Source: a virus
Reading direction: 5' to 3' (one strand)
IMG/VR virus record: IMGVR_UViG_3300009155_000044
Span: 32,001-96,000 of that record
DNA: 64,000 nucleotides
The notes under the pieces: generated by a model
The model's input: the letters and a program-made list of their open reading frames with translations, nothing else
Database searches by the model: none
What the model was told of the DNA's origin: nothing
Shown here: positions 1 through 64,000 of the stretch, piece by piece
Numbering within the stretch: position 1 is the first letter of the stretch
How the letters are laid out: every line of letters begins with the position of its first letter
Translations under genes and position numbers: made by a program

Positions 1-133
1 ACCCCTCGCTAGCAAAGGGGCACAGATTGATCTTGCCATTCATTATGTTAGGGACGAAAGACAATCCCCATGTCATGATGCCCATTTTTTCGCCTTTGAT
101 AATCTTCGTGTTGTTTTTAGAGAGTAACTTCAT
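1..133 (-). CDS. Partial small early ORF (runs off the window start), hypothetical
   Basis: ATG at 133 lies 6 nt downstream of TTGCAA-N16-TATAGT. It reads MKLLSKNNTKIIKGEKMGIMTWGLSFVPNIMNGKINLCPFASEG with no stop before position 1. Not in the ORF track. Confidence 0.65.
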   Translation of the reverse strand, partial: MKLLSKNNTKIIKGEKMGIMTWGLSFVPNIMNGKINLCPFASEG

Positions 134-213
134 GTCTGAACTATAGCACAGGAAAAAGAGATTGCAACGTTTTTTTGAATTTAAATTGATTTAAATTTTC
201 TGAAATTATTTAA

Positions 214-343
214 AATTCGCGGTTGACAAGGGCTGAAGCGATAGATGTTATAAGGGACTGGGAATTGATAACTCGTTGATTTTCAACGAGTTACGTGGGC
301 GCGGGGCGCGAATTGCTAGTGCGTTGATTTTCAACGAGTTGCA
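214..343 (+). repeat. Inter-cassette element copy 1 (TTGACA box plus two palindromes 48 bp apart)
   Basis: TTGACA at 223; TAACTCGTTGA-TTT-TCAACGAGTTA at 269-293; second CGTTGATTTTCAACG at 322. Confidence 0.95.
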
Positions 344-396
344 CATCCCCTGAAGCAGAGAAGCCCACCCCGAAGGGTGGGCTAAACTTGCTCGTA

Positions 397-738
397 TTAA
401 ATATCTCCTTTCAGAAAATCTGATCGAGTTGCCTCCAAATTATTTATGGCTACATCGAGAGCGTTAATGAGTTTATCGCGAGCATTAATGAGTTTTTGGA
501 CATCGAAACTAGGCTTTTTAATTTTGCCATTTTGATACCACCAGTCTTTTGAGCCATCAGGGCACTCAATGACAGGACCATCATAGCGACGGAGCTTTCC
601 ATTTTGATACCAACATTTTAAGCCACTAGCACACTCTACGGCAGGACCATCATCGCGATGGAGTATAGATTGGCCTGCATCGCAGTAATAATATTTACTG
701 CCGCAAGGATGAATTACAATATATTGATTTTGATTCAT
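397..738 (-). CDS. Small repeat protein with LHRxDGPAxE...WYxNGK repeats (common phage hypothetical)
   Basis: Two copies of the DGP(A/V)xE-x-x-x-G-x-K-x-WYQNGK motif; own promoter and terminator. Confidence 0.8.
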   Translation of the reverse strand: MNQNQYIVIHPCGSKYYYCDAGQSILHRDDGPAVECASGLKCWYQNGKLRRYDGPVIECPDGSKDWWYQNGKIKKPSFDVQKLINARDKLINALDVAINNLEATRSDFLKGDI

Positions 739-808
739 GATTCTCTACTATAGACTAAAAGGGGAGTGGTGCAAGTCTTTTTTTGATTTAAAGTATTTTT
801 TTTTCTGA

Positions 809-938
809 AATTCGCTGTTGACAAGGGCTGAAGCGGTAGATGTTATAAGGGGCTGGGAATTGATAGCGCGTTGATTTTCAACGAGTTACGCGAATGCGGG
901 GCGCGAATTGCTAGTGCGTTGAAAGTCAACGAGTTACG
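809..938 (+). repeat. Inter-cassette element copy 2
   Basis: TTGACA at 818; palindromes at 869 and 917 (second core GAAAGTC). Confidence 0.95.
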
Positions 939-1004
939 CAATCCCATTTGGGTGGACGCGAAAAACCCCGCAATCGGTTAGGATTGCGGGGCTTGCGCTA
1001 GCGG

Positions 1005-1763
1005 TTAGGCGACCAGCATTTCAGCATCGATTTCAATGATGCTGTCATGTTTCGCAACCCGATCAAACACGCTTTGCATCACCATGGTGCGCTGGGGCAA
1101 CTTGGTCAAATCTCCGTTCTTGAGATTTTCAGTGACAGAGTTGTAAAGACTCCACAGGGAATTGCCAGTGAACTCAGGATGACGGGGAGCGCGAAACTCC
1201 AGAATCGCGTTGTAAATGTCGCGAGCGGGGAAGGCTTTGCTATCTACCAACTTCACTAGCAAGTCCGAAGCGGTGGCGTCACCGATCACGGTTTCTTGAT
1301 AAGCTTTGATGCGCTTGCCCATGTCATTCCAGTGACTCACCACGCGGGACACTGCACTAGCGAGAACGCGAGGAATGTCATTCATGATGTTGGTAGTGTG
1401 GCGGCGAGCCAGCTTGATATCGCTTGCGAAGCACAAGTTATCACAAACGATCATGCGGTTGCCAACGCAAATGCTGGCGGCGAAAGTTTTATCGTGAGCG
1501 TTTCGGAGACCCAGCACGATGTTGCGATCAGCACTGTCAATGCCAGTTCCGCGCAAAGCGAAACCTCCAAAGTAGCGCAAGCCGCCGCGAGAGAGAGCGT
1601 GTTCTTCCTCGACGATTTCCAGGCCAGCATTGGAAATGGCAGTCCTGGTAGACTCTGCCAGCAAAGCATGAGGAATGGGTTGGAAACGATCCACAGCATC
1701 GGGAGTGGGAACGTTGGCGAGGGCAAGAGCGGAAACGACGTTTTTGGCAAGGAGGAGAGACAT
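1005..1763 (-). CDS. DUF932-like protein
   Basis: Motifs PIPHALL, RYFGGF and GLRNAHDKTFAASICVGNRMIVCDNLCF; promoter TTGCGC-N16-TATAGT at 1816-1843. Confidence 0.75.
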   Translation of the reverse strand: MSLLLAKNVVSALALANVPTPDAVDRFQPIPHALLAESTRTAISNAGLEIVEEEHALSRGGLRYFGGFALRGTGIDSADRNIVLGLRNAHDKTFAASICVGNRMIVCDNLCFASDIKLARRHTTNIMNDIPRVLASAVSRVVSHWNDMGKRIKAYQETVIGDATASDLLVKLVDSKAFPARDIYNAILEFRAPRHPEFTGNSLWSLYNSVTENLKNGDLTKLPQRTMVMQSVFDRVAKHDSIIEIDAEMLVA

Positions 1764-1879
1764 ATGGTTATTAGCTAGTGGTTTGGTTTAAGAGTTGCAA
1801 CGTGCAACTAAAAAGACTATAGACGAGATTCTGGAAGGCGCAACATTTATTTTGAGTTTCATGCAATTATTTTTTTCGA

Positions 1880-2004
1880 AATTCGCGGTTGACAAGGATG
1901 AAAGCAATAGATGTTATACGATGGTGCGAATTGATAACTCGTTGATTTTCAACGACTTACGCGGGCGCGGGGCGCGAATTGCTAGTGCGTTGAAAGTCAA
2001 CGAT
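1880..2004 (+). repeat. Inter-cassette element copy 3
   Basis: TTGACA at 1889; palindromes at 1940 and 1988 (second core GAAAGTC). Confidence 0.95.
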
Positions 2005-2072
2005 TTAGCGATGAGCAGAAAAAAGCCCACTCCGAAGAGTGGGCTAGTAGAGTTAGCGTGTTAGAGGATGAC

Positions 2073-2261
2073 TCATTCAGATTCAACCTTGTTGATCCAC
2101 TCGTCCATAATTTTTAGGTCTTCCTTTTCTTTGTTGCAGTATTCCATTTCTGGCATGTATCCATGAGTCAAAATTGACTCATGCCACTGTTCATTTTCTT
2201 TCATAGCGTTTGCCACTAGGCTGCAAATGATTGCCATGACTTCGTTTGATGGTTTTTCCAT
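2073..2261 (-). CDS. Hypothetical small protein
   Basis: 62-aa ORF directly downstream of the SprT-like gene and followed by a terminator. Confidence 0.7.
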   Translation of the reverse strand: MEKPSNEVMAIICSLVANAMKENEQWHESILTHGYMPEMEYCNKEKEDLKIMDEWINKVESE

Positions 2262-2270
2262 TTTGTTATT

Positions 2271-2603
2271 TTAGTTGATTTTTATGAATCGGGAAGGAGA
2301 AACTCCGATCTTCAAACACTGTAGCTTGAAACTCTTTCCATGCAAATCATTTTTTCCATTTTTAATTGGCCAGCCGCCATGTTCGCGCCAGTCTAAAAAG
2401 TGTGCCATTTCATGCTTTAAAATGCTGAAAAATAGTTTGCCGCTTTTCAAAGAGGTGAGAGAAAAAATGATTTTGTTGTTTTCAACATCTGCCAAAGCTA
2501 AAGCCCACTTGAGCGAATCGTTCCACTCCAACTGGACATCATCTAGGTTCCATCGTTGCAGCAGAGAAGATGCTGCAAGTTGAGCTTCAGCTTTGGAAAT
2601 CAT
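2271..2603 (-). CDS. SprT-like zinc metalloprotease domain protein
   Basis: HEMAH (HEXXH) plus downstream HGKSF motif. Likely start is MISK at 2603, because the track's extension to 2642 overlaps the tRNA remnant. Confidence 0.75.
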   Translation of the reverse strand: MISKAEAQLAASSLLQRWNLDDVQLEWNDSLKWALALADVENNKIIFSLTSLKSGKLFFSILKHEMAHFLDWREHGGWPIKNGKNDLHGKSFKLQCLKIGVSPSRFIKIN

Positions 2604-2617
2604 GAGATTAGAAAAAG

Positions 2618-2655
2618 TACACCTGCTGGGGATCGAACCCATGAGCTACAGGTGT
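2618..2655 (-). pseudogene. tRNA remnant (acceptor stem and T-arm only; D-loop, anticodon arm and variable loop missing)
   Basis: Minus strand reads ACACCTG-TAGCTCA-TGGG-TTCGATC-CCCAG-CAGGTGT-A: perfect 7-bp acceptor stem, canonical T8-A14 and TTCGA loop, no CCA. Confidence 0.75.
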
Positions 2656-2662
2656 AAAGTGT

Positions 2663-2842
2663 TTATTCCAGCCGAAAAGCTTTTTTTCGCAAGCTCTCAT
2701 CAACTTGCTTTTCCAGCCATGACTTTTGTTCAAAAACTTTTGAACCATAAACTGGATTGGACTGTGCGGCAGTGAACCACTGCTCCATTTGCTTGTCGCT
2801 TGGAAACAGAATTTGCTGAAGGAAGTAGAAGATTTTTTTCAT
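2663..2842 (-). CDS. Hypothetical 59-aa protein
   Basis: MKKIFYFLQQILFPSDKQ...KAFRLE-stop, translated by hand; same strand as neighbours; below the track cutoff. Confidence 0.55.
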   Translation of the reverse strand: MKKIFYFLQQILFPSDKQMEQWFTAAQSNPVYGSKVFEQKSWLEKQVDESLRKKAFRLE

Positions 2843-2893
2843 AGTAGTATAGTGGAGATTTAAAATGACAGGTTTTGCGCGAGAGTCAAGAAA

Positions 2894-3244
2894 TTATTCT
2901 TCATCGTAATTTTCTTCATTCTCTTCTTCATCCACTTCTGATTCGATGAGATCAATCAAGTCATCAAAAGTGGGACCGTTGCGAAATGCTGCTTCATATC
3001 CCTTGCCCATTCCGACAGAGGCAGACAGCGCTCCAAGGAACTCTGGACACAAGAATCGTCTCTGATCATCTGGGAATGATTGCAGCATGTGTTCGATGCT
3101 ATTAACAATTTCGCCAATCTGATTAGCGCTGTCACTAATCTGCTCCAGCATTTCTTTTTTATTCATGATGTTAATGGGTTGGAATGTTGTTGAACCGTCC
3201 AGAATGATACCACAGGTTTGAAGGACTGCAACTTTTATTTTCAA
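2894..3244 (-). CDS. Hypothetical protein with acidic C-terminus
   Basis: ORF track. The start may instead be ATG 3166 (MNKKEMLEQ). Confidence 0.65.
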   Translation of the reverse strand: MKIKVAVLQTCGIILDGSTTFQPINIMNKKEMLEQISDSANQIGEIVNSIEHMLQSFPDDQRRFLCPEFLGALSASVGMGKGYEAAFRNGPTFDDLIDLIESEVDEEENEENYDEE

Positions 3245-3249
3245 TTAAA

Positions 3250-3447
3250 TTATTCGTTCAGCGCTGTGAAACAGCGGGATCCAATCAGGTCGTCAACATA
3301 ATCTGGTTCCAGCAGAAATTCGTGCGCGAGAATGCGCTCTGGAGACTCACCATCCCACACGCGAGCGCGAGCCTCATTAACACATTGGCGAGCTTCATCA
3401 GGGAGAACTCCATCGCGGCGAATAATAATTTCTTCTATAATGTTCAT
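3250..3447 (-). CDS. Conserved small phage hypothetical protein (RDG...EAR...LEPDY type)
   Basis: ORF track; TTGACA-N16-TACTAT 6 nt upstream of the ATG. Confidence 0.75.
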   Translation of the reverse strand: MNIIEEIIIRRDGVLPDEARQCVNEARARVWDGESPERILAHEFLLEPDYVDDLIGSRCFTALNE

Positions 3448-3486
3448 GAGGCTATAGTAATGCGATGAAAGATCTTGTCAAGAGAG

Positions 3487-3576
3487 AGTTGCAAGCGAGT
3501 GAGTTGCAAATAGAGGAGTTGCAAATAGCGAAGTTGCAAATAGCGAAGTTGCAAATAGCGAAGTTGCAAATAGCAG
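3487..3576. repeat. 15-bp tandem repeat, six copies (consensus AGTTGCAAATAGCGA)
   Basis: AGTTGCAA recurs at 3487, 3502, 3517, 3532, 3547 and 3562. Confidence 0.95.
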
Positions 3577-3615
3577 TGTGTTAAATAGGAGTAGCAAAAA
3601 AATACAAAGCAATCT

Positions 3616-3740
3616 TGTAACTCGTTGATTTTCAACGTACTAGCAATTTGCGCCCCAAGATTGCGTAACTCATTGATTTTGAACGACTTACGCGAACGCG
3701 GGGCGCGAACTCGTAACTCGTTGATTTTCAACGACTTAGC
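3616..3740. repeat. Variant inter-cassette element (three palindromes, one spacer inverted)
   Basis: Palindromes at 3623, 3671 and 3719 in 48-bp steps; the first spacer is the reverse complement of the standard spacer. Confidence 0.9.
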
Positions 3741-3799
3741 AATTCCTATTCCTTGATAGAAAAAAACCCACCCTTTCGGGTGGGCCAAGTTTGATTGAT

Positions 3800-4087
3800 T
3801 CAGATTTTTTCCCAGAGGTCGCCTAGCAATTCCATCGTTTTTTCAAAGTGCAGGTCTTCCCTTTCAATAGCAGAGGTCAGGTCGCCGTAAGCTTTAACCC
3901 GCTTAGAATAAGCTTCCTCCAATTCCGCGTCCAATTTGTCGAGTACGGAATTAATGGTAGTTTGATTGTGAGCCAATGTAGACGCACTCCTTGCAAGGAG
4001 CACTTGAGCGTAGCTGAGTCGCCATTGCGCGTAGAAAAAGCGCAGGGTGAGGGACTTGTGACTAGAGATGAGATCGAATGAATTCAT
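3800..4087 (-). CDS. Hypothetical helical protein
   Basis: ORF track; TTGCGC-N16-TATAGT-N8-ATG; terminator downstream. Confidence 0.75.
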   Translation of the reverse strand: MNSFDLISSHKSLTLRFFYAQWRLSYAQVLLARSASTLAHNQTTINSVLDKLDAELEEAYSKRVKAYGDLTSAIEREDLHFEKTMELLGDLWEKI

Positions 4088-4158
4088 GATTCTCTACTAT
4101 AAACTAGAAAGGGAGTGGCGCAAGATCTTTTTTTGAATTTAAAGTATTTTTTTTCTGA

Positions 4159-4288
4159 AATTCGCTGTTGACAAGGGCGGAGGCGTGAGATGGTAGATGA
4201 GAGAGCGAATTGATAACCTGTTGATTTTCAACGACTTACGCGGGCGCGGGGCGCGAATTGCTAGTGCGTTGATTTTCAACGACTTACA
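4159..4288 (+). repeat. Inter-cassette element copy 5
   Basis: TTGACA at 4168; palindromes at 4219 and 4267. Confidence 0.95.
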
Positions 4289-4348
4289 GCGATGCATTCT
4301 CTAGCAACAAAAAAACCCACCCTTTCGGGTGGGTCGAGTTTGCTAGTG

Positions 4349-4774
4349 CTAGTGATTAACTATCATGTTCAATTTCCCACAGATGAACCGAATATTTTTT
4401 GCTTTTTTAAGCTGTACCCAAGATTCACGATTCCTATCAATAAACCATGAGAACTTGCTTTTTTGTGAGAGAAGGGAGCGGTAAAAGTTTTTGCCATTGA
4501 TAACTTTCTTTTCACCGTTTGGCAGAGTGAAGCTGATGCTAAAGAACTTTCCCTTACTGGCTTGAACTAGCGCTTCCAAGTGCGCGAACATTTTTTTCTG
4601 CTTTGCCATGCGGCAGAAGTGAGAGTTCAGCAGCATGAATGCTAGGGCTGCGCCCGTCACGATCCAAAGGACGAGGAAAAAGTAAAAGATGTTATGGCGC
4701 GAGATGTGAACGCCAAGGGCATTCATTTCGAGAGAGACAGCAATAAGTGAGGTGGTGGGCAAGAAGAATTTCAT
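4349..4774 (-). CDS. Hypothetical protein; hydrophobic N-terminal segment and basic C-terminal domain (KGKFFSISF...NG)
   Basis: ORF track; TTGCGC-N16-TATAGT-N8-ATG. Confidence 0.7.
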   Translation of the reverse strand: MKFFLPTTSLIAVSLEMNALGVHISRHNIFYFFLVLWIVTGAALAFMLLNSHFCRMAKQKKMFAHLEALVQASKGKFFSISFTLPNGEKKVINGKNFYRSLLSQKSKFSWFIDRNRESWVQLKKAKNIRFICGKLNMIVNH

Positions 4775-4846
4775 GATTCCCTACTATACATGAGAGAGAG
4801 TAACGCGCAAGTCTTTTTTTTTGAATTTAAAGTATTTTTTTTCTGA

Positions 4847-4976
4847 AATTCGCTGTTGACAAGGGCGGAGGCGTGAGATGTTAGATGAGAGAGCGAATTG
4901 ATAACTCGTTGATTTTCAACGACTTACGCGGGCGCGGGGCGCAAATTGCTAGTGCGTTGATTTTCAACGACTTACA
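4847..4976 (+). repeat. Inter-cassette element copy 6
   Basis: TTGACA at 4856; palindromes at 4907 and 4955. Confidence 0.95.
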
Positions 4977-5081
4977 ACAGCGCATTTTCTAGCAACAAAA
5001 AAACCCACCCTTTCGGGTGGGTCGAGTTTGCCAGCACTAGTGATTAACCATCATGTTCAATTTTCCACAGATGAACCGACG

Positions 5082-5282
5082 TCAGTCGGGAAGATTGTGC
5101 CAACCAAAGTACTCATCTTCCTGACCATGTAGCCTATCCTTTTCGCGCTGAGATTGAATAGTGCGATTGCTCTTACAGTATTCGCAGCTGCCATGGTTGC
5201 GGCAAGTGCGGTCAAAGGCTAAACTGCGGCGATACTGAACGCGCTTTTCTTTACCGTATTTGATTGCTTTTTCTAGGCTCAT
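5082..5282 (-). CDS. Small conserved phage protein with CxxHxxCxxC motif (possible Zn binding)
   Basis: MSLEKAIKYGKEKR...DRTCRNHGSCEYC; promoter at 5296-5323. Confidence 0.75.
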   Translation of the reverse strand: MSLEKAIKYGKEKRVQYRRSLAFDRTCRNHGSCEYCKSNRTIQSQREKDRLHGQEDEYFGWHNLPD

Positions 5283-5359
5283 ATTTTGATTCCCTACTAT
5301 ACATGAGAGAGAGCAACGCGCAAGATCTTTTTATATGATTTATTATTTTTTTTTCTTGA

Positions 5360-5489
5360 ATTTCGCGGTTGACAAGGGCGGAGGCGTGAGATGTTAGATG
5401 AGAGAGCGAATTGATAACTCGTTGATTTTCAACGACTTACGCGAACGCGGGGCGCGAATTGCTAGCGCGTTGAAAGTCAACGAGTTACA
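5360..5489 (+). repeat. Inter-cassette element copy 7
   Basis: TTGACA at 5369; palindromes at 5420 and 5468 (second core GAAAGTC). Confidence 0.95.
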
Positions 5490-5549
5490 GCGCTGCATTC
5501 GCGAGCAGCAAAAAAACCCACCCTTTCGGGTGGGTCGAGTTTGCTAGTA

Positions 5550-5687
5550 TTAGTCTTCGACTGGATCTTCCACTTGAGCGTAGAACTCATCTAGGAAAGC
5601 GTCGTATTCCGCCACCTCACCCGCATCAGCGGGCCAATGTGGGGAAATGTTATCGAATAGGTTGTGGAAGGTAGTGGTATCGTTCAT
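5550..5687 (-). CDS. 45-aa highly acidic protein
   Basis: MNDTTTFHNLFDNISPHWPADAGEVAEYDAFLDEFYAQVEDPVED, lying between TTGCGC-N16-TATACT-N8-ATG and a terminator. Not in the track. Confidence 0.75.
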   Translation of the reverse strand: MNDTTTFHNLFDNISPHWPADAGEVAEYDAFLDEFYAQVEDPVED

Positions 5688-5759
5688 GATCCCCTAGTAT
5701 ACCAGACTGCGGGAAAGGCGCAAGACATTTTATTCATTTAAAAGATTTTCTTTTCTTGA

Positions 5760-5889
5760 ATTTCGCCCTTGACAATGGCGCGGGGCGTATTTGTTATACG
5801 GAGGGGCGAATTGATAACTCGTTGATTTTCAAGGGGTTACGCGAACGGGGGGCGCGAATTGCTAGCGCGTTGATTTTCAACGAGTTACA
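5760..5889 (+). repeat. Inter-cassette element copy 8
   Basis: TTGACA at 5769; palindromes at 5820 and 5868. Confidence 0.93.
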
Positions 5890-5996
5890 ACGACGTATTT
5901 TGCTAGTGCTAGTATAACAGAAGCCCACCCTTTCGGGTGGGCCGACTTGCTAGCGTTAGGAGTGCCCACCCTTTCGGGTGGGCTAGTTTACTAATG

Positions 5997-6179
5997 TCAG
6001 ACATCGCATCCTTGACTCTGAAGGGACTTTTTAATTTCCTCCCATCGGCAAGCAGCTTGTTCAGCAAGCAGAGATGCTTCAACGTAAGCGTTAAGCGCTT
6101 CGCTCAATCTCTTTTCAAGACTGAGGATGATGATTTCATCGGTGAGGTGGAGGGATTCGGTTGCAGTGGTTTTTTCCAT
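5997..6179 (-). CDS. Hypothetical 60-aa protein
   Basis: Start reassigned to ATG 6179 (MEKTTATES), 6 nt after TTGCGT-N16-TATAGT. Confidence 0.7.
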   Translation of the reverse strand: MEKTTATESLHLTDEIIILSLEKRLSEALNAYVEASLLAEQAACRWEEIKKSLQSQGCDV

Positions 6180-6290
6180 GTTTTTACTATACGCGATGGA
6201 TGCGGGAACGCAAGTTTTATTTTTTCTTTTCAGAACTTTTTTCAAGGCACGAAAAAGCCCACTCTTTCGAGTGGGTTAAAGTTGATAGCG

Positions 6291-6482
6291 CTAGAGGCTT
6301 GTGATCCAATAGACTTTCGCGTTGTCAATGGCGTACATAGTTGCGCGATACAAGCGGCACTGCACTGATCGACCGCCATGCTGTTTCCAAAGCGCAATCG
6401 TTTCCGCGTGGAAAGCATCTGTCCAGCCATTGCTGTAACCTAAGTTTTTGTAACCTGCTTCAATCATTTCTTGCTCATTCAT
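6291..6482 (-). CDS. Hypothetical 63-aa protein
   Basis: ORF track; TTGCGT-N16-TATAGT-N8-ATG; terminator at about 6252. Confidence 0.75.
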   Translation of the reverse strand: MNEQEMIEAGYKNLGYSNGWTDAFHAETIALWKQHGGRSVQCRLYRATMYAIDNAKVYWITSL

Positions 6483-6618
6483 AGTCCCCTACTATAGGCG
6501 AGGGATGGCAGAACGCAAGTTTTATTTTGAACTTTTAGACGTTTTTTTCACGGCGGAAAAAGTTCCCAACGGAAGAAAAAAAGCTTGCGTTTCTTTCTCC
6601 ATGGGGTAAAGTGAAGGC

Positions 6619-6786
6619 ATGAACGAAATCACTAAAGCACAGAAATTGGCCATAGCTAAAATCACCGCATGGGAAAAAAAGATGTCAGAACTTGACACCT
6701 ACGATGAAATTGCCGATGCGTTAGAGCATGAACGGGATGCGCTAGAGTTCGGACGGGACAGCGCAAAGTATAACGGCGCACACTAA
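6619..6786 (+). CDS. Hypothetical 55-aa protein
   Basis: MNEITKAQKLAIAKITAWEKK...GAH; TTGCGT-N16-TAAAGT-N6-ATG. Not in the track. Confidence 0.7.
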   Translation: MNEITKAQKLAIAKITAWEKKMSELDTYDEIADALEHERDALEFGRDSAKYNGAH

Positions 6787-6838
6787 CCAAACAGCCCGCC
6801 CGAAAGGGCGGGCATCTAAACCTTAACACAAAATCAAA

Positions 6839-7033
6839 ATGACAAATCCGAATCCTAACTCTAACTCAATTTACAACATCCAAGAACTGGCGGATGTGTT
6901 ATTCAACACTAAAAATTTTAGCGGCAGTCAGATGAGAGCCATTAAAGAATGGGAGGATGAAAACGGCATCCTAACGCTGGACGAAAAGGTTGCCGCAATT
7001 CAGTTAGCGAATAAGATGTGGGACAACGCCTAA
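6839..7033 (+). CDS. Hypothetical 64-aa protein
   Basis: ORF track; followed by a terminator at 7047-7072. Confidence 0.7.
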   Translation: MTNPNPNSNSIYNIQELADVLFNTKNFSGSQMRAIKEWEDENGILTLDEKVAAIQLANKMWDNA

Positions 7034-7334
7034 CGCTAGCAAGTCGGCCCACCCTTCGGGGTGGGCTTTTTTGTTAGACTAGCGCTAGCAAGTACCCCCC
7101 CCATTTCTCAAAAAGATGTTAGAGCTATCCTAACAGAAGCGGCGGGGGGGACATTCTCCTCAATCTACGACTAGTCTCCAAACCAAAAGAACCAAACAGC
7201 GCTCTCCAGACCACCCCCCCCAATTAAAAAAAACCAAACCTAAAAAACACTAAAATCCCCGAACAAAAACAGAAAAAAAACCAAACGCCCAAAACTAGAA
7301 ATCAAAAAAAACAGAAAAAAGTGTAAAAAAAAAA

Positions 7335-8132
7335 GTGAGCACTCTTTACAGCAATCTTCCCTCTAGCATCATCTTTTCTGGAATTGAAACAAATTTCGCA
7401 TCGCTCTCTTCTAGCATCAGTTTCTCCTCTAAACTAGAAGAGAATAAGAATCTCTCTCTTGCCCCGAATCAAAATTTTAAAATTGGCGGCAGTTTAGAGT
7501 CTAAAATTAGTCTCAACTTTTTTGCCGCGCAAAACTCAAATTTCTCAGGAGCATCACTAGTTTTGTCCTCACTCACTGGAGATGTTTTTAGCAGCATCAA
7601 AATTGGAAGTGTAGTTTTTAGTGGTTGCTACTTGGAAAACTTGTCTGTTGAAATTGTTCCCTTCTCGCCAGTCATCATGACCGCAGATTTTATTTGTTTA
7701 AAAACTATAGATAGTAATGGATTATCCCCGTCCACTGCACTAGCTTCCTCTCCAGAGAGTGGCAGTGGAATTTGCTATGGTCATAACATCACATCTTTTA
7801 ATGACACTCTTTTAACAAACACAAAAGAGAGTTTATCGTACAAAGTTTCCTGCAATCGCACTCCAGTATACACTCTTGGAAATGTTGATGCCACATCTTG
7901 CTTCTTAGACTCTGTAGTGAAAGAAATATCCATCAAGTCAGACAACATTAAACAATTCATAAACTATCAGAGCTACGGCGATATTTTATCAGTAAATTTA
8001 AACACTGAACTGCCCCAAACTTTAGGCACCATTTCTTTTTCTAGCGCATCAAAAATAGTTTCACAAAATCTCTCAATAAGTTCCGAAGATGTGCTCGCTG
8101 GCCAAGTTACTTTGCGCGAAATAGTTTTGTAA
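7335..8132 (+). CDS. Tail-tube-fold-like structural protein (putative)
   Basis: Ser-rich; shares the RTPVYTLG motif with the tube and baseplate proteins in this window; GTG start after a GTGTAA box. Confidence 0.5.
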   Translation: MSTLYSNLPSSIIFSGIETNFASLSSSISFSSKLEENKNLSLAPNQNFKIGGSLESKISLNFFAAQNSNFSGASLVLSSLTGDVFSSIKIGSVVFSGCYLENLSVEIVPFSPVIMTADFICLKTIDSNGLSPSTALASSPESGSGICYGHNITSFNDTLLTNTKESLSYKVSCNRTPVYTLGNVDATSCFLDSVVKEISIKSDNIKQFINYQSYGDILSVNLNTELPQTLGTISFSSASKIVSQNLSISSEDVLAGQVTLREIVL

Positions 8133-8148
8133 GTGTAATTTATTTTAG

Positions 8149-8880
8149 ATGTCCAAGAAAAAAATTGAAAAACCAGTCGCTCAATTACAAATTCATTCTC
8201 AAATTGAGCATTCCATAAAATTAAAACAAAGAAAATTTAAATTCACAGACAAACAAAGAAAATTCTTAGAAATTGCTCTTGAACCTCAAAACTCTATCAT
8301 TTTTGTAGCTGGACCAGCAGGTTCTGCAAAAAGCTATTCTAGCATTTATGTTGCTTTGCAGCTTTTAATGTCGGATCGAGACAAGCAATTGCTCTACGTT
8401 CGCAGCATCATCGAGAGTGCTGACAAAGGACTAGGAAGTTTGCCAGGAGACATGGCTGAAAAATTTGATCCATTTCTCATGCCGCTATACGATAAACTAG
8501 ATGAGATGGTGGAAACTCCAGACATAGTTTGGTTAAAAACGCAAGAAAAAATTGCAGCTATTCCAGTAAACTTTTTGAGAGGAGCAAATTGGAGCAACAA
8601 AGTCATTGTTGTGGATGAAGCTCAAAACTTCACTTTCAAAGAACTAACAACAGTGATTACTCGCATTGCCGAAGGCTCTAAACTCATGATTTGCGGCGAC
8701 TACATGCAAAGTGACATTGGCTCACGCTCTGGTTTTCGTGAAATGTTTGAACTGTTCAATGATGAAGCTAGCCGCGAGCGAGGAGTGCAGTGTTTTGGCT
8801 TCGATAATTCCGACATTGTGAGAAGTGAAATTCTCAAGTTTTTAGTTTCTAAGTTAGAAACTCGATCAGCAAAAGTGTAA
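8149..8880 (+). CDS. phoH: PhoH family ATPase
   Basis: GPAGSAKS P-loop, FLRG, VDEAQN, ICGDxxQSDI, DIVRS. Confidence 0.93.
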   Translation: MSKKKIEKPVAQLQIHSQIEHSIKLKQRKFKFTDKQRKFLEIALEPQNSIIFVAGPAGSAKSYSSIYVALQLLMSDRDKQLLYVRSIIESADKGLGSLPGDMAEKFDPFLMPLYDKLDEMVETPDIVWLKTQEKIAAIPVNFLRGANWSNKVIVVDEAQNFTFKELTTVITRIAEGSKLMICGDYMQSDIGSRSGFREMFELFNDEASRERGVQCFGFDNSDIVRSEILKFLVSKLETRSAKV

Positions 8881-8887
8881 AAGGAAT

Positions 8888-8949
8888 TGGGGCCGCTGCA
8901 ACACTTAGCCGTGTAGGCTACTAGTATTCGAAAATGCAGCGAGTCCCCA
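8888..8949 (+). ncRNA. Candidate structured RNA or cis-element
   Basis: GC-rich island in AT-rich intergenic DNA with nested stems TGGGG/CCCCA, CGCTGCA/TGCAGCG and TAGCC/GGCTA. Confidence 0.5.
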
Positions 8950-8989
8950 TTTAAAATAATAGAATTATAATTTTATACACTTATAATAA

Positions 8990-9355
8990 GTGTATATGAA
9001 TAATATTTTTTGTTTTGAGTGCGGAAATAAACACTCTTACACTTACTCGAAACCAAAGTTTTGCTCAAATTGTGGGTCAGGGTTCAGCCTAGTTAAAACT
9101 GCTCTTAAAACAGCGTTAGCTCATGCTATTCAAGAAGATGAAGAAGATGAAGAAGATCTTGATTCTTCTGATTTTTCAGATGCTGTGCGCGTTCCCAAGC
9201 TTCGCAGCCTAGCAGTAGATGTAGAGTCAGACTACGAGGGTACTTCCAGTTTTAAACTAGGATCTTTATTTGGATCTAATTCTGACGACTCTCCTAGACG
9301 CAAAAAATCAACCCAAAATTTTGAAGATTTTATTGAAAAAAAGCGTGTCCAATAA
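8990..9355 (+). CDS. Double zinc-ribbon protein with acidic tract
   Basis: CFECG...CSNCG; EEDEEDEEDLD. Start may be ATG 8996. Confidence 0.75.
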   Translation: MYMNNIFCFECGNKHSYTYSKPKFCSNCGSGFSLVKTALKTALAHAIQEDEEDEEDLDSSDFSDAVRVPKLRSLAVDVESDYEGTSSFKLGSLFGSNSDDSPRRKKSTQNFEDFIEKKRVQ

Positions 9356-10028
9356 AACCTCATACACTGAACACTATGCAACAATTGATGCTGTAGTTCA
9401 AAAGTTTCAAAAAAAATGGCAACTCAAAGCTATTGCTTGGTTTGATTTTGAAGATGTATCTCAAATGGTCAAGCTGCACATTTATAAAAAGTGGCACATG
9501 TGGGACGAGTCGAAACCTCTTGAACCATGGATTGCTCGAATTACTAGCAATCAAATCAAAAACATTATTCGAAACAACTACACAAACTATGTGCGTCCAT
9601 GCATGAATTGCGAGTTTAACATGGGCGGCACACTATGTGCTAAAAATTCATCTGGAAATCAAGAAGAATCTTGCAGCGACTATGCTAAATGGTCAAAATT
9701 AAAAAAAATTGGCTACGGAATAAAAATGCCTCTATCCATTGAGAATCATACTGTAGAAGTTGATCAAAAACAAGACTCTTACATTCATTTTGATTCATCA
9801 CTAGAAGAGTTGAACAAAATGATGAAAAACTCTTTATCGGCAGAGTATTACACAGTTTATGTTATGCTTTTTTTAGACAAAAAATCAGAAGAAGATGTTG
9901 CAGAGTTTATGGGTTATAAAACAAATGAGAAAAACCGCAAAGCTGGCTATAAGCAAATCAAAAATTTAAAGAATATGCTGAAAAATAAAGCTAAAGAAAT
10001 CATTTATCAAAACGATATCATCAAATGA
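9345..10028 (+). CDS. Phage RNA polymerase sigma factor (ECF-like)
   Basis: Region-2-like DFEDVSQ...WDESKPLEPWIARITSNQIKN and a C-terminal helix-turn-helix-like segment (EEDVAEFMGY). Likely GTG start at 9345. Confidence 0.75.
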   Translation: MSNKTSYTEHYATIDAVVQKFQKKWQLKAIAWFDFEDVSQMVKLHIYKKWHMWDESKPLEPWIARITSNQIKNIIRNNYTNYVRPCMNCEFNMGGTLCAKNSSGNQEESCSDYAKWSKLKKIGYGIKMPLSIENHTVEVDQKQDSYIHFDSSLEELNKMMKNSLSAEYYTVYVMLFLDKKSEEDVAEFMGYKTNEKNRKAGYKQIKNLKNMLKNKAKEIIYQNDIIK

Positions 10029-11077
10029 CTCTACTCCCAGAACAAGAAGCTGCTATTCAAGAGATTGTTAAATCAACAACTGATTTAAATGAAATTGTAC
10101 GCCTTGTGTTTAACAACTCTAGCCTCGACGGCAGAAGCAGAGAGGGCCGATTAGTTAGATCTTATCTTATTAGCAGCAAAGTTAAATTCAAAACAACAAA
10201 AAGAGAGAAAGTAGATCCTTTAGACTTTTCTCCAGAGCAAAGAAAATTCATCATTGCAAATGCTAATGCTGGACTATCATCTTTAGCCATTGCTCGCTTG
10301 ATATTTCCACTACAAGATGTGGGAGCGCTCTCAATTGAGCAGAGATCAGTCTTAGATGTGATTAGAGAAGAGAATCCAGACTTTACCCCAAGCTCTGATG
10401 TGGACACTCCCTTGGGCAATTATATTGCGCCAAAATCACCAGGAAGAATTGTAAAAAAAATCAATGATGCAACTGGCAGTTCATTAGAAGATGAAAAACT
10501 CAATCGACAGCATAAAATCTGCATAGATCGTTTGGGAATTAATTTAAATAATTCTCGCTTTTTAACAATTGTTAATAATTACACTTCAAAAGAAGATAGA
10601 GTCTTATTTGAAGAAGAATTTGTTCGTTTAACATGGGACAAGCCAGATTTAACATCTGATGAGTTGAACTTGTACATGAATGTGTGCAAAGAAATTATTA
10701 GTTTAGAAATTGTTAGCAAACATTTAAACAAACTAAACGATGCTTTTGATGTTGCTAGCGATAATGATGAAATGACGGTTCGATTAGCAGAAATCATCAA
10801 AGCAAAAAGCTCAGAATATCATCAGTGTGAGAGTCGCATTGAAAACTTAACAAAAAAACTACAAGGAGATCGATCTGAGCGAATGAAGAGCCGCCATAAA
10901 GAGAATTCTTCTATATTATCACTAGTTCAATTTTTTCAAGATGAGGAAGAGAGAGTCAACATGGTTCGCATTGCGGAAATGCAGCGGCAACTAGTAAAAG
11001 ATGAGGCTGAAAAGATTGAAGGAATGGCTGACTGGAAAGCTAGAGTTTTAGGAATTTCAATTGAAGATGTGCTTTAA
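10025..11077 (+). CDS. Hypothetical coiled-coil protein, possible terminase small subunit
   Basis: Position upstream of terL and helical composition; inference only. Confidence 0.4.
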   Translation: MTLLPEQEAAIQEIVKSTTDLNEIVRLVFNNSSLDGRSREGRLVRSYLISSKVKFKTTKREKVDPLDFSPEQRKFIIANANAGLSSLAIARLIFPLQDVGALSIEQRSVLDVIREENPDFTPSSDVDTPLGNYIAPKSPGRIVKKINDATGSSLEDEKLNRQHKICIDRLGINLNNSRFLTIVNNYTSKEDRVLFEEEFVRLTWDKPDLTSDELNLYMNVCKEIISLEIVSKHLNKLNDAFDVASDNDEMTVRLAEIIKAKSSEYHQCESRIENLTKKLQGDRSERMKSRHKENSSILSLVQFFQDEEERVNMVRIAEMQRQLVKDEAEKIEGMADWKARVLGISIEDVL

Positions 11078-11987
11078 ATGCCAAGAATGCAATTCAGAGT
11101 TTGATGCTTTAAAAAGCTTGCACGCTCACGTTAAAAAGCACAACATGCTTTTGGGAGATTATTACGTCAAGCACTATAGGCGCAGAAACAAATTAACTGA
11201 CGAACTTATTCCTTTTAAAAATTATAGTGAATATTTTGAAAAAGATTTTTCTAATTACGAGCAATTATTAAAGTGGTGTGAAATTTCTCCCGAAAAAGAA
11301 GTGTCCGATTATATATTGCTTCTTTTAAAAAATAGAATAGATAAAAAACAATTAAAATATGGACCCAGTACTATTGAATTGTATTCTGCCAATCTCCCAC
11401 CTATTAGTTTATACAAAAAACATTTCGGAAGCTATTCTGCTGCATGTGAAAAATGCGGCGTTAAACCTATGTTCGCGAGTTCAATTGCACGTAGTTTTCA
11501 TAATGATTTCTCAAGCGTCAAAATTTTTATAGACACTAGAGAACAGAAACCACTAGAGTTTAAAAATTCTGAAAAGTTAAAATTAGACGCTGGAGACTAT
11601 GCTGTTTCTGGAAGCGACTATAAATATTGCTATGTTGACCGAAAATCTATTGAAGACTTGGCTGGAACCTTATCTTCTGGAAATGCTCGCTTTAGAAAAG
11701 AACTTGAGCGTTGCAGAAGTGCGGGATGCTTTTTATTTATTGTAATTGAAGAAGATTTATATAAATTAGAGAGCTTAACCATCTTTAAACGCAGGCAAAT
11801 AAATTTACAATTTATTTTACACGCTCTTAGAGATGTTCAGCAAGAGTATGGCGACTGCTGTCAGTTCATTTTTAGTGGCAGCAGAAAACGCAGTGAATTT
11901 TTAATTCCTAAACTGTTAGTTTTAGGGGATGTTATGAAAAATGTTGATGTGCAATATTATTTGAACATTGGACTATTAGATTATTAA
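11061..11987 (+). CDS. C2H2 zinc finger plus ERCC4/XPF-like nuclease
   Basis: CQEC...H...H at the N-terminus; IDTREQKP...GDY...VDRKSIEDL signature. Confidence 0.8.
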   Translation: MKMCFKCQECNSEFDALKSLHAHVKKHNMLLGDYYVKHYRRRNKLTDELIPFKNYSEYFEKDFSNYEQLLKWCEISPEKEVSDYILLLLKNRIDKKQLKYGPSTIELYSANLPPISLYKKHFGSYSAACEKCGVKPMFASSIARSFHNDFSSVKIFIDTREQKPLEFKNSEKLKLDAGDYAVSGSDYKYCYVDRKSIEDLAGTLSSGNARFRKELERCRSAGCFLFIVIEEDLYKLESLTIFKRRQINLQFILHALRDVQQEYGDCCQFIFSGSRKRSEFLIPKLLVLGDVMKNVDVQYYLNIGLLDY

Positions 11988-11993
11988 AATATT

Positions 11994-14900
11994 ATGAGTT
12001 GGGAAGCTGGACATCAAAAACTACACAATAAATTCAGAGGTATTAATGAAGAAATTCTCAATACCAAAGGATTTATTGATGAGAGAAAATCTAAAATTTT
12101 ATTATATAAATTTTTAAAAGAAAATCCCTCGTTCACTTCTGAATTCATGACAGGAGTCTCTTTGTTTCCTTTTCAACACATGGCTATTAAAGCGATGATG
12201 GACTCTGATTACTTTTTGGGAATATGGTGTTTAGATGAAAATGAATACGTTTTAACAGAAAGTGGTTTCAAGAAAATTAAAGATGTGAGTGTTGGAGAAC
12301 GAGTAAGATCTAGAAATAAATTAAATCTAGTTACTGATAAAAAATTCAACTCTCCCAATGAAAAAGGATTATATATCAAAACATTTTCAGGAGATTCTTT
12401 CAAGGCAAAACTTGGCCATAAAACTTTAATTTACAATAGCTCAACTTTAGATTTAGAATTTAAAGAGATTGAAACTTTAACAACTGAAGATTTCTTGCCA
12501 ATTAAACTTGGCATGAACTGTTGGGGAGATGTTCAATTGGTAGAGAACTCTCCAAAGATGAACATCGAAGATTGTGATTATTGGTATTTTTTATTAGGAT
12601 ACATGATTGGAGATGGATATTTTGACGACTACACTATGCACTGGTGTTCTGAAGATTCCAAGGTTATTGATATGACAATGGCTAAAGCTAAAGAGTATTT
12701 TCCTAAAAATAAAATTATTTGCCGCTCAAGAGCTAATAATGGATTTTTAGAAATGGGAATTTCTAGCAAAGATTTAATTGACTGGTTAAAATCTATTGGA
12801 TTTGATAGATCTTTAAAAGCAAAAAATAAAATCATACCAGACTCTATCCTCCAAATTAATGAGCAAAAAATGGCAGCTTTAATTAGCGGAATTTTTAGTG
12901 CAGATGGATATTGCAGCGTTCTAAAAGATAAAAGACACTCTAATTCAAAAACAGTTAAATTAGGATTAAAGAATACATCTATTGAATTGCTGAGACAGGT
13001 GAAAATGCTGCTTAATAATTTTGGAGTAGAATCTTCTATTAGATATAGTGGATCTCATAAAGATGTTCCATACTATGATTTAAAAATACTTAAAAGTGGA
13101 CATCAAAAATTTAGCGATAGAATTGGATTCGTTTCAGATCATAAACAAAATAATTTATTAGAGGTTTTAAATCTTCCAAGTAGAAAATATCAAATAAATT
13201 TAGTGCCAAATTTAGGAACTTATCTAAAGAAAAAATATAAAACGTGGCAAAAGTTATTTGGAGTAGCGGGAAACTTTGGTAAAGACATGCGTTTGGATTC
13301 TGCCTTATCAGCAAAGTTTTTAGATGAAAAAGATAAGGAGAGTCTTTTGCTTTTACAAAATGAAAATGTTTATTTTTCAAAAATTGAAACTATAACCTCC
13401 ATCGAAACTTCCACAGTAGACATTACAGTTGATTCTGAAGAGAATTACGTGGGTAATGGTATTGTGCATCATAATTCCCGTGGGATGTCCAAGTGCAGTC
13501 ATTACGATTCATTAGTGTGGACAGATAGAGGACTTATTAAAATTGGAGATATTAAAATTGGAGATAAAGTTCAAAGCCTTATAGGATTCAATGAAGTTGA
13601 AAATAAAGTTATAAATAATAAGCAGCAATCTTATAAGATTACTACTCAATCAGGATTAGTTTCTAATGGTTTGGATTATCATAAATTATTAGTCTTTAAT
13701 AAAGATTTAGAATTCGAATGGAAATTTTCTAAAGATATCATTATTGATGATATTTTGGTTATTAAAAAATTCAAAACTCTAGAACTTTTGCAAAAAGATA
13801 TTTTTGCAGATTTTAAATTTGAAAATAACGTAGTTAATTTTAATAAACCAAAAGTTGTTAAATTTGATAATGCACCTTTAAAGGATTGGTACTATTTCTT
13901 TGGTTTGCTTATTGGAGATGGGTGTATTTTAAATAGGGGAATATCTATCACTTCTGAAGATTTTGAAATTAAAGATTTTTTAGAAGCTTTTTCTTTAAAA
14001 CTGGGCCTTAATTTAACCGTTGTAAATAAACCAGGAAAAACCAAAGATTTTAGAATTTATTCAAAGGAATTAATTTCATTTTTATATCATTTAGGATTTG
14101 ATCAAAAAAAAGCTTGCGAAAAAAATATCCCAAGTATTTTAACACAAGCTTCATCAGAAAATATTCAATTTTTAATGAGAGGATTATTTGATACAGATGG
14201 ATATTGCGCCACTCAAAGAAAAGAAAAAAAAGGAACTCGTGTAAGGGTCGGATTTACTTCAACTAGCGAAGTACTAATCCATCAAATACTTAATCTATGT
14301 TTACAAGAAGGTTTTCTTTTTAAGAAAAAATTAACATTTAAAGGTGGTGCATCTAATTTTCCTAATGGAAAAATTTACAACTGCAATAAAGCTTGGAGTT
14401 TAATTTTAAGCGATGGCAAATCTGTAAAAGAATTTGGTGAAAAAATTGGTTTTAATATCAAAAGAAAACAATCTAAAATTCTTGATTTACAAGAACAAAC
14501 TTCACAAGATGGTAGTTTTTGTGAATTCATACCATATGTCGGAGATTTTTTAAAGAAAAAACTCAATAAGAAATCTATTTGTTTCATTAAAGACGAAAAA
14601 AAAATAAAATTAAATTTTAGAGAAAAAACTAGCAGAGTTCTTTTGAATAAAATTTTAAATTTTGAAAACTTACCAGATGATATTCGGGAAAAACTTAATT
14701 TTTTAAATAAAAATGATGTATATTTTGAAAAAGTTAAATCAGTAGAAATGGACGAATGCGTCACTGTTGATATTCAGGTTGCTAATGAACATTGTTATAT
14801 AGCAGATGGGATAGTTAATCACAACTCCTTTTCTACAGCAGTGTTTGCCATCTTAGATGCGACGTTAAATCAAGGAGTTCACATTGGAATTATTAGTAAA

Positions 14901-16433
14901 TCATTTCGTCAGTCAAAAATGATTTTTAGAAAAATTGAAGAAATTTCTAGAAGTCCAAAAGCTGGATTTTTAGCTCAGTGCATCACTAGAATTTCCAAAA
15001 CAAATGATGAGTGGATCATTGAAATTGGTAGAAGTCGAATCACTGCTCTTCCATTAGGAGATGGTGAAAAATTAAGAGGTTTTCGCTTTCAAAGAATGAT
15101 TATTGACGAACTTCTTTTGATGCCAGAAAAGATTTTAAATGAAGTTATTCTTCCATTCTTATCTGTGGTGGAAAATCCTACAGAAAGACAGCAGCTTCAC
15201 GATTTAGAGAGTAAATTAATAGCCAAGGGAGAAATGATAGAAGAGGATCGCTATCGCTGGCCAAGTAATAAGATTATTGGTTTATCATCAGCAAGTTACA
15301 AGTTTGAATACTTGTACAAATTGTATCAAGAGTATGAACGACTCATTATGCATCCAGATAAGCAAGATGGCGCTCACAGAGTCATCATGCACTTTAGCTA
15401 CGACTGCGCTCCACAGCAATTATACGATCAGAACTTGCTCAGCCAAGCAAAAGCTACAATGAGTCAATCTCAATTTGAAAGAGAATTTGGAAGCGTATTT
15501 ACAGATGATAGCTCAGGCTATTTTAAAGTTAGCAAAATGGCTCTCTGCACAGTAGTTGATGGAGAGGGACAAAGTGTGGAAATCGTGGGAGAATCAAAGG
15601 CTGAATATATTGCTAGTTTTGACCCTTCATGGTCAGAGAGTGATGGATCAGATGATTTTGCTATTCAATTAATCAAATTAAATCCATCCAAGAAAGGAGG
15701 AACTGTGGTTCACTCTTATGCTATGCCAGGAACTAATTTGAAAAAGCACATCGAGTATTTTCACTATTTATTAAGTAATTTTAATATTATAGCTGTTGTG
15801 GGAGACTACAATGGAGGCGTTCAATTTTTAAGCGCATGTAATGAGAGCGAACTTTTTAAAAGAGATGGTTTAAAACTTGAAACTTTTGATTTTGATTTTG
15901 ACAACATAGCAGATTATGACAAATCTTTACGCGAGGCTAGAAGTCAATACAATTTAACAACTAAAAGAATAGTTCATTTGAGAAAGCCTAGTTCTTTTTG
16001 GATTAGATATGCTAATGAATTGCTTCAAGGATCTTTTGATCATCGAAGAATCTGGTTTGCGGGCATGGCAATTGATGATGATTACTCTAAGCAAAAAACT
16101 GCCAAGATTAGCATTGATGATATCAAGTATAGTAAAATAGAAGAGGATCTTTCTTCTGGGGCAAAGTTGATTGATTTTATTGAGCATCAGAAAGACATGA
16201 TTGAATTAATTAAAGTTCAATGCGCTCTTGTGCAAGTAACAACATCCACTCAAGGAACTCAAAGTTTTGATTTGCCCTCAAATCTCAAAAAACAAAAGGG
16301 TGCAAACAGAGCTAGAAAAGATTCTTACTCAGCTTTAGTGTTGGGAAACTGGATGATGCACATGTATTATGACATGATGGCAGTGGAAGCAACTGCTGCT
16401 CCGATTGGATTCACTCCAATGTTTATTTGTTGA
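11994..16433 (+). CDS. terL: Terminase large subunit with two inteins (about 619 aa after splicing)
   Basis: Spliced P-loop W-SRGMSK-SFS, Walker B MIIDE, GLSSA coupling motif, RNase H-like FDP...DDFA and terminal KDSYSAL. Confidence 0.92.
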   Translation: MSWEAGHQKLHNKFRGINEEILNTKGFIDERKSKILLYKFLKENPSFTSEFMTGVSLFPFQHMAIKAMMDSDYFLGIWCLDENEYVLTESGFKKIKDVSVGERVRSRNKLNLVTDKKFNSPNEKGLYIKTFSGDSFKAKLGHKTLIYNSSTLDLEFKEIETLTTEDFLPIKLGMNCWGDVQLVENSPKMNIEDCDYWYFLLGYMIGDGYFDDYTMHWCSEDSKVIDMTMAKAKEYFPKNKIICRSRANNGFLEMGISSKDLIDWLKSIGFDRSLKAKNKIIPDSILQINEQKMAALISGIFSADGYCSVLKDKRHSNSKTVKLGLKNTSIELLRQVKMLLNNFGVESSIRYSGSHKDVPYYDLKILKSGHQKFSDRIGFVSDHKQNNLLEVLNLPSRKYQINLVPNLGTYLKKKYKTWQKLFGVAGNFGKDMRLDSALSAKFLDEKDKESLLLLQNENVYFSKIETITSIETSTVDITVDSEENYVGNGIVHHNSRGMSKCSHYDSLVWTDRGLIKIGDIKIGDKVQSLIGFNEVENKVINNKQQSYKITTQSGLVSNGLDYHKLLVFNKDLEFEWKFSKDIIIDDILVIKKFKTLELLQKDIFADFKFENNVVNFNKPKVVKFDNAPLKDWYYFFGLLIGDGCILNRGISITSEDFEIKDFLEAFSLKLGLNLTVVNKPGKTKDFRIYSKELISFLYHLGFDQKKACEKNIPSILTQASSENIQFLMRGLFDTDGYCATQRKEKKGTRVRVGFTSTSEVLIHQILNLCLQEGFLFKKKLTFKGGASNFPNGKIYNCNKAWSLILSDGKSVKEFGEKIGFNIKRKQSKILDLQEQTSQDGSFCEFIPYVGDFLKKKLNKKSICFIKDEKKIKLNFREKTSRVLLNKILNFENLPDDIREKLNFLNKNDVYFEKVKSVEMDECVTVDIQVANEHCYIADGIVNHNSFSTAVFAILDATLNQGVHIGIISKSFRQSKMIFRKIEEISRSPKAGFLAQCITRISKTNDEWIIEIGRSRITALPLGDGEKLRGFRFQRMIIDELLLMPEKILNEVILPFLSVVENPTERQQLHDLESKLIAKGEMIEEDRYRWPSNKIIGLSSASYKFEYLYKLYQEYERLIMHPDKQDGAHRVIMHFSYDCAPQQLYDQNLLSQAKATMSQSQFEREFGSVFTDDSSGYFKVSKMALCTVVDGEGQSVEIVGESKAEYIASFDPSWSESDGSDDFAIQLIKLNPSKKGGTVVHSYAMPGTNLKKHIEYFHYLLSNFNIIAVVGDYNGGVQFLSACNESELFKRDGLKLETFDFDFDNIADYDKSLREARSQYNLTTKRIVHLRKPSSFWIRYANELLQGSFDHRRIWFAGMAIDDDYSKQKTAKISIDDIKYSKIEEDLSSGAKLIDFIEHQKDMIELIKVQCALVQVTTSTQGTQSFDLPSNLKKQKGANRARKDSYSALVLGNWMMHMYYDMMAVEATAAPIGFTPMFIC
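12228..13475 (+). mobile_element. Intein 1 in TerL with LAGLIDADG homing endonuclease (416 aa)
   Basis: Starts CLDENEYV, ends GIVHHN before Ser; motifs LLGYMIGDG and ISGIFSADG. Confidence 0.93.
13494..14825 (+). mobile_element. Intein 2 in TerL with LAGLIDADG homing endonuclease (444 aa)
   Basis: Starts CSHYDSLV, ends GIVNHN before Ser; motifs FFGLLIGDG and MRGLFDTDG. Confidence 0.93.
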
Positions 16434-16487
16434 CTTTAAACTTTTAAAGTTGACTTTTACTATTTCAGTGTAAATCAAAATGAAATC

Positions 16488-18473
16488 ATGGAAAAAAGAG
16501 CGTATACTAAAAAGTCTGATTATTGGTCTAATTTTACTAAAGCATCTGTAGAAGGAACTGCTGCACAAAATGGAGAGTTCGTTCCAGAATTATCTGGTGA
16601 TCCTTTTTACGTCTCACAGTCTTCATTCAAATCAACATCAAATGCAGCTTATTCTCGCAAAGCATCGTCAACAACTTATAATAGAAAAAATGTAGGAGCT
16701 TTTGTTCCAGTAATTGATCGATATGGCAGCATTCGCAATGGACTTTTGCCTTATGATTATGCAATGGATGGAGTTAATGTTAGAGAGGCTATTGAACTGT
16801 GTCAAAAAGCTTATGCTAATGTGTCTGTTTTTCGCAATGCTATTGATGTTATGTCTGAGTTTGCCAATACTGAACTTTACTTAGAGGGTGGAACAAAAAA
16901 AAGTCGTGATTTTTTCAATGAGTGGTTTAAAAGAATTAAAATTTGGAACTTGAAAGATCAGTACTTTAGAGAGTACTACAGAGGAGGAAACATTTTCTTG
17001 TACAGAGTTGATGGTAAATTTAAAGCTGATGATTTTGCTCTTTTAGTAAAACAGCTTGGCGGAGTGTCTAAAATTAATAATTCTATTCCTGTTAAGTATA
17101 TTTTGCTCAATCCTTTTGACGTTGTCGCTAGGAGAAGCTCTAGTTTTGCAACTGGATTGTACGAAAAAATTCTTTCAGAATACGAACTCTCTCGCCTTCA
17201 AACTCCTGTTACAGAAGAGGACAAAGATATTTTAAATGGTCTGCCACCAAAGGTGAGAGAGCAGATTAAAATAGGAACTTACTTTAAAGATGGCTTGAAA
17301 ATTGAACTTGATCCATCTAAATTAAGTTATTCCTTTTATAAAAAGCAAGACTACGAACCGTTTGCAGTTCCATTTGGATTTTCAGTTTTAGAAGATATCA
17401 ATGCTAAATTAGAGTTGAAAAAAATGGATCAAGCGATTACTCGCACTGTAGAGAACGTTATTCTTCTCATCACAATGGGAACGGATCCAGACAAGGGCGG
17501 CATTAATGCTAATAATTTGCAAGCTATGCAAGGCTTGTTCCGAAATGAGAGCGTGGGCAGAGTTTTAGTTTCAGACTATACAACAAAAGCTGATTTTGTC
17601 ATTCCAGATCTTAACAAAGTTCTTGGTTCTGAAAAATATAAAGTGTTAAATGAGGACATCAAACAAGGATTACAAAACATCATTGTTGGAGAAGAGAAAT
17701 ATAGCGCTACAGAAGTTAAAGCTCAGATTTTTGTTGATCGTTTAAAAGAGTCTCGCAATGCTTTCTTGAATGACTTTTTGCAAGTTGAGATTAAACGCAT
17801 AGCTAAAAATCTTGGCTTTAGATCTTATCCTACAGCATGTTTTAGAGACATTGACATGAGAGATCAAACTCAACTCATGAGAGTTTCTAGTCGTTTAATG
17901 GAGCTAGGCATTCTCACTCCTCAACAAGGCATGGAAATGTTCCAAACTGGCAAATTTCCAAAACCAGAAGACATCTCTCCAGCACAATCAGTTTATATTG
18001 ATGAGAGAAAAGATGGATACTATAATCCTATTGTTGGGGGAATTCCTTTCATCTCTCCTCCAACTCCAGTTGCTGGCAAAATCAATGCTACTAATAAAGT
18101 ACCTGGACGACCAGAGGGAACAACTGGTATTCCAATCGTGAAAGCTGAATATTCTGTTAAAAATATTCATTCTACCATTAAAAAAATGGAGCAAATGAGA
18201 GCTTTAGCAGATGCTTCTCTTAAAAAGAAATTTAAAATTAAAACTCTCTCAGAACAGCAGTCTAGTATTTTAGATCAACTGTGCGAGAAAGTTATTGTTT
18301 CTAAAGATGCAGAAAATTGGGCATCTTGTGCTAGTTCTTGTGTAAACGACTTTGAACAAATTTCTCTTTTGCAACCAAAAGAGGAAATCTTATCCATTTT
18401 AGCGGAGCATCAACTCGAAGATGACTTGTCAGCAGCAATCCTTTACCACTCAAACCAAATCAATGAAAATTAA
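16488..18473 (+). CDS. Portal protein
   Basis: 661 aa directly after terL and before protease/capsid; EYYRGGNIFLYR and EPFAVPFGF segments. Confidence 0.8.
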   Translation: MEKRAYTKKSDYWSNFTKASVEGTAAQNGEFVPELSGDPFYVSQSSFKSTSNAAYSRKASSTTYNRKNVGAFVPVIDRYGSIRNGLLPYDYAMDGVNVREAIELCQKAYANVSVFRNAIDVMSEFANTELYLEGGTKKSRDFFNEWFKRIKIWNLKDQYFREYYRGGNIFLYRVDGKFKADDFALLVKQLGGVSKINNSIPVKYILLNPFDVVARRSSSFATGLYEKILSEYELSRLQTPVTEEDKDILNGLPPKVREQIKIGTYFKDGLKIELDPSKLSYSFYKKQDYEPFAVPFGFSVLEDINAKLELKKMDQAITRTVENVILLITMGTDPDKGGINANNLQAMQGLFRNESVGRVLVSDYTTKADFVIPDLNKVLGSEKYKVLNEDIKQGLQNIIVGEEKYSATEVKAQIFVDRLKESRNAFLNDFLQVEIKRIAKNLGFRSYPTACFRDIDMRDQTQLMRVSSRLMELGILTPQQGMEMFQTGKFPKPEDISPAQSVYIDERKDGYYNPIVGGIPFISPPTPVAGKINATNKVPGRPEGTTGIPIVKAEYSVKNIHSTIKKMEQMRALADASLKKKFKIKTLSEQQSSILDQLCEKVIVSKDAENWASCASSCVNDFEQISLLQPKEEILSILAEHQLEDDLSAAILYHSNQINEN

Positions 18474-18855
18474 CTTAGGCGATATTAAAGCTCCATTAGA
18501 AAAAACAGTAACATTACAAAATGGAGAATATGAAATTTCTCTTTCTAAAATGGGGCCAAAGCAAGAGCATCTTTACAAGCAGTTTATGAATCACTGCGCT
18601 ATGAATGAAGAGGATCTTGTCAACACTGCTGGAATGAGCAAAGAGGCTACCATGTCTACATGCGCTATGCAATTTGACAAGATGAAAGCGATGATGATGG
18701 AAAAGAGCACTTCTGGAGAACTCACTCCCGCTCAAAAGAAACTTCCTCTTCCACTCCAAAAAGCTATTTTAAAAAAAATGGATAGTCCCAATGATTCTGC
18801 TAAGCATGAAAATAAAGAGAGCACTCAAATGGAAAATACTGAAGAAGGAAAATAA
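18463..18855 (+). CDS. Hypothetical head-region protein
   Basis: Likely start MKINLGD at 18463, overlapping the portal end. Confidence 0.6.
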   Translation: MKINLGDIKAPLEKTVTLQNGEYEISLSKMGPKQEHLYKQFMNHCAMNEEDLVNTAGMSKEATMSTCAMQFDKMKAMMMEKSTSGELTPAQKKLPLPLQKAILKKMDSPNDSAKHENKESTQMENTEEGK

Positions 18856-18861
18856 TTATTA

Positions 18862-20445
18862 ATGAAGCAATATAAATATACTAGCTCATTTTTCTCGCCA
18901 ATTCGCTTTTGCGCATTGGGAGATGAGTCTTTTATTTCTAAAGCTTCACTTGAAAATTTAAAACCTCTTATTCCTCAAGAAATTAACTTTTCTGAGAATA
19001 TTGATTTGTTGGGAGTAGCATTTAATGCTGCTGTTGTGAATAAATTTAATAAGAATGATGATGGAATGGATGCAGTTACAGCATCTCAAATTGTTAAAAA
19101 CTTTATTCACAAACCAACGAACATTGAGCATGATAAGAATCAAATTGTTGGACACATTGTTTCTGCTGGCTTTAGCGAATATGGAGAAGACAGCGCTTTA
19201 ATCTCTTTAGACGCTGTAGCATCTAGAACTGATGCTTTTAATATTTCTCTTGGGGCTGTGGTTTATAAATATGTTAACAAAGATTTTGCTAGCATGATTC
19301 AAAGATCAGTAGATCCAACTGACACTATTTATCAGCATATTTCTACTAGTTGGGAGATTGGTTTTAATGATTTTACCATTGCAGTTGGCGGCGAGGATTT
19401 CTCAGACTGCGAACTAATCACTAATCCAAAACACTTTGAAGAGATGAAAGCTAAATTAAAAGCTTATGGTGGTCCAGGTAGATTGAGCGATGGCTCTAAA
19501 GTTTATCGCATTTTGAAAGGAGAAGTTTTTCCACTAGGAATTGGATTCACAACAAATCCAGCAGCAGATGTTAAAGGTTTATTCTCAGATCAATCAGAAT
19601 TCAAGCAATTTCCAGTTCAAGAAAAAAAATCAATTTTTAGCATTAAGCACCCCCTCTTTAGTGAAAAAAATAAATCTAAAATTTCACAAGATAAAATTCT
19701 TGCTGTAAATAACACAAAAATCAAGACTATGGATGTAGAAAAAATTCTCTTAGAGTTAAAAGACGTTCTTTTGGAAAAGAAATTTTCCGAAGAAGCCGTG
19801 GCTAATATGACCAACACATTTGCTGATGCTATCAAGCAGAAAGATGCTGAATACAAAGCTTCTTTAGTAGCAGCTGCAAAAGAAAAAGAAGCATTAGCTG
19901 CTGAGCGCGAAGCTCTTCAAGCTTCCATGGCTGAAATTCGCGAACAGCTTGCAACTTCCAGTCAAAAGCTTGCAGAATTTGAAGCTTTCAAGAAAATTGA
20001 AGAGGGTTTGGCCCGATTCAATTCTCGCATGGACACTGTTGATCAAAGCTACGAATTAGATGCTGAAGATCGACAATTTTTAGTTCAAGAACTCAAGTCT
20101 TTGGATGAAACAGAAGAAAGCTTCGCTTCCTTCCAAGGCAAATTAGCAGTTGTGTGGAAACACAAAAACAAAGAAGCTAAAGCTTCTATTGACAAGAGCA
20201 TTCAAGACAAAATTGATGCTGAAGTTGAAAAGAAAATCGCTAAACTCAAATTATCAAAAGCTTCTGAAGAAAAAGAAGCTGAAAAAGAACTAGAAGAGTC
20301 TGATTCAATTCCTGATGCTATTGAAAATGCTGAAGCTTCCGAAGCTGGCATTAGTAGCTCAAATGAAACATCTTCTCGTTCTGAACCATCTCTGCGCGAT
20401 AAATTCGCCGCAGCTTTTAACCGTAACAATATTATCATTTCCTAA
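18862..20445 (+). CDS. Prohead protease / scaffolding protein fusion
   Basis: N-terminal NIEH...VGHI and STSWEIGF (His/Ser) motifs; long coiled-coil, acidic C-terminal half. Confidence 0.75.
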   Translation: MKQYKYTSSFFSPIRFCALGDESFISKASLENLKPLIPQEINFSENIDLLGVAFNAAVVNKFNKNDDGMDAVTASQIVKNFIHKPTNIEHDKNQIVGHIVSAGFSEYGEDSALISLDAVASRTDAFNISLGAVVYKYVNKDFASMIQRSVDPTDTIYQHISTSWEIGFNDFTIAVGGEDFSDCELITNPKHFEEMKAKLKAYGGPGRLSDGSKVYRILKGEVFPLGIGFTTNPAADVKGLFSDQSEFKQFPVQEKKSIFSIKHPLFSEKNKSKISQDKILAVNNTKIKTMDVEKILLELKDVLLEKKFSEEAVANMTNTFADAIKQKDAEYKASLVAAAKEKEALAAEREALQASMAEIREQLATSSQKLAEFEAFKKIEEGLARFNSRMDTVDQSYELDAEDRQFLVQELKSLDETEESFASFQGKLAVVWKHKNKEAKASIDKSIQDKIDAEVEKKIAKLKLSKASEEKEAEKELEESDSIPDAIENAEASEAGISSSNETSSRSEPSLRDKFAAAFNRNNIIIS

Positions 20446-20455
20446 TTAAAAAAAT

Positions 20456-21094
20456 ATGGCACTTCGAATCTTACCATTCAGACAATATTCCGAAACTGAT
20501 GTTATCAACATGTTTGCACTTGATGTGGCGCATGTTGGTGATAGCACAACTGGAACTACTAACGGAGACGCTGGCGTTTTCGTCACAACTAGCTCGGGCA
20601 ACTTGAACCTTGATACTATCACTTATGATAACGCTTATGGCACGTATTTAGGTAAAACAGATTATGCTTTTGTTGGTGGAAATTCTTATCCAAGAGTTTC
20701 GCTTTCTGTCAAACCAGCAACATCTGGAGATGGTCTTCTTGGAATGACTCTCTATCAAACAGCAAAGACTGATGAAAATGGAGAAAAACTTCTCTATTAT
20801 CCTCAGAAAGCCGCTGAACTTCAAGCTGTTCTTCCTGGACAAGCTGTTCCAATTGCTACTCGCGGATTGTTCACTATCACTAGCACAGCTTATAATGGCG
20901 CTATTGGTATTGGAAGTGGATTAAAGCTTCCATCTGGAACTTCTGGAACTCTCACTGGTTGTGCAATGACTGATCCTACTCGCGTGGCTATGGTCATTGC
21001 TACAGGATCTCGCACAGTTAGCACATCCATTCCCGATCAATTCGCAGGAACAGGCTCTAGCAATTACGCTATCATTGCTCTTGGAATCGCTTAA
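20456..21094 (+). CDS. Capsid decoration / minor head protein
   Basis: Gly/Thr/Ala-rich, between scaffold and major capsid gene. Confidence 0.6.
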   Translation: MALRILPFRQYSETDVINMFALDVAHVGDSTTGTTNGDAGVFVTTSSGNLNLDTITYDNAYGTYLGKTDYAFVGGNSYPRVSLSVKPATSGDGLLGMTLYQTAKTDENGEKLLYYPQKAAELQAVLPGQAVPIATRGLFTITSTAYNGAIGIGSGLKLPSGTSGTLTGCAMTDPTRVAMVIATGSRTVSTSIPDQFAGTGSSNYAIIALGIA

Positions 21095-21116
21095 TTTTAA
21101 CCCTTTTAAAATATAA

Positions 21117-22259
21117 ATGAAAATTACACTCAAAAGAACTCCTGAGCAAATCGAGTTGATCAAGGCTATGGCCTCGAAAAATCGCGCTGTTGCATCAGAA
21201 GCACAAACAGCTCTCGCTGAATTTATTGGTCCAGTTTTAGCTGAAGTGATTAACAACGCTCCAACACTCAGTAACTTGTTTACAGTGTTTCAGTTCAACA
21301 AGGATGATAATCCTAGCATTCCTCTTGATCTCTACTACGATGTAACTGCTGAAGATTACATCACTGTTTACAGTCAGAGCGTTGCTGGTGGTCTTCCCCA
21401 GAACCAAGTGATCCCAACTGTGAGCGAAATGAAAATCGCTACTTATTCTCTCGACTCTGCACTCAGCTTTGATAAGCGCTATGCAGCTAAGAGCCGCATG
21501 GATGTGATTAGCAAAACTTTCACTCGCATGGCTCAAGAGATTCTCTTCAAACAAGAGAAAACTTCTGCAAACTTGATTCTCGCAGCTTTAGCTAATGCAA
21601 CTACTAATACTAAAAGTCACGTTCAACGATCTTCAGTTGCTGGGCGCTTCCTCTTAGCTGACCTCAACGAACTGTTCACTCTCGCCAAGAGAATCAACAC
21701 ATCATGGCTTAGAGGCACTCCAGAGAGTCGTTCTAGTCGTGGCATCACTGACATCATTGTTTCTCCAGAAGTTGTTCAAGAGCTTCGCGCAATGGCTTAT
21801 AATCCTATCAATACAAAAGGAAGTCCTGTTGGCGGACAAGCTGCTGATGGTCTTGCTGCTCCAGAAGAAATGAGAACTTCAATCTATAATAGTGCTGGTA
21901 TTCCAGAGTTTTATGGAGTTTCAATCATGGAAATCAATGAGCTTGGCAAGGGTCAGCGCTTTAATACCATTTTTGGTAACGTTGCTGGAAGTAAAACCTT
22001 CTCTAATGCTGCTAATACAACTACCGCAGCATTCACAGCTGCTAGTGAAGAAATTCTTATTGGTATTGATCGTACTCGCGAATCCTTGATTCGCGCAGTT
22101 GCTACTGATGCTGATACAGGATCCGAATTCAATCTCGTCGCTGATGACCAGTACTCTATTCGTCAGAATAAAATTGGATACTTTGGTGGTCTTGAAGAAG
22201 GTCGCATGGTGCTTGACACTCGCGCTCTTGTTGGCAAAATCGTCTCTGGATTATCATAA
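21117..22259 (+). CDS. Major capsid protein
   Basis: 380 aa in the canonical position, with visibly optimised codon usage and a strong terminator after it. Confidence 0.82.
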   Translation: MKITLKRTPEQIELIKAMASKNRAVASEAQTALAEFIGPVLAEVINNAPTLSNLFTVFQFNKDDNPSIPLDLYYDVTAEDYITVYSQSVAGGLPQNQVIPTVSEMKIATYSLDSALSFDKRYAAKSRMDVISKTFTRMAQEILFKQEKTSANLILAALANATTNTKSHVQRSSVAGRFLLADLNELFTLAKRINTSWLRGTPESRSSRGITDIIVSPEVVQELRAMAYNPINTKGSPVGGQAADGLAAPEEMRTSIYNSAGIPEFYGVSIMEINELGKGQRFNTIFGNVAGSKTFSNAANTTTAAFTAASEEILIGIDRTRESLIRAVATDADTGSEFNLVADDQYSIRQNKIGYFGGLEEGRMVLDTRALVGKIVSGLS

Positions 22260-22277
22260 GATAATCTTTCTTAAACT

Positions 22278-22306
22278 GAGCCGCCCTGAAAGGGGCGGCT
22301 CTTTTT
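22278..22306 (+). terminator. Intrinsic terminator after the capsid gene
   Basis: GAGCCGCCC hairpin arm paired with GGGCGGCTC, followed by TTTTT. Confidence 0.9.
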
Positions 22307-22340
22307 ATTTAAAAACGCTGTATTTAATTTATAATATAGT

Positions 22341-22781
22341 ATGACTAAAACAAATCAAATGGAAACTGCTAATGGAGTTGCTAACGGTTCAGATCAATAT
22401 TCTAGCAACACATTGATTCAAGAAATCAATGAAATGCGAGCTTCAAATTCTACAAACACTCCAGAATTTGTATCAAAAATGAGACAGCTTGAAGTTCTTT
22501 TGGGAGTGTCTGAAATTAGTCCATTTGGAACTAATGAACTAGAAGTCTTTCAAGAAATGCTGTCTGACATGAGCGTATCAGAAATGCAAAAACTTGCTCA
22601 AAAGGTTGGAATCAATCCTTTTTACGACTATCCAAACTTAAAGAAAAACTTAGTAAAAGAATTCACTGCTTCTACTCGCAATAGTCGCAGAAACATTATG
22701 CCAACTTCTATGAATAGTTTTGTCATGGATCCTAATAATCCTGAACATAAACACTTAATGAAGCTTATTAATGATATTTAG
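22341..22781 (+). CDS. Hypothetical protein
   Basis: ORF track; TATAAT 5 nt upstream of the ATG. Confidence 0.7.
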   Translation: MTKTNQMETANGVANGSDQYSSNTLIQEINEMRASNSTNTPEFVSKMRQLEVLLGVSEISPFGTNELEVFQEMLSDMSVSEMQKLAQKVGINPFYDYPNLKKNLVKEFTASTRNSRRNIMPTSMNSFVMDPNNPEHKHLMKLINDI

Positions 22782-22795
22782 TGTAAAATGCTTAT

Positions 22796-23254
22796 ATGAG
22801 CGCTATTAGTGATTTAAGTTCTGGTATTTTTCAAACTGAATTTGATGGAGATTCTGGAATCGTTCCAGAGTCTTACATCTCCTCTTGGTTGAATGCTAAT
22901 CTTGGCCAATTAAACTCACTAATTAACACATCTTATAGTGGTAGTGGAGCAGCTTTAGATTTGGAATCTAGCGCTATTTACAAAGAAATGTATCTGTGCA
23001 GTTACTATAATAAACAGTCTCGTAATGCTCTTAGAGGAATACTATCAACATCTAGTGGAGGAGACGTTTTGAGTTTGCGAGATGGTAATAGTTCAGTATC
23101 GTTCACTAATAAAAATGAAGTGGCAAAAGTATACAAGTCTATGGCAACAGACTGTCAAGCTAAAATTGACGTTATGAGTCACAAATATAACATGTATCAA
23201 TCTGAGCCATTACAAGTGGGAGGAATTGAAACGTCCATCAACTTGAGCTACTAG
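22796..23254 (+). CDS. Putative head-tail adaptor/connector
   Basis: Position and size; GTGTAA box upstream. Confidence 0.5.
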   Translation: MSAISDLSSGIFQTEFDGDSGIVPESYISSWLNANLGQLNSLINTSYSGSGAALDLESSAIYKEMYLCSYYNKQSRNALRGILSTSSGGDVLSLRDGNSSVSFTNKNEVAKVYKSMATDCQAKIDVMSHKYNMYQSEPLQVGGIETSINLSY

Positions 23255-23267
23255 ATTTTAAAACATA

Positions 23268-23301
23268 AAAAAAGGAGCATGGATGACCATGCTCCTTTTT
23301 T
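23268..23301. terminator. Bidirectional terminator
   Basis: A-tract-GGAGCATGG-atga-CCATGCTCC-T-tract between convergent genes. Confidence 0.9.
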
Positions 23302-23311
23302 ATTAGCGTTA

Positions 23312-24649
23312 TTAGTATGAGAATATTGCTGCTCCACTTGGAGCGCCATTGCTTCCAGTAGTAGAGAGTAAAAATCCATTAGCTCCTGTACCAAAAATAG
23401 TTCCAGCGCAAACTCCGCTCATATAAACTCCTCGCGTAGTATCATTTAAACTAGCATATTGAGTGGAGAAGACAAGATCAACAGTTTTATTTCCACCAAT
23501 GCTGCTAGAGAATGATTCACTATCTAAGCGGCATTTTTTAAGAGTATAAATTACTGCTGGAGTGGAAGTTGCAATTGTTGGATTTTTAATAGTTAAAGTG
23601 ATATTTTTCTCATAAGTTAAATCAATAATTCCTGCAAGATTTTCAGCAGTTATTTCATTCACTATAGCAGAAACTGAAAGCGTTGCAGTTCCTGGCAAAT
23701 CTAATGGTCTAGCAAATGCGAACCTGCTTCCAAGACGTTGAATTGGAGTTCTGGCAAGAGGAATAGCTAATGATGCGCTCTGAATGTGAAGAGCGTTTGA
23801 TCCAGTTAATTCTACAAAAACTCCACTTCCAACATCATTAAAAGCAGACAAATCTAATGTAATATCTCCAGGGCGCAAAGCAACGATTCCGCTTGCACCT
23901 AAACTAGATTTACCAAATGGAAGAAATGCATTTCCAGGGGTAAATCCACTTCCAGTTAAAGCTGTAACGCCACTAATAGCAACTCCGTTGGTTGGATTAA
24001 CAGATGCTAAACTAATTCCATAAAAACCAGAAAAAGCTCCAGAACCAACACCTCCAGTTGGAACTAAACCAGTCATAGCGTAAATGCTAGTACCAGCGTT
24101 TATATTAGCACCTTCAAAAGATACTGAAACTGTTGGCAAACTCCCCACTGCCGCATCAAGAGTATAGTTTGTGATGTAAGCGTTTCCAATGCCAATAAAG
24201 TTTTTAATAAATGCTGCTGAAGCTCCATAACCAGTTTGCCCAGTTACTGTTGCTGCCGCAGGAGCTACATTATTAACGTCATCTCCTTCAGCAGTGGTCA
24301 AAATATAAAAATTCTGACCACTAAAATCAGAAACCATGTGACCAGAAAGAAAAGTCTTTTCTCCGCTCAATCCAACTCCACTGTTTTGTACATAAAAACT
24401 CAAAGCTCTCTCATTGCTTCCATCTGTTAAATAGTAGGAGAAGTCAAGATTCACTGTTGGAGGTTCTAAAGCTACATAACCAATGCGCCCAAGTTCACCA
24501 AACTGATTGATGTCTTGGCGATTAATAGTGAAGCTATAGTTTGCGCTTTGAACTCTGTCGAGTTCAACATGTTGTCCATTGCCCGTGGAAGAGATGTCTT
24601 TGCTAATATATAAGGCATCTGATTGATAAATTACTCGATTTCTAGCCAT
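23312..24649 (-). CDS. Tail tube protein paralogue A
   Basis: MARNRVIYQS...RVQSANYSFTINRQD...RTPIQRLG; Gly/Ser-rich beta protein; near-duplicate of the neighbouring gene. Confidence 0.7.
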   Translation of the reverse strand: MARNRVIYQSDALYISKDISSTGNGQHVELDRVQSANYSFTINRQDINQFGELGRIGYVALEPPTVNLDFSYYLTDGSNERALSFYVQNSGVGLSGEKTFLSGHMVSDFSGQNFYILTTAEGDDVNNVAPAAATVTGQTGYGASAAFIKNFIGIGNAYITNYTLDAAVGSLPTVSVSFEGANINAGTSIYAMTGLVPTGGVGSGAFSGFYGISLASVNPTNGVAISGVTALTGSGFTPGNAFLPFGKSSLGASGIVALRPGDITLDLSAFNDVGSGVFVELTGSNALHIQSASLAIPLARTPIQRLGSRFAFARPLDLPGTATLSVSAIVNEITAENLAGIIDLTYEKNITLTIKNPTIATSTPAVIYTLKKCRLDSESFSSSIGGNKTVDLVFSTQYASLNDTTRGVYMSGVCAGTIFGTGANGFLLSTTGSNGAPSGAAIFSY

Positions 24650-24687
24650 GATAGTTAAATAGGTTTGTGTTTATTTTATTAATATTA

Positions 24688-25836
24688 TTAAGAGTAGATG
24701 ACATTTGAGCCAACTCCGCTCATGAAAATTCCTCTTCCAGTTTCATTCAAGCTAGAGTATTGAGCGGAGAATACGAGATCAACAGTTTTATTTCCACCAA
24801 CACTGCTAGAGAATGATTCGCTATCTAAGCGGCACTTTTTAAGAGTATACGTTACTGCTGGAATGGCAGTTGTTGGATTGTTAATAGTTAAAGTAACATC
24901 TTTTTCAACAGTTAAATCAATAATTCCTGCAAGATTTTCCGCAGTCATTTCATTAACAATAGCAGATACTGAAAGTGTTGCAGCTGCTGGCAAATCTAAT
25001 GGCCTAGCAAATGCGAACCTGCTTCCAATGCGTTGAATTGGAGTTCTGGCAAGAGGAATAGCTAATGATGCGCTCTGAATGTGAATAGCGTTTGTGCTAG
25101 ATAATGCTACGAAAGCTCCTTGAAAATCAACATCAAAAGCTGTTAAATTTAACGTGATATCTCCAGGTCGAAGAGCAGTTATGTTGCTGTTTCCTAAAGA
25201 AGTTTTACCTGTTCCAAGAGTTACTCCAGTTCCAGAATATGAGAGTCCACTTTCTGGCTGAATTGATGCTAATTGCAATCCGCTCCATCCACCAGGACTA
25301 GACGTTACACCTGTAACAGCATTCATATTAGCAGCTTCGAATGAAACTGAAACTGTTGGAAGATTACCAACTGCCGCATCAAGAGTGTAGTTTGTGATGT
25401 AAGCATTACCAATGCCGATAGCATTTTTAATGTAGTTTCCAGCGCCAGCTACGTCTCCAGAAGTGTTATTAACATCGTTTCCTTCTGTAGAGGTTAAGAT
25501 GTAAAAATTTTGTCCGCTAAAGTCGGAAATCATGTGTCCAGAAAGAAATGTTTTCTCAACAGCAGTTCCAGTTTTTACATAAAAATTCAAAGCTCTTTCA
25601 TTGCTTCCATCTGTTAAGTAGTAAGTTAAATCAAGATTAACTGTGGGAGGTTCTAAAGCTACATAACCAATGCGTCCCAGTTCGCCAAATTGATTGACAT
25701 CTTGGCGATTAATAGTGAAGCTGTAGTTTGCGCTTTGAACGCGATCAAGTTGAGCGTGAGCGCCACTCACTGATCCAGTGATATTTTTACTAACGTATAA
25801 TGCGTCTGATTGATAAATTACTCGATTTCTAGCCAT
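24688..25836 (-). CDS. Tail tube protein paralogue B
   Basis: Same framework as 23312-24649, with shorter loops. Confidence 0.7.
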   Translation of the reverse strand: MARNRVIYQSDALYVSKNITGSVSGAHAQLDRVQSANYSFTINRQDVNQFGELGRIGYVALEPPTVNLDLTYYLTDGSNERALNFYVKTGTAVEKTFLSGHMISDFSGQNFYILTSTEGNDVNNTSGDVAGAGNYIKNAIGIGNAYITNYTLDAAVGNLPTVSVSFEAANMNAVTGVTSSPGGWSGLQLASIQPESGLSYSGTGVTLGTGKTSLGNSNITALRPGDITLNLTAFDVDFQGAFVALSSTNAIHIQSASLAIPLARTPIQRIGSRFAFARPLDLPAAATLSVSAIVNEMTAENLAGIIDLTVEKDVTLTINNPTTAIPAVTYTLKKCRLDSESFSSSVGGNKTVDLVFSAQYSSLNETGRGIFMSGVGSNVIYS

Positions 25837-25900
25837 GGTAGTTAAATAGGTTTAATTGGGTTCGTTTCATTTACAGTTTTTCCCTATAAAAGAGAATTTT

Positions 25901-26749
25901 TTATTGTCTTGGATATCTTTGTTGGTGTATTTCAAAGTCTAAAAATCCAACATATAAGTTGTCTGTTAAAGTTGTTCTAGCTTTATCAGTTAATTTGGAA
26001 GCATTTACACTATTAATAAAAAATGAAGTATTAGAGCTATAAGTTGACTTTAAAGTTGAATAAGAATAAGATCCATTTTTTAAATCTCCATATTCTGTTT
26101 GAGGATGTCCAGAAAATGGAATGTTACAAAAGTTCTCGTTGTATGAATCTGCAAAAATAGATAAAACTCCATCAAGTTGATAAGCATTTTCAGCTAAAAT
26201 TACAGCTTTCATATTTATTTTAGTAGTGTCCATACCACCAAATGCGAATCCATCATTTTTCATAGAATCGCTAGACAAGAAAATAGCAGGCACCACTTGA
26301 TCATATGGAGATATATAATTTTCATCAGGGCTAGAAATTCTAGAGTTTTGAATATACTTTCTCTCTACAATCAAATCGTCCTCAGACTCATTAGTAAAAT
26401 AAACGTTAAAATCTTTGACTGAAAATGATCCTGTGATTGGAGCGGAAGTCGAGACTCCACTAGCTAAAACTCTTCCATTTTCAAAATCAATAATCAAAGA
26501 GTCGCTTCTTGGAACGAAAGATCCGCTAATATAAATTCCACTAGGAACTATTGCATTTGTGATGGAAGAATCTGTGACCCATTGTTTATAAGCGCTGCCA
26601 TAAGCTTTGTATCTAGCGTCTAATCGATCATCAGAATAATTGAAAAAATTTCCAGTTTGATTGGAAAATGCTTCTCCTTTGCGCAACAAGTAATTGTCAA
26701 ACCATAATAAAAAAGAAGTCGTGGCTCTGTGTTGGAATTGTTCTATCAT
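25901..26749 (-). CDS. Putative tail terminator/completion protein
   Basis: Position next to the tubes; PAIFLS...FAFGG motif. Confidence 0.5.
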   Translation of the reverse strand: MIEQFQHRATTSFLLWFDNYLLRKGEAFSNQTGNFFNYSDDRLDARYKAYGSAYKQWVTDSSITNAIVPSGIYISGSFVPRSDSLIIDFENGRVLASGVSTSAPITGSFSVKDFNVYFTNESEDDLIVERKYIQNSRISSPDENYISPYDQVVPAIFLSSDSMKNDGFAFGGMDTTKINMKAVILAENAYQLDGVLSIFADSYNENFCNIPFSGHPQTEYGDLKNGSYSYSTLKSTYSSNTSFFINSVNASKLTDKARTTLTDNLYVGFLDFEIHQQRYPRQ

Positions 26750-27327
26750 TTTAATTGAGCGAATAAGTTAGAGTATTTATTAATCAAAAGAGATATGTAT
26801 TGTTGATTTTTAAATGTTTTACTACTAGTTTTTACACTAGTTTGGATTCCCGCGCCAGATCTACTATTTTTACTTTTTAAATTTAAATAAAATCCTAGTC
26901 CAGAAATGCCAGTTTCGATTCCTTGCGCCCAGCTTCTGCCAGATGCCCATGGCATAGGAGTAACTTCAAAAATTTCCTTGGCTGTTGGAAGAAGTATCGA
27001 AAATTTAACTCCAGAAGCAACATCTCCAGAGTATTTAAAATTTGTTGCTTGTAGTTTTTCTAAAATTGGCTTGATGGGTTCATCTCCATCTTCAAATCCA
27101 ATAAATGAAAATAAATTGCCATATCCGCCAAGAGAACCACTAGAATTTGATGCTTGTGGACCATTTGAAATTTCTTGAGAGATTGGATGATTTAAAAACT
27201 CTTCAATCATTTTATCTTTTAAAGTTTCAAATTTTTCTTGAAAAGTTTTTTCAAAAGCTACTCGCAAGAGTTTTGGAGCTTGAGCATCTATTATGCTTTG
27301 TACATCTTTTGGAAGTTTCATAATCAA
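26746..27327 (-). CDS. Putative neck/tail completion protein
   Basis: Position; overlapping stop/start with neighbours. Confidence 0.45.
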   Translation of the reverse strand: MIMKLPKDVQSIIDAQAPKLLRVAFEKTFQEKFETLKDKMIEEFLNHPISQEISNGPQASNSSGSLGGYGNLFSFIGFEDGDEPIKPILEKLQATNFKYSGDVASGVKFSILLPTAKEIFEVTPMPWASGRSWAQGIETGISGLGFYLNLKSKNSRSGAGIQTSVKTSSKTFKNQQYISLLINKYSNLFAQLK

Positions 27328-27773
27328 GCATCAATTGGACTCAAGTAAAACTCGTAATATAAATTATCAAATAAACGAATTGGACTCCATTCACTAATGA
27401 TAGCGAATATTTTACCATCAACTTCTACTCGACGAGCTTCTTTTATAAAATCAGCACTTGCTAAATCCACAACAATTTTAACAGATCCTTGTGGTAGTAT
27501 GATTTTACTAGCTGGAGAGTTTGGATCTGACAAAATTTCTTCTTTTAAATTTGTATAATAAATTCTTGCTTGAATAGTTTGACTAACTTCTTGATTCACA
27601 ATGCTAGTAGTTTTGCCAGCATTGCCATAAATACCGTTAAATTTAGCATTAGCTGTTGGCGCTAATTTTTGAGCATTTTTATAAACAACAATGGTTCTTG
27701 AAAAAGTATCATGAAGATTATTATAAATATTATTTATTGCTGCTTGTTTTGATGCATTAATGAAACTTGCCAT
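27324..27773 (-). CDS. Putative head closure (stopper) protein
   Basis: About 150 aa, beta-rich; GTGTAA box 8 nt upstream. Confidence 0.45.
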   Translation of the reverse strand: MASFINASKQAAINNIYNNLHDTFSRTIVVYKNAQKLAPTANAKFNGIYGNAGKTTSIVNQEVSQTIQARIYYTNLKEEILSDPNSPASKIILPQGSVKIVVDLASADFIKEARRVEVDGKIFAIISEWSPIRLFDNLYYEFYLSPIDA

Positions 27774-27818
27774 ATTGAAATTTACACTTTAAAAAGTATT
27801 ATATATAAAGGTATCAGG

Positions 27819-28109
27819 ATGAATGCTAAAAATTCTTTAGAGGATAGGTGTAAAAGGTCAATGTCTAGCTTATTTAAAGATATGCTAGTCATCATTGAAG
27901 ATTTAAAGTTTGAACATGACTTGCAATTTAGAAAAATATTAGATGTTCTACCAATTGAGCATCATAATGTAATTTATGCGGCAAATTATTTAACAGATGA
28001 TAAATCTACTCGATTGCGCAAAAGAGTTTTAGACATTGGAAATGAAGCTATTAGAGATTTTTCTGACGAATATGAAAAATATACTGTAACTTTTGTATTT
28101 AAAAATTAA
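27819..28109 (+). CDS. Hypothetical protein
   Basis: ORF track. Confidence 0.65.
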   Translation: MNAKNSLEDRCKRSMSSLFKDMLVIIEDLKFEHDLQFRKILDVLPIEHHNVIYAANYLTDDKSTRLRKRVLDIGNEAIRDFSDEYEKYTVTFVFKN

Positions 28110-28124
28110 AATATATTAAGGCAT

Positions 28125-28880
28125 ATGGATTTTAAAGAACTATACAATTTTACAGTAGATAAAGAAGTGGAAAAAGTAATCGAGTCTTCCAAGAAGGACA
28201 AGAAAACTGGTGAAGAAACTATCACTAAAAAAACAGTCAAGGAAAAAGTTCCAGTGATTATTAAACTAAAGCGTCCTTCTCGTAGAGAATTGGAAGAAGC
28301 CGAGTTGGAGTTTAGTGTTGAAATGAGTCGATGCGTTAAGAAGGGCATCTTAACAAAAGCTATGTTGGCTAAGAAGTATAGCGACACTGGCGGTTTGATG
28401 AGCGAAGATGACGCTCAATCATTGGTAGACTCTTATAAAAAGATTTTTGATTTGCAAAATGAATACTCTCGCTTAGAGATTGTTCAAAATAAAACTGACA
28501 AACAAAAAGAAAGAGTAGAAGAAATTTCCACTGAGCTTGTGAAAGTTCGCCGTCAAATTGTAGAGTTTGAAAGCAACTATCAATCTTTGTTTGATCATAC
28601 AGCAGATGTTAGAGCGCAGAATCGACTCATTCTCTGGTATGTAATCATGTTGACTCACATTCAAGAAGAGACTGATGAAAATCCTAAACCATTTTTTGGA
28701 AAAGGATCATTTGAGGACAAGATGGAAGAGTATTACAAGAGAGAAGAGGGCGAAGATCCTCTATATTTCTTAATTACTAAAAAGGCTGCAACAGTTTTAG
28801 CTTTCTGGTTCTTCAACCAAACCTCTGATAAAGACTCTTTTGATGGATTGATGAAACGACTCGAAACTAATGAACTGTGA
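28125..28880 (+). CDS. Putative tail assembly chaperone
   Basis: Charged helical protein upstream of the tape measure. Confidence 0.5.
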   Translation: MDFKELYNFTVDKEVEKVIESSKKDKKTGEETITKKTVKEKVPVIIKLKRPSRRELEEAELEFSVEMSRCVKKGILTKAMLAKKYSDTGGLMSEDDAQSLVDSYKKIFDLQNEYSRLEIVQNKTDKQKERVEEISTELVKVRRQIVEFESNYQSLFDHTADVRAQNRLILWYVIMLTHIQEETDENPKPFFGKGSFEDKMEEYYKREEGEDPLYFLITKKAATVLAFWFFNQTSDKDSFDGLMKRLETNEL

Positions 28881-29857
28881 GTGAAGAAGAGTATATCTCT
28901 ATAGTTGGAGAAATCTTTGATGGTTGTACTGAATTTGAGTACGCTGGGAAACCAGCGTACTTGAAGCATTTCTCTATTAGAGATCAAAGGTATATTCATC
29001 GTTATTATGATAAATACAAATCCATCGCTTTAAAAAAAGGAATTCCCGACGAAAAAACAATTTTAGCTAGACTAAAAAATGACAACTTATGGTCTGATGA
29101 TGATGATTTAAAAATTGCTAATTTAGAAGTTGACATTAGCGCTTTAAAAGAGACTCAAAAAAATCTTTATTTGCAGTCTCAAAAAGATAAAGTTGGCAAA
29201 AATATAGCTTCAAAAACTAACGAATTAAATAAATTACAATCTACAAAACGAGAGGTTGCTGGAACTACTGCCGAATCTTACGCTTCTAATCGCACAAATG
29301 AAGAATTTATAAGATACATTTTATTTAAAGATGAGAGTTTAAAAGAGCATTTGTTTTCTCAAGAGGAATTTGATGAATTAGAAGACTATAACATCAACTA
29401 TTTAATCAAAGTATACTCATCTTCAAATCATCGTTTAAACGAAGATAATATTCAACACTGTGTTTTAAGAGATTTCTTTAACATGTATCTCTCTCAGACT
29501 GAAGATTTGTCAGCATTTTATGGCAAACCAATTATTCAACTATCAATTTTTCAATTAAAACTAGCATTGTATGCTAGAGTGTTTTTTAACATATTTCAAT
29601 ATAATGAAGACATTCCAGACACTATTAAAAAAGATCCATCTGCAATTTTAAGATTTTCAGAGAGCAAAAAAGGCGGCAATAAACAGTCAACAAAACGACA
29701 AGCTAAAGAATCTGAATCCACAGTAATTTTTGGCGCTACTAAAGAAGATTTAAAACAAATAGATCCTAATGCTCGCACCATTTCTTTAGAAGACGCAATC
29801 AAGAACAATGGAGGAAGTCTTAATATGGAACAAATGATGAAATTGATGGATGGTTAG
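28877..29857 (+). CDS. Putative second tail assembly chaperone
   Basis: GTGA overlap with the previous gene; immediately upstream of the tape measure. Confidence 0.45.
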   Translation: MSEEEYISIVGEIFDGCTEFEYAGKPAYLKHFSIRDQRYIHRYYDKYKSIALKKGIPDEKTILARLKNDNLWSDDDDLKIANLEVDISALKETQKNLYLQSQKDKVGKNIASKTNELNKLQSTKREVAGTTAESYASNRTNEEFIRYILFKDESLKEHLFSQEEFDELEDYNINYLIKVYSSSNHRLNEDNIQHCVLRDFFNMYLSQTEDLSAFYGKPIIQLSIFQLKLALYARVFFNIFQYNEDIPDTIKKDPSAILRFSESKKGGNKQSTKRQAKESESTVIFGATKEDLKQIDPNARTISLEDAIKNNGGSLNMEQMMKLMDG

Positions 29858-29894
29858 GATTTTTTAGTGTAAAGCTCTTAAAGGAGCAAGGACA

Positions 29895-32800
29895 ATGGCA
29901 TTACAACTTCCAGTAGTACAAACAGGTTTAGAAGCGAGCATTCAAGCGGCAATGAGAAATGCTGGCAAAGGCGCTGTGATTAATTTGGGAACTAGCGGCA
30001 AACAAATTGCCTCACTATCTCAACCACTAGGAAGAATCACTGGTCAAGCTGATCAATTCACAAAATCAATGGAAGCTGCGAATGCTCGCGTTTTCGCATT
30101 CGGAGCATCTGTTGGCATTATTAATAATGTTGCTAAAGCATTTAAAGGGATTATTACTAGCACAATAGAAGTTGAGACTTCTTTAGCAAATATTTATAGC
30201 GTTTTAGATAAAGCTGGATTAAGTGCTAAAGAGTTTGAAAGTGGACTATTTGAAGCTGCAAAAAATGCTGGGCAATCATTCAAAGTTGCTGCCGATGCAG
30301 CTTTAGAATTATCTCGTCAAGGTTTAAATTCACAAGATGTTTTAAAAAGATTAAATGATACTTTAATTTTAACTCGTTTATCTGGATTAGATTCTGCTGC
30401 TGCTGTAGAAGGCTTGAGCGCAGCATACAACTCTTTTGCTGGAACTGGTATTACAACTACAGAAATTCTTAATAAATTAGTTGCTGTTTCTCAAAAATAT
30501 GCAGTTTCTGAAAAAGATCTTATTGAAGGCATTAAAAGAGCAGGATCTACGGCTCAACAAGCTGGAGTTTCTTTTGATGAACTTGCAGCTTTGATTACTG
30601 CTGTACAAGAAAAGACTGCTAGAGGTGGTGCAGTTATTGGTAACTCTTTCAAAACTATTTTTGCTAGACTTCAAGATAAAACAACTCTTGAGTATTTAAG
30701 CGATTTAGGCATTGGAGTTACTGATTTAGAGGGAAAGGTTCTTCCAGCTACTGCAATCATGGAGGGATTAGCTGCAAAATTTAACGATTTTTCAAAAATT
30801 GGACAAGCTGACATTGCTGAAAAGCTGGGTGGTATTTATCAATTGGGAAATTTGCTTGCGGCACTTCAAGATTTATCTAGTGAACAGTCTAAGTATACAG
30901 GAGCTATTAAAGTATCAGCAGAAGCAGCTGATCAAGCTTATCAAAAAAATGCAGCTTTAAATAACACTCTAGAGAGCATCTTGAATAGAGTTTCAGTGAG
31001 TGCTGAACAGTTAGGAGCTACTCTTGGCTCGCTAGGAGTAACTGATAATTTAAAAAATATTTTAAATTTCTTTACTTGGCTTTTAGATGGTATTCAAAAA
31101 GTTTTACAAGAGGATAGTGGAATTGGTAAATTTTTTAAAGGATTAGTTGCTGGTATTGGTAATTTAATCTCTGGGCCAGGACTAGCACTATTTGGAGCTA
31201 TCATTCTTAAACTATCAAGAGATCTTGTTCAGTTTGGATTTTCTAGTTTAAAAAGTTTTTTTGGCATTGGTCAAGCTGCCAAGCAAATTGCAGATGTTGA
31301 AAAATCTGTTGCTCAAGCATTGTCTACAAATGTTTCTTTACAACAACGCTTGTTAGCTGTTGAGGGAGATCGAGCAGCACAGTTAAGAATTATCAGCGCT
31401 GAGATTATTGCTCAAGAAGCGATGCTTAGAAGAATTGCGAGCACATCAGCAGCAATTGCTCCTGGTTTATATGGAGGTGGCGTAAGATCAACAGGACAAG
31501 GCTTGCGCGTTCCAAAAGCTGCTGATGGATACATGCCAGCAGTTGCGGAAGAAGCCTCTAGCGTGAAGCGTGGAGTTGGTGGGGCTAAGCCTTCAGACAA
31601 GCCAGTAGTCATTCCAAACTTCAACTTTGGAGGGGGCAAGCGTGGAACCATGGTTGCAAACTCTGGAGAACACATTGTCCCAAACTTTAATGGAAGCGGC
31701 GGGAGCGCTATCTTCAATAGAGACATGGTGAGAAAAATGGGAATGCCTGTTGGAGCGCAAAAAATTAATTCTGCTGGAGGTTTTGTTCCAAATTTTGCTA
31801 ACGAAATTATTGAAAGTAAAACATTTGAAGTGCAACAATTACCTAAGTTTAAAAATATGGGTAAAGCAGATTTAAATGATGATTTTCAAACTTCTATAGA
31901 AATTATTAGACAAAAAAAATCCATTGGTCATTATAATGCTGCTGCTCAATCAATGGCTCAATCAATGGCTCAATCAATTTTGCCTGTATATGGAAAAAGT
32001 ACTGGAAAAAAAATAAATCAAGAATATTTTGATAAAGTTATTAAAGGTTTTGAAGATGACGGAGTTGATAAAAATGCAATAACAAAATTAAAAACATCAA
32101 TAATAAATGCTGATCCAAATAAGTCTGATGTAGATAAAAACTCTAACTGGACAAATATTAGAAGTGCCATTCAAGGAATACTTGGAGAAGTTGATGCGGC
32201 AAAATTACTAAATACCACAATTACTCAAGGAAATGCTTTTGTAGATTTAACTTCTGGAGAAGAAGTAAAAACTAGAGTAATTCAAAGCTCTAAAGACTTG
32301 ATGAAAAAAGTAGCTAATATTTATTTAGAAACTCATAATACTAAAAATGGCTTAAAAGATGAAATCAGAAAAAATAAGTTAGGTGGTAATTTTAAAGTTG
32401 TAATGCCATTAGGATCTAAATTACGTGCGGCTAATGGTTTTATTCCAAATTTTGCAATCAGTCAAAGAGAAGCTGCTTATAATGCTTGGGATAGCCCATT
32501 GAAAAATGGTAAACCATATGATTTTGTAAAAAATGCTAGCGGACAAAAGGGAACTAGTCCTAATAAAACAGAAGCTATTAAAATATCACAAGCGCTTGAT
32601 CTTTATATAGCAGAAAATTCTGCTCAAAATAGAAACGATTATAAATCTAATAAACAAGAGAGTGTAACTAAAAGACGCGCAGATACAAGTGGGGCTGTAG
32701 CTGAATTTGGAATGATTTATCCATCAAATTCAAAAGGTTCAGTCTCATCATTTTTAGTTGGAAGTCAAAACGAAGTTGTAAAGGGCATTCCAATTATTGG

Positions 32801-35800
32801 TAAACCATCAGATGACTTGTATCCTGAAATTGAAAAGGGAATTATTAATGCTGGAATGAATTATGCTAAAAATTTAGGATTTAATCCTGATATCATACAA
32901 GAAGAGAGATTTGCAGCAGGAATAAAAAGCCATCTAAATCCTGGAACTATTGAAGCTGCTTTTGGAACAGTTTTTGAAAGCGTATTTCAGTCGGCTATGC
33001 AAGTGCCGCCAAATAATAATCAAACACTTGATTTACCAAATAGATCCAAGTTAAATTCATTTGTTGGATCTATGGAAAGGGGTGGAATATTAAAAGCTTC
33101 TATCGCTAATAATATAAATCCAGAGATGCTAGCTGCTGATTTTAAAAATGATTTGAGCGATTTAAATTTAAGTAGCATGGCTGCAAAAATTAAAGCATAT
33201 CGAGATAAACAAGCTACTAGAGGAAATACTACTAAAACTTCTGCTAGAGGTTTCATTCCAAACTTTGCAAACTCATCCATGCCTCCTGTATCCATGGTGC
33301 CAATGCCAAAAAGTGCAGAGTATCAAAGAAGGCAAAGAGAAAGATCTGCTAAAGCTCAAAAATATAGAAGCGCCTCTGGACTTATAGGAGATTTGTTTAA
33401 AACTCTTCCAGAGAAATTTTTTACAGATTTAGTTTTAGGAGACTCTGACTATGGAGTTGAAACTCCAAGCATTTTCAAAGCTATTAAAGATAGCGCACTT
33501 TATTCAGCAGCTTTTGCTGGTCCAAATGCTTTAAAGTTTGTTCAAGAAGCAGAGGAATATGGTTTAAAAGTTGCTAAAAGTCTTCAAGATAAATTAGCAA
33601 AATTAGTTGTTAAAGCTACAACTAAAAAATCTAGCGCTAATGGATTTTTACCAAACTTTGCAGATCCAGTCCAAGCTGCTATTGGCAGGGAAATGAGCGC
33701 TGGAGTTCCAGCTTCTCAAATTTACATCGACCAGAATTCATCATTAAAGAGCGCTATGAATCCTAATGGACTCATGGTGGCTAATCGTATAGATGAACCA
33801 ATGGGAGGCTCACAGGGCATTGCTAGAGCGCGTAAAGAGGGATCTAATCCAATGACGTATGGAGCAGCTAGAGGTTTTGTGCCAAACTATGCTAATATTG
33901 GATCATTTCAAACTCAAGGAAACTCAATTACTAGTAATCAGGCATCAATAAATCAACCAGCAGTAAATACTGCTGCTGCTGCTGCTGCTGCATCTAGTGT
34001 TGTTATTAGTGCTGCTTCCCAAGCAGCAGCAAAACTTCCCCTACCAAAATCTACTGCAAGATCAATTACACAATATCCAAAAGTAAACGTTGATACTTCT
34101 AGCAATAAAAATTCTCAAGTGAGTGGTGAAAGAATGCTTGGAACTATTTTTGCAATTCAAGGTGCATTATCAGTTTTACAAGGAGTTGTTGGTGAAGTTT
34201 CTGGAGAAATGGGTGTAGCATTAAGGGTTATAACTAGTGGTTTAAGCTCTTTAACTACGGGGGCATTTGCTCTTCAAGGATTGCAAGGTATGGGCGGATT
34301 AATAGGTGGAGCTACAAAAGCTCTTGGCCCATATGCTTTAGCTTTAGGAGCAGCAACAGCAGCTACTAATGCTTTTGTAGACTACATGAATGAAACTAGT
34401 GGAGCAAATACAGTTGCTGCTAAAAGTTTAGAAAGAGTTGATAGAGCAGCTTCGCAATCTTCTGGAAAATTAGAAGATTATGCAAAAACAGCGCAAGATG
34501 ACATAAGAAAAAGAGCTTCAATACAGGTTGAAGCTATGATGGGGGAAAATAAAACAGATGGTGGTTATAAAATCTTTGGAGATACTCCACAATTAAAAGC
34601 TGTAAAAGAAATATATGCAAAGGGTTTAGGCGCTGGAGCTTTTGGTCCTGATTTGGCTGATATATTAAAAAAGTCAGCTGAAAATGGTCTTACAGATAGT
34701 GAAGTTGATGATTTTTCAATATCGGTAGCAACTTTTATTGAAGCAATAAATAAAGTTCCAGATGAAATATTTAATAGTATAGATAAATCTTCTGAAATTT
34801 ATAAAGCATTATCTGAAAATCCAACCACTATTGAAAATAATTTAAAAAATTCAAATGGGCTTTTATATGAGCCTTTATATGAATTGAGAAAAAAATTCCA
34901 AGACGCTGGAATGCGAAATGACGACGCAATTAATAAAAATATTATGAATTTTGCGTCTAAAGTTAAAACTGAAACAAATGCTAAAGATTCAGAAAACCAG
35001 ATGGCTATTTCTAGAGTTCCAGCTGAAGTATATAAACAAGAATTAAATTCAATTATAAAAATTGCTAAAGCTAAAGCTGAAGCAAAAAGAGTTGAAGAAG
35101 ACCTTGATACTCAAGCATTACAAAAGGGTAAGGAGTTAGGTGCATTATCTGAGTCTCAGATTAATATACTACAGTATAAGATAGCTTTAAAATCTGAAGA
35201 TTTAAAACTAGAGGATTTACATCGTGATGCTTTAAGTGCTATAGTTGATACCATGGATGCTCAACAGATATCTGATGAAAAAAGAATTACTTTAAAAACA
35301 CTAATTAATCAATTAGCAGATAAAGATAGAATAACAGCAGAAGATATTAAAAATATTACTGAAGAATCTTTAAAAGCTCAAGGAACTATTCCAGAAATTG
35401 TGGCTAAAACAGCAGAGGAAAAGAAAAAAGCATTAGAGCTAGACACAAAGGTAAGTAAGATTGCTAAAGCTATTCTAGAAGCAGAAAATGGTAGAACTGT
35501 TGCAACTTTAAAAACTAAACAAGCGATTAATGAAATTATACAGTCAACAAGTCATTTATTGACAATGAAAAATTTTCAGATTGATTTAACAGCAACAATC
35601 AAAACTAATGAAATTGAAAAAGAAATAAGAAGACTGGAACTTAATCAGCCGCAAAATACAGTAGCTGCTCGCGCACAAGCTGCTCAAATTGCACAAAAAA
35701 AATATGAATTATTGCAAACTCAATCTCCACTTGAGGCTCAAAAAAAATTCAATAATGCTAAAACTGGATTAATAAATCAAGCTAACAGTTTAAGTCTTAA

Positions 35801-38081
35801 CGACACTGATTTTGCAAATTTACAAAAATCAATTGAATCATCAAAAAATATATCTGAACTTCAAAATAAAGCTAAGATTCCAACAGGAGTAGTTTTTAAT
35901 AGAGACAAATATCCTGAATATGCAAGTGCTATAGATACTACAATAGCTGAATTGAAACAATTTGATGCAAATACAGCTGGAAGTATTGCTGCCGCCTCAG
36001 ATGAGCTTGCAAAATCTAAATTACCGCTAGTAGTTAAAAAATTCTCAGACTATGTTATTGATTTAAATGATGGTTTAGATGCAGCTATAGAACAAGCTAA
36101 ATTTGAATTTTTATCAACTACTAGTGGCTCTGGATTATTAGATAAAGCATCAAAAGACAAATTTAATGCTGAAATGAAATCTGCTGGCACTAGTTCATCT
36201 GGAATTTCTCAAGCTTATGCTAATGAAGCAGCGAGATCTGATCAAAGAAGATTAGCATTAGCAGGATCTGCGGGAGATAAAACATCAATAGAATACGATA
36301 TTGAAATAAATAAAAAAATTCTTGCTATTAAACAAGAGAGCGTTGATACTCAAACACTATCAGAGGATCAAGAAGCTAGAATTCTTGAGCTTGAAAAACA
36401 ACGCTTAGAAGTTAATAAATCTTTGAGTCAAAAACTCAAAGAAGCTTTTGCCACTTCGCCACAAGATCAAATCAATAAATTAAACAACACTCTTGTTGAG
36501 GGCGCTGTCAAATTCAGAGACACAATGATTGATGGCATTGTTCAAGCTATAGAAACTGGCAAAGGACTAAAAGATGTTTTAACTTCTGCTGTGTTAGATT
36601 TCTCCAGAGAACTCATGAGAACTTCGTTGAGAAATCTTACTGGTTCATTATTTGGCGGAATTGGTGGAATGTTTGGACAGGGCAATCAAATTTCCACAGG
36701 AGCTTCTGGAGGAGCCGTTTCTGGAGGAAGCGGAAGCAAGGATGACGTTCCAGCAATGCTCATGGGCGGAGAGTACATCATTAATAAAAAATCAGTTAAT
36801 AAATATGGACCAAAATTCTTAGAAGCTATCAATTCTGGAAATTTAAATGGATATGCTAAAGGCGGAAAAGTAAAAGACTATTTTACTCCTGGAACTTATG
36901 GCGTGAAACAAATGACTACTGATGATGATTTATTAGCTTTTGCAACTCAAGAATCTACTAGCGGAAAAAAAGATAAAATTCGTTCTGGAGATGGATTTGC
37001 ATCAGTTTCTTTAGAACCAGAGAGTGTTCGATTAACTAATTTTGGCAGAAGAAATAGTCCACAAGCTCAAAGAGCCAAAGATGTTAGAAAACAAATCTTT
37101 GGAATCTACATTGATGAAATGAAAAAAGCTGCTGAATTAAAAAGACAAGAAGAAGAAGAGAAAAAAGCTAGAAAAAAAGCTATTAAAAATGCTTTGATTA
37201 TGGCAGGAATTTCTATAGCTGGATCAGCATTAATAGGAGCAGCAACTAGTGGGTTTAGCAATGCTTACTCAACATCTAAACTTGCTGGAGGCACTTTTGG
37301 AAAAAATGTAGGATCTGGAGTGGGAGGAATGTTTACAGGAGGAGGAGTTTCTGGTTTGCAAGGAAATAACTATGGAGGACTATTTAACATGTTCTCTAAA
37401 TCTGGATATGTTACTAAAGCTAGCCAAATGGCTGGAAGTATCACTAGCAAAGGTTTTATAGGGCCAGTTCAAAATTCTAGCAATGTTAATATTGGTAATA
37501 ATATAGCCCAACCGAGCTTTCCTTTAGGAGGCTCATCTGAAACTTATGCAGGAGGGTTATTTCCGATGGGATTGACTCCTGAACTTGGAGCATCTGGACC
37601 TGGAATGAGTTATGGTACAGCAATAGATTTAACTAATCCTAATAGTGAAGATCCATATAATCCATTTCGTATAACAACAAGAGCAGTTGGGGGATCCATT
37701 TCTGAAACAGCAGGAATAGATACAATTCCAACAATGCTTTCTGGTGGAGAATTCGTTATGAATCGTGCTGCTGCTCAAAATATTGGACCTGGAAACTTGC
37801 AAGCTATGAATGCTGGAGCTTCTAAACCAATGAGCGAAGAAGCTTCAAAAGATTTAAATAACAAATTAATTTCTAAATTTGATGAACTCATTGGAACGAC
37901 TGAAAAATCCACAGGTTCAATCACTATTAATGTGGATGGATCCTCTGGAAAAAGTTCAGAAAACTCCTCTGGTCAAACTCAAGGAGCAAATCAACAACTT
38001 TCGCGCCAAATCAGAGATGCTGTTTTAAAAGTTATTCAAGAGGAAAAACGTCTTGGCGGTCAATTAAGAAGAGGAATGTAA
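29895..38081 (+). CDS. Tail tape measure protein (2728 aa) with internal modules
   Basis: TP901-type N-terminus (GRITGQADQFTKSMEAANARV; ARGGAVIGNSFKTIFAR), Ala/Gly-rich helices, and two DxVPxMLxGGE motifs near the C-terminus. Confidence 0.9.
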   Translation: MALQLPVVQTGLEASIQAAMRNAGKGAVINLGTSGKQIASLSQPLGRITGQADQFTKSMEAANARVFAFGASVGIINNVAKAFKGIITSTIEVETSLANIYSVLDKAGLSAKEFESGLFEAAKNAGQSFKVAADAALELSRQGLNSQDVLKRLNDTLILTRLSGLDSAAAVEGLSAAYNSFAGTGITTTEILNKLVAVSQKYAVSEKDLIEGIKRAGSTAQQAGVSFDELAALITAVQEKTARGGAVIGNSFKTIFARLQDKTTLEYLSDLGIGVTDLEGKVLPATAIMEGLAAKFNDFSKIGQADIAEKLGGIYQLGNLLAALQDLSSEQSKYTGAIKVSAEAADQAYQKNAALNNTLESILNRVSVSAEQLGATLGSLGVTDNLKNILNFFTWLLDGIQKVLQEDSGIGKFFKGLVAGIGNLISGPGLALFGAIILKLSRDLVQFGFSSLKSFFGIGQAAKQIADVEKSVAQALSTNVSLQQRLLAVEGDRAAQLRIISAEIIAQEAMLRRIASTSAAIAPGLYGGGVRSTGQGLRVPKAADGYMPAVAEEASSVKRGVGGAKPSDKPVVIPNFNFGGGKRGTMVANSGEHIVPNFNGSGGSAIFNRDMVRKMGMPVGAQKINSAGGFVPNFANEIIESKTFEVQQLPKFKNMGKADLNDDFQTSIEIIRQKKSIGHYNAAAQSMAQSMAQSILPVYGKSTGKKINQEYFDKVIKGFEDDGVDKNAITKLKTSIINADPNKSDVDKNSNWTNIRSAIQGILGEVDAAKLLNTTITQGNAFVDLTSGEEVKTRVIQSSKDLMKKVANIYLETHNTKNGLKDEIRKNKLGGNFKVVMPLGSKLRAANGFIPNFAISQREAAYNAWDSPLKNGKPYDFVKNASGQKGTSPNKTEAIKISQALDLYIAENSAQNRNDYKSNKQESVTKRRADTSGAVAEFGMIYPSNSKGSVSSFLVGSQNEVVKGIPIIGKPSDDLYPEIEKGIINAGMNYAKNLGFNPDIIQEERFAAGIKSHLNPGTIEAAFGTVFESVFQSAMQVPPNNNQTLDLPNRSKLNSFVGSMERGGILKASIANNINPEMLAADFKNDLSDLNLSSMAAKIKAYRDKQATRGNTTKTSARGFIPNFANSSMPPVSMVPMPKSAEYQRRQRERSAKAQKYRSASGLIGDLFKTLPEKFFTDLVLGDSDYGVETPSIFKAIKDSALYSAAFAGPNALKFVQEAEEYGLKVAKSLQDKLAKLVVKATTKKSSANGFLPNFADPVQAAIGREMSAGVPASQIYIDQNSSLKSAMNPNGLMVANRIDEPMGGSQGIARARKEGSNPMTYGAARGFVPNYANIGSFQTQGNSITSNQASINQPAVNTAAAAAAASSVVISAASQAAAKLPLPKSTARSITQYPKVNVDTSSNKNSQVSGERMLGTIFAIQGALSVLQGVVGEVSGEMGVALRVITSGLSSLTTGAFALQGLQGMGGLIGGATKALGPYALALGAATAATNAFVDYMNETSGANTVAAKSLERVDRAASQSSGKLEDYAKTAQDDIRKRASIQVEAMMGENKTDGGYKIFGDTPQLKAVKEIYAKGLGAGAFGPDLADILKKSAENGLTDSEVDDFSISVATFIEAINKVPDEIFNSIDKSSEIYKALSENPTTIENNLKNSNGLLYEPLYELRKKFQDAGMRNDDAINKNIMNFASKVKTETNAKDSENQMAISRVPAEVYKQELNSIIKIAKAKAEAKRVEEDLDTQALQKGKELGALSESQINILQYKIALKSEDLKLEDLHRDALSAIVDTMDAQQISDEKRITLKTLINQLADKDRITAEDIKNITEESLKAQGTIPEIVAKTAEEKKKALELDTKVSKIAKAILEAENGRTVATLKTKQAINEIIQSTSHLLTMKNFQIDLTATIKTNEIEKEIRRLELNQPQNTVAARAQAAQIAQKKYELLQTQSPLEAQKKFNNAKTGLINQANSLSLNDTDFANLQKSIESSKNISELQNKAKIPTGVVFNRDKYPEYASAIDTTIAELKQFDANTAGSIAAASDELAKSKLPLVVKKFSDYVIDLNDGLDAAIEQAKFEFLSTTSGSGLLDKASKDKFNAEMKSAGTSSSGISQAYANEAARSDQRRLALAGSAGDKTSIEYDIEINKKILAIKQESVDTQTLSEDQEARILELEKQRLEVNKSLSQKLKEAFATSPQDQINKLNNTLVEGAVKFRDTMIDGIVQAIETGKGLKDVLTSAVLDFSRELMRTSLRNLTGSLFGGIGGMFGQGNQISTGASGGAVSGGSGSKDDVPAMLMGGEYIINKKSVNKYGPKFLEAINSGNLNGYAKGGKVKDYFTPGTYGVKQMTTDDDLLAFATQESTSGKKDKIRSGDGFASVSLEPESVRLTNFGRRNSPQAQRAKDVRKQIFGIYIDEMKKAAELKRQEEEEKKARKKAIKNALIMAGISIAGSALIGAATSGFSNAYSTSKLAGGTFGKNVGSGVGGMFTGGGVSGLQGNNYGGLFNMFSKSGYVTKASQMAGSITSKGFIGPVQNSSNVNIGNNIAQPSFPLGGSSETYAGGLFPMGLTPELGASGPGMSYGTAIDLTNPNSEDPYNPFRITTRAVGGSISETAGIDTIPTMLSGGEFVMNRAAAQNIGPGNLQAMNAGASKPMSEEASKDLNNKLISKFDELIGTTEKSTGSITINVDGSSGKSSENSSGQTQGANQQLSRQIRDAVLKVIQEEKRLGGQLRRGM

Positions 38082-38082
38082 C

Positions 38083-38877
38083 ATGTTTAATTCTACTAGC
38101 AACTACGAAAATAGATTTTCTATTAATGATCGAGAAATTTTGGGCATTGATAGTCTTGATTTGTCGTATAGTAATCCATCTAATAATTCTAAAATTCTTG
38201 GAAGAGAATCTTCATTCACCACAATTAATGGCCCAACATCTGCTCAATTATCAATTAGTAGAAGTTTAATTTATATTGATCCAATTTTACAGTATACGGG
38301 ATCTCCAGCAATTAATGGAAAAATTCATTTTACTAATAATAATCAAGCTTATGGTTTTTCTTCAGGATATTTAACAGAGTACATGGTTAATTGCGCGGTT
38401 GGATCTATACCAAAAGTATCTAGTAATTTTATTATTTTTGATGAACTCACAAGTCAAGCAGTGCCATCATATACTTTTGAACCTCCTGCAATTTCTATTC
38501 CAAATCAAGGAAGCATATCTTTATCTTGCGACAATTCAACAACTAATAGAGTAGTTGGTTTTGATTACTCTATAAAAATAACTAGAAAGCCAATTTATAC
38601 TATAGGAAGTAAATATCCATTTGAAGTAGTTACTTTTAAAAATATTGAATACTCAGCATCTGTGCAAATTGATGTTGACGATGCTTTTTTGCAAAATTCT
38701 TTTAATTTTTTATCTGCTCGCGAAAATAAAACAGTTTCTTTCTCTATTAAAGATAAAACATTAACTAATACTATTCAAACATTAACTATACCAAAAGCAT
38801 CATTAGTTGGCGAAAGTTTGTCTAGCAGTGCTGATGGTGGTGTAAAATTAACATTAAACTATATTGGTCATTCATGA
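38083..38877 (+). CDS. Distal tail / tube-fold baseplate protein
   Basis: Follows the tape measure; RKPIYTIG motif shared with the tubes. Confidence 0.55.
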   Translation: MFNSTSNYENRFSINDREILGIDSLDLSYSNPSNNSKILGRESSFTTINGPTSAQLSISRSLIYIDPILQYTGSPAINGKIHFTNNNQAYGFSSGYLTEYMVNCAVGSIPKVSSNFIIFDELTSQAVPSYTFEPPAISIPNQGSISLSCDNSTTNRVVGFDYSIKITRKPIYTIGSKYPFEVVTFKNIEYSASVQIDVDDAFLQNSFNFLSARENKTVSFSIKDKTLTNTIQTLTIPKASLVGESLSSSADGGVKLTLNYIGHS

Positions 38878-39815
38878 GTGCTTTTTATAATAGAGATTCT
38901 AATATTAGTGGAGTCACTGCAATTACTAGTTTAGTTTTTAATCCAAGCTACGGATCTAGAATTAATTTTAAAAGCACATACTATTCATATGAAACTCACA
39001 ATGGATATTATAATTTAATTCCTTTGTCTATTAATAGTTTAAATGCTGAATATCAATTAAAATATCAATTGAATGAAACTAATTCCAAACAACTAATCAA
39101 CTATGTTGAAAGCAAAAATGGCACAGATTTGCTTCCATTTTCAGATCCATCTAGTTTTTATAAAACAATTTCTGGAGTAATTGATAACTATTCTATAAAT
39201 CATATAAATAAAAATCATTATGAGGTTAATTTAGCTTTTCAAGTTAATGAAGCTCCAAATTTACTGAACTGGTCTGGAATGACATTTGTAAACTCTCCTC
39301 TAACAACTTGGCAGTCGGGGAAATATTATGAAAAATATGATATAGTTTATTCTGGCGTCTCTTCAAATAAATTAGATAATTATTACTATTGTTCTGGAAA
39401 TCATACAGGAACAAACCGTAGTCTTGATGGACCAACTGGAAGCGCAACAAAATGGACAAAATATTTCTTTTTTGAACCAGATGTTGGACTTCAAAATGAA
39501 GTAGCATTAAAGGTAGATAAAATTGAATTTAAAAATTCATTTGTTCAGCGAATGAAAACTAGAACAAACATAGCAACAACAGATTTTTCTTATAAGTTTG
39601 AGAAAGCTTCTACTAAAAAAGCTAAAGCTATTCTTCATTTTTTAGAAAATAAAGGCGGATATCGCAGATTCTACAGTGATCCTCCATCAGTGTATAATAA
39701 ATTGAAAGTATTCTATTCGCCGTCTTGGAGTCACACTTGGAATTATGCTGATTCTCACGATTTAGAAGTTTCATTAATTGAAGATCCATTAGGAATAGTA
39801 CCAACAGGCTCATGA
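38874..39815 (+). CDS. Minor tail protein, two similar domains around a small CBM-like insert
   Basis: Central WQSGKYYEKYDIVY...YYYC...W motif between two similar beta domains. Confidence 0.5.
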   Translation: MSAFYNRDSNISGVTAITSLVFNPSYGSRINFKSTYYSYETHNGYYNLIPLSINSLNAEYQLKYQLNETNSKQLINYVESKNGTDLLPFSDPSSFYKTISGVIDNYSINHINKNHYEVNLAFQVNEAPNLLNWSGMTFVNSPLTTWQSGKYYEKYDIVYSGVSSNKLDNYYYCSGNHTGTNRSLDGPTGSATKWTKYFFFEPDVGLQNEVALKVDKIEFKNSFVQRMKTRTNIATTDFSYKFEKASTKKAKAILHFLENKGGYRRFYSDPPSVYNKLKVFYSPSWSHTWNYADSHDLEVSLIEDPLGIVPTGS

Positions 39816-41008
39816 ATAAAACAATTTTAAAAAGCAATTCAGCATTTGTAGCTATTGGTCAGTCTCCAGCGTGGAAGACTGGTAATGATTCTGGACGATT
39901 ATTTTCATTGGTTCAGAATTGCAATTTTTCAGTTAGCAATGAGAGGCAAAAATTAAAACAGATTGGAAGACAAAACTACTCTGTCAATGATCTAGTAAGA
40001 GCGCCAAATATAGAACTATCTTTTGATTATTATTTATCGCCCTATATTAGCAATGAGCTAGCAATGAATTTTCAGACAAAAACTGCTTCTAATTTAGGAG
40101 CATTTACTAATATAAAAAATACTAATAATAATTTTTATATTGTTGTTGATCCAGAAGATCTTAGAGATGCATTTGAAAAGCCTAAAAATCCAATCATCAC
40201 AAACACTAGTTATAGTGGATTTAATGTTTTATCTTTTGGAAATTGTTATTTAAATAAATATAGCGTATCTTTTAATTTGAATGAAATACCAAAAGTTTCA
40301 GTTGGATTTGAAGCTTCTAATATGAAATTTGATGTTTTAACTGGAAACTCAATCACTATTCCAGCTATTAATAGCATTAGTGGAAATTCAATTAATGCTG
40401 GTTCATTGAATTTATCTGGATTTTATTCTTCTCTAACTGGAAGTTATATTACTGGACAGGATAATGGTAAAACAGAATATGATCCTCCAGTTACAATTCC
40501 ATCTTATTGCACATTCTCTCTGCAAAATTTACAAGTTGGAGGAGTCGCTTTATCGGCTGCATCAAAACCTATATTACAAAATTTATCTTTAAATTTTGAT
40601 CTTCCAAGAACTCCACTTTATGGACTAGGAAGCAATTACGTTTATAATAGAAAACTAGAGTATCCAATTAATGGATCAGTAAATTTATCCGCACAAGTTT
40701 CTGGATTCTCTAGCGGATTTTTAAGTGGAATGCTATACAATGAAAGTGGTTATAATTTTGATATATCATTTTCAGACTCATCAAAATTAGCTACTGGATT
40801 TTATAGCATAACAAATGCTAAACTTGATAATTTTAATTATTCAATGACTGTGAATGATGTTTTAAATTTTACAGCATCATTTTCAGTAGAAACAAATGAT
40901 TCAGCTGGATTTTACATTGATAGAAAAACCACAAAGTTTCCATCTATTTGGAGTGCTATATCTAATATATGGTCAAGTATAAATATTAATTGGCAATCTT
41001 TAGAATAA
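39812..41008 (+). CDS. Tube-fold baseplate/tail protein
   Basis: LVQNCNFSVSNERQ and LPRTPLYGLGS align with tube-protein motifs. Confidence 0.6.
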   Translation: MNKTILKSNSAFVAIGQSPAWKTGNDSGRLFSLVQNCNFSVSNERQKLKQIGRQNYSVNDLVRAPNIELSFDYYLSPYISNELAMNFQTKTASNLGAFTNIKNTNNNFYIVVDPEDLRDAFEKPKNPIITNTSYSGFNVLSFGNCYLNKYSVSFNLNEIPKVSVGFEASNMKFDVLTGNSITIPAINSISGNSINAGSLNLSGFYSSLTGSYITGQDNGKTEYDPPVTIPSYCTFSLQNLQVGGVALSAASKPILQNLSLNFDLPRTPLYGLGSNYVYNRKLEYPINGSVNLSAQVSGFSSGFLSGMLYNESGYNFDISFSDSSKLATGFYSITNAKLDNFNYSMTVNDVLNFTASFSVETNDSAGFYIDRKTTKFPSIWSAISNIWSSININWQSLE

Positions 41009-41024
41009 ACGTGTAAAAATTATT

Positions 41025-43526
41025 ATGAACTTAGGTCCAACACAAGTCAGTGCAACATATCCATTTGTTTTAAATCAAAGTGGCGCTAATGCAATCACTC
41101 TTGGTGGTAATAATCCAGTTGATTGGGAATCGGGAGGAGTTGTTGCTAAAACTGGAAATCAAACTATTAGCGGACTTAAAACATTTGATTCAGCATTATC
41201 TTTAAACACTCAAGCCTCCACTACTAGTCATGCAGTTCGCGCAGATAGAAACCTAAGTGCTGGTAGCGGATTAGTTGGAGGAGGACAATTAACTGGGGAT
41301 CTTACATTTAATATTGGAACGGGTTACGGAATAACAGTTTCAGCAGATCAAATTAACATCAACACATCAAATGTTGTGGTCACAACTGGAAATCAAACTA
41401 TTGCTGGAATAAAAACTTTCACTGATCAAATAGTTAATACTGCAAATGGGAATAGCTCTAGTAATCCAGCATCATATATTTCATGTGGAGCTAGTAATAC
41501 AATTGCATCATCATCAGATTATTGTTATATTGGAGGGGGTACTAGTAATAATATTCAGAATACTATTACTAGTTCTTTAATTGCAGGAGGAGATTCTAAT
41601 ACTATTAATGCAAATTATTCGATAATTGCAGGAGGCGCAGCAAATACTATTAATGCAGATTATTCATTTATCGGAGGAGGAGCTAATAATATTGCTAGTA
41701 GTATTGGCTCTAGTATTAGTGCTGGAAATCTAAATACTACAGCAGGACTTTATTCAACAATTGGCGGTGGAGAAAATAATACTGCATCTGGAAATCACTC
41801 AACAATCGCTGGCGGAACAGGAAATTCAACAACTAATTCTTATTCTTTTATTGGAGGAGGAACATCTAATACTACTTATGGAGCTAATGCTTCTGTTGGT
41901 GGAGGGCAGAATAATAAATCAAATGGGGCGTATTCTTTTATTGGTGGCGGGCAAAATAATATTGCTACTGGCGCTAATGCTTTTGTAGGTGCTGGAAATG
42001 GTAATATTGCTAATGGAGACTATTCATCTGCTGTTGGAGGATATCAAAATTCTACTAGTGGTCAGTACGCTTTCATTGGGGCTGGATATCAAAATGCTAC
42101 CATAGGAGTTGGAGCTTCAGTTTTAGGAGGCTATAAAAATACAGCTAGTGGAAATTACGCCTCAGTAGGTGGTGGATGGACTAATTATGCAAAAGGATTA
42201 TATTCTAGCGTAAATGGAGGATATCAAAATTATGCTAGTGGAAATTACGCATCAGTATCAGCTGGATATAATAATAAAGCTAGTGGAAATTATTCATTTA
42301 TTGGATGTGGACAAAATAATATTAGTATTGGAAATAATTCATTTATTGGGGCTGGAAATGGAAATACATCGTCTGGACTTTATTCAACAGTATTAAATGG
42401 TGAAACAAACCAATCTATAGGAGATTATTCTATCATAGCAAATGGATTTGAAAGTAAATCAAATGGAATTTACTCTTCAATATTTAATGGTTTTCAAAAT
42501 TATGCATTTGGGGATTATTCATTAATTGGTGGAGGCGCAAATAATACGGCTAGTGGATCATATTCTAATATTATTGGCGGAACAATTAATACAGTTTCTT
42601 CTAATTATTCTATAGTTGGAGGTGGAACTCAAAATACTATTATTAAAAATAGCGATTATTCATCAATTTTTGGCGGTATAAATAATAGTGCGTCTGGAAG
42701 ATATTCGAGTATATTAGGTGGATCTGGTAACATGATTAGTGGAACTAATTCATCAATTGGAGCAGGAAATTCTAATAAAATAACTGGAAATTATTCTACA
42801 ATTGGTGGTGGAAATTCTAATAAAATAACTGGAAATTATTCTATAATTGGTGGTGGAGGTCTTAATGAAATTAAAAAAGATTATTCATCTATTATAGGAG
42901 GAACATTTAATAAAATTTCTGGAGAAAGCTCAACAATAGCTGGTGGTGCCGCTAATGAAGCTACATCTACTTATTCTTTTATTGGTGCTGGATATGGAAA
43001 TATAGTTAGTGGAGATTATTCTACAATTTTAGGTGGCGATAGCAATACTATTAAATATGGAAATTATAGCATTATAGGAGCAGGATCGATGAATAGTTCT
43101 AGTGGAGTTTACTCTTCAATATTAGGAGGATATGCTAATCAAATTAGTGGTGGCGAATATTCATTCATTGGTGGCGGATCTGGAAATAGTATTAGTGGAA
43201 ATTACTCATGTATTTTAGGGGGAACAAATCACTTTAATAGTGGAGAGTACTCAAGTATTTTAGGAGGAAGAAGCGCTCAAATTCCAAAATCTCATACTGG
43301 ATCTACAGTCATAGCTGATGGTCAAGATAGAACTCACTCTTCCAGAGCACCATATGCTTGCACATTAGATTTTGCTAGTGGAACTTACTTCTCTCTTCCA
43401 AAATTTGCTGGACTTTCCACTCAAACTGGAAAATTTGGAGAAATGGCAGTTAGTGGATCTGGTCTTTATATTTGCACTGGAACTGCTGGAAGTGGGTGGG
43501 GAAGAATTTTCTTATCTACTTTTTAA
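41025..43526 (+). CDS. Tail fibre / adhesin with Gly-Asn-Ser beta-roll repeats
   Basis: Two TGNQTIxGxKTF motifs, then roughly 40 repeats of 14-15 aa (xIGGGxxNxxxGxYS). Confidence 0.75.
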   Translation: MNLGPTQVSATYPFVLNQSGANAITLGGNNPVDWESGGVVAKTGNQTISGLKTFDSALSLNTQASTTSHAVRADRNLSAGSGLVGGGQLTGDLTFNIGTGYGITVSADQININTSNVVVTTGNQTIAGIKTFTDQIVNTANGNSSSNPASYISCGASNTIASSSDYCYIGGGTSNNIQNTITSSLIAGGDSNTINANYSIIAGGAANTINADYSFIGGGANNIASSIGSSISAGNLNTTAGLYSTIGGGENNTASGNHSTIAGGTGNSTTNSYSFIGGGTSNTTYGANASVGGGQNNKSNGAYSFIGGGQNNIATGANAFVGAGNGNIANGDYSSAVGGYQNSTSGQYAFIGAGYQNATIGVGASVLGGYKNTASGNYASVGGGWTNYAKGLYSSVNGGYQNYASGNYASVSAGYNNKASGNYSFIGCGQNNISIGNNSFIGAGNGNTSSGLYSTVLNGETNQSIGDYSIIANGFESKSNGIYSSIFNGFQNYAFGDYSLIGGGANNTASGSYSNIIGGTINTVSSNYSIVGGGTQNTIIKNSDYSSIFGGINNSASGRYSSILGGSGNMISGTNSSIGAGNSNKITGNYSTIGGGNSNKITGNYSIIGGGGLNEIKKDYSSIIGGTFNKISGESSTIAGGAANEATSTYSFIGAGYGNIVSGDYSTILGGDSNTIKYGNYSIIGAGSMNSSSGVYSSILGGYANQISGGEYSFIGGGSGNSISGNYSCILGGTNHFNSGEYSSILGGRSAQIPKSHTGSTVIADGQDRTHSSRAPYACTLDFASGTYFSLPKFAGLSTQTGKFGEMAVSGSGLYICTGTAGSGWGRIFLSTF

Positions 43527-43912
43527 TACTTAACATCAACTCCTTTGCTCTCAAATGTTTTCATTTGTTCAAAGTGTTTAGCTCCTTTTCTCTTTTTTGA
43601 ATAGTCCTTAAAGTACTTCTCTTTTACAGGATCAACTCCTCCCGCTTGATCTGCGCGTCTCTGGCTCATCTCTGAACTATAGTCAAGCATATCCCCATAG
43701 GAACCCTTCTTAGAGCCTGTACGGTCCACAAATTGAGTAGAGCTAAATGGATCAATGTGAGTATCAATAGATGCATTAGGAATAGTAAAAACACGCTGCC
43801 AAGACTCATTAAATTCATCTGTTTCTCCAAAATATTCGTGAGTTTCATTCATACCTTGAAGAATTTCGCGATATTCATTTGTTGATTCATTGTGGTAAAT
43901 ATAGATTGGCAA
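43523..43912 (-). CDS. FmdB-like regulatory protein (Cys ligands absent)
   Basis: MPIYIY start; TTG start preceded by AAGGAGG. Confidence 0.55.
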   Translation of the reverse strand: MPIYIYHNESTNEYREILQGMNETHEYFGETDEFNESWQRVFTIPNASIDTHIDPFSSTQFVDRTGSKKGSYGDMLDYSSEMSQRRADQAGGVDPVKEKYFKDYSKKRKGAKHFEQMKTFESKGVDVKY

Positions 43913-44185
43913 TTAAACCTCCTTTATTTTATTGTACTTTCTTAATAGAAAAATTCCAGAATTATCATATAGATAATTTCTTAAATTAATTATAGTCTTT
44001 TTTGAACAACACCTTATTCTAGAAGCTTTTGAACAAGGTGAATCCCAATGAAATATAAAACCTTTTTTTCAAAATGAAGTTTTAATCCTTCACAGAATAA
44101 CTTAGAACTCATTATTCCAAATTGAAAAATATTATTTTTAACATAAATATGGCCATCCCCCATCAAAATATCCACGAATAAAGTG
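43913..44185 (-). pseudogene. Degenerate LAGLIDADG homing endonuclease fragment
   Basis: HFIRGYFDG(DG)HI...YLYDNSGIFLLRKY is recoverable with a +1 shift at a G5 run and a -1 shift at an A7 run; an in-frame TGA precedes it and there is no start. Confidence 0.75.
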
Positions 44186-44213
44186 TCAGCAAAAGATTTA
44201 ATAATTATATAAT

Positions 44214-44246
44214 AAAAAAACAGGTAGTTTTCACTACCTGTTTTTT
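44214..44246. terminator. Terminator downstream of hsp20
   Basis: A7-CAGGTAG-ttttca-CTACCTG-T6. Confidence 0.8.
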
Positions 44247-44267
44247 ATTTATTCTATTTTTATCTTT

Positions 44268-44609
44268 TTAAGATACTGGAATTCTAATCCTATCAGCAAC
44301 TTGAGCTTTTAGTTTAGGAAGTTTAATTTTCAAGACTCCCTTATCTAGAGAAGATGAAATCTTTTCAATATCAACTGTTTTATAAAGCTTAATCTGATAT
44401 TTATAAGGATAAGAAGCATTAGAGCTTACTACATCAAGAAGATTATTAGAAGCAGTGATGCTAATTTCTGTTTTTTCAGAGCCAGGAACAATCATAATAG
44501 CTTCATAATAATCTTCAAGAGTGTTAATCTTAAAATCCCCATTAAAACAGCAGCTTCCATCTGTATATAAAAGACTATTTAAATAGTTTGTAGTTTTATT
44601 TTCTGTCAT
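44268..44609 (-). CDS. Small heat-shock protein (Hsp20/alpha-crystallin)
   Basis: C-terminal VDIEKISSSLDKGVLKIKLPK motif. Confidence 0.8.
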   Translation of the reverse strand: MTENKTTNYLNSLLYTDGSCCFNGDFKINTLEDYYEAIMIVPGSEKTEISITASNNLLDVVSSNASYPYKYQIKLYKTVDIEKISSSLDKGVLKIKLPKLKAQVADRIRIPVS

Positions 44610-44639
44610 ATAATATATTAATATAATTTAAATTAGAAA

Positions 44640-45713
44640 TCAAGAGAAAACTTTGTCTAAAATAATTTCTGTTGTATTTTTATAAGAGAGTTTTTTGCCA
44701 AGTTCAATTCCAGCAATATTAGAAACTCGATATTTTTTAATTGCAGAGTCCATAGCTTGCATAACAGATTCTTCACTCCAAGAGTAAAACTCCCCTTGAT
44801 TAAATTCCTGCCCCTGCAAAAAGAAAACTCCATCATGTGCTGGAATTCTACCATCTGATTCAACTAAAATAGAATTTTCAGATGTTGCCCAATCTTTATG
44901 AGATGTTTCATTCAAAACAATTGACCATTTACCCAAGCAAGTAGCATTAAATGCTGGTAAATTCCAACCTTCAGCGCCACTTAAGCCTGTCAAATCAATG
45001 TCAATAGCATTTAAAAACTCATTAACTTCATGATTTGTTTGCAAGTAAGGAAGAAAATTAATATTAGTGTATCTTTTCCCCTCTAACAAATTGCCAATAA
45101 TAGCTTGCATTTGTTCTGGTTTAAAAAATGGATTAGTAACACAGCAAGATAGCTGATAGTCATTATTGTTTCCATATTTCTTCAGCCAAGTTTTAATGAT
45201 TTTTTGAGTATGCTTTCGATGCTCAAATTTACCCATCAAGCCAAAATGAACTACATCTAAATACTTTTTATTTGTGATGTGAAGATCAGGATCGAAACCC
45301 ATAGGCACAAAACTAGTATTTTCACATCCAAGATCAATGAATTTATTTTGAGCATAAGTAGAACTAAAAAAGATTTTATCTTGAGCTTGCGCAATAGATA
45401 CTTCAGTTTTTGTTGGCTCGCTGCACTCGTAGAATGTTAAAAGATTTTGATTAGGATTCTTACGATCATCAGAGCTATTTAAATGCCACAGCTTAAATGC
45501 TGGAACATCTTTTTTTAAGGCATCAAATCTTTGATTGATAGACTTTTGAAGAAATTCTTTAAATTCATTCGATAAGTTGAAAGCTGACAAATCAACATTC
45601 CCAAAAGGAAACAAACCGATGTCAATATTTTTATTAAAAAATTCTTTAAGAATGTTGATGCTAACATTTCCAAAACTTAAGGTGTTAAGAGCAGCTTGTA
45701 CTAAGAGTTTCAT
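44640..45713 (-). CDS. GT-B glycosyltransferase (GT4-like)
   Basis: GKFEHRK and SGAEGWNLPAFNA signature. Confidence 0.75.
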   Translation of the reverse strand: MKLLVQAALNTLSFGNVSINILKEFFNKNIDIGLFPFGNVDLSAFNLSNEFKEFLQKSINQRFDALKKDVPAFKLWHLNSSDDRKNPNQNLLTFYECSEPTKTEVSIAQAQDKIFFSSTYAQNKFIDLGCENTSFVPMGFDPDLHITNKKYLDVVHFGLMGKFEHRKHTQKIIKTWLKKYGNNNDYQLSCCVTNPFFKPEQMQAIIGNLLEGKRYTNINFLPYLQTNHEVNEFLNAIDIDLTGLSGAEGWNLPAFNATCLGKWSIVLNETSHKDWATSENSILVESDGRIPAHDGVFFLQGQEFNQGEFYSWSEESVMQAMDSAIKKYRVSNIAGIELGKKLSYKNTTEIILDKVFS

Positions 45714-46129
45714 TAGAATGGAATGTCTTCAGATTCGAATTGGTTTGATTCTTGCGGTTTAGAGTTTGACTTCTTAACCGTTTGAGTTGCAGATTCATCA
45801 CTATTAGCCCCAGTATCTGGTTTTGGTGCTGAATTCATAAATTTAACTTTTTCAGCGCGAATATATGGTTTAGTTTGAGTAGTTCCATCTTTTCCAGTCC
45901 AAGATGACATGCAAAGCTCGCCTTCAATCATAATCTCTTTTCCTTTCTTTAAGAATTGAGTGCAAATTTCAGCGAGTTTATCCCAACACTCACAATCAAT
46001 AAAGCATTTATTTTTTGATTGAGAGTCTGAAATACAAACTCTAAATGTGCAAACTTGCTTGCCAGTAGAGATTGTGCGAGATTCTGGATCTTTTACTAGA
46101 TGACCGATTCCGATGATTTTATTGTACAT
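45713..46129 (-). CDS. ssb: Single-stranded DNA-binding protein
   Basis: NKIIGIGHLVKDPE OB-fold start, LKKGKEIMIEGEL, C-terminal EDIPF. Confidence 0.93.
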   Translation of the reverse strand: MYNKIIGIGHLVKDPESRTISTGKQVCTFRVCISDSQSKNKCFIDCECWDKLAEICTQFLKKGKEIMIEGELCMSSWTGKDGTTQTKPYIRAEKVKFMNSAPKPDTGANSDESATQTVKKSNSKPQESNQFESEDIPF

Positions 46130-46712
46130 AATTTAGTTCTTTTTTAGCTTTGATAATGAATTTATTGTGAATATCTATGCATCCCTGAATGCTCATTCCA
46201 AGTTCTTTAGCAATCAATTTCCAAGGAATGACCTTATTATACATGGAGTTATATCTCATGTCAATAATTTTTCTTACTCTTGAATCAGGATATTTTTTCG
46301 AATAATCAAGAATGCTTTGAATGAGTTCTTGCTTGTGAATAGACTTTGTAAAGTCTTCGCAAAAAGGTTCTGAAATAATTTTATCAAGAGGCTCTTCCAT
46401 CATCTTTTTATTTTTATTATAAAGATTCAAGCATTTCCATCTTGTTTCATTTGCCAGGTGAGTAGAGAATTTAGTGTTTCTATCTGGCTCATATTTTAAA
46501 GCTGCACAATAGATTGTAAAGTCTTTTTCTAGCAAAACATCGTGTTTATTAACAATGCCAGAATAGTCTGGAATAACACGATTAACCATTTCTAAATAAA
46601 TTCCAGAATGTCGATTGATGAGTTCTTTTAGACTTTCATCATCGCGATTTTCTTTAATTTTATTGATGAGAGATAAATCAGAGTCCACGGTTAATCCAAT
46701 CTTTAGGAACAA
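46119..46712 (-). CDS. Second phage sigma70-family factor
   Basis: KYEPDRNTKFSTHL region 2 and WKLIAKELGMS region 4 helix-turn-helix. Confidence 0.8.
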   Translation of the reverse strand: MFLKIGLTVDSDLSLINKIKENRDDESLKELINRHSGIYLEMVNRVIPDYSGIVNKHDVLLEKDFTIYCAALKYEPDRNTKFSTHLANETRWKCLNLYNKNKKMMEEPLDKIISEPFCEDFTKSIHKQELIQSILDYSKKYPDSRVRKIIDMRYNSMYNKVIPWKLIAKELGMSIQGCIDIHNKFIIKAKKELNYVQ

Positions 46713-47256
46713 TCCCTGTTAAAATTGAGTGAGCAATAGCTTGAATCCATCTTTCATCATTCATGGTATGCCATGTAAAAGCTGAATCAGCATTTTGCTG
46801 CAATAAAGAATTGTTTTTTTCTTCTTCTTCATTTGCATTAGGAACTAAAGTTCCATCTGGAAGAGTTCGATTAACAAACACAATCTTTCCACCTTGCTGT
46901 TTGATCCAATTAAATTCATTCTCAAATCGAACATCGCTAATGATTACTATTTTGTTAGAATGCATTCTTTTTTCAAGAGCCTCAATCCAAACGTTATCAT
47001 TTAGTTTGCGCCTTACATGAGTTCCCCATGTTACCAAAAGTGGCCGAATAATATCTTTTTCTTCTGTAACTTCTGTAAAAATGTCAATGCCTAAAGTTTT
47101 CTTAACAAAACTTTTACATTCATATTTTAATTCTTTAGCAAAAGATAGTTTTTGAGTTTTAACTTTATACTCTTTAAAAATTTCGATGAAGCTGTCGGCT
47201 AGGGTATCTTTACCACTTCTAGCTGGTCCACAAATTCCAATAATTCTATCGTTCAT
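46678..47256 (-). CDS. Deoxynucleoside monophosphate kinase
   Basis: IIGICGPARSGKDT P-loop, RPLL...WGT, ISDVRFENE; start MNDRII. Confidence 0.88.
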   Translation of the reverse strand: MNDRIIGICGPARSGKDTLADSFIEIFKEYKVKTQKLSFAKELKYECKSFVKKTLGIDIFTEVTEEKDIIRPLLVTWGTHVRRKLNDNVWIEALEKRMHSNKIVIISDVRFENEFNWIKQQGGKIVFVNRTLPDGTLVPNANEEEEKNNSLLQQNADSAFTWHTMNDERWIQAIAHSILTGIVPKDWINRGL

Positions 47257-47756
47257 ACTCCTGTGCTGCCAAAGCATCCCTCCCCTCTTAATGTTTCACT
47301 AAACGAATCGCATTGTTCAAGCTGCATAAAGTTTGATTTTTGAAAAACTAATTGTGCAATTTTATCTCCCTTTTTATAAATAGAATCTGGATTAATAAAA
47401 ACAGCATGACTAGCACTAAATCTTCCAAGATTATTAATATCTTCTGGAGATGCAAGATACTTGAATCTTACTTTGATAGTTCCTCTGTAGCTAGAATCAA
47501 TAACTCCAACACTATTGCATAAAATTAAATTCTTGGTAGAGATTGAAGATCTTGGGAAAAGTAGAGTGTGAAACTCAGAACTAGGATCAATGATTAAACC
47601 AGAATCATATTCAATATAATCAATGTGAGTATATCCACTCGATTCATTGCATTTTCCAACAATATTTGGTTCTGAGTTTGCAAAAATATCATAGCCAACA
47701 TCTCCATTTGATGGAGAACTAATCAAAGAAATGTTATTAACTTTAAGTTTATTCAT
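47253..47756 (-). CDS. dut: dUTPase (trimeric)
   Basis: GDVGYDI, PRSS, NSVGVIDSSYRG, RGEGCFGSTG. Confidence 0.93.
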   Translation of the reverse strand: MNKLKVNNISLISSPSNGDVGYDIFANSEPNIVGKCNESSGYTHIDYIEYDSGLIIDPSSEFHTLLFPRSSISTKNLILCNSVGVIDSSYRGTIKVRFKYLASPEDINNLGRFSASHAVFINPDSIYKKGDKIAQLVFQKSNFMQLEQCDSFSETLRGEGCFGSTGV

Positions 47757-48018
47757 TTATAAATTTAATTAAATCTGATGAGAATTCATGAAGACCAATA
47801 TCTGCTAAAATTTTTGGCGCATAAATCATATGTAAATTCTCTAAATCTTTAGTAATTGGAATCACTACAATCATAGCTCCAATTGGAAAGTTTACAACTT
47901 TTGCAGAATCAACTATTTTTTGCACAGCTAACGACGCAGCTTCTTCAGCAGATTTTGCTGATACTGATACCTCCCAGTTAGCACTTGAGCATAAATATTC
48001 TTGCTGTTTATCATTCAT
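47749..48018 (-). CDS. Hypothetical protein
   Basis: ORF track. Confidence 0.65.
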   Translation of the reverse strand: MNDKQQEYLCSSANWEVSVSAKSAEEAASLAVQKIVDSAKVVNFPIGAMIVVIPITKDLENLHMIYAPKILADIGLHEFSSDLIKFINE

Positions 48019-48082
48019 TAAGGCAATTAAGCATAGAATTATGATCTGTCAAATAAAATTTATACATAAAGTAAAATGTTTT

Positions 48083-48249
48083 ACTACGTAGTTGGATAGC
48101 GTTTCGTTTTCAATTCAAACTCGCTCCGCTCGTTAATACTTCGCTACGCTCAGTATTATATACAGATATTTTGTACTGTCAAGTGCAAATGCACTGAGAT
48201 AAAGATTTTTTTCAAAAATCTTTAATTAATTTGCGAAGCAAATTAATTA
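48083..48249. other. Hairpin cluster in a divergent intergenic region, replication-origin candidate
   Basis: Two TCGCT(C/A)CGCTC 11-mers 20 bp apart plus inverted repeats of 6, 10 and 12 bp. Confidence 0.45.
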
Positions 48250-48398
48250 TTCAGAGCATCTGCATATTCAACTGGCATTGCTATGGCGAAAAGGAGTTGA
48301 ATAAGGTTGCATTGTTTTTTTAGTTGTCAAGGGCAAAATTTAAAGAAAAATTCCATTTGCTATTCTTGATTTCTAGACTATGGTGTAAGATATTAGCC

Positions 48399-49370
48399 AT
48401 GAGTATTTTTGACGAACAAGTATCTAGAAAACCCAACCTTTATCCCTGGACAGAGCAATTTATTGATGCTATGCATAACAATGCGTGGTCTCATAAAAGG
48501 TGGAATTTTAAATCGGACGTTCAAGATTTTAAAGTCTCATTGAGCGAGAGAGATAGGGAAATCATCATTCGCACATTGTCTGCGATTGGGCAAATTGAAG
48601 TTGCCGTTAAAACATTTTGGGCAAAATTAGGAGATAATCTTCCTCATCCAGCCATTCAAGATCTTGGTTTTGTAATGGCAAATACAGAAGTTGTTCATAA
48701 TAATGCTTATGAAGCACTACTAACAATACTTGATTTAAATGATGTGTTTGAGGAGAATCTCAAACTTGATTGGATTCAAGGAAGAGTGAAGTATTTGAAA
48801 AAGTATACTCATCGCTATTATAAAGATTCTAAAAAACAATTTCTTTATAGCATCATTTTGTTCACTCTCTTTGTCGAAAATGCTTCGTTATTCAGTCAGT
48901 TTTATGTTATTAACTGGTTTGGTAAAAATAACTTACTAAAAGATACTAATCAGCAAGTTAGATATACTAAAAATGAAGAGATGATTCATGGTCTTATTGG
49001 AATTCAAATCATCAATGATATTAGAAAAGAGTTCCCAGAATTATTTGATGCTGAACTAGAAGGGAGAATTTTGCACGAAGCTCAAGAAGCTTTAGTTGCA
49101 GAGTCTAAAATTATTGATTGGATTGTTAATGGAGCCGAAGAAGACTTATTATCTGCCTCAATTCTTAAAGAATTTGTGAAAAATAGAATCAATGAATCTT
49201 TCGGTTTGATTGGATTCAAGAAGGCTTTTTCAATTGATGACGAACTTCTTGCAAAAACAAAATGGTTTGATGAGAGTTTATACGGAAATACAGCGTCTGA
49301 TTTCTTTTACAGTACTCCAGTAGAGTATTCTAAAGATAATAAGAGTTTTGATGAAAATGATTTATTCTAA
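48399..49370 (+). CDS. nrdB: Ribonucleotide reductase class I beta subunit
   Basis: EVVHNNAY, VENASLF and NEEMIH metal-ligand/Tyr motifs; start MSIFDEQ. Confidence 0.93.
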   Translation: MSIFDEQVSRKPNLYPWTEQFIDAMHNNAWSHKRWNFKSDVQDFKVSLSERDREIIIRTLSAIGQIEVAVKTFWAKLGDNLPHPAIQDLGFVMANTEVVHNNAYEALLTILDLNDVFEENLKLDWIQGRVKYLKKYTHRYYKDSKKQFLYSIILFTLFVENASLFSQFYVINWFGKNNLLKDTNQQVRYTKNEEMIHGLIGIQIINDIRKEFPELFDAELEGRILHEAQEALVAESKIIDWIVNGAEEDLLSASILKEFVKNRINESFGLIGFKKAFSIDDELLAKTKWFDESLYGNTASDFFYSTPVEYSKDNKSFDENDLF

Positions 49371-49417
49371 AAAACTGGAGATTTATTAATAAGACATTAT
49401 AACTAACATAGAAAAGT

Positions 49418-50359
49418 ATGTTCATGGACAGTAAAAGTAAAATCCTGATTGCGGGAGCTAAGGGAATGGTTGGATCTGCAATCATAAGAAAATTAAAAGA
49501 AAAAGGATATAATAATATCGTTGCTGGAACTCGCGATTTGGTTGATTTCACAAATTCCAAAGAAACTAAATATTTCTTTAGTAGAGTAAAACCTGATTAC
49601 GTGTTTGTTGCCGCTGCCAAGGTTGGTGGTATTATTGCAAACAATAATTACAAAGCAGATTTTCTTTATGAAAATTTGATGATTCAGAATAATATTATTC
49701 ATAATGCCTATAATTTTGGAGTTAAAAAACTTCTGTTTCTTGGTTCTTCCTGCATCTATCCAAGACTTGCCACTCAACCAATCACAGAAGATCAGTTGAT
49801 GACTGGCGCTCTGGAGCCTACGAATGATGCCTATGCAATTGCAAAGATTGCTGGAATTAAACTATGTGAAGCATATCGTCAGCAGTATGGATTTAATGCT
49901 ATTTCTTTGATGCCAACAAATCTTTACGGTCCTAATGATAATTTTGATTTAGAAACATCACATGTTCTTCCTGCAATGATTTCAAAGTTTCACAATGCCC
50001 TTAACTATAGCAAACACTGTGAAGTGAAGCTTTGGGGAGATGGTTCTACAATGCGTGAGTTTTTACACGTTGATGATTTGGCAGATGCATGTTATATTTG
50101 TATGCAGAACTACGATGAAATGGGACATATTAATATTGGAACTGGTGAGGACATAATGATTAAACAACTGGCAGGGATAATTGCCAATATCGTTGGTTAT
50201 GATCGTGATATTAACTGGGATACAACAAAACCAAATGGAACTCCAAGAAAAGTTTTAAATATAGATAAAATTAAATCCTTTGGTTGGCAGCCTAAAATTA
50301 ATCTCTGTGAAGGTATTGAAAAAACTTATGAATGGTATAAGAAAAATATTATCGTTTAA
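49418..50359 (+). CDS. fcl: GDP-L-fucose synthase
   Basis: GAKGMVG, AAAKVGGI, LGSSCIYP, YAIAK, PTNLYGPNDNF, SHVLPA. Confidence 0.95.
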   Translation: MFMDSKSKILIAGAKGMVGSAIIRKLKEKGYNNIVAGTRDLVDFTNSKETKYFFSRVKPDYVFVAAAKVGGIIANNNYKADFLYENLMIQNNIIHNAYNFGVKKLLFLGSSCIYPRLATQPITEDQLMTGALEPTNDAYAIAKIAGIKLCEAYRQQYGFNAISLMPTNLYGPNDNFDLETSHVLPAMISKFHNALNYSKHCEVKLWGDGSTMREFLHVDDLADACYICMQNYDEMGHINIGTGEDIMIKQLAGIIANIVGYDRDINWDTTKPNGTPRKVLNIDKIKSFGWQPKINLCEGIEKTYEWYKKNIIV

Positions 50360-50424
50360 TCATCTAGGTAAAGCGATTTATTCTAAAAAAATATAGATTT
50401 AATAAATAATATAATATAATTAAC

Positions 50425-53202
50425 ATGGAAAAAAATATTTACTGGCTCAATGCAGATTCTCGCAAATTTTTAAGCAGCGGTTATTTGATGGACGGCGAAA
50501 CTGCTGAGCAGAGAATATCTGATGTTGCACAAACAGCAGAAAGTCTTTTATCTGTAAGCGAGGATTGTATTACTAAAGTTAATGATTACCTCAAATGCAA
50601 AAGTTTTGCTGAGAAGTTCGCAGACTATCTTGAGCGTGGATTTTATTCATTATCATCTCCTAATTGGTCAAACTTTGGCAGAAAAAGAGGTCTTCCAATT
50701 TCTTGTTTTGGAACTTATCTAGAAGATTCTATCGAGTCTATTACTGGTCATAAACTTGCTGAAATCAGCATGATGACAAAATCTGGGGGAGGCACTAGCG
50801 CATTTTTTGGCAATGTTCGTCCTAGAGGATCTAAAATTTCATCTGGTGGAGAATCAACAGGTTCAGTTCATTTTATGGAACTCTACGATAAGATGATGAC
50901 TGTTGTCTCTCAGGGAAATACGAGAAGAGGAGCTTGTGCAATATATCTTCCAATTGATCATGGTGATATCGAAGAATTTTTAAAAATTAAATCAGAAGGA
51001 AATGATATTCAAGAACTCTCAATTGGAGTCTGCGTCACTAATAAGTGGATGCAGGACATGATTGATGGCAATAAAGAAAATAGAAGAATCTGGGGTCTTG
51101 TGATTCAAAAGAGATTTGAAAGCGGATATCCATACATCTTTTTCTCTGATAACGCTAATGATCAAGCCCCTCAAGTTTATAAAGATAAAAATTTAAAAAT
51201 CAGTCATTCAAATCTTTGCGTCACTGGAGATCAAAGGGTTATTTCTAATTTTGGAATTTTAACGGCAAAAGAACTCTATGAAAATGGAGATGAGTTAATT
51301 CTTTTTGATAATGAAAAAGAAGTAAAAGCATCAAAAATGAAATTAGTTGAGAAAGATGCTGATGTTTTTGAAATTAAACTTGAGAATGGAATGTCGCATA
51401 AAATTACATCCTATCATAAAGTTTCTACAAAAGATGGGGATATAGCATGTCACGATTTAAAAATTGGAGATTCTGTTGCGGTTCAAACAAATAAGGGAAT
51501 TTTTGGAAATAATGATATGACCAAAGAAGCATTTCTTCTTGGTTTATATCAAGCTGATGGAACTCAACATAAAGATTATATTATGATTGATATTTGGAGA
51601 AATGATTTTGATTTAATTGAAGAAGTTCAAAATGCTCATGATTTCGTATCTGATAAATATAAAACTCAAATTTCTCTCTATAATAATAGAGTTTATCAAA
51701 ACGCTAGTTTTTGCAACTGTGTTGTTGCTGAAGGGTCTCATGAGAAAAAAAGACTATCTAGTAAAGCACTTAAAAAAGCATTGAATTTTGAAAAAGGATA
51801 CGTTCCAGAATGGATCTGGTCGTCCAATGAAGAAACGCTATGGCAATACATTAGAGGTCTTTACTATGCAGACGGAACTGTGTTTAAATCTAAATCATCT
51901 GGAGAACCACTTCAAATTTCACTAGCTTCAATTAACAAAGAATTTCTAGAAGAAGTGCAAATTATTTTAGCAAATCTTGGAATGCAATCATCAATTCGCC
52001 TTTTAAGAGAAAGTTGTGAGTCGTTACTTCCTGATGGACATGGAGGAAACAAAATGTATAAAACTAAAACTGCTTGGAGATTAATTATTGGAAATAAAAA
52101 TGATGCATTAGTTTTTAATAAAAATACTAAATTTCTTGATAGAAAAAATATTATTCTAGAGGATCGTGAATATAGAGATAATACTAAAAAATTCTATAAA
52201 GTTTCATCTATTTCTAATATTGGGCAAGAGGATGTCTATTGTTGCACAGTAGAATCAAAATCTCATCACTGGATCTGCAATGGAGTTGTTACTCACAACT
52301 GTAATGAAATAATGCTTGCTGATTCTCCAACAGAATCTTTTGTTTGTAATTTGTCATCTCTGAATCTGGATAAGTGGGAAGAGTGGAAAGATACTGATGC
52401 TGTTGAAACAATGGTATTTTTCTTGGATGCTGTCATGACAGAGTTTATTAATAAAACTGAAAACATGGCATTCATGAGTCATGCTCGCAACTTTGCAATC
52501 AATCAGAGAGCGCTTGGTATTGGAGTTCTTGGTTGGCATTCACTACTTCAGTCTAAAATGATTCCTTTTGAATCAATGGATGCTAAAATTTTAAATAACC
52601 AAATTTGGAAAACAATCAGAAATCGCGCCGATGTGGCTACTGAGAAATTAGCTGAAATCTATGGAGAACCAGCATTACTTGAAGGATATGGTCGTCGTAA
52701 TGTGACTACAATAGCTGTAGCTCCAACAGTAAGCTCAAGCTTTATTCTTGGTCAAGTCTCTCAGGGCATTGAACCTTTAAATGGCAATTACTTTGTTAAA
52801 GGATTAGCTAAGGGCGATTTCTCTTATCAAAATCCCTATTTAGAAAAATTGCTAATTGAAAAAAATCAAAACTCCGCAGAAGTTTGGAAATCTATTTTAA
52901 TTCGAGGAGGATCTGTTGCTCATTTAGATTTCTTGTCTGAAAATGAAAAAGCTACTTTTAAAACTTTTGGAGAAATCTCTCAGAAAGAAATTATCATTCA
53001 AGCCTCTCAACGTCAAAAATACATTGACCAAGGTCAAAGCTTAAACATCATGATTCCTCCTTCAGCATCTGCCAAAGAAGTTAATCAACTTATGATTTTT
53101 GCATGGGAACAAGGAATCAAAGGCTTGTATTATCAAAAGAGCGCTAATCCAGCGCAAGAACTAGCTCGCTCTATTCTCAATTGCGAATCATGCCAAGCAT
53201 AA
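50425..53202 (+). CDS. nrdA: Ribonucleotide reductase class I alpha subunit with intein (about 564 aa after splicing)
   Basis: LPISCF, spliced SNL-CNEI, VAPTVSS, GIKGLYYQ, C-terminal CESC. Confidence 0.95.
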   Translation: MEKNIYWLNADSRKFLSSGYLMDGETAEQRISDVAQTAESLLSVSEDCITKVNDYLKCKSFAEKFADYLERGFYSLSSPNWSNFGRKRGLPISCFGTYLEDSIESITGHKLAEISMMTKSGGGTSAFFGNVRPRGSKISSGGESTGSVHFMELYDKMMTVVSQGNTRRGACAIYLPIDHGDIEEFLKIKSEGNDIQELSIGVCVTNKWMQDMIDGNKENRRIWGLVIQKRFESGYPYIFFSDNANDQAPQVYKDKNLKISHSNLCVTGDQRVISNFGILTAKELYENGDELILFDNEKEVKASKMKLVEKDADVFEIKLENGMSHKITSYHKVSTKDGDIACHDLKIGDSVAVQTNKGIFGNNDMTKEAFLLGLYQADGTQHKDYIMIDIWRNDFDLIEEVQNAHDFVSDKYKTQISLYNNRVYQNASFCNCVVAEGSHEKKRLSSKALKKALNFEKGYVPEWIWSSNEETLWQYIRGLYYADGTVFKSKSSGEPLQISLASINKEFLEEVQIILANLGMQSSIRLLRESCESLLPDGHGGNKMYKTKTAWRLIIGNKNDALVFNKNTKFLDRKNIILEDREYRDNTKKFYKVSSISNIGQEDVYCCTVESKSHHWICNGVVTHNCNEIMLADSPTESFVCNLSSLNLDKWEEWKDTDAVETMVFFLDAVMTEFINKTENMAFMSHARNFAINQRALGIGVLGWHSLLQSKMIPFESMDAKILNNQIWKTIRNRADVATEKLAEIYGEPALLEGYGRRNVTTIAVAPTVSSSFILGQVSQGIEPLNGNYFVKGLAKGDFSYQNPYLEKLLIEKNQNSAEVWKSILIRGGSVAHLDFLSENEKATFKTFGEISQKEIIIQASQRQKYIDQGQSLNIMIPPSASAKEVNQLMIFAWEQGIKGLYYQKSANPAQELARSILNCESCQA
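51217..52299 (+). mobile_element. Intein in NrdA with LAGLIDADG endonuclease (361 aa)
   Basis: Starts CVTGDQRV, ends VVTHN before Cys; motifs LLGLYQADG and IRGLYYADG. Confidence 0.93.
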
Positions 53203-53240
53203 TTCCAGTCAAATTATTAAAAAAAAGTGTATTATTATTT

Positions 53241-54203
53241 ATGGAAATAGATTTTTCAGATAGAATTAAACAACTCTTCGACTCTTCAGAATCAGCAAAA
53301 AGATCTGGACCAAAAAGTGCCGCACAAACTCCATCTGCTCCAAGTGATCGCAAAAAAGGATCGTCTAAAAATCCTAAAGGATCAGCTGGAGAAGATGGTG
53401 GGAAAATTGAATTTGCTGAAAAAATCATAAATTCTTTGCAGGAAAAAGTAAGATCTCATAATGAAAATCATAGTAAGAAAGTCTCTCTATCTCAACTAAA
53501 GAAAATCTATAGAAGAGGTCTTGGAGCGTTTTCTTTATCTCATCGTCCAGGTCAAACTAGAAGTAGTTGGGCTATGGCTAGAGTGAATATGTTTTTAAAA
53601 ATGCTTCGTGGTGAAAAAGTTAAAGACTCTTACAGAAGTGCTGATCAAGACGTTGCATCTGGAACAGAACTATATCATGAAGAAAAGCCAGAAGACTGTT
53701 TTTGGAAGTTTGATTCTATTGATTTTGATCTTGCCCGAATTGATTTAATCAAAGCTGGAGTCGATTTATTTAATGAAGGAAATATTGATTTATCAGATAT
53801 TGATTACTCTGAAGCTGAAAAGAAAACCTTAAATAAACCATTTAGACTTCCAACTGGATCTAATAAAAAATTTGGAGTTTATGTTAAAAATGATAAAGGA
53901 AATGTTGTAATTGTAAAGTTTGGCGATCCAAATATGGAAATTAAACGCGACGATCCAGCTAGACGTAAGAGTTACAGAGCGAGGCATCAGTGCGATACTA
54001 ACATTGGTCCAAAATGGAAAGCTAATTACTGGAGTTGCAAATTTTGGAGTAGCAAGCCAGTATCCTCTTTAGCATCTGAGAATTATGATGATATTGATGA
54101 AGATGAAGAGGAATGGTTAGATGATGGTTTTATAGATCAAGAAGAGTTATTTGTTCACCTTCCAGAGCTTAGAGATATTCAAGAAAGCCTTGAAGATTTT
54201 TGA
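53241..54203 (+). CDS. Conserved phage hypothetical protein, two basic domains
   Basis: YRRGLGAF...WAMARVN and LNKPFR...FGDPNM...ARH.C...YWSC; start reassigned to 53241 after a GTGTAT box. Confidence 0.65.
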   Translation: MEIDFSDRIKQLFDSSESAKRSGPKSAAQTPSAPSDRKKGSSKNPKGSAGEDGGKIEFAEKIINSLQEKVRSHNENHSKKVSLSQLKKIYRRGLGAFSLSHRPGQTRSSWAMARVNMFLKMLRGEKVKDSYRSADQDVASGTELYHEEKPEDCFWKFDSIDFDLARIDLIKAGVDLFNEGNIDLSDIDYSEAEKKTLNKPFRLPTGSNKKFGVYVKNDKGNVVIVKFGDPNMEIKRDDPARRKSYRARHQCDTNIGPKWKANYWSCKFWSSKPVSSLASENYDDIDEDEEEWLDDGFIDQEELFVHLPELRDIQESLEDF

Positions 54204-54250
54204 TTTAAAAATTTGTGTTGAAGAAGTTGATTTGCAAGTTAAAATAGGTT

Positions 54251-54994
54251 GTGTCAGTTATTTTTACTTCTTACTTCTCTCTCAAGAAGCATCCTAATGA
54301 TCCTAATGATCGTTGGGTGATTGGTCGTCAAGCAGATGGCCGTGTCGCACAAAATGATTTTAAATATATTGAGTCTTGGTATAACTCAGTTAATGAGCTT
54401 TGTCTTGAGGGTCGTATTTTTTACGATAATTTATCTGATGAATTTTTAGAAAGATATACTACTAATAAAATTAAATTTATTAAAGTATTCCCATCAGATT
54501 ACTCTAATAATGATTGGAGATTTTTTTGCTATCGAAATTTTTTAGAAGAAAATAAATTTGATAATATTTTTCTTACTGATGGATCCGATGTCATAGTTGT
54601 TCAAGATCCATCTAAAATAATTTCTTCATTTCCTAGCACAGATTTATTTGTATGTAAAGACAGCATGTCTCTTAGTGAGTTTAATTATTTAGAATTGCAT
54701 AAGCAAGCTAGATGGGATGATTATGTTTTATTTGCTATAATGGCAAGCAGATGGGACTTAATCAATATGGGTGTAATTGGCGGGAATTACGATAACATAA
54801 TGTCATTTTTAAATAAATTTTGTGAAACAAGAGTAAAATTAGGAGCACCAGAGTTTAATTCTGATATGTGGACTGGACAATATGTATTTAGACATCTTTT
54901 ATCTGAAAAATCTCTATTAATAGGGGATCCATTTACTAGTAATTTTAAAAAATATGAAAATGATAGAAAGGATGTATATTTTATACATAAATGA
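54251..54994 (+). CDS. Putative GT-A glycosyltransferase-like protein
   Basis: FLTDGSDV and LINMGVIGG motifs; first gene of the glycan cluster. Confidence 0.55.
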   Translation: MSVIFTSYFSLKKHPNDPNDRWVIGRQADGRVAQNDFKYIESWYNSVNELCLEGRIFYDNLSDEFLERYTTNKIKFIKVFPSDYSNNDWRFFCYRNFLEENKFDNIFLTDGSDVIVVQDPSKIISSFPSTDLFVCKDSMSLSEFNYLELHKQARWDDYVLFAIMASRWDLINMGVIGGNYDNIMSFLNKFCETRVKLGAPEFNSDMWTGQYVFRHLLSEKSLLIGDPFTSNFKKYENDRKDVYFIHK

Positions 54995-55803
54995 AAAAAC
55001 ATATTTATCCATATATTATTGGTGGTCTCGGTAATATTTTATTTCAAATTGCTTGTATTTATGCATATGCATTAAAAAATAATTTAGATCCATTTTTATC
55101 TGAATCTTTATATATACAGACTAATCATCCTCATTTAAATACATATAAATGTAATTTTTTATCTAAATTAAATTTTAAAGATTCAAATAAAGATTTTAAA
55201 ATTTTAAAAGAAAAAACTTATAGGTATATCGATATTCCATCATATAATGATGATTTAATTTTTAGAGGATGTTTTCATAGCGAAAAATATTTTTTAAATT
55301 TTAAAAATGAAATTCTATCTTTATTTTCTTATGAAGATATAGAATTAAATAAAAAATATCAAGATATATTAAATTTAAATAACACATGCTCACTTCATGT
55401 CAGGAGAGGTGATTACTTAACGCTTCCTCAAAACTATCCAATCCATGATGCTTGTTATTATAAAGAAGCTATTAAACATTTTAATAATGATACAATATTT
55501 ATTGTATTTTCTAATGATATAGAATGGTGTAAAAATAATTTAAATAAATTATCATTAAATAAATTTATTTTCATAGATAATAATAAAGATTATGAAGATT
55601 TATACTTAATGAGTAAATGTAAAAATAATATAATTACAAATTCTACATTTAGTTGGTGGGGGGCTTATTTAAATCAAAATCAAAATAAAAAAATAATTGC
55701 ACCTAAAATTTGGTTTAAAGATAATTATTTAAATGAAATATGTTTAAATAATACAAATGGATTTTTAGAAGACTTAATACCCGAATCATGGATAACAATA
55801 TAA
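54991..55803 (+). CDS. Alpha-1,2-fucosyltransferase (GT11)
   Basis: GGLGNILFQ, SLHVRRGDY, FSNDIEWC, NSTFSWWGAYL. Confidence 0.92.
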   Translation: MKKHIYPYIIGGLGNILFQIACIYAYALKNNLDPFLSESLYIQTNHPHLNTYKCNFLSKLNFKDSNKDFKILKEKTYRYIDIPSYNDDLIFRGCFHSEKYFLNFKNEILSLFSYEDIELNKKYQDILNLNNTCSLHVRRGDYLTLPQNYPIHDACYYKEAIKHFNNDTIFIVFSNDIEWCKNNLNKLSLNKFIFIDNNKDYEDLYLMSKCKNNIITNSTFSWWGAYLNQNQNKKIIAPKIWFKDNYLNEICLNNTNGFLEDLIPESWITI

Positions 55804-56504
55804 AAATTGCAATATTAACAATAGCTACAAATAATTATAAAGATTTTTTAAATCCATTAATTGAATCTATTCAAGATAAATTTTTACCATTAAATACAAA
55901 AGATATTTTTGTATTTGCTGATAAAGATACAGTGTCTGATAAATATTCAAATGTAATATTTAATCAAATACAACACGAACCTTGGCCGTTCATCACGTTA
56001 AAAAGATTTCATTATTTTGAAAAAGTATTGAAAGATTTAACTGATTATGATATGGTTATATATTTTGATTGTGATTTAGAAGTTATTCAAAATATTAATG
56101 AATTTCCTGTATGCAGTTTATTCGGAGTAATGCATCCAGGAATTTATGCATATGGTAAAATGTGGGACATTGAGACAAATCCACAATCAACTGCATATAT
56201 TTCTCTAGAAAATGAAGGTATTTATCATCAGGGATGTTTTTGGGGTGGATCATCTAATGAAATATGTAAAATGATTTCTGAATTAAAAAATAATACACAA
56301 ATAGATTTAGCTAATAATATTATAGCAAAATGGCATGATGAATCTCATTTAAATTCTTACTTATTTAAAAATAAAAATAAATTAATTACGATTTCATCAT
56401 CATATTGTTATCCAGAAAATTGGGAACTTCCTATTGAAAAAATAATTATACATAAAGAAAAAAATATCAATCAATATCCAAAATTTCCAGGAATAAATAA
56501 ATAG
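55788..56504 (+). CDS. GT6 family alpha-1,3-Gal/GalNAc transferase (ABO-like)
   Basis: ILTIATNNY, WPFITLKRF, YFDCD (DXD), YHQGCFWGG, WHDESHLNSY. Confidence 0.88.
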   Translation: MDNNIKIAILTIATNNYKDFLNPLIESIQDKFLPLNTKDIFVFADKDTVSDKYSNVIFNQIQHEPWPFITLKRFHYFEKVLKDLTDYDMVIYFDCDLEVIQNINEFPVCSLFGVMHPGIYAYGKMWDIETNPQSTAYISLENEGIYHQGCFWGGSSNEICKMISELKNNTQIDLANNIIAKWHDESHLNSYLFKNKNKLITISSSYCYPENWELPIEKIIIHKEKNINQYPKFPGINK

Positions 56505-56540
56505 AATTAATAGAAAATAAATATATTATCAGTTAATATT

Positions 56541-57788
56541 ATGAAAAAAACAAACTGTAGAATATCAAATGACGAACTAGTTGAGCTTTTTACATTAGGA
56601 AATTTATGCGTTTCCGATTTTCTTGATAACAATAATCAAGAAGCGGAAAAATTTGAACTAAAACTCATGATGTCAAAAAAATCTGGACTAGTACAACTTG
56701 AATCTGGAGTTGATCCAGATAAGATGTACGGTAGATACTGGTATAGATCTGGAACAAACGATACAATGAGAAAGCAACTTAAAAATATAGTTGACTCTTG
56801 CATCTATATAAAGAAAAATTATGAAAATAGTTTATGGCTAGATATTGCTTGTAATGATGGCACATTATTAAGTTTTATTCCAGATAACTTTAGCAAATTA
56901 GGGATTGATCCAGTTGAAGATTCATATGTTAAAGAAAGCTCTAAATTTGCAAATCAAATTATTCAAGATTATTTTTCTTTAGAAGCTTATAATAAAAGTA
57001 TTTTTAAAAATAGAAAATGTGATATAATTACTTGTATTGCAATGTTTTATGATTTAGAAGATCCAATTTCATTCTTAAATGATATTAATAGCGTTTTAGC
57101 AGATGATGGATTATTTGTAGTGCAAATGAGTTATACGCCATTAATGGTCGAGCAATTAGCTTTTGATAATATTTGTCATGAACATCTAATGTATTATAAT
57201 CTACACTCTATCAAATATTTACTTGAGAATAATGGATTTAAAATAGTTGACTGTGAACTAAATGATGTTAATGGTGGATCTTTCCGAGTTTATATACAAA
57301 AATCAAATGCGGACACAAGCTCATTTGCAACTGCTCCATATAGAGATGTAGCAAAATTTAGAGTTGAATCGCTACTAAAATATGAACAAGATTTAGGTGT
57401 AATGTCAATTGATTACTATAAAAAGTTTTTTATTAAAATTGAAGATCTAAAAGAAAAAACCGTAAACTTTATTAAAGAGGAAAAAGCAAAAGGTAAATCT
57501 ATTTGGATATATGGAGCATCAACAAAAGGAAATACTCTTTTACAATATTTTGGGCTTGATAATTCATTAATAGATGGAGCGGCAGAAAGAAGTCTTTATA
57601 AATTTGGACTTAGAACTATTGCTACAGATATTCCAATTTATTCAGAACAAGAGATGAGAGATAAAAAGCCAGATTATTTATTAGTATTACCATGGCATTT
57701 TATAGATGAATTTAAAGCAAGAGAAAGTGAATTTCTAAAAAATGGTGGTAAATTTATAGTTCCTTGTCCAAAATTTGAAATAATTTAA
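56541..57788 (+). CDS. NDP-hexose C-methyltransferase-like protein
   Basis: YWYRSG, LDIACNDG, FDNICHEH, YGASTKGNTLLQY, VLPWHF. Confidence 0.85.
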   Translation: MKKTNCRISNDELVELFTLGNLCVSDFLDNNNQEAEKFELKLMMSKKSGLVQLESGVDPDKMYGRYWYRSGTNDTMRKQLKNIVDSCIYIKKNYENSLWLDIACNDGTLLSFIPDNFSKLGIDPVEDSYVKESSKFANQIIQDYFSLEAYNKSIFKNRKCDIITCIAMFYDLEDPISFLNDINSVLADDGLFVVQMSYTPLMVEQLAFDNICHEHLMYYNLHSIKYLLENNGFKIVDCELNDVNGGSFRVYIQKSNADTSSFATAPYRDVAKFRVESLLKYEQDLGVMSIDYYKKFFIKIEDLKEKTVNFIKEEKAKGKSIWIYGASTKGNTLLQYFGLDNSLIDGAAERSLYKFGLRTIATDIPIYSEQEMRDKKPDYLLVLPWHFIDEFKARESEFLKNGGKFIVPCPKFEII

Positions 57789-57790
57789 TT

Positions 57791-58414
57791 ATGAAAACTT
57801 TTTACGCAGAAGATAACACTGATCAAATAGCAAGAGACAAATATTTCCCAGATTATTCTTACAAAGGCACTATTGTAGAAATTGGAGCAGCTACTCCTGT
57901 TTTTTTGTCTATGACAAAGCATTTTAAAGATAATGGATGGAGAGCAGTTCACGTAGAACCAAATCCTCGTTTTATACAAAATCATTTAGATGCTCAAAAT
58001 GAAATATATCCTTATGCTTGTGGAAAAAATGACAAAGATAATGTTGATTTTACTATAGTATGCGTGAATAATGGAGAAGTTACAGATCACTCATTTTCTT
58101 CTTTTGAAATAAAAGAAGCGTATAGAAACTCAAACCCAGAGTGGGTTGATTCTTTACCAAAATCAAAAATAAAAGTAAATTCTAGAAAGCTAGATTCTAT
58201 TATTGAAGAGGCAAAAATTGATAGTATAGATATACTTTCTGTAGATACAGAGGGATGGGAGTTAGAGGTAATGGAGGGATTATCTAAAATCGAACCAACC
58301 TTGATCATTTTAGAAAATCTTTTTAATTTAAAATCGTATGCGGACTATATGGAAATGCGAAATTATAAACTAGACCATATTCAAGGTATCAATCATTTTT
58401 ATATTAAAAAATAA
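57791..58414 (+). CDS. FkbM family methyltransferase
   Basis: VEIGA, VEPNP, IDILSVDTEGWELEV. Confidence 0.85.
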   Translation: MKTFYAEDNTDQIARDKYFPDYSYKGTIVEIGAATPVFLSMTKHFKDNGWRAVHVEPNPRFIQNHLDAQNEIYPYACGKNDKDNVDFTIVCVNNGEVTDHSFSSFEIKEAYRNSNPEWVDSLPKSKIKVNSRKLDSIIEEAKIDSIDILSVDTEGWELEVMEGLSKIEPTLIILENLFNLKSYADYMEMRNYKLDHIQGINHFYIKK

Positions 58415-59016
58415 TGTTTTACTCAGATGCATCTCAAGATCAATTTGTTGCCAATATGTTTGGTTTTAAACAAAATGGATTTTATTTAGATATTGGAAGC
58501 TGTGGCGCTTATGGCGCTAATAATTCAGCATATTTTGAGACTTTAAATTGGAAAGGAATATGTGTAGAAATCAATGAACATTGGAATTCGTCATATAATA
58601 GCAGATCATGTTTTTATGTAAATAAAAATGCTTTAGAATTAGACTATCTTAAATTACTTCAAGAAACATCTGCACCTCAGTCTATTGATTATTTATCAAT
58701 GGATATAGATACCTTAAGTTTAGAGTGTTTATCAAAACTCCCCCATGATGAATATAGATTTAAAATAATAACTATAGAGCATGATCATTATTTATATGGA
58801 GATGAATATAGAGAAAAACAAAGAGATTTTTTAACAAAATTAAATTATAAATTAATTTGCTCTGATGTTTTAGTGCCGCCCAATCTTATTCAAAGGGAAA
58901 ACTGCTCTTTTGAAGATTGGTGGATCGATGAACAGCATTTTGATAATGCATTAATTGAAAAAATTAATTCATTTAATTTATATCCTCATGGAATAATTCA
59001 AAAATTTATTAAATAA
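58414..59016 (+). CDS. FkbM-like methyltransferase
   Basis: SQDQFV...YLDIGS...WKGICVE...IDYLSMDID. Confidence 0.75.
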   Translation: MFYSDASQDQFVANMFGFKQNGFYLDIGSCGAYGANNSAYFETLNWKGICVEINEHWNSSYNSRSCFYVNKNALELDYLKLLQETSAPQSIDYLSMDIDTLSLECLSKLPHDEYRFKIITIEHDHYLYGDEYREKQRDFLTKLNYKLICSDVLVPPNLIQRENCSFEDWWIDEQHFDNALIEKINSFNLYPHGIIQKFIK

Positions 59017-59020
59017 TAAA

Positions 59021-60016
59021 ATGAATCTTGAATCATTGAAGAAAAATTATAAAGTTATAGTTTGGGGGTTTAAACCTAATAACGGTTACCTTGAAAATAC
59101 AATATCATATGTTTGGGAATCATTTTATAATGCATTTAAATATTTAGGATTTGAAACATATTGGTTTGCAGATGAAAAAATAGATAATTTTGATTTTTCA
59201 AATTGTATTTTTTTAGTTGAAGCTTATCAAGATAAATACATCCCATTAGAAAAAACGTCTATATATTATGTGCATTGCGCATATAATCCAGCTAAATATG
59301 TTAATAATGTAGGTAAATTTATAGATATGAGGTATAATTTAAATAAAATTAATCATCCAAATTATATTTATGAAATAGATAAAAATAAATTAAATAAATT
59401 AAATAAAGGTTGCTATTATGAAGAGTCAACAAATAAAATTATTAGATTAACAAATGGCAGGGTTGATTATAATATTGATGATTTTGATAAGCTATATATT
59501 AGTTGGGCAACTAATTTGATGCCAAATGAAATTAATGAAGATGATATTTATTTAGAAAGAGAAAATAAAATATATTTTTTAGGTACATTATCATCAGATG
59601 GCATTTATTCAAATATAGATTTAATTAATGAATTTGCAAATGAATCAAGAAAAAATAATATAGAATTTATTATAAATAATTTTAATCATAATCAATTATC
59701 TAATAAAGATTATATGGCATTGTGCAAAAAATCTTTATTAGGTTTTGATGTTAGATGTAAAGCTCATGTTGATTGGGGTCATACTCCATGTAGAATATAT
59801 AAAAATATAAGTTATGGTCATTTAGGCATCACTAACTCATTAGAGGTTTATAAAGAATTAGATGGAAATTGTATATATAATCCAAATATTTCTGAATTAT
59901 TTTATGATTCGATGAATAAAAAAAATGATTATGATTTTATAAGACAATCATTATTGTATGTAAAAAATCATCATACATATGTTCATAGAGTTGAAAGCAT
60001 GTTAATAATACTTTAA
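59021..60016 (+). CDS. Putative GT-B glycosyltransferase (CgeB-like C-terminus)
   Basis: PCRIYKNISYG and HHTYVHRV motifs. Confidence 0.55.
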   Translation: MNLESLKKNYKVIVWGFKPNNGYLENTISYVWESFYNAFKYLGFETYWFADEKIDNFDFSNCIFLVEAYQDKYIPLEKTSIYYVHCAYNPAKYVNNVGKFIDMRYNLNKINHPNYIYEIDKNKLNKLNKGCYYEESTNKIIRLTNGRVDYNIDDFDKLYISWATNLMPNEINEDDIYLERENKIYFLGTLSSDGIYSNIDLINEFANESRKNNIEFIINNFNHNQLSNKDYMALCKKSLLGFDVRCKAHVDWGHTPCRIYKNISYGHLGITNSLEVYKELDGNCIYNPNISELFYDSMNKKNDYDFIRQSLLYVKNHHTYVHRVESMLIIL

Positions 60017-60020
60017 TTAT

Positions 60021-60743
60021 ATGAAAGTCGCGATTTGCCTTTCGGGCCAAACTAGAGATATAGAAAATACTTTAGAAAATATTAAAACTTCTTGGTTTGG
60101 ATTTAATGATTTAGATTTTTTTATACATACATGGCATTATAATAAAAATAAATCATATAGAGTAGATACTCCATCTGATATAATTGAATCTAAAATAGAT
60201 TATATAATTCAAAAATTATCGCCTAAATTAATAGTTATAGAGTCTGAAAAAATTTTTAATAAAGTTTATAAAAATTCAATAAATTGGAATTGTTTTCATC
60301 CTACTAAAAATCCCAATCCATCTCAAAATATTCAATCTATGTTTTATTCAATTTATAAATCTAATGAATTAAAAAAACAATATGAAAAAGATAATAATTT
60401 TAAATATGATTGTGTTATACGATGTAGATTTGATTATTTTTTTACTAAAAAATATGATTTAAATAATTTTAATTTTAATTTTTTAAATATTAAAAGCGAT
60501 TGCAATCATACTCCATATGCTATTAATGATCATTTAGCATTATCAAATAGTCAAATCATGGATATATATAGTGATATCTATAATAATATAGATCATTATT
60601 ATAATAAAGGTATTGAATTTAATCCTGAAGTTATATTAGGTTATCACATTCAAATAAATAATATAAATACTATAAAATCACTAGGTTCTGATGAATCTTA
60701 CGTATCAACTAAAGAGCAAAGAAGGGTAAATTTTTTTAAATAA
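60021..60743 (+). CDS. Putative glycosyltransferase-like protein
   Basis: MKVAICLSGQTR...YDCVIRCRFD...NDHLA...PEVIL. Confidence 0.6.
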   Translation: MKVAICLSGQTRDIENTLENIKTSWFGFNDLDFFIHTWHYNKNKSYRVDTPSDIIESKIDYIIQKLSPKLIVIESEKIFNKVYKNSINWNCFHPTKNPNPSQNIQSMFYSIYKSNELKKQYEKDNNFKYDCVIRCRFDYFFTKKYDLNNFNFNFLNIKSDCNHTPYAINDHLALSNSQIMDIYSDIYNNIDHYYNKGIEFNPEVILGYHIQINNINTIKSLGSDESYVSTKEQRRVNFFK

Positions 60744-60746
60744 AAT

Positions 60747-62618
60747 ATGAATATAATAATTCCAATATGTGGAATAGGTGAAAGATTTTCTGAAGAAAAT
60801 TATAATCTTCCAAAGCCATTAATTAAATCATTAGGCAAACCCATAATATATTGGACATTAGAAAATTTAAAAATAGATAAAAATGATAAAGTTTTTATTG
60901 TATATAGAGATGAATTTAAAAAATTTAATTTTGAAAGTTTACTAATTAATAAATTTAGAAAATTAAATTTTCAATTTATACCAATTAAAAATAATACGAC
61001 AGGAGCTTCTGAAACAGTTTATCATGCTTTAGAAAAAATGACTGAAGATGAATTATTAAATTTAACAATTGTTATTGATTCTGATAATTTTTATAATGAT
61101 GATATTATTACTGAAGCTAAAAATAAAAAAACAAATTTAATATTTTATCATAAAGATTTAGATAAAAATCCAATTTATTCATATATAAAAATAGATTCTC
61201 AATCAAAAGTTTTAGATATTAAAGAAAAAGAAAAAATCTCAGATAATATTTGCGTTGGAGCGTACTGTTTTGAAACAGCAAATCTATTAAAAAATTCTAT
61301 AGAATTAATTTCAAAAGAAAAAAAATACGAAAAAGAATTTTATATATCATCAATTTATAAATTTTTAATTGATAAAAATATTAGCATTTGTTCTGAAGAA
61401 GTATTAGGATTTAATTGCTTAGGAACTCCAAATCAATTAAAATCATTTTCATCAACTTTTACAATTAATAATAAAAAATGCAGATTTTGTTTTGATTTGG
61501 ATAATACATTAGTTACATATCCAGAAATAGAAGGTGACTACACAAGTGTTAAACCAATAAATAAAACAATAAATTTTTTAAATTTTTTACATTCTCTTGG
61601 TCATACAATAATTATATATACAGCTAGAAGAATGAAGACTCATTTAGGTAATGTTGGAAAAGTTCAAGCTGATATTGCAAAAATTACAATTGATTCTCTT
61701 GAAAAATTTAATATAAATTATGATGAAATTTATTTTGGGAAACCTTATGCTGATTTTTATATTGATGATTTATCATTAAAACCTTTTGATGATTTAGAAA
61801 AGGAAACTGGATTTTATAATATTCATCCACAAACAAGAAATCATAATAAAATTGAAGTATTTCAAGATTTTATTATTAAATATTCAAAAAATATAGATGG
61901 TGAAAAATATTATTATCAAAATATACCAGAAAGCTCTAAAAATTTATTTCCTAAATTAATTGATTACGGTGAAAATTTTATAAAATTAGAAAAAATTAAT
62001 GGTATACCATTATCTTTTTTAAATACAAATAATAGTTTAAATGAAAATATTTTAATTAGTTTATTTGATAAAATTAATGAATTACATCAATCCTACAATG
62101 ATGAAAATATTAATATATATTTAAATTATTATAAAAAATTTATAAATAGAATAGAAAATTATGATTTTTCAAATTATAAAAATTACGAAAAAAATAAAAA
62201 TCAAATTTTAGAATTTTTAAAAGAATATGAATTTCAAAATAAAGGAAAAATTGGCATCATACATGGAGATTTAGTTTTTACGAATATACTTATTGATAAT
62301 AAAAATAATTTAAAAATGATAGACATGAGGGGAAAAGTTGGTAATCAATTATCTATTTGTGGAGACCTATTTTATGATTGGTCAAAAATCTATCAATCAA
62401 TAATTGGATATGATCATATATTAATGGATAAAGAAATTGATAAAAATTATATAGATAAAAATAAATTAATATTTGAAAAATATATTATTTTAAAATTTAA
62501 TCAAGAAACTTTAAAAGATATTAAAGAAATTACAAAAAGTCTATTATTGTCTTTGATACCAATTCATAATAATGAAAAATGTATTAAATATTATAATTTA
62601 ATAGAAAATATATCATGA
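60747..62618 (+). CDS. Tri-domain nucleotidyltransferase / HAD phosphatase / APH-type kinase
   Basis: IIPICGIGERF...PKPLI; FDLDNTL...GKPYADFYIDD; HGDLVFTNIL...IDMRG. Confidence 0.82.
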   Translation: MNIIIPICGIGERFSEENYNLPKPLIKSLGKPIIYWTLENLKIDKNDKVFIVYRDEFKKFNFESLLINKFRKLNFQFIPIKNNTTGASETVYHALEKMTEDELLNLTIVIDSDNFYNDDIITEAKNKKTNLIFYHKDLDKNPIYSYIKIDSQSKVLDIKEKEKISDNICVGAYCFETANLLKNSIELISKEKKYEKEFYISSIYKFLIDKNISICSEEVLGFNCLGTPNQLKSFSSTFTINNKKCRFCFDLDNTLVTYPEIEGDYTSVKPINKTINFLNFLHSLGHTIIIYTARRMKTHLGNVGKVQADIAKITIDSLEKFNINYDEIYFGKPYADFYIDDLSLKPFDDLEKETGFYNIHPQTRNHNKIEVFQDFIIKYSKNIDGEKYYYQNIPESSKNLFPKLIDYGENFIKLEKINGIPLSFLNTNNSLNENILISLFDKINELHQSYNDENINIYLNYYKKFINRIENYDFSNYKNYEKNKNQILEFLKEYEFQNKGKIGIIHGDLVFTNILIDNKNNLKMIDMRGKVGNQLSICGDLFYDWSKIYQSIIGYDHILMDKEIDKNYIDKNKLIFEKYIILKFNQETLKDIKEITKSLLLSLIPIHNNEKCIKYYNLIENIS

Positions 62619-63283
62619 GTATATTAAAATATATCATGAGCATATTTATTGATTGTGGCACAAATTTCAAACAAGGATTACATGAAATTCAATCCTTACA
62701 CACAGATATTCAAAAGACATATTCTTTTGAAGCAAACACATATGTATATGATTTATTAGATAAAAATGATGGCAATATATATTTTAATTTAGCAGTATCT
62801 GATAAAACAGGTTTTGCAACTTTCCATGCTGAAAGGTGTATTGGAATGATTCAAGGCGATATTTTACATGGTGAAGATAGATTTATAGGTGGTGGGAGCA
62901 GGCTACAAGAACCTAAGCATGGGGTAAGTACTCATTTTGATTCAAATAAAAATCAAACTATTGGCGGAAATAAACAAACTAATAATATTGATGAGTTTAT
63001 TGATGATATGTATGAGAAAATAACAATACCAACTATTAGATTAGTTGATTTTATTAAATATCTAAATCTTGAAAATAATTCTATAATTTTAAAATTAGAT
63101 GTAGAGGGCGAAGAATATGCAATTCTTAAAGATATGAAGGAATCAAATATTTTTAATAAAATAAAAATATTACACGTTGAATGGCATGATTGGGCAAGAA
63201 TGCCTGAATATGATAATGCATTAACTTGGGTTAATTATTTTACTGAAAATAAAATAGAATTTACTTCTCGCGGAATAGTGTGA
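62615..63283 (+). CDS. FkbM family methyltransferase
   Basis: FIDCGTN, SFEAN, LKLDVEGEEY; alternative start at 62636. Confidence 0.8.
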   Translation: MSILKYIMSIFIDCGTNFKQGLHEIQSLHTDIQKTYSFEANTYVYDLLDKNDGNIYFNLAVSDKTGFATFHAERCIGMIQGDILHGEDRFIGGGSRLQEPKHGVSTHFDSNKNQTIGGNKQTNNIDEFIDDMYEKITIPTIRLVDFIKYLNLENNSIILKLDVEGEEYAILKDMKESNIFNKIKILHVEWHDWARMPEYDNALTWVNYFTENKIEFTSRGIV

Positions 63284-63293
63284 TTAAAATATT

Positions 63294-64000
63294 ATGAAAA
63301 TTTGTTTAGTAGCGCCTGGAATTATGCCTATTCCCCCAGATACTTGGGGGGCTGTAGAAATGATGTTATGGGATTATTATAATATTTTAATAAAAAATAA
63401 TATAGATGTTGATATTATTAATAGCCCATCTAGACTTGAAATTCTTCAAAAAGTAAACTCAGGAAATTATGATGTAGTGCATATTCATTACGATGTATTT
63501 ATTGATATTATTAATAGCATTCATTCAAAAGTAAAAATTATATCAAGTCATTATCCATTTATTAATAATCCAAATCATTATCAAAATGATGGATATGATA
63601 GACTTATAAATCAAATTGCTAATAATAAAGATTTTCATATTTTTGCATCCTCTCAAAAAGATATTGATACTTTTATAAATTTTGGAGCGAAAAAAGAAAA
63701 TACATTTTTAAGTAAATTAGGCGTAAGACATGAGCCATATTCTTTTTATGAAAAAGCAGAGTATGATAAAACTTTATGTTTTTCACAAATTGTTGATAGG
63801 AAAAGGCAGTATATAATCCAAGAGATTGAAAATATTGATTTTATGGGAAGGATATCTGATTCAAAATTTTATAATTATAAAAATTATAAAGGAGAAGTCG
63901 CTAGAGAGTTTTTGAATCAAGAAATTTCTAAATATTCTAACTTTATTTTAATTAGTTCTATTGAAAATACTACACCATTAGCCCCAAAAGAAGCTTTAAT
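63294..64000 (+). CDS. GT4-like glycosyltransferase, partial (runs off the window end)
   Basis: MKICLVAPGIMPIPPDTWGAVEMM...HIHYD; no stop seen before 64000. Not in the track. Confidence 0.75.
   Translation, partial: MKICLVAPGIMPIPPDTWGAVEMMLWDYYNILIKNNIDVDIINSPSRLEILQKVNSGNYDVVHIHYDVFIDIINSIHSKVKIISSHYPFINNPNHYQNDGYDRLINQIANNKDFHIFASSQKDIDTFINFGAKKENTFLSKLGVRHEPYSFYEKAEYDKTLCFSQIVDRKRQYIIQEIENIDFMGRISDSKFYNYKNYKGEVAREFLNQEISKYSNFILISSIENTTPLAPKEAL

Follow-up and report, generated by a model that had tools for sequence, protein, structure and literature searches.

Paired palindromes in the control regions of early-gene cassettes of an uncultured phage as putative docking sites for a dimeric, probably host, protein

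The window analysed here (the whole stretch of 64,000 nucleotides) opens on the early-gene arm of an uncultured long-tailed phage of ~120 kb, which has a tape measure protein of 2728 amino acids (aa) and encodes RecA-, ERCC4- and PD-(D/E)XK-type proteins. The arm comprises 13 small minus-strand transcription units, and its features within the window are as follows.

134-383, minus strand: control element (genome 32274 copy); palindromes 274-288 and 322-336, TTGACA 223-228, TGTTAT 246-251, terminator hairpin 362-383; promoter of the GP88-family gene ending at 133
397-738, minus strand: cassette gene c5, 113 aa, no family
739-991, minus strand: control element; TTGACA 818-823, palindromes 869-883 and 917-931 (centre AAG), terminator ~966-991; promoter with TATAGT, 8 nt, then the ATG at 738
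1005-1763, minus strand: cassette gene c6, 252 aa, DUF932 family
1764-2045, minus strand: control element; TTGACA 1889-1894, palindromes 1940-1954 and 1988-2002, terminator 2024-2045
2073-3447, minus strand: five-gene unit c7a-e (62, 123, 59, 90 and 65 aa), the 123-aa gene SprT-like
3448-3786, minus strand: rearranged element; palindromes 3623-3637, 3671-3685 and 3719-3733, terminator 3765-3786; operon promoter TTGACA-16-TACTAT (3481..3454) and tandem AGTTGCAAATAG repeats at ~3478-3590
3800-4087, minus strand: cassette gene c8, 95 aa, no family
4088-4335, minus strand: control element; TTGACA 4168-4173, palindromes 4219-4233 and 4267-4281, terminator 4314-4335
4349-4774, minus strand: cassette gene c9, 141 aa, with a hydrophobic N-terminus and a C-terminal part similar to the WYL_2-like gene c3b
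4775-5023, minus strand: control element; TTGACA 4856-4861, palindromes 4907-4921 and 4955-4969, terminator 5002-5023
5025-5282, minus strand: chimeric cassette c10, in which a truncated, 66-aa paralogue of the genome 29184-29588 gene precedes a copy of the c9 3′ tail
5283-5536, minus strand: control element; TTGACA 5369-5374, palindromes 5420-5434 and 5468-5482, terminator 5515-5536
5550-5687, minus strand: cassette gene c11, 45 aa
5688-5990, minus strand: last control element with palindromes; TTGACA 5769-5774, palindromes 5820-5834 and 5868-5882, two terminator hairpins (5922-5943 and ~5963-5984)
5997-6482, minus strand: the last two cassettes, c12 (5997-6179) and c13 (6291-6482), each with its own promoter and terminator, neither with palindromes or a TTGACA box

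Each unit is bounded by a control region of ~250 bp on the gene (minus) strand, the conserved repeat running from promoter to terminator rather than over the ~130 bp given in a preliminary description of this DNA. Along the direction of transcription it consists of a terminator, a rigid block, an A/T tract and a sigma70-type promoter. The first part is the intrinsic terminator of the preceding unit followed by a variable 24-42 bp, while the rigid block of ~130 bp comprises a palindrome, a 19-bp GC-rich spacer, a second palindrome, 22 bp, TGTTAT, 17 bp and TTGACA; the promoter is TTGCGC-17-TATAGT with its start at about the ATG. The preliminary description had seen an array of eight copies separating self-contained single-ORF cassettes. 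Eight is correct for the window, but five more elements lie upstream as far as genome position 28,059, 4 kb before the window starts, giving 13 in all, and although each unit does have its own promoter, three are operons of 2-5 genes. One upstream element is inverted at a strand switch, after the terminator of a plus-strand operon, and all 13 share one polarity relative to transcription. The triple palindrome at 3448-3786 is two oppositely oriented dual elements with the middle copy common to both. A single 36-nt solo copy, located 19 kb from the array, matches this middle palindrome exactly and lies inverted and in frame inside a coding mini-gene, which looks like mobility rather than regulation.

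A scan of the window with CGTTGA-NNN-TCAACG allowing at most one mismatch returned 16 matches against 0.03 expected by chance, and these together with a copy at 3671 carrying two mismatches (CATTGATTTTGAACG) account for all 17 palindrome starts previously listed. The consensus spans 25 bp with a core of TCGTTGA-N3-TCAACGA and the outer words TAAsT/AsTTA. The 48-bp interval from the first to the second palindrome is exact in 9 of 9 window intervals, as first described, and in 14 of 14 across the whole array; TTGACA lies 51 bp from the first palindrome in 9 of 9 elements. Distances from the block to the terminator and to the stop codon are variable. An interval of 48 bp corresponds to ~4.6 helical turns, and cooperative phasing is not obvious.

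Using the DUF932-family gene c6 to fetch related loci, we found the block kept in nine related phage contigs and aligned 69 elements from 10 phage contigs. Identity across the 69 ranges from 0.67 to 0.84 in the palindromes and falls to 0.34, near random, in the spacer, the length of which is fixed at 19 or 21, corresponding to a 48-bp or a 50-bp interval class, the latter being that of more distant relatives. The drift of spacer sequence first noted between copies is slight within this genome, where identity is 0.84, but does hold between genomes (0.34-0.68), with length fixed.

The palindrome is not private to the phage, a point unforeseen in the preliminary description, although a search of host genomes had been proposed there. 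The same 25 bp occur in intergenic DNA of Verrucomicrobiota, Fibrobacterota, Bacteroidota and Lentisphaerota, with the exact 25-mer found in 26 bacterial stretches, all but one from FCB/PVC phyla. When at most three mismatches are allowed, an Akkermansia genome has 17 sites, a Verrucomicrobiales MAG 16 and Fibrobacter succinogenes 7, while reversed-pattern controls gave 0. Many of these sites lie 50-110 bp upstream of gene starts, dnaA included, and their flanking genes showed no coherent regulon. Between orthologous sites in Fibrobacter, identity is 95-100 % for the arms versus 48-60 % for the flanks, the arms being under purifying selection while the flanks diverge. Among 201 sampled Verrucomicrobiota genomes 11 carry the palindrome, in multiple copies in only three, a patchy distribution that fits poorly with a universally conserved housekeeping protein.

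Folding of the elements as single strands is strong (-27 to -41 kcal/mol, z -3.8 to -7.1) and gives two hairpins or one long nested hairpin. As nucleic-acid hairpins, either in transcripts arising by read-through or from the TTGACA box of the plus strand, or as extruded cruciforms, the palindromes could be back-up terminators, stabilisers of 3′ ends or, as in T7 early mRNA, sites of RNase III-type processing between early genes. Bacteroidota copies 4-14 nt past tRNA genes and followed by T-runs are in keeping with this, and a central triplet that reads TAC in one Akkermansia genome and, flipped, GTA in another points to the occurrence of hairpin or cruciform intermediates. The homologous module of relatives L018, L020 and L024 has turned into a terminator-like GC hairpin between half palindromes, with a GC stem, UNCG-like loops and a T-run, which speaks for hairpins and against a role of the palindromes as docking sites. 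However, base pairing in the two folds was no better than in column shuffles (82.4 vs 80.7 % and 82.2 vs 81.0 %), neither fold being supported beyond column composition; the C/G arm position is mismatched in 37 of 68 copies, more than half, and degenerate copies lose pairing without compensation. Covariation in these alignments does not support the hairpins. Furthermore, the phage palindromes sit behind an efficient-looking terminator with no T-runs after them, a mere stem would not predict sequence identity across phyla, and divergent genes flank 5 of the 13 Akkermansia sites, all of which make hairpins an unlikely explanation.

A selfish REP/MITE-like palindromic repeat, spread through intergenic DNA of the phage lineage and some bacteria and without function for the phage, would account for the displaced 36-nt copy, for the patchy distribution with multi-copy genomes and for copies adjoining tRNA genes and integrases. 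It would also suit the one bacterial genome with a 58-bp interval, a Verrucomicrobiales MAG, where dual palindromes at this distance are bracketed by ~28-bp inverted repeats. We regard it as similarly improbable, since searches of five palindrome-rich bacterial genomes gave no Y1 (RAYT/IS200) transposase, the register of the phage pair with the promoter boxes and its polarity relative to transcription are fixed, its spacing is constrained over nine relatives, and the arms are under purifying selection at orthologous bacterial sites.

Less probable again is that each element is a small-RNA gene, in which a plus-strand TTGACA-17-TGTTAT promoter would drive a ~130-nt RNA containing both palindromes and ending at a bidirectional terminator hairpin. 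The perfect -35 box, 17-bp spacer and upstream T-rich tract are kept in relatives while the sequence between drifts, and the interval to the palindromes is a constant 51 bp. Against this, the -10 box TGTTAT does not have the key A at position 2 and was not called by a promoter scan, the plus strand has no U-run after the terminator hairpin, there is no covariation, and an Rfam search gave no family match. In addition, GTTGACAAG is nearly palindromic and equally yields a minus-strand TTGTCA box.

The preliminary description had proposed plug-and-play shuffling of cassettes. Cassettes are indeed gained or lost at the elements, c5 plus one element being missing from two close relatives (L011 and L012) with breakpoints inside the repeat, but the comparison of cassette order proposed there found shared genes colinear in ten of ten relatives compared, part of the outcome it had itself set against shuffling. 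Since the control regions amount to long repeats, cassettes appear to be added and deleted at them as a by-product of general homologous recombination, and the scatter of indel breakpoints anywhere within ~150 bp of shared repeat is as expected from it. Integron-, shufflon- or res-like sites at which a recombinase excises, inserts or inverts cassettes are very improbable despite this presence/absence of c5, the chimeric c10, the inverted and triple elements and the resemblance of 12-3-12 sites to serine recombinase accessory sites, because no tyrosine integrase or serine resolvase was found in the 93 %-complete phage genome (controls matched in both searches), known recombinases have crossover regions of 6-8 bp or 2 bp, at odds with a 3-bp centre, each cassette differs from those of integrons in carrying its own promoter, and gene order and breakpoints are as above.

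The cassettes resemble the promoter-early stem-loops (PeSLs), mobile regulatory cassettes of T4-type phages in which small non-essential early genes are bracketed by a repeated sigma70-like promoter and stem-loop terminator and close relatives differ by insertions, deletions and replacements that arise through recombination between units (Arbiol et al. 2010, PMC2839356). This phage, with its long tape measure protein, is not T4-type, and its unit adds the rigid block of two palindromes and TTGACA/TGTTAT, lacking in PeSLs. Cluster O mycobacteriophages carry a 17-bp dyad repeat, TGTTCGG-NNN-CCGAACA, likewise a 7-3-7 palindrome with an A/T-rich centre (TTT/AAA commonest), in dozens of mostly intergenic copies in a leftward non-structural arm, with indels from recombination between copies (Cresawn et al. 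2015, PMC4351075). The present sequence differs, having 12-bp arms and being paired at a constant 48/50 bp, in register with promoter boxes, and bacterial chromosomes carry it, whereas the Cluster O site is reported absent from M. smegmatis and M. tuberculosis (PMC4351075). In Cluster A mycobacteriophages the stoperators, asymmetric and 13 bp long, bind a monomeric immunity repressor that the phage itself encodes, and are proposed to block elongation (PMC9283540, PMC6550527). They share with this array many copies of one protein-binding word in short intergenic early-arm spaces with polarity tied to transcription, although the present sites are palindromes in pairs and searches of the phage gave no repressor gene.

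IHF sites and BIME/REP mosaics are enterobacterial, and in BIMEs paired palindromes lie behind genes, as they do here; no RAYT was found in the five palindrome-rich bacterial genomes. Our sites lie beside integrases and tRNA att regions, ahead of dnaA and of a RepA-type initiator, and in early promoter regions of phage, all of them classical IHF contexts. By contrast, the site-bearing bacteria belong to FCB/PVC phyla, in which IHF proper is not known to occur, and conservation extends far beyond the IHF consensus.

Taken from sequence comparison, the arms are kept by sequence rather than by pairing and the spacing is constrained while the spacer decays, which supports the palindromes acting as sequence-specific double-stranded sites, most simply protein-bound. 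Of the protein-bound or recombination site pair originally suggested, the former thus gains support from arm conservation and fixed spacing, while dedicated recombination sites do not, with no integrase or resolvase found. Because the same 25-bp palindrome is kept at intergenic sites of bacterial chromosomes, the protein is probably cellular. A scan for a recombinase or dimeric DNA-binding protein, also suggested earlier, gave no candidate gene in the phage: searches of its genome found no HTH_3 repressor and no HU/IHF gene, and the proteome scan, which listed 25 of 40 Pfam families, showed no repressor among those 25. A phage-encoded binder may still exist, since no function is known for ~87 % of the phage protein families. 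The leading candidate, though unproven, is an architectural protein of the IHF/HU type, as each half-site agrees with the IHF core WATCAANNNNTTR, which 131 of 138 palindromes match, although IHF proper is proteobacterial.

From these data we infer binding, the kind of protein and an effect on transcription, and hold with moderate confidence that the palindromes are docking sites of a dimeric, probably host, protein inside PeSL-like cassettes. Spaced a constant distance apart and in constant register with TTGACA and TGTTAT, two dimers would build a nucleoprotein plug that separates the terminator of one unit from the promoter of the next. Such a plug may shield the early units against read-through or against the promoter-like box that faces outwards, or may tune their promoters.

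We identified 16 matches to the palindrome CGTTGA-NNN-TCAACG in the window at no more than one mismatch, against 0.03 expected. The pattern search and a reading of window 1-6600 verified every palindrome start listed in the preliminary description, the copy at 3671 having two mismatches, and all nine intervals between neighbouring palindromes are 48 bp as it had claimed. The array, whose genes are all on the minus strand, extends upstream past the window start to genome position 28,059 and includes five further elements there, the outermost of which is inverted. Alignment of the 13 elements showed the conserved repeat to be about 250 bp rather than the roughly 130 bp first proposed. Its parts, in the direction of transcription, are:

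terminator, a GGGTGGG-type hairpin with a T-run
variable stretch, 24-42 bp
palindrome 2
GC-rich spacer, 19 bp
palindrome 1
interval, 22 bp
TGTTAT box
interval, 17 bp
TTGACA box
A/T tract
promoter, TTGCGC-17-TATAGT

Minus-strand terminators with T-runs are found at window 2045, 3786, 4335, 5023, 5536, 5943 and 6275, and promoters of the form TTGCxx-16/17-TATAGT lie 6-14 nt before ATGs, a gap so short that the array mRNAs would be leaderless or nearly so. Each unit carries a promoter and a terminator of its own, and the cassettes are self-contained as originally described. The distance from the TTGACA box to palindrome 1 is exactly 51 bp in the nine of nine elements that have the box; the spacing to the terminator and to the stop codon is variable. 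Read on the plus strand, TTGACA-17-TGTTAT resembles a promoter that faces outward and has a poor -10; the minus strand turns this near-palindromic word into TTGTCA-17-AAAAAT, and either strand, or neither, may be the one in use. Element polarity tracks transcription, the sole inverted element following the terminator of the plus-strand operon next to it. The last two cassettes keep a promoter and terminator but lack the palindrome block, which is therefore a separable module. Cassette gene families include DUF932, two SprT-like proteins, GP88, L5-gp82, WYL_2 and an Ogg/HhH-like protein, which by their family assignments appear to be typical accessory early genes. A conserved small ORF spanning the palindromes could be read in some copies only and was rejected.

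Tandem 14-15-bp repeats of (A)GTTGCAAATAG are present at window 3478-3590, upstream of the promoter of a five-gene operon, and again in the phage's own locus L005 (7870-7990) at the end of a plus-strand operon; both tracts adjoin a palindrome element without a TTGACA box. Such repeats also occur in the related contigs L009 (around 5600) and L006 (around 400), and could be iterons or regulator sites. Between the inverted and the first standard element, L005:8120-8205 (genome 28120-28205) holds what resembles the remnant of a promoter (CTTGCGC ... ACAGTAGAG), which no gene follows.

The paired pattern was found in other viral contigs. We fetched 14 loci of relatives via the DUF932 gene, and a profile of the 79-bp core detected the element in 10 of the 13 loci searched. 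In an alignment of 69 elements the palindrome extends to GTAAsT-CGTTGA-NNN-TCAACG-AsTTAC, with TAA..T..A..TTA invariant and TTT the commonest central triplet (35 and 20 of 69 copies). Identity between genomes is 0.67-0.84 for the palindromes versus 0.34-0.68 for the spacer. The spacer measures 19 nt (a 48-bp interval) in 33/33 elements from this phage and the two relatives closest to it, and 21 nt (50 bp) in 36/36 elements of seven more distant contigs; the 48-bp value is lineage-specific. The proposal that spacing is fixed while the spacer sequence drifts therefore holds between genomes, but within this genome the spacer hardly drifts. Three relatives without full palindromes (L020, L018 and L024) carry the homologous module in another form, for example at L020:10860-10960, in which AACTTAC is followed by a GC stem, GACCCC-NNNN-GGGGTC, and then by GTAAGTTTTTGA. 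The loops of the GC stems are TTCG, GAAG, TACG or GTAG, and the module is a terminator-like hairpin between half palindromes.

The palindrome is also present in bacterial chromosomes. Searching one genome of each prokaryotic species for exact matches to the 25-mer TAAsTCGTTGA-NNN-TCAACGAsTTA gave 26 stretches, in Bacteroidota, Fibrobacter, Verrucomicrobiota and Lentisphaerota, with one on a phage-like contig binned as Enterobacterales. Most are chromosomal; dual palindromes with a GC spacer mark a few as clearly phage-like. At up to three mismatches an Akkermansia muciniphila genome has 17 sites, a Verrucomicrobiales MAG 16 and Fibrobacter succinogenes 7, against 0 for the reversed control. 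The bacterial sites are intergenic, and among their settings are positions 4-14 nt after tRNA genes, beside integrases, upstream of a RepA-type initiator, and upstream of dnaA and of argS, where they adjoin DnaA-box-like words. The Verrucomicrobiales MAG also has palindrome pairs 58 bp apart within inverted repeats. The arms at one orthologous locus in Fibrobacter keep 95-100 % identity, versus 48-60 % for the 150-bp flanks. The palindrome is patchily distributed: it occurs in 11 of the 201 Verrucomicrobiota sampled, three of which have multiple copies. No common neighbour gene was found beside the bacterial sites, and a literature search by palindrome sequence words returned no relevant paper.

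The DnaA-box-like words that adjoin the dnaA and argS copies in the Akkermansia genome G004 read TGTTCCACA. In the same genome (L051-L065) many copies of the main palindrome have another one, TGCATT-N4/5-AATGCA, at a distance of 9-25 bp, and GTATAC/T often follows it. Upstream of argS the central triplet is flipped between the Akkermansia loci L038 and L039 of two genomes (TAC versus GTA) within flanks that are 95-97 % identical, a small inversion of the whole palindrome.

We consider hairpin, selfish-repeat, sRNA and site-specific recombination readings of the palindromes less likely than docking sites for a protein. A structured RNA or single-stranded DNA hairpin should show conserved pairing, and we counted pairing for a fold into two separate hairpins and for a single long nested one. 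Pairing was about 82 % for both, versus about 81 % in column shuffles (82.4 % versus 80.7 % for one). The C/G position of the arm is mismatched in 37/68 copies, degenerate copies have lost pairing with no compensatory change, and the nested fold fares no better. Single-strand folding energies of the elements are strong, as they would be for any palindrome. The geometry of N4-type hairpin promoters, DNA hairpins with a 5-7-bp stem and a 3-nt loop read by a giant virion RNA polymerase, does fit; N4-like promoters are nevertheless unlikely, as the sole giant ORF (2728 aa) matches tape-measure families. A search for a T7-like RNAP (PF00940) gave no hit, with controls that were silent too. Rfam gave no family matches in the array and tRNAs only at the bacterial sites. 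With no pairing excess, no compensation and no Rfam match, the palindrome is conserved by sequence, as expected of a double-stranded binding site.

Selfish repeats of the REP/BIME type would be expected to have a RAYT in repeat-rich genomes, whereas a search of five bacterial genomes rich in the palindrome found no RAYT/Y1 IS200-like transposase (PF01797), and the control genomes did give matches. Mobility is hinted at by one copy in the phage. Beyond the array the rest of the genome holds weak look-alikes only, except for a 36-nt stretch at 16754-16789 of the whole genome G000 (L071:16754-16789), outside the window, that repeats exactly, in inverted orientation, the triple element's middle palindrome (genome 35662-35697). 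It lies in frame and adds 12 codons to a Ser-Val-x-x mini-gene on the plus strand (16577-16864). As the stretch is identical to the reverse complement of that palindrome, one unit was recently copied 19 kb away, which may be taken as a sign of mobility.

Site-specific recombination fares worst. Tyrosine integrase (PF00589) and serine resolvase (PF00239) are absent from the 120-kb record, an HTH_3 protein was not found in the phage, controls matching in each case, and no repressor is among the 25 Pfam families that the proteome scan listed. The recombinase or dimeric DNA-binding protein anticipated elsewhere in the genome was not found among these families, and the suggestion of a dedicated recombination-site pair was not supported, given also the 3-bp centre and the promoter of each unit. 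An integron has an adjacent IntI-type tyrosine recombinase and promoterless cassettes under a common Pc, unlike the units here with their own promoters and terminators, and does not fit the turnover of the array. Serine-recombinase res/hix sites differ: they go with a gene for a resolvase or an invertase, and their central crossover spans 2 bp. Stoperators are asymmetric 13-bp sites of a phage-encoded immunity repressor, in contrast to the palindromic sites found here.

The turnover of the array does fit PeSL and Cluster O behaviour. Shared-gene order is colinear in 10/10 relatives compared, contrary to the proposed shuffling of cassettes, but content differs. c5 (window 397-738) and one element are missing from the two closest relatives, L011 and L012. 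The alignments on either side of this indel overlap inside the repeat (L011 10827-10977), a hallmark of homologous recombination between repeat copies. Cassettes c1, c10 and c12 also differ among relatives, c10 being a chimera of a truncated paralogue and the c9 tail. Cassette turnover proceeds through ordinary homologous recombination between the repeats. PeSL cassettes behave in the same manner (PMC2839356): a unit of sigma70-like early promoter and stem-loop terminator flanks small accessory genes, and recombination between units leads to indels among close relatives, here c5 with one element. The PeSL hosts differ in being T4-type myoviruses with encapsidated mini-circles, whereas this phage is siphovirus-like and has a tape-measure protein. 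The 17-bp repeats of Cluster O phages likewise show indels at their copies (PMC4351075). They share with the array a 7-3-7 palindrome, an A/T-rich centre and many intergenic copies in the early arm; as the sequences are unrelated this is a likeness and not homology.

As to the protein that would bind the palindrome, each half-site fits the IHF consensus WATCAANNNNTTR. This consensus matches fully in 84/138 palindromes and in its core in 131/138, and 21/46 of its matches in the phage genome fall within the 10-kb array. Att regions, replication-initiator genes and promoter regions are classical IHF contexts, as at the bacterial sites, and HU/IHF-family genes are present in the palindrome-bearing bacteria and not in the phage. 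The restriction of IHF proper to proteobacteria counts against it as the reader, and the patchy distribution of the palindrome disfavours any universal protein. An IHF-type protein is a candidate and a lead only.

Other candidates were rejected. The palindrome does not match the motifs of the non-canonical LexA of Bacteroidetes, GGA-N5-TCC and CTAA-N5-TTAG (PMC8565304). Rrf2-type regulators have 11-3-11 sites, but the Rrf2 genes of three palindrome-bearing genomes do not adjoin a site. For an autoregulated neighbour gene, the 135-146-aa ORFs beside bacterial sites have no common family and the flanking genes form no regulon. In two phages of ~30 kb (L007:3935-3997 and L010:760-822) the 15-bp core CGTTGAAAATCAACG occurs three times with a 24-bp period inside a gene for a 235-aa HTH_36 protein, and looks like origin iterons within an initiator gene. 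This replication initiator has no homologue in our phage, so a link was rejected and the match is probably coincidental or core-only.

The source record is a 120,073-bp IMG/VR genome, 93 % complete, of a large siphovirus-type phage, and the window covers its bases 32001-96000. It encodes a large terminase with two inteins, PhoH, a ribonucleotide reductase with an intein, a baseplate protein and the 2728-aa tape measure, and the proteome scan added ThyX, SSB, RecA, ERCC4, PD-(D/E)XK nucleases and homing endonucleases. The intein-bearing genes are:

window 11994-16433, large terminase with two intein/LAGLIDADG insertions
window 50425-53202, ribonucleotide reductase large subunit with one such insertion

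No DNA or portal-protein match was found among 50,697 isolate-phage records. G+C is 44-46 % (0.44-0.46) in the array versus about 33 % in the genome, and Shine-Dalgarno sequences are nearly absent from genes genome-wide. G+C falls to 0.20-0.27 at window 54000-64000, across a block of sugar-nucleotide and glycosyltransferase genes. Within window 7300-64000 the motif (T)AGTGTAAA recurs 10-25 nt before several plus-strand starts, for example 8149, 16488, 22796, 29895 and 41025, as a candidate promoter word for middle or late genes.

In sum, early-gene cassettes form a PeSL-like chain in this array. An additional rigid module is built into the control regions: two palindromes, best read as docking sites for a protein that, from the bacterial sites and gene content, is probably cellular. 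We advance tentatively, as a possibility we would not favour, that the palindrome is the recognition site of an FCB/PVC DNA-binding protein marking dnaA-proximal regions, tRNA/integrase junctions and promoter regions, and that the phage lineage multiplied it as rigid pairs to recruit or titrate this host protein at every early transcription unit.

Phages house fast-changing genes for host takeover and anti-defence in early-gene cassette arrays, whose regulation and rebuilding are known in a few model phages only. Should the sites turn out to be inert, what is left is a PeSL-like cassette array of the ordinary kind. Recruitment of a host protein, if it occurs, would add to the cases in which phages borrow chromosome-organising or regulatory proteins of their hosts, and would establish a new DNA motif of bacteria together with its reader. 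The sequence of the paired site at the cassette boundaries is common to chromosomes of poorly studied phyla, including that of the gut bacterium Akkermansia muciniphila, and this motif shared between phage and bacterium, testable in a cultivable organism, is the main value of the finding.

Follow-up and report, generated by a model that had tools for sequence, protein, structure and literature searches.

The window analysed here, a stretch of 64,000 nucleotides, covers positions 32,001 to 96,000 of the virus record IMGVR_UViG_3300009155_000044, whose source genome comprises 120,073 bp and is 93% complete (CheckV). It contains a gene for a tape measure protein (TMP) of 2728 aa. TMPs are usually viewed as rulers of tail length, possibly with one wall-degrading domain. 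This one carries a row of modules (aa 629-1333 of 2728) between two hydrophobic segments, after which the reading frame continues into the remainder of the TMP. The features of the locus, all on the plus strand, are as follows.

29895..38081, +: TMP gene P0001, 2728 aa (ORF list, translation, PF10145, TMP PHROGs, minor tail genes after it)
30252..30833, +: PhageMin_Tail domain (PF10145), aa 120-313, E 4.1e-28
31134..31241, +: hydrophobic segment 1, aa 414-449, upstream of the array (Kyte-Doolittle scan, maximum 1.67)
31527..31778, +: pre-array region, conserved and constant among relatives, holding the degenerate motif copies GYMPA, VIPNFNF and IVPNFNG
31779..31799, +: motif copy 1, GFVPNFA, aa 629-635, recombination junction versus P0004, P0005 and L007
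31779..32435, +: module M2, family F5, 219 aa, predicted with confidence as a compact domain
32436..32456, +: motif copy 2, GFIPNFA, aa 848-854
32436..33248, +: module M3, family F6, 271 aa, in a superfamily with F1, F4 and F10
33249..33269, +: motif copy 3, GFIPNFA, aa 1119-1125
33249..33641, +: module M4, family F2, 131 aa, in 16 relatives
33642..33662, +: motif copy 4, GFLPNFA, aa 1250-1256
33642..33872, +: module M5, family F0, 77 aa, constant last unit of the array
33873..33893, +: motif copy 5, GFVPNYA, aa 1327-1333, end of the array
33957..34217, +: hydrophobic segment 2, Ala/Gly-rich, aa 1355-1441, downstream of the array

The PF10145 match scored 99.1 bits against a curated cut-off of 33.2, which places the protein in the TP901 type, and TMP PHROGs matched it with an E-value of 1.7e-48. 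The gene lies in the tail gene module, where the next genes encode tail proteins; downstream ORFs match the minor tail protein PHROGs 290 and 14, with a BppL_N baseplate protein further downstream. We conclude that the 2728-aa protein is a giant TP901-type TMP, and that the phage is an uncultured, siphovirus-like one from an aquatic setting with a genome of about 120 kb. Searches for cultured or GenBank phage relatives of the array, the pre-array region or family F0 found none.

The array is punctuated by a peptide of seven residues, searched as G[FY][VIL]PN[FY]A, of which the TMP holds five copies against 0.0 expected (none in any of 20,000 shuffles). A six-frame search of the 120,073-bp genome found no copy elsewhere, and the searchable literature yielded no mention of the PNFA peptide. 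A first-pass annotation, made from the letters alone, had placed these copies (31779, 32436, 33249, 33642 and 33873) and a degenerate GYMPA starting at nt 31527 exactly, and had correctly derived units of 84, 219, 271, 131 and 77 aa. Two half-motifs absent from its list, VIPNFNFGGG at aa 574 and IVPNFNGSGG at aa 596, lie within the pre-array region. It had also described the repeats as similar at the DNA level. The similarity is real but trivial, being limited to 21-nt cores that are 76-90% identical while the flanks are at chance, and DNA repeats were rejected as a driver beyond this codon-level similarity. The motifs are predicted to be disordered. The array is a row of small independently folding domains joined by disordered linkers that end in the motif.

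A set of 119 related giant TMPs was compared (one search returned 579 related proteins below E 0.001). Across this set the motif A-A-x-G-[FY]-[IV]-P-N-[FY]-A, with A-A-x before the junction and G-[FY]-[IV]-P-N-[FY]-A after it in the logo, fences one to eight modules per TMP, and the modules of the 120 nearest relatives fall into approximately 47 families, none with a Pfam assignment. Arrays span 77 to 1890 aa, and this variation drives the length of the whole TMP. Identity to the closest N-terminal relatives is 93-100% as far as the motif and drops to chance level immediately beyond it; at the DNA level, the last 76 nt before the motif are 100% identical. Judging from these alignments, related phages exchange modules precisely at the motif, which is where the recombination junctions lie, as the first-pass annotation had proposed. 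The TMP is conserved except for the array, which is hypervariable, with whole modules gained, lost and replaced among hundreds of related phages. The exchangeability of motif-bounded modules is thereby borne out, but two of the five units that the annotation had counted among them, the 84-aa pre-array region and the 77-aa unit, are constant parts rather than exchangeable cargo. Family F0, to which the latter belongs, occurs in 97 of the 119 relatives and is nearly always the last unit.

Nuclease-like residue patterns, and modules inserted or deleted just at one short conserved peptide, would also be expected of selfish in-frame elements (intein-like or derived from homing endonucleases) that insert at the motif. 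We consider this explanation very improbable. Modules start with G-F, preceded by A-A-x, rather than with a Cys, Ser or Thr nucleophile, they do not end in His-Asn, and HINT and homing-endonuclease models are absent from the Pfam matches. The constant units F0 and F2 share the same motif. Free-standing copies were also sought: an M2 profile run against 1.84 billion representatives gave 26 matches, nearly all giant TMPs, with a few short proteins that may be contig fragments, and an M3 profile restricted to proteins of 72-478 aa gave one protein, which may be incomplete. None of these is a convincing free-standing copy, and the module families were found only in these TMPs, except for the few short proteins that may be fragments.

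The range of one to eight modules, and the existence of TMPs with a single 77-aa unit, could instead reflect neutral filler or length and packing spacers, where a motif-flanked slot tolerates insertions whose contents have no function. Against this improbable reading, each family keeps invariant polar residues at only 25-40% overall identity, the families persist in both marine and freshwater metagenomes, and M2 is predicted with confidence as a compact fold.

Peptidoglycan hydrolases were considered as motif-fenced cargo and rejected: the TMPs of relatives carry SLT, lysozyme, NlpC/P60, VanY or GH19 domains, but these occupy a slot of their own within the C-terminal third (aa 1680-3360). The window's TMP has no peptidoglycan hydrolase domain.

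Two of the modules, M2 and M3, had been likened in the first-pass annotation to PD-(D/E)XK nucleases, and the residue strings that it quoted are present: GILGE (aa 761-765) and FVD-x5-EVK (aa 782-792) in M2, and GTVFE (aa 1024-1028), LD (1045-1046) and ADFK (1081-1084) in M3. Conserved residues in M2 are G761, G764, E765, D784, E790, K792 and T793. Among relatives, E765 is kept in 32 of 32 and D784 in 33 of 33, position 790 is Glu in 31 and Asp in three, and position 792 is Lys in 23, Arg in 10 and Cys in one of 34. In M3, E1028, D1046, D1082 and K1084 are each invariant (13/13). Both modules have the conserved Asp and (D/E)-x-K that typify PD-(D/E)XK nucleases, and further upstream the Glu that in such nucleases usually sits on a helix. 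In the M2 model the succession of secondary-structure elements is compatible with alpha-beta-beta-beta-alpha-beta, and the points of likeness to these nucleases are a Glu on a helix, followed by an Asp and by a hairpin that bears (D/E)-x-K. In the M2 fold search a few rows extend past the helical subdomain into the C-terminal part, and five of these are PD-(D/E)XK nucleases; nucleases of this class in the M2 rows include FAN1 VRR-NUC (PDB 8s5a, 5y7g, 9gy0) and the arenavirus cap-snatching endonuclease (PDB 4i1t).

While the invariant E...D...(D/E)xK pattern stands, sequence models did not recognise it. Pfam and NCBIfam (both at E 10) gave no match to PD-(D/E)XK clan models, and Pfam, PHROG and NCBIfam searches that covered every module as well as eleven complete TMPs gave no match in any motif-bounded module. 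PDB sequence searches with the M2 profile, the M3 profile and a single F13 module returned nothing, ESM Atlas gave no usable match for M2 or for the core of M3, and VRR_NUC, Hjc and UPF0102 HMMs had no match in the genome at E 10. Fold searches of the modules gave no enzyme match above noise, the predicted M3 model matched no nuclease, and the predicted folds of M2 and M3 have no clear match to known nucleases. The Lys-to-Arg changes in relatives (10 of 34) weaken the catalytic reading of M2. Taken together, the nuclease interpretation of the first-pass annotation is supported in part. The likeliest identity of M2 is a very divergent restriction-endonuclease-like domain, which we put at roughly even odds; that it cuts DNA we regard as possible but rather unlikely.

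The tolerance of arginine at K792, the lack of a match between any module and any enzyme family and the fold searches without an enzyme above noise would suit a different role, in which the modules are non-enzymatic parts for host interaction or for a conduit. After ejection they would associate with host proteins of the periplasm or inner membrane to build a DNA channel, they would be diversified by host range and TMP-sensing defences, and their Glu, Asp and Lys residues would be structural or metal-binding. The array is flanked by membrane-type hydrophobic segments. TMPs are in contact with entry factors of the inner membrane, and the SNIPE defence, which is escaped by mutations in the TMP, targets them (PMC13190303). 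However, in several unrelated families the invariant residues cluster in blocks that look catalytic: besides M2 and M3, some families have literal PD...EAK or D...EVK blocks, F7, F13 and F10 share the E...D...(D/E)xK pattern, and F3, F12 and F16 have a Walker A P-loop (GxGK[ST]T). Receptor-like diversification is moreover usually gradual, and does not proceed by replacement of whole domains with unrelated folds. We regard the host-interaction role as a real but lesser prospect.

Our preferred explanation, to which we assign a probability of about 0.55, is that this giant TP901-type TMP holds a polymorphic, motif-joined array of domains that serve as enzyme-like cargo carried in the tail. The modules would be ready-made proteins that leave the tail together with the TMP, before the DNA does. 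Several of them may be enzyme-like, whether nuclease-like (M2, M3, F7, F13, F10) or P-loop (F3, F12, F16), and they would target host or incoming nucleic acid, or defence functions. The PNFA peptide may be a linear motif at which either a tail or chaperone partner docks or the protein is cleaved, and as a side effect it would offer a frame-preserving 21-nt microhomology for cassette exchange. The fuller version, with PNFA as a dedicated processing or docking site, customisable ready-made enzymes (nuclease-like, P-loop kinase-like and others) loaded in the TMP and released into the host before the DNA, and cassettes exchanged at the 21-nt coding sequence, is a tentative proposal that we would not favour as it stands. 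If true, it would describe an effector-cassette system of phage tails that resembles MARTX and polymorphic toxins but resides inside the ruler protein of the virion. Throughout a clade of uncultured phages the TMP serves as a chassis on which a standard joint accepts unrelated orphan domains, and if the modules are delivered, they would constitute a large unexplored reservoir of first-strike effectors, acting before phage gene expression, as well as a naturally occurring way to load phage tails with proteins.

Several known systems share parts of this arrangement. Peptidoglycan hydrolases are embedded in TMPs as the mycobacteriophage TM4-type motifs and in T5 pb2; enzymatic domains within a TMP are likewise found in relatives of the window's TMP, but these hydrolases lie outside the PNFA fences. 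Polymorphic toxins are secreted bacterial toxins with a C-terminal toxin and an immunity gene, in which a short conserved peptide (VENN in CdiA, PxxxxDPxGL in Rhs) borders swappable domains and is a point of recombination. In MARTX toxins several effectors follow one another, separated by linkers that are cut, and there is a dedicated cysteine protease domain. The array shares with polymorphic toxins the conserved peptide that demarcates a variable domain and marks the recombination point. It differs from them and from MARTX in being internal to a phage structural protein, without an immunity gene or protease domain; the genes after it encode tail proteins, not a cognate immunity protein, and no peptidase Pfam match was found in the TMPs scanned.

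Polyvalent proteins of phages and conjugative elements combine unrelated effector-type domains in giant polypeptides that are proposed to accompany the DNA into the cell and to be separated once there, and are defined by an MPTase peptidase together with other named domains; TMPs are not mentioned in that work (Iyer et al., 2017, PMC5512222). A giant TMP with unrelated module families, putative effectors to judge from their motifs, is reminiscent of this design. No module matches a polyvalent domain family, the PNFA fence is absent from Iyer et al. (2017), and the 120-kb genome (93% complete) has neither a match to the MPTase peptidase PF18818, which sets it apart from polyvalent proteins as defined, nor an S78 protease. 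Gp96 of Thermus phage P23-45 is a TMP of 5002 aa whose N-terminal part is the virion RNA polymerase, an enzyme with demonstrated activity that is proposed to act on incoming DNA at the entry pore (PMC10770324). It carries one fixed enzyme, without a repeated delimiting peptide, an array or cassette exchange, whereas the modules of the window's TMP belong to orphan families with a putative enzymatic role; what the two proteins share is the design of a giant TMP with a globular domain in its N-terminal half.

The module finding lies within a single open reading frame, which we identify as the tape measure protein (TMP) gene of an uncultured siphovirus-like phage because it carries a PhageMin_Tail domain (PF10145; aa 120-313, E 4e-28), matches tape-measure PHROGs (best E 1.7e-48), is followed 3' by minor tail protein genes and a BppL_N baseplate/receptor-binding gene, and belongs to a terminase-bearing virus contig. 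The source record is one contig of 120,073 bp (CheckV completeness 93%) that also encodes a ribonucleotide reductase. Features in the window are:

29895-38081 (+): TMP gene, 2728 aa
31527 (+): degenerate repeat GYMPA, opening an 84-aa unit
31779, 32436, 33249, 33642 and 33873 (+): starts of the motif G-[FY]-[VIL]-P-N-[FY]-A, fencing modules M2 (219 aa), M3 (271 aa), M4 (131 aa) and M5 (77 aa)
36747-36776 and 37725-37754 (+): two copies of the C-terminal TMP peptide [VI]P[AT]ML[MS]GGE[YF], kept in all relatives compared
41025-43526 (+): 833-aa protein with a BppL_N lower-baseplate domain and an antifreeze-type beta-roll, likely the receptor-binding protein
11994-16433 (+): 1479-aa ORF with terminase large subunit matches confined to aa 468-563 and 906-1367, and other PHROG matches that are ribonucleotide-reductase-like (aa 79-323) and helicase-like (aa 628-765); it looks like a terminase gene split by large inserts, possibly inteins
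50425-53202 (+): ribonucleotide reductase large subunit, 925 aa, with matches split between aa 4-214 and 626-924 around an insert of ~400 aa without a match

The repeat positions and unit sizes are exactly those of the first-pass annotation. No motif copy arose in 20,000 shuffles of the TMP sequence or occurred outside the TMP array in a six-frame translation of the entire genome, and the 84-aa unit holds two extra half-motifs (VIPNFNF and IVPNFNG). Across 480 copies the logo reads A-A-x-G-[FY]-[IV]-P-N-[FY]-A, in which G, P and N reach 98-100%; a search of 8.4 million papers and preprints did not find the motif strings. The proposed likeness of the repeats in DNA held for the 21 coding bases (76-90% identical); the flanking sequences are no more alike than expected by chance.

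A search with aa 540-1345 returned 579 proteins at E < 0.001, the best 120 of which are giant metagenomic TMPs (1663-4358 aa) from contigs of up to ~140 kb. In nearly all of these 120 the first motif falls at aa 623-637 and is followed by 1-8 units, and in most the 77-aa unit ends the array. Cutting 119 TMPs at the motif yielded 360 modules in 47 families, giving F5-F6-F2-F0 for M2 to M5 and arrays such as F13-F6-F2-F0, F6-F2-F0 or F5-F1-F9-F0 in relatives. TMPs differ in length mostly because their arrays do (77-1890 aa; r = 0.78); the N-terminal part is fixed.

On a FastTree phylogeny of the N-terminal 600 aa (85 TMPs), the first-module family switches at least 39 times, compared with 54-59 among the label shuffles listed and a possible minimum of 10. 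P0004 and P0005, which are nearest to the window's TMP in the N-terminal part, match it at 89-91% identity as far as the motif and have no M2; identity in 30-residue windows is 93-100% before the motif and 13-20% directly past it. At the DNA level, 76 identical nucleotides shared with the related locus L007 run into the motif, past which the sequences are unalignable. These comparisons show a conserved scaffold with a standard joint at which whole domains are exchanged, and the modular exchange proposed from the sequence is strongly supported. The 84-aa and 77-aa (F0) units are instead conserved scaffold, not cargo.

In five relatives (P0007, P0011, P0017, P0023, P0036) F0 appears at an internal position as well, with more modules and a second F0 after it; whole arrays may have been duplicated or fused. 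Peptidoglycan hydrolase domains, where relatives have them, occupy a separate slot far downstream (aa 1680-3360). This slot, the second variable one, falls in the C-terminal third and contains SLT, phage lysozyme, VanY, NlpC/P60 or GH19 in P0003, P0020, P0036, P0040, P0069 and P0070; no recognisable hydrolase was found in that of the window's TMP.

Two modules had been read as PD-(D/E)XK-like nucleases. With both flanking motifs, M2 gave a confident model (34 sequences; pLDDT 86.5, pTM 0.82), in which both motif stretches are predicted to be disordered linkers because their pLDDT is below 55. Its most conserved block is G-x-x-G-E-x-D-A followed by N-x3-D-L-x4-E-x-K-T; among 34 relatives E765, D784 and T793 never vary, E790 alternates with D, and at K792 there are 23 K, 10 R and 1 C. 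The conserved residues lie on a helix, then three short strands, a helix and a strand, the modelled order being that of a restriction-endonuclease-like core. Foldseek returned no match for this model, and fold-comparison values were within noise. For M3 (13 sequences; medium model, pLDDT 69), E1028, D1046, D1082 and K1084 are invariant, but the model had no nuclease-like match. The nuclease reading is unproven for both modules and plausible for M2.

The same kind of residue block appears, by sequence, in F13 (FE...PD-x8-11-EAK; in M2's place in P0003), F7 (SAVDGF-x9-LLEVK), F10, which resembles F6, and, more weakly, F1. A Walker A motif, P[AS]G[AS]GK[ST]T, marks the modules of F3, F12 and F16, which may be kinase- or NTPase-like cargo; Pfam recognised none of them. 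Y-I-Y-D-S-D precedes their P-loop (e.g., P0018 aa 341-611, P0049 aa 894-1055).

No module matched Pfam, PHROGs, NCBIfam or PDB sequences. The M2 profile hit 26 proteins among 1.84 billion representatives, nearly all of them giant TMPs, and the M3 profile had a single hit in the 72-478 aa size range; the families were found in TMPs only, save for a few short, possibly fragmentary proteins. In profile-profile comparison F6 (M3) joins F4 (98%) and F1 (94%), with F10 joining via F4 (96%) and F3 via F1 (95%) into one superfamily; F5 (M2) has no partner family. VRR_NUC, Hjc and UPF0102 models had no match on the genome. The suggestion of a domesticated mobile domain was not supported.

The array lies in the N-terminal half and is flanked by hydrophobic segments (aa 414-449 and 1355-1441); a third (aa 2428-2455) lies between the two C-terminal peptide copies. 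In long-tailed phages the TMP is the first to leave the tail and makes up or lines the route by which the DNA enters. Thermus phage P23-45 offers a documented case of a TMP-fused enzyme that works inside the host (PMC10770324). We therefore read the modules as carried-in proteins: they would be ready-made, partly enzyme-like proteins entering with the TMP, and the peptide would be a linear docking or cleavage site, roles not separable here because no processing protease was found in the genome. The main rival has the modules serve the entry conduit as surfaces for host contact or defence evasion, in line with entry factors and the SNIPE defence both contacting TMPs (PMC13190303).

Among described concepts, P23-45 gp96 and the polyvalent proteins come nearest; the paper on the latter, Iyer et al. 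(2017), does not mention tape measure proteins (PMC5512222), and MPTase, the hallmark of polyvalent proteins, is absent from this genome. TMPs with wall hydrolases are a further comparable concept, and polymorphic toxins and MARTX arrays may be likened to the module array by analogy only.
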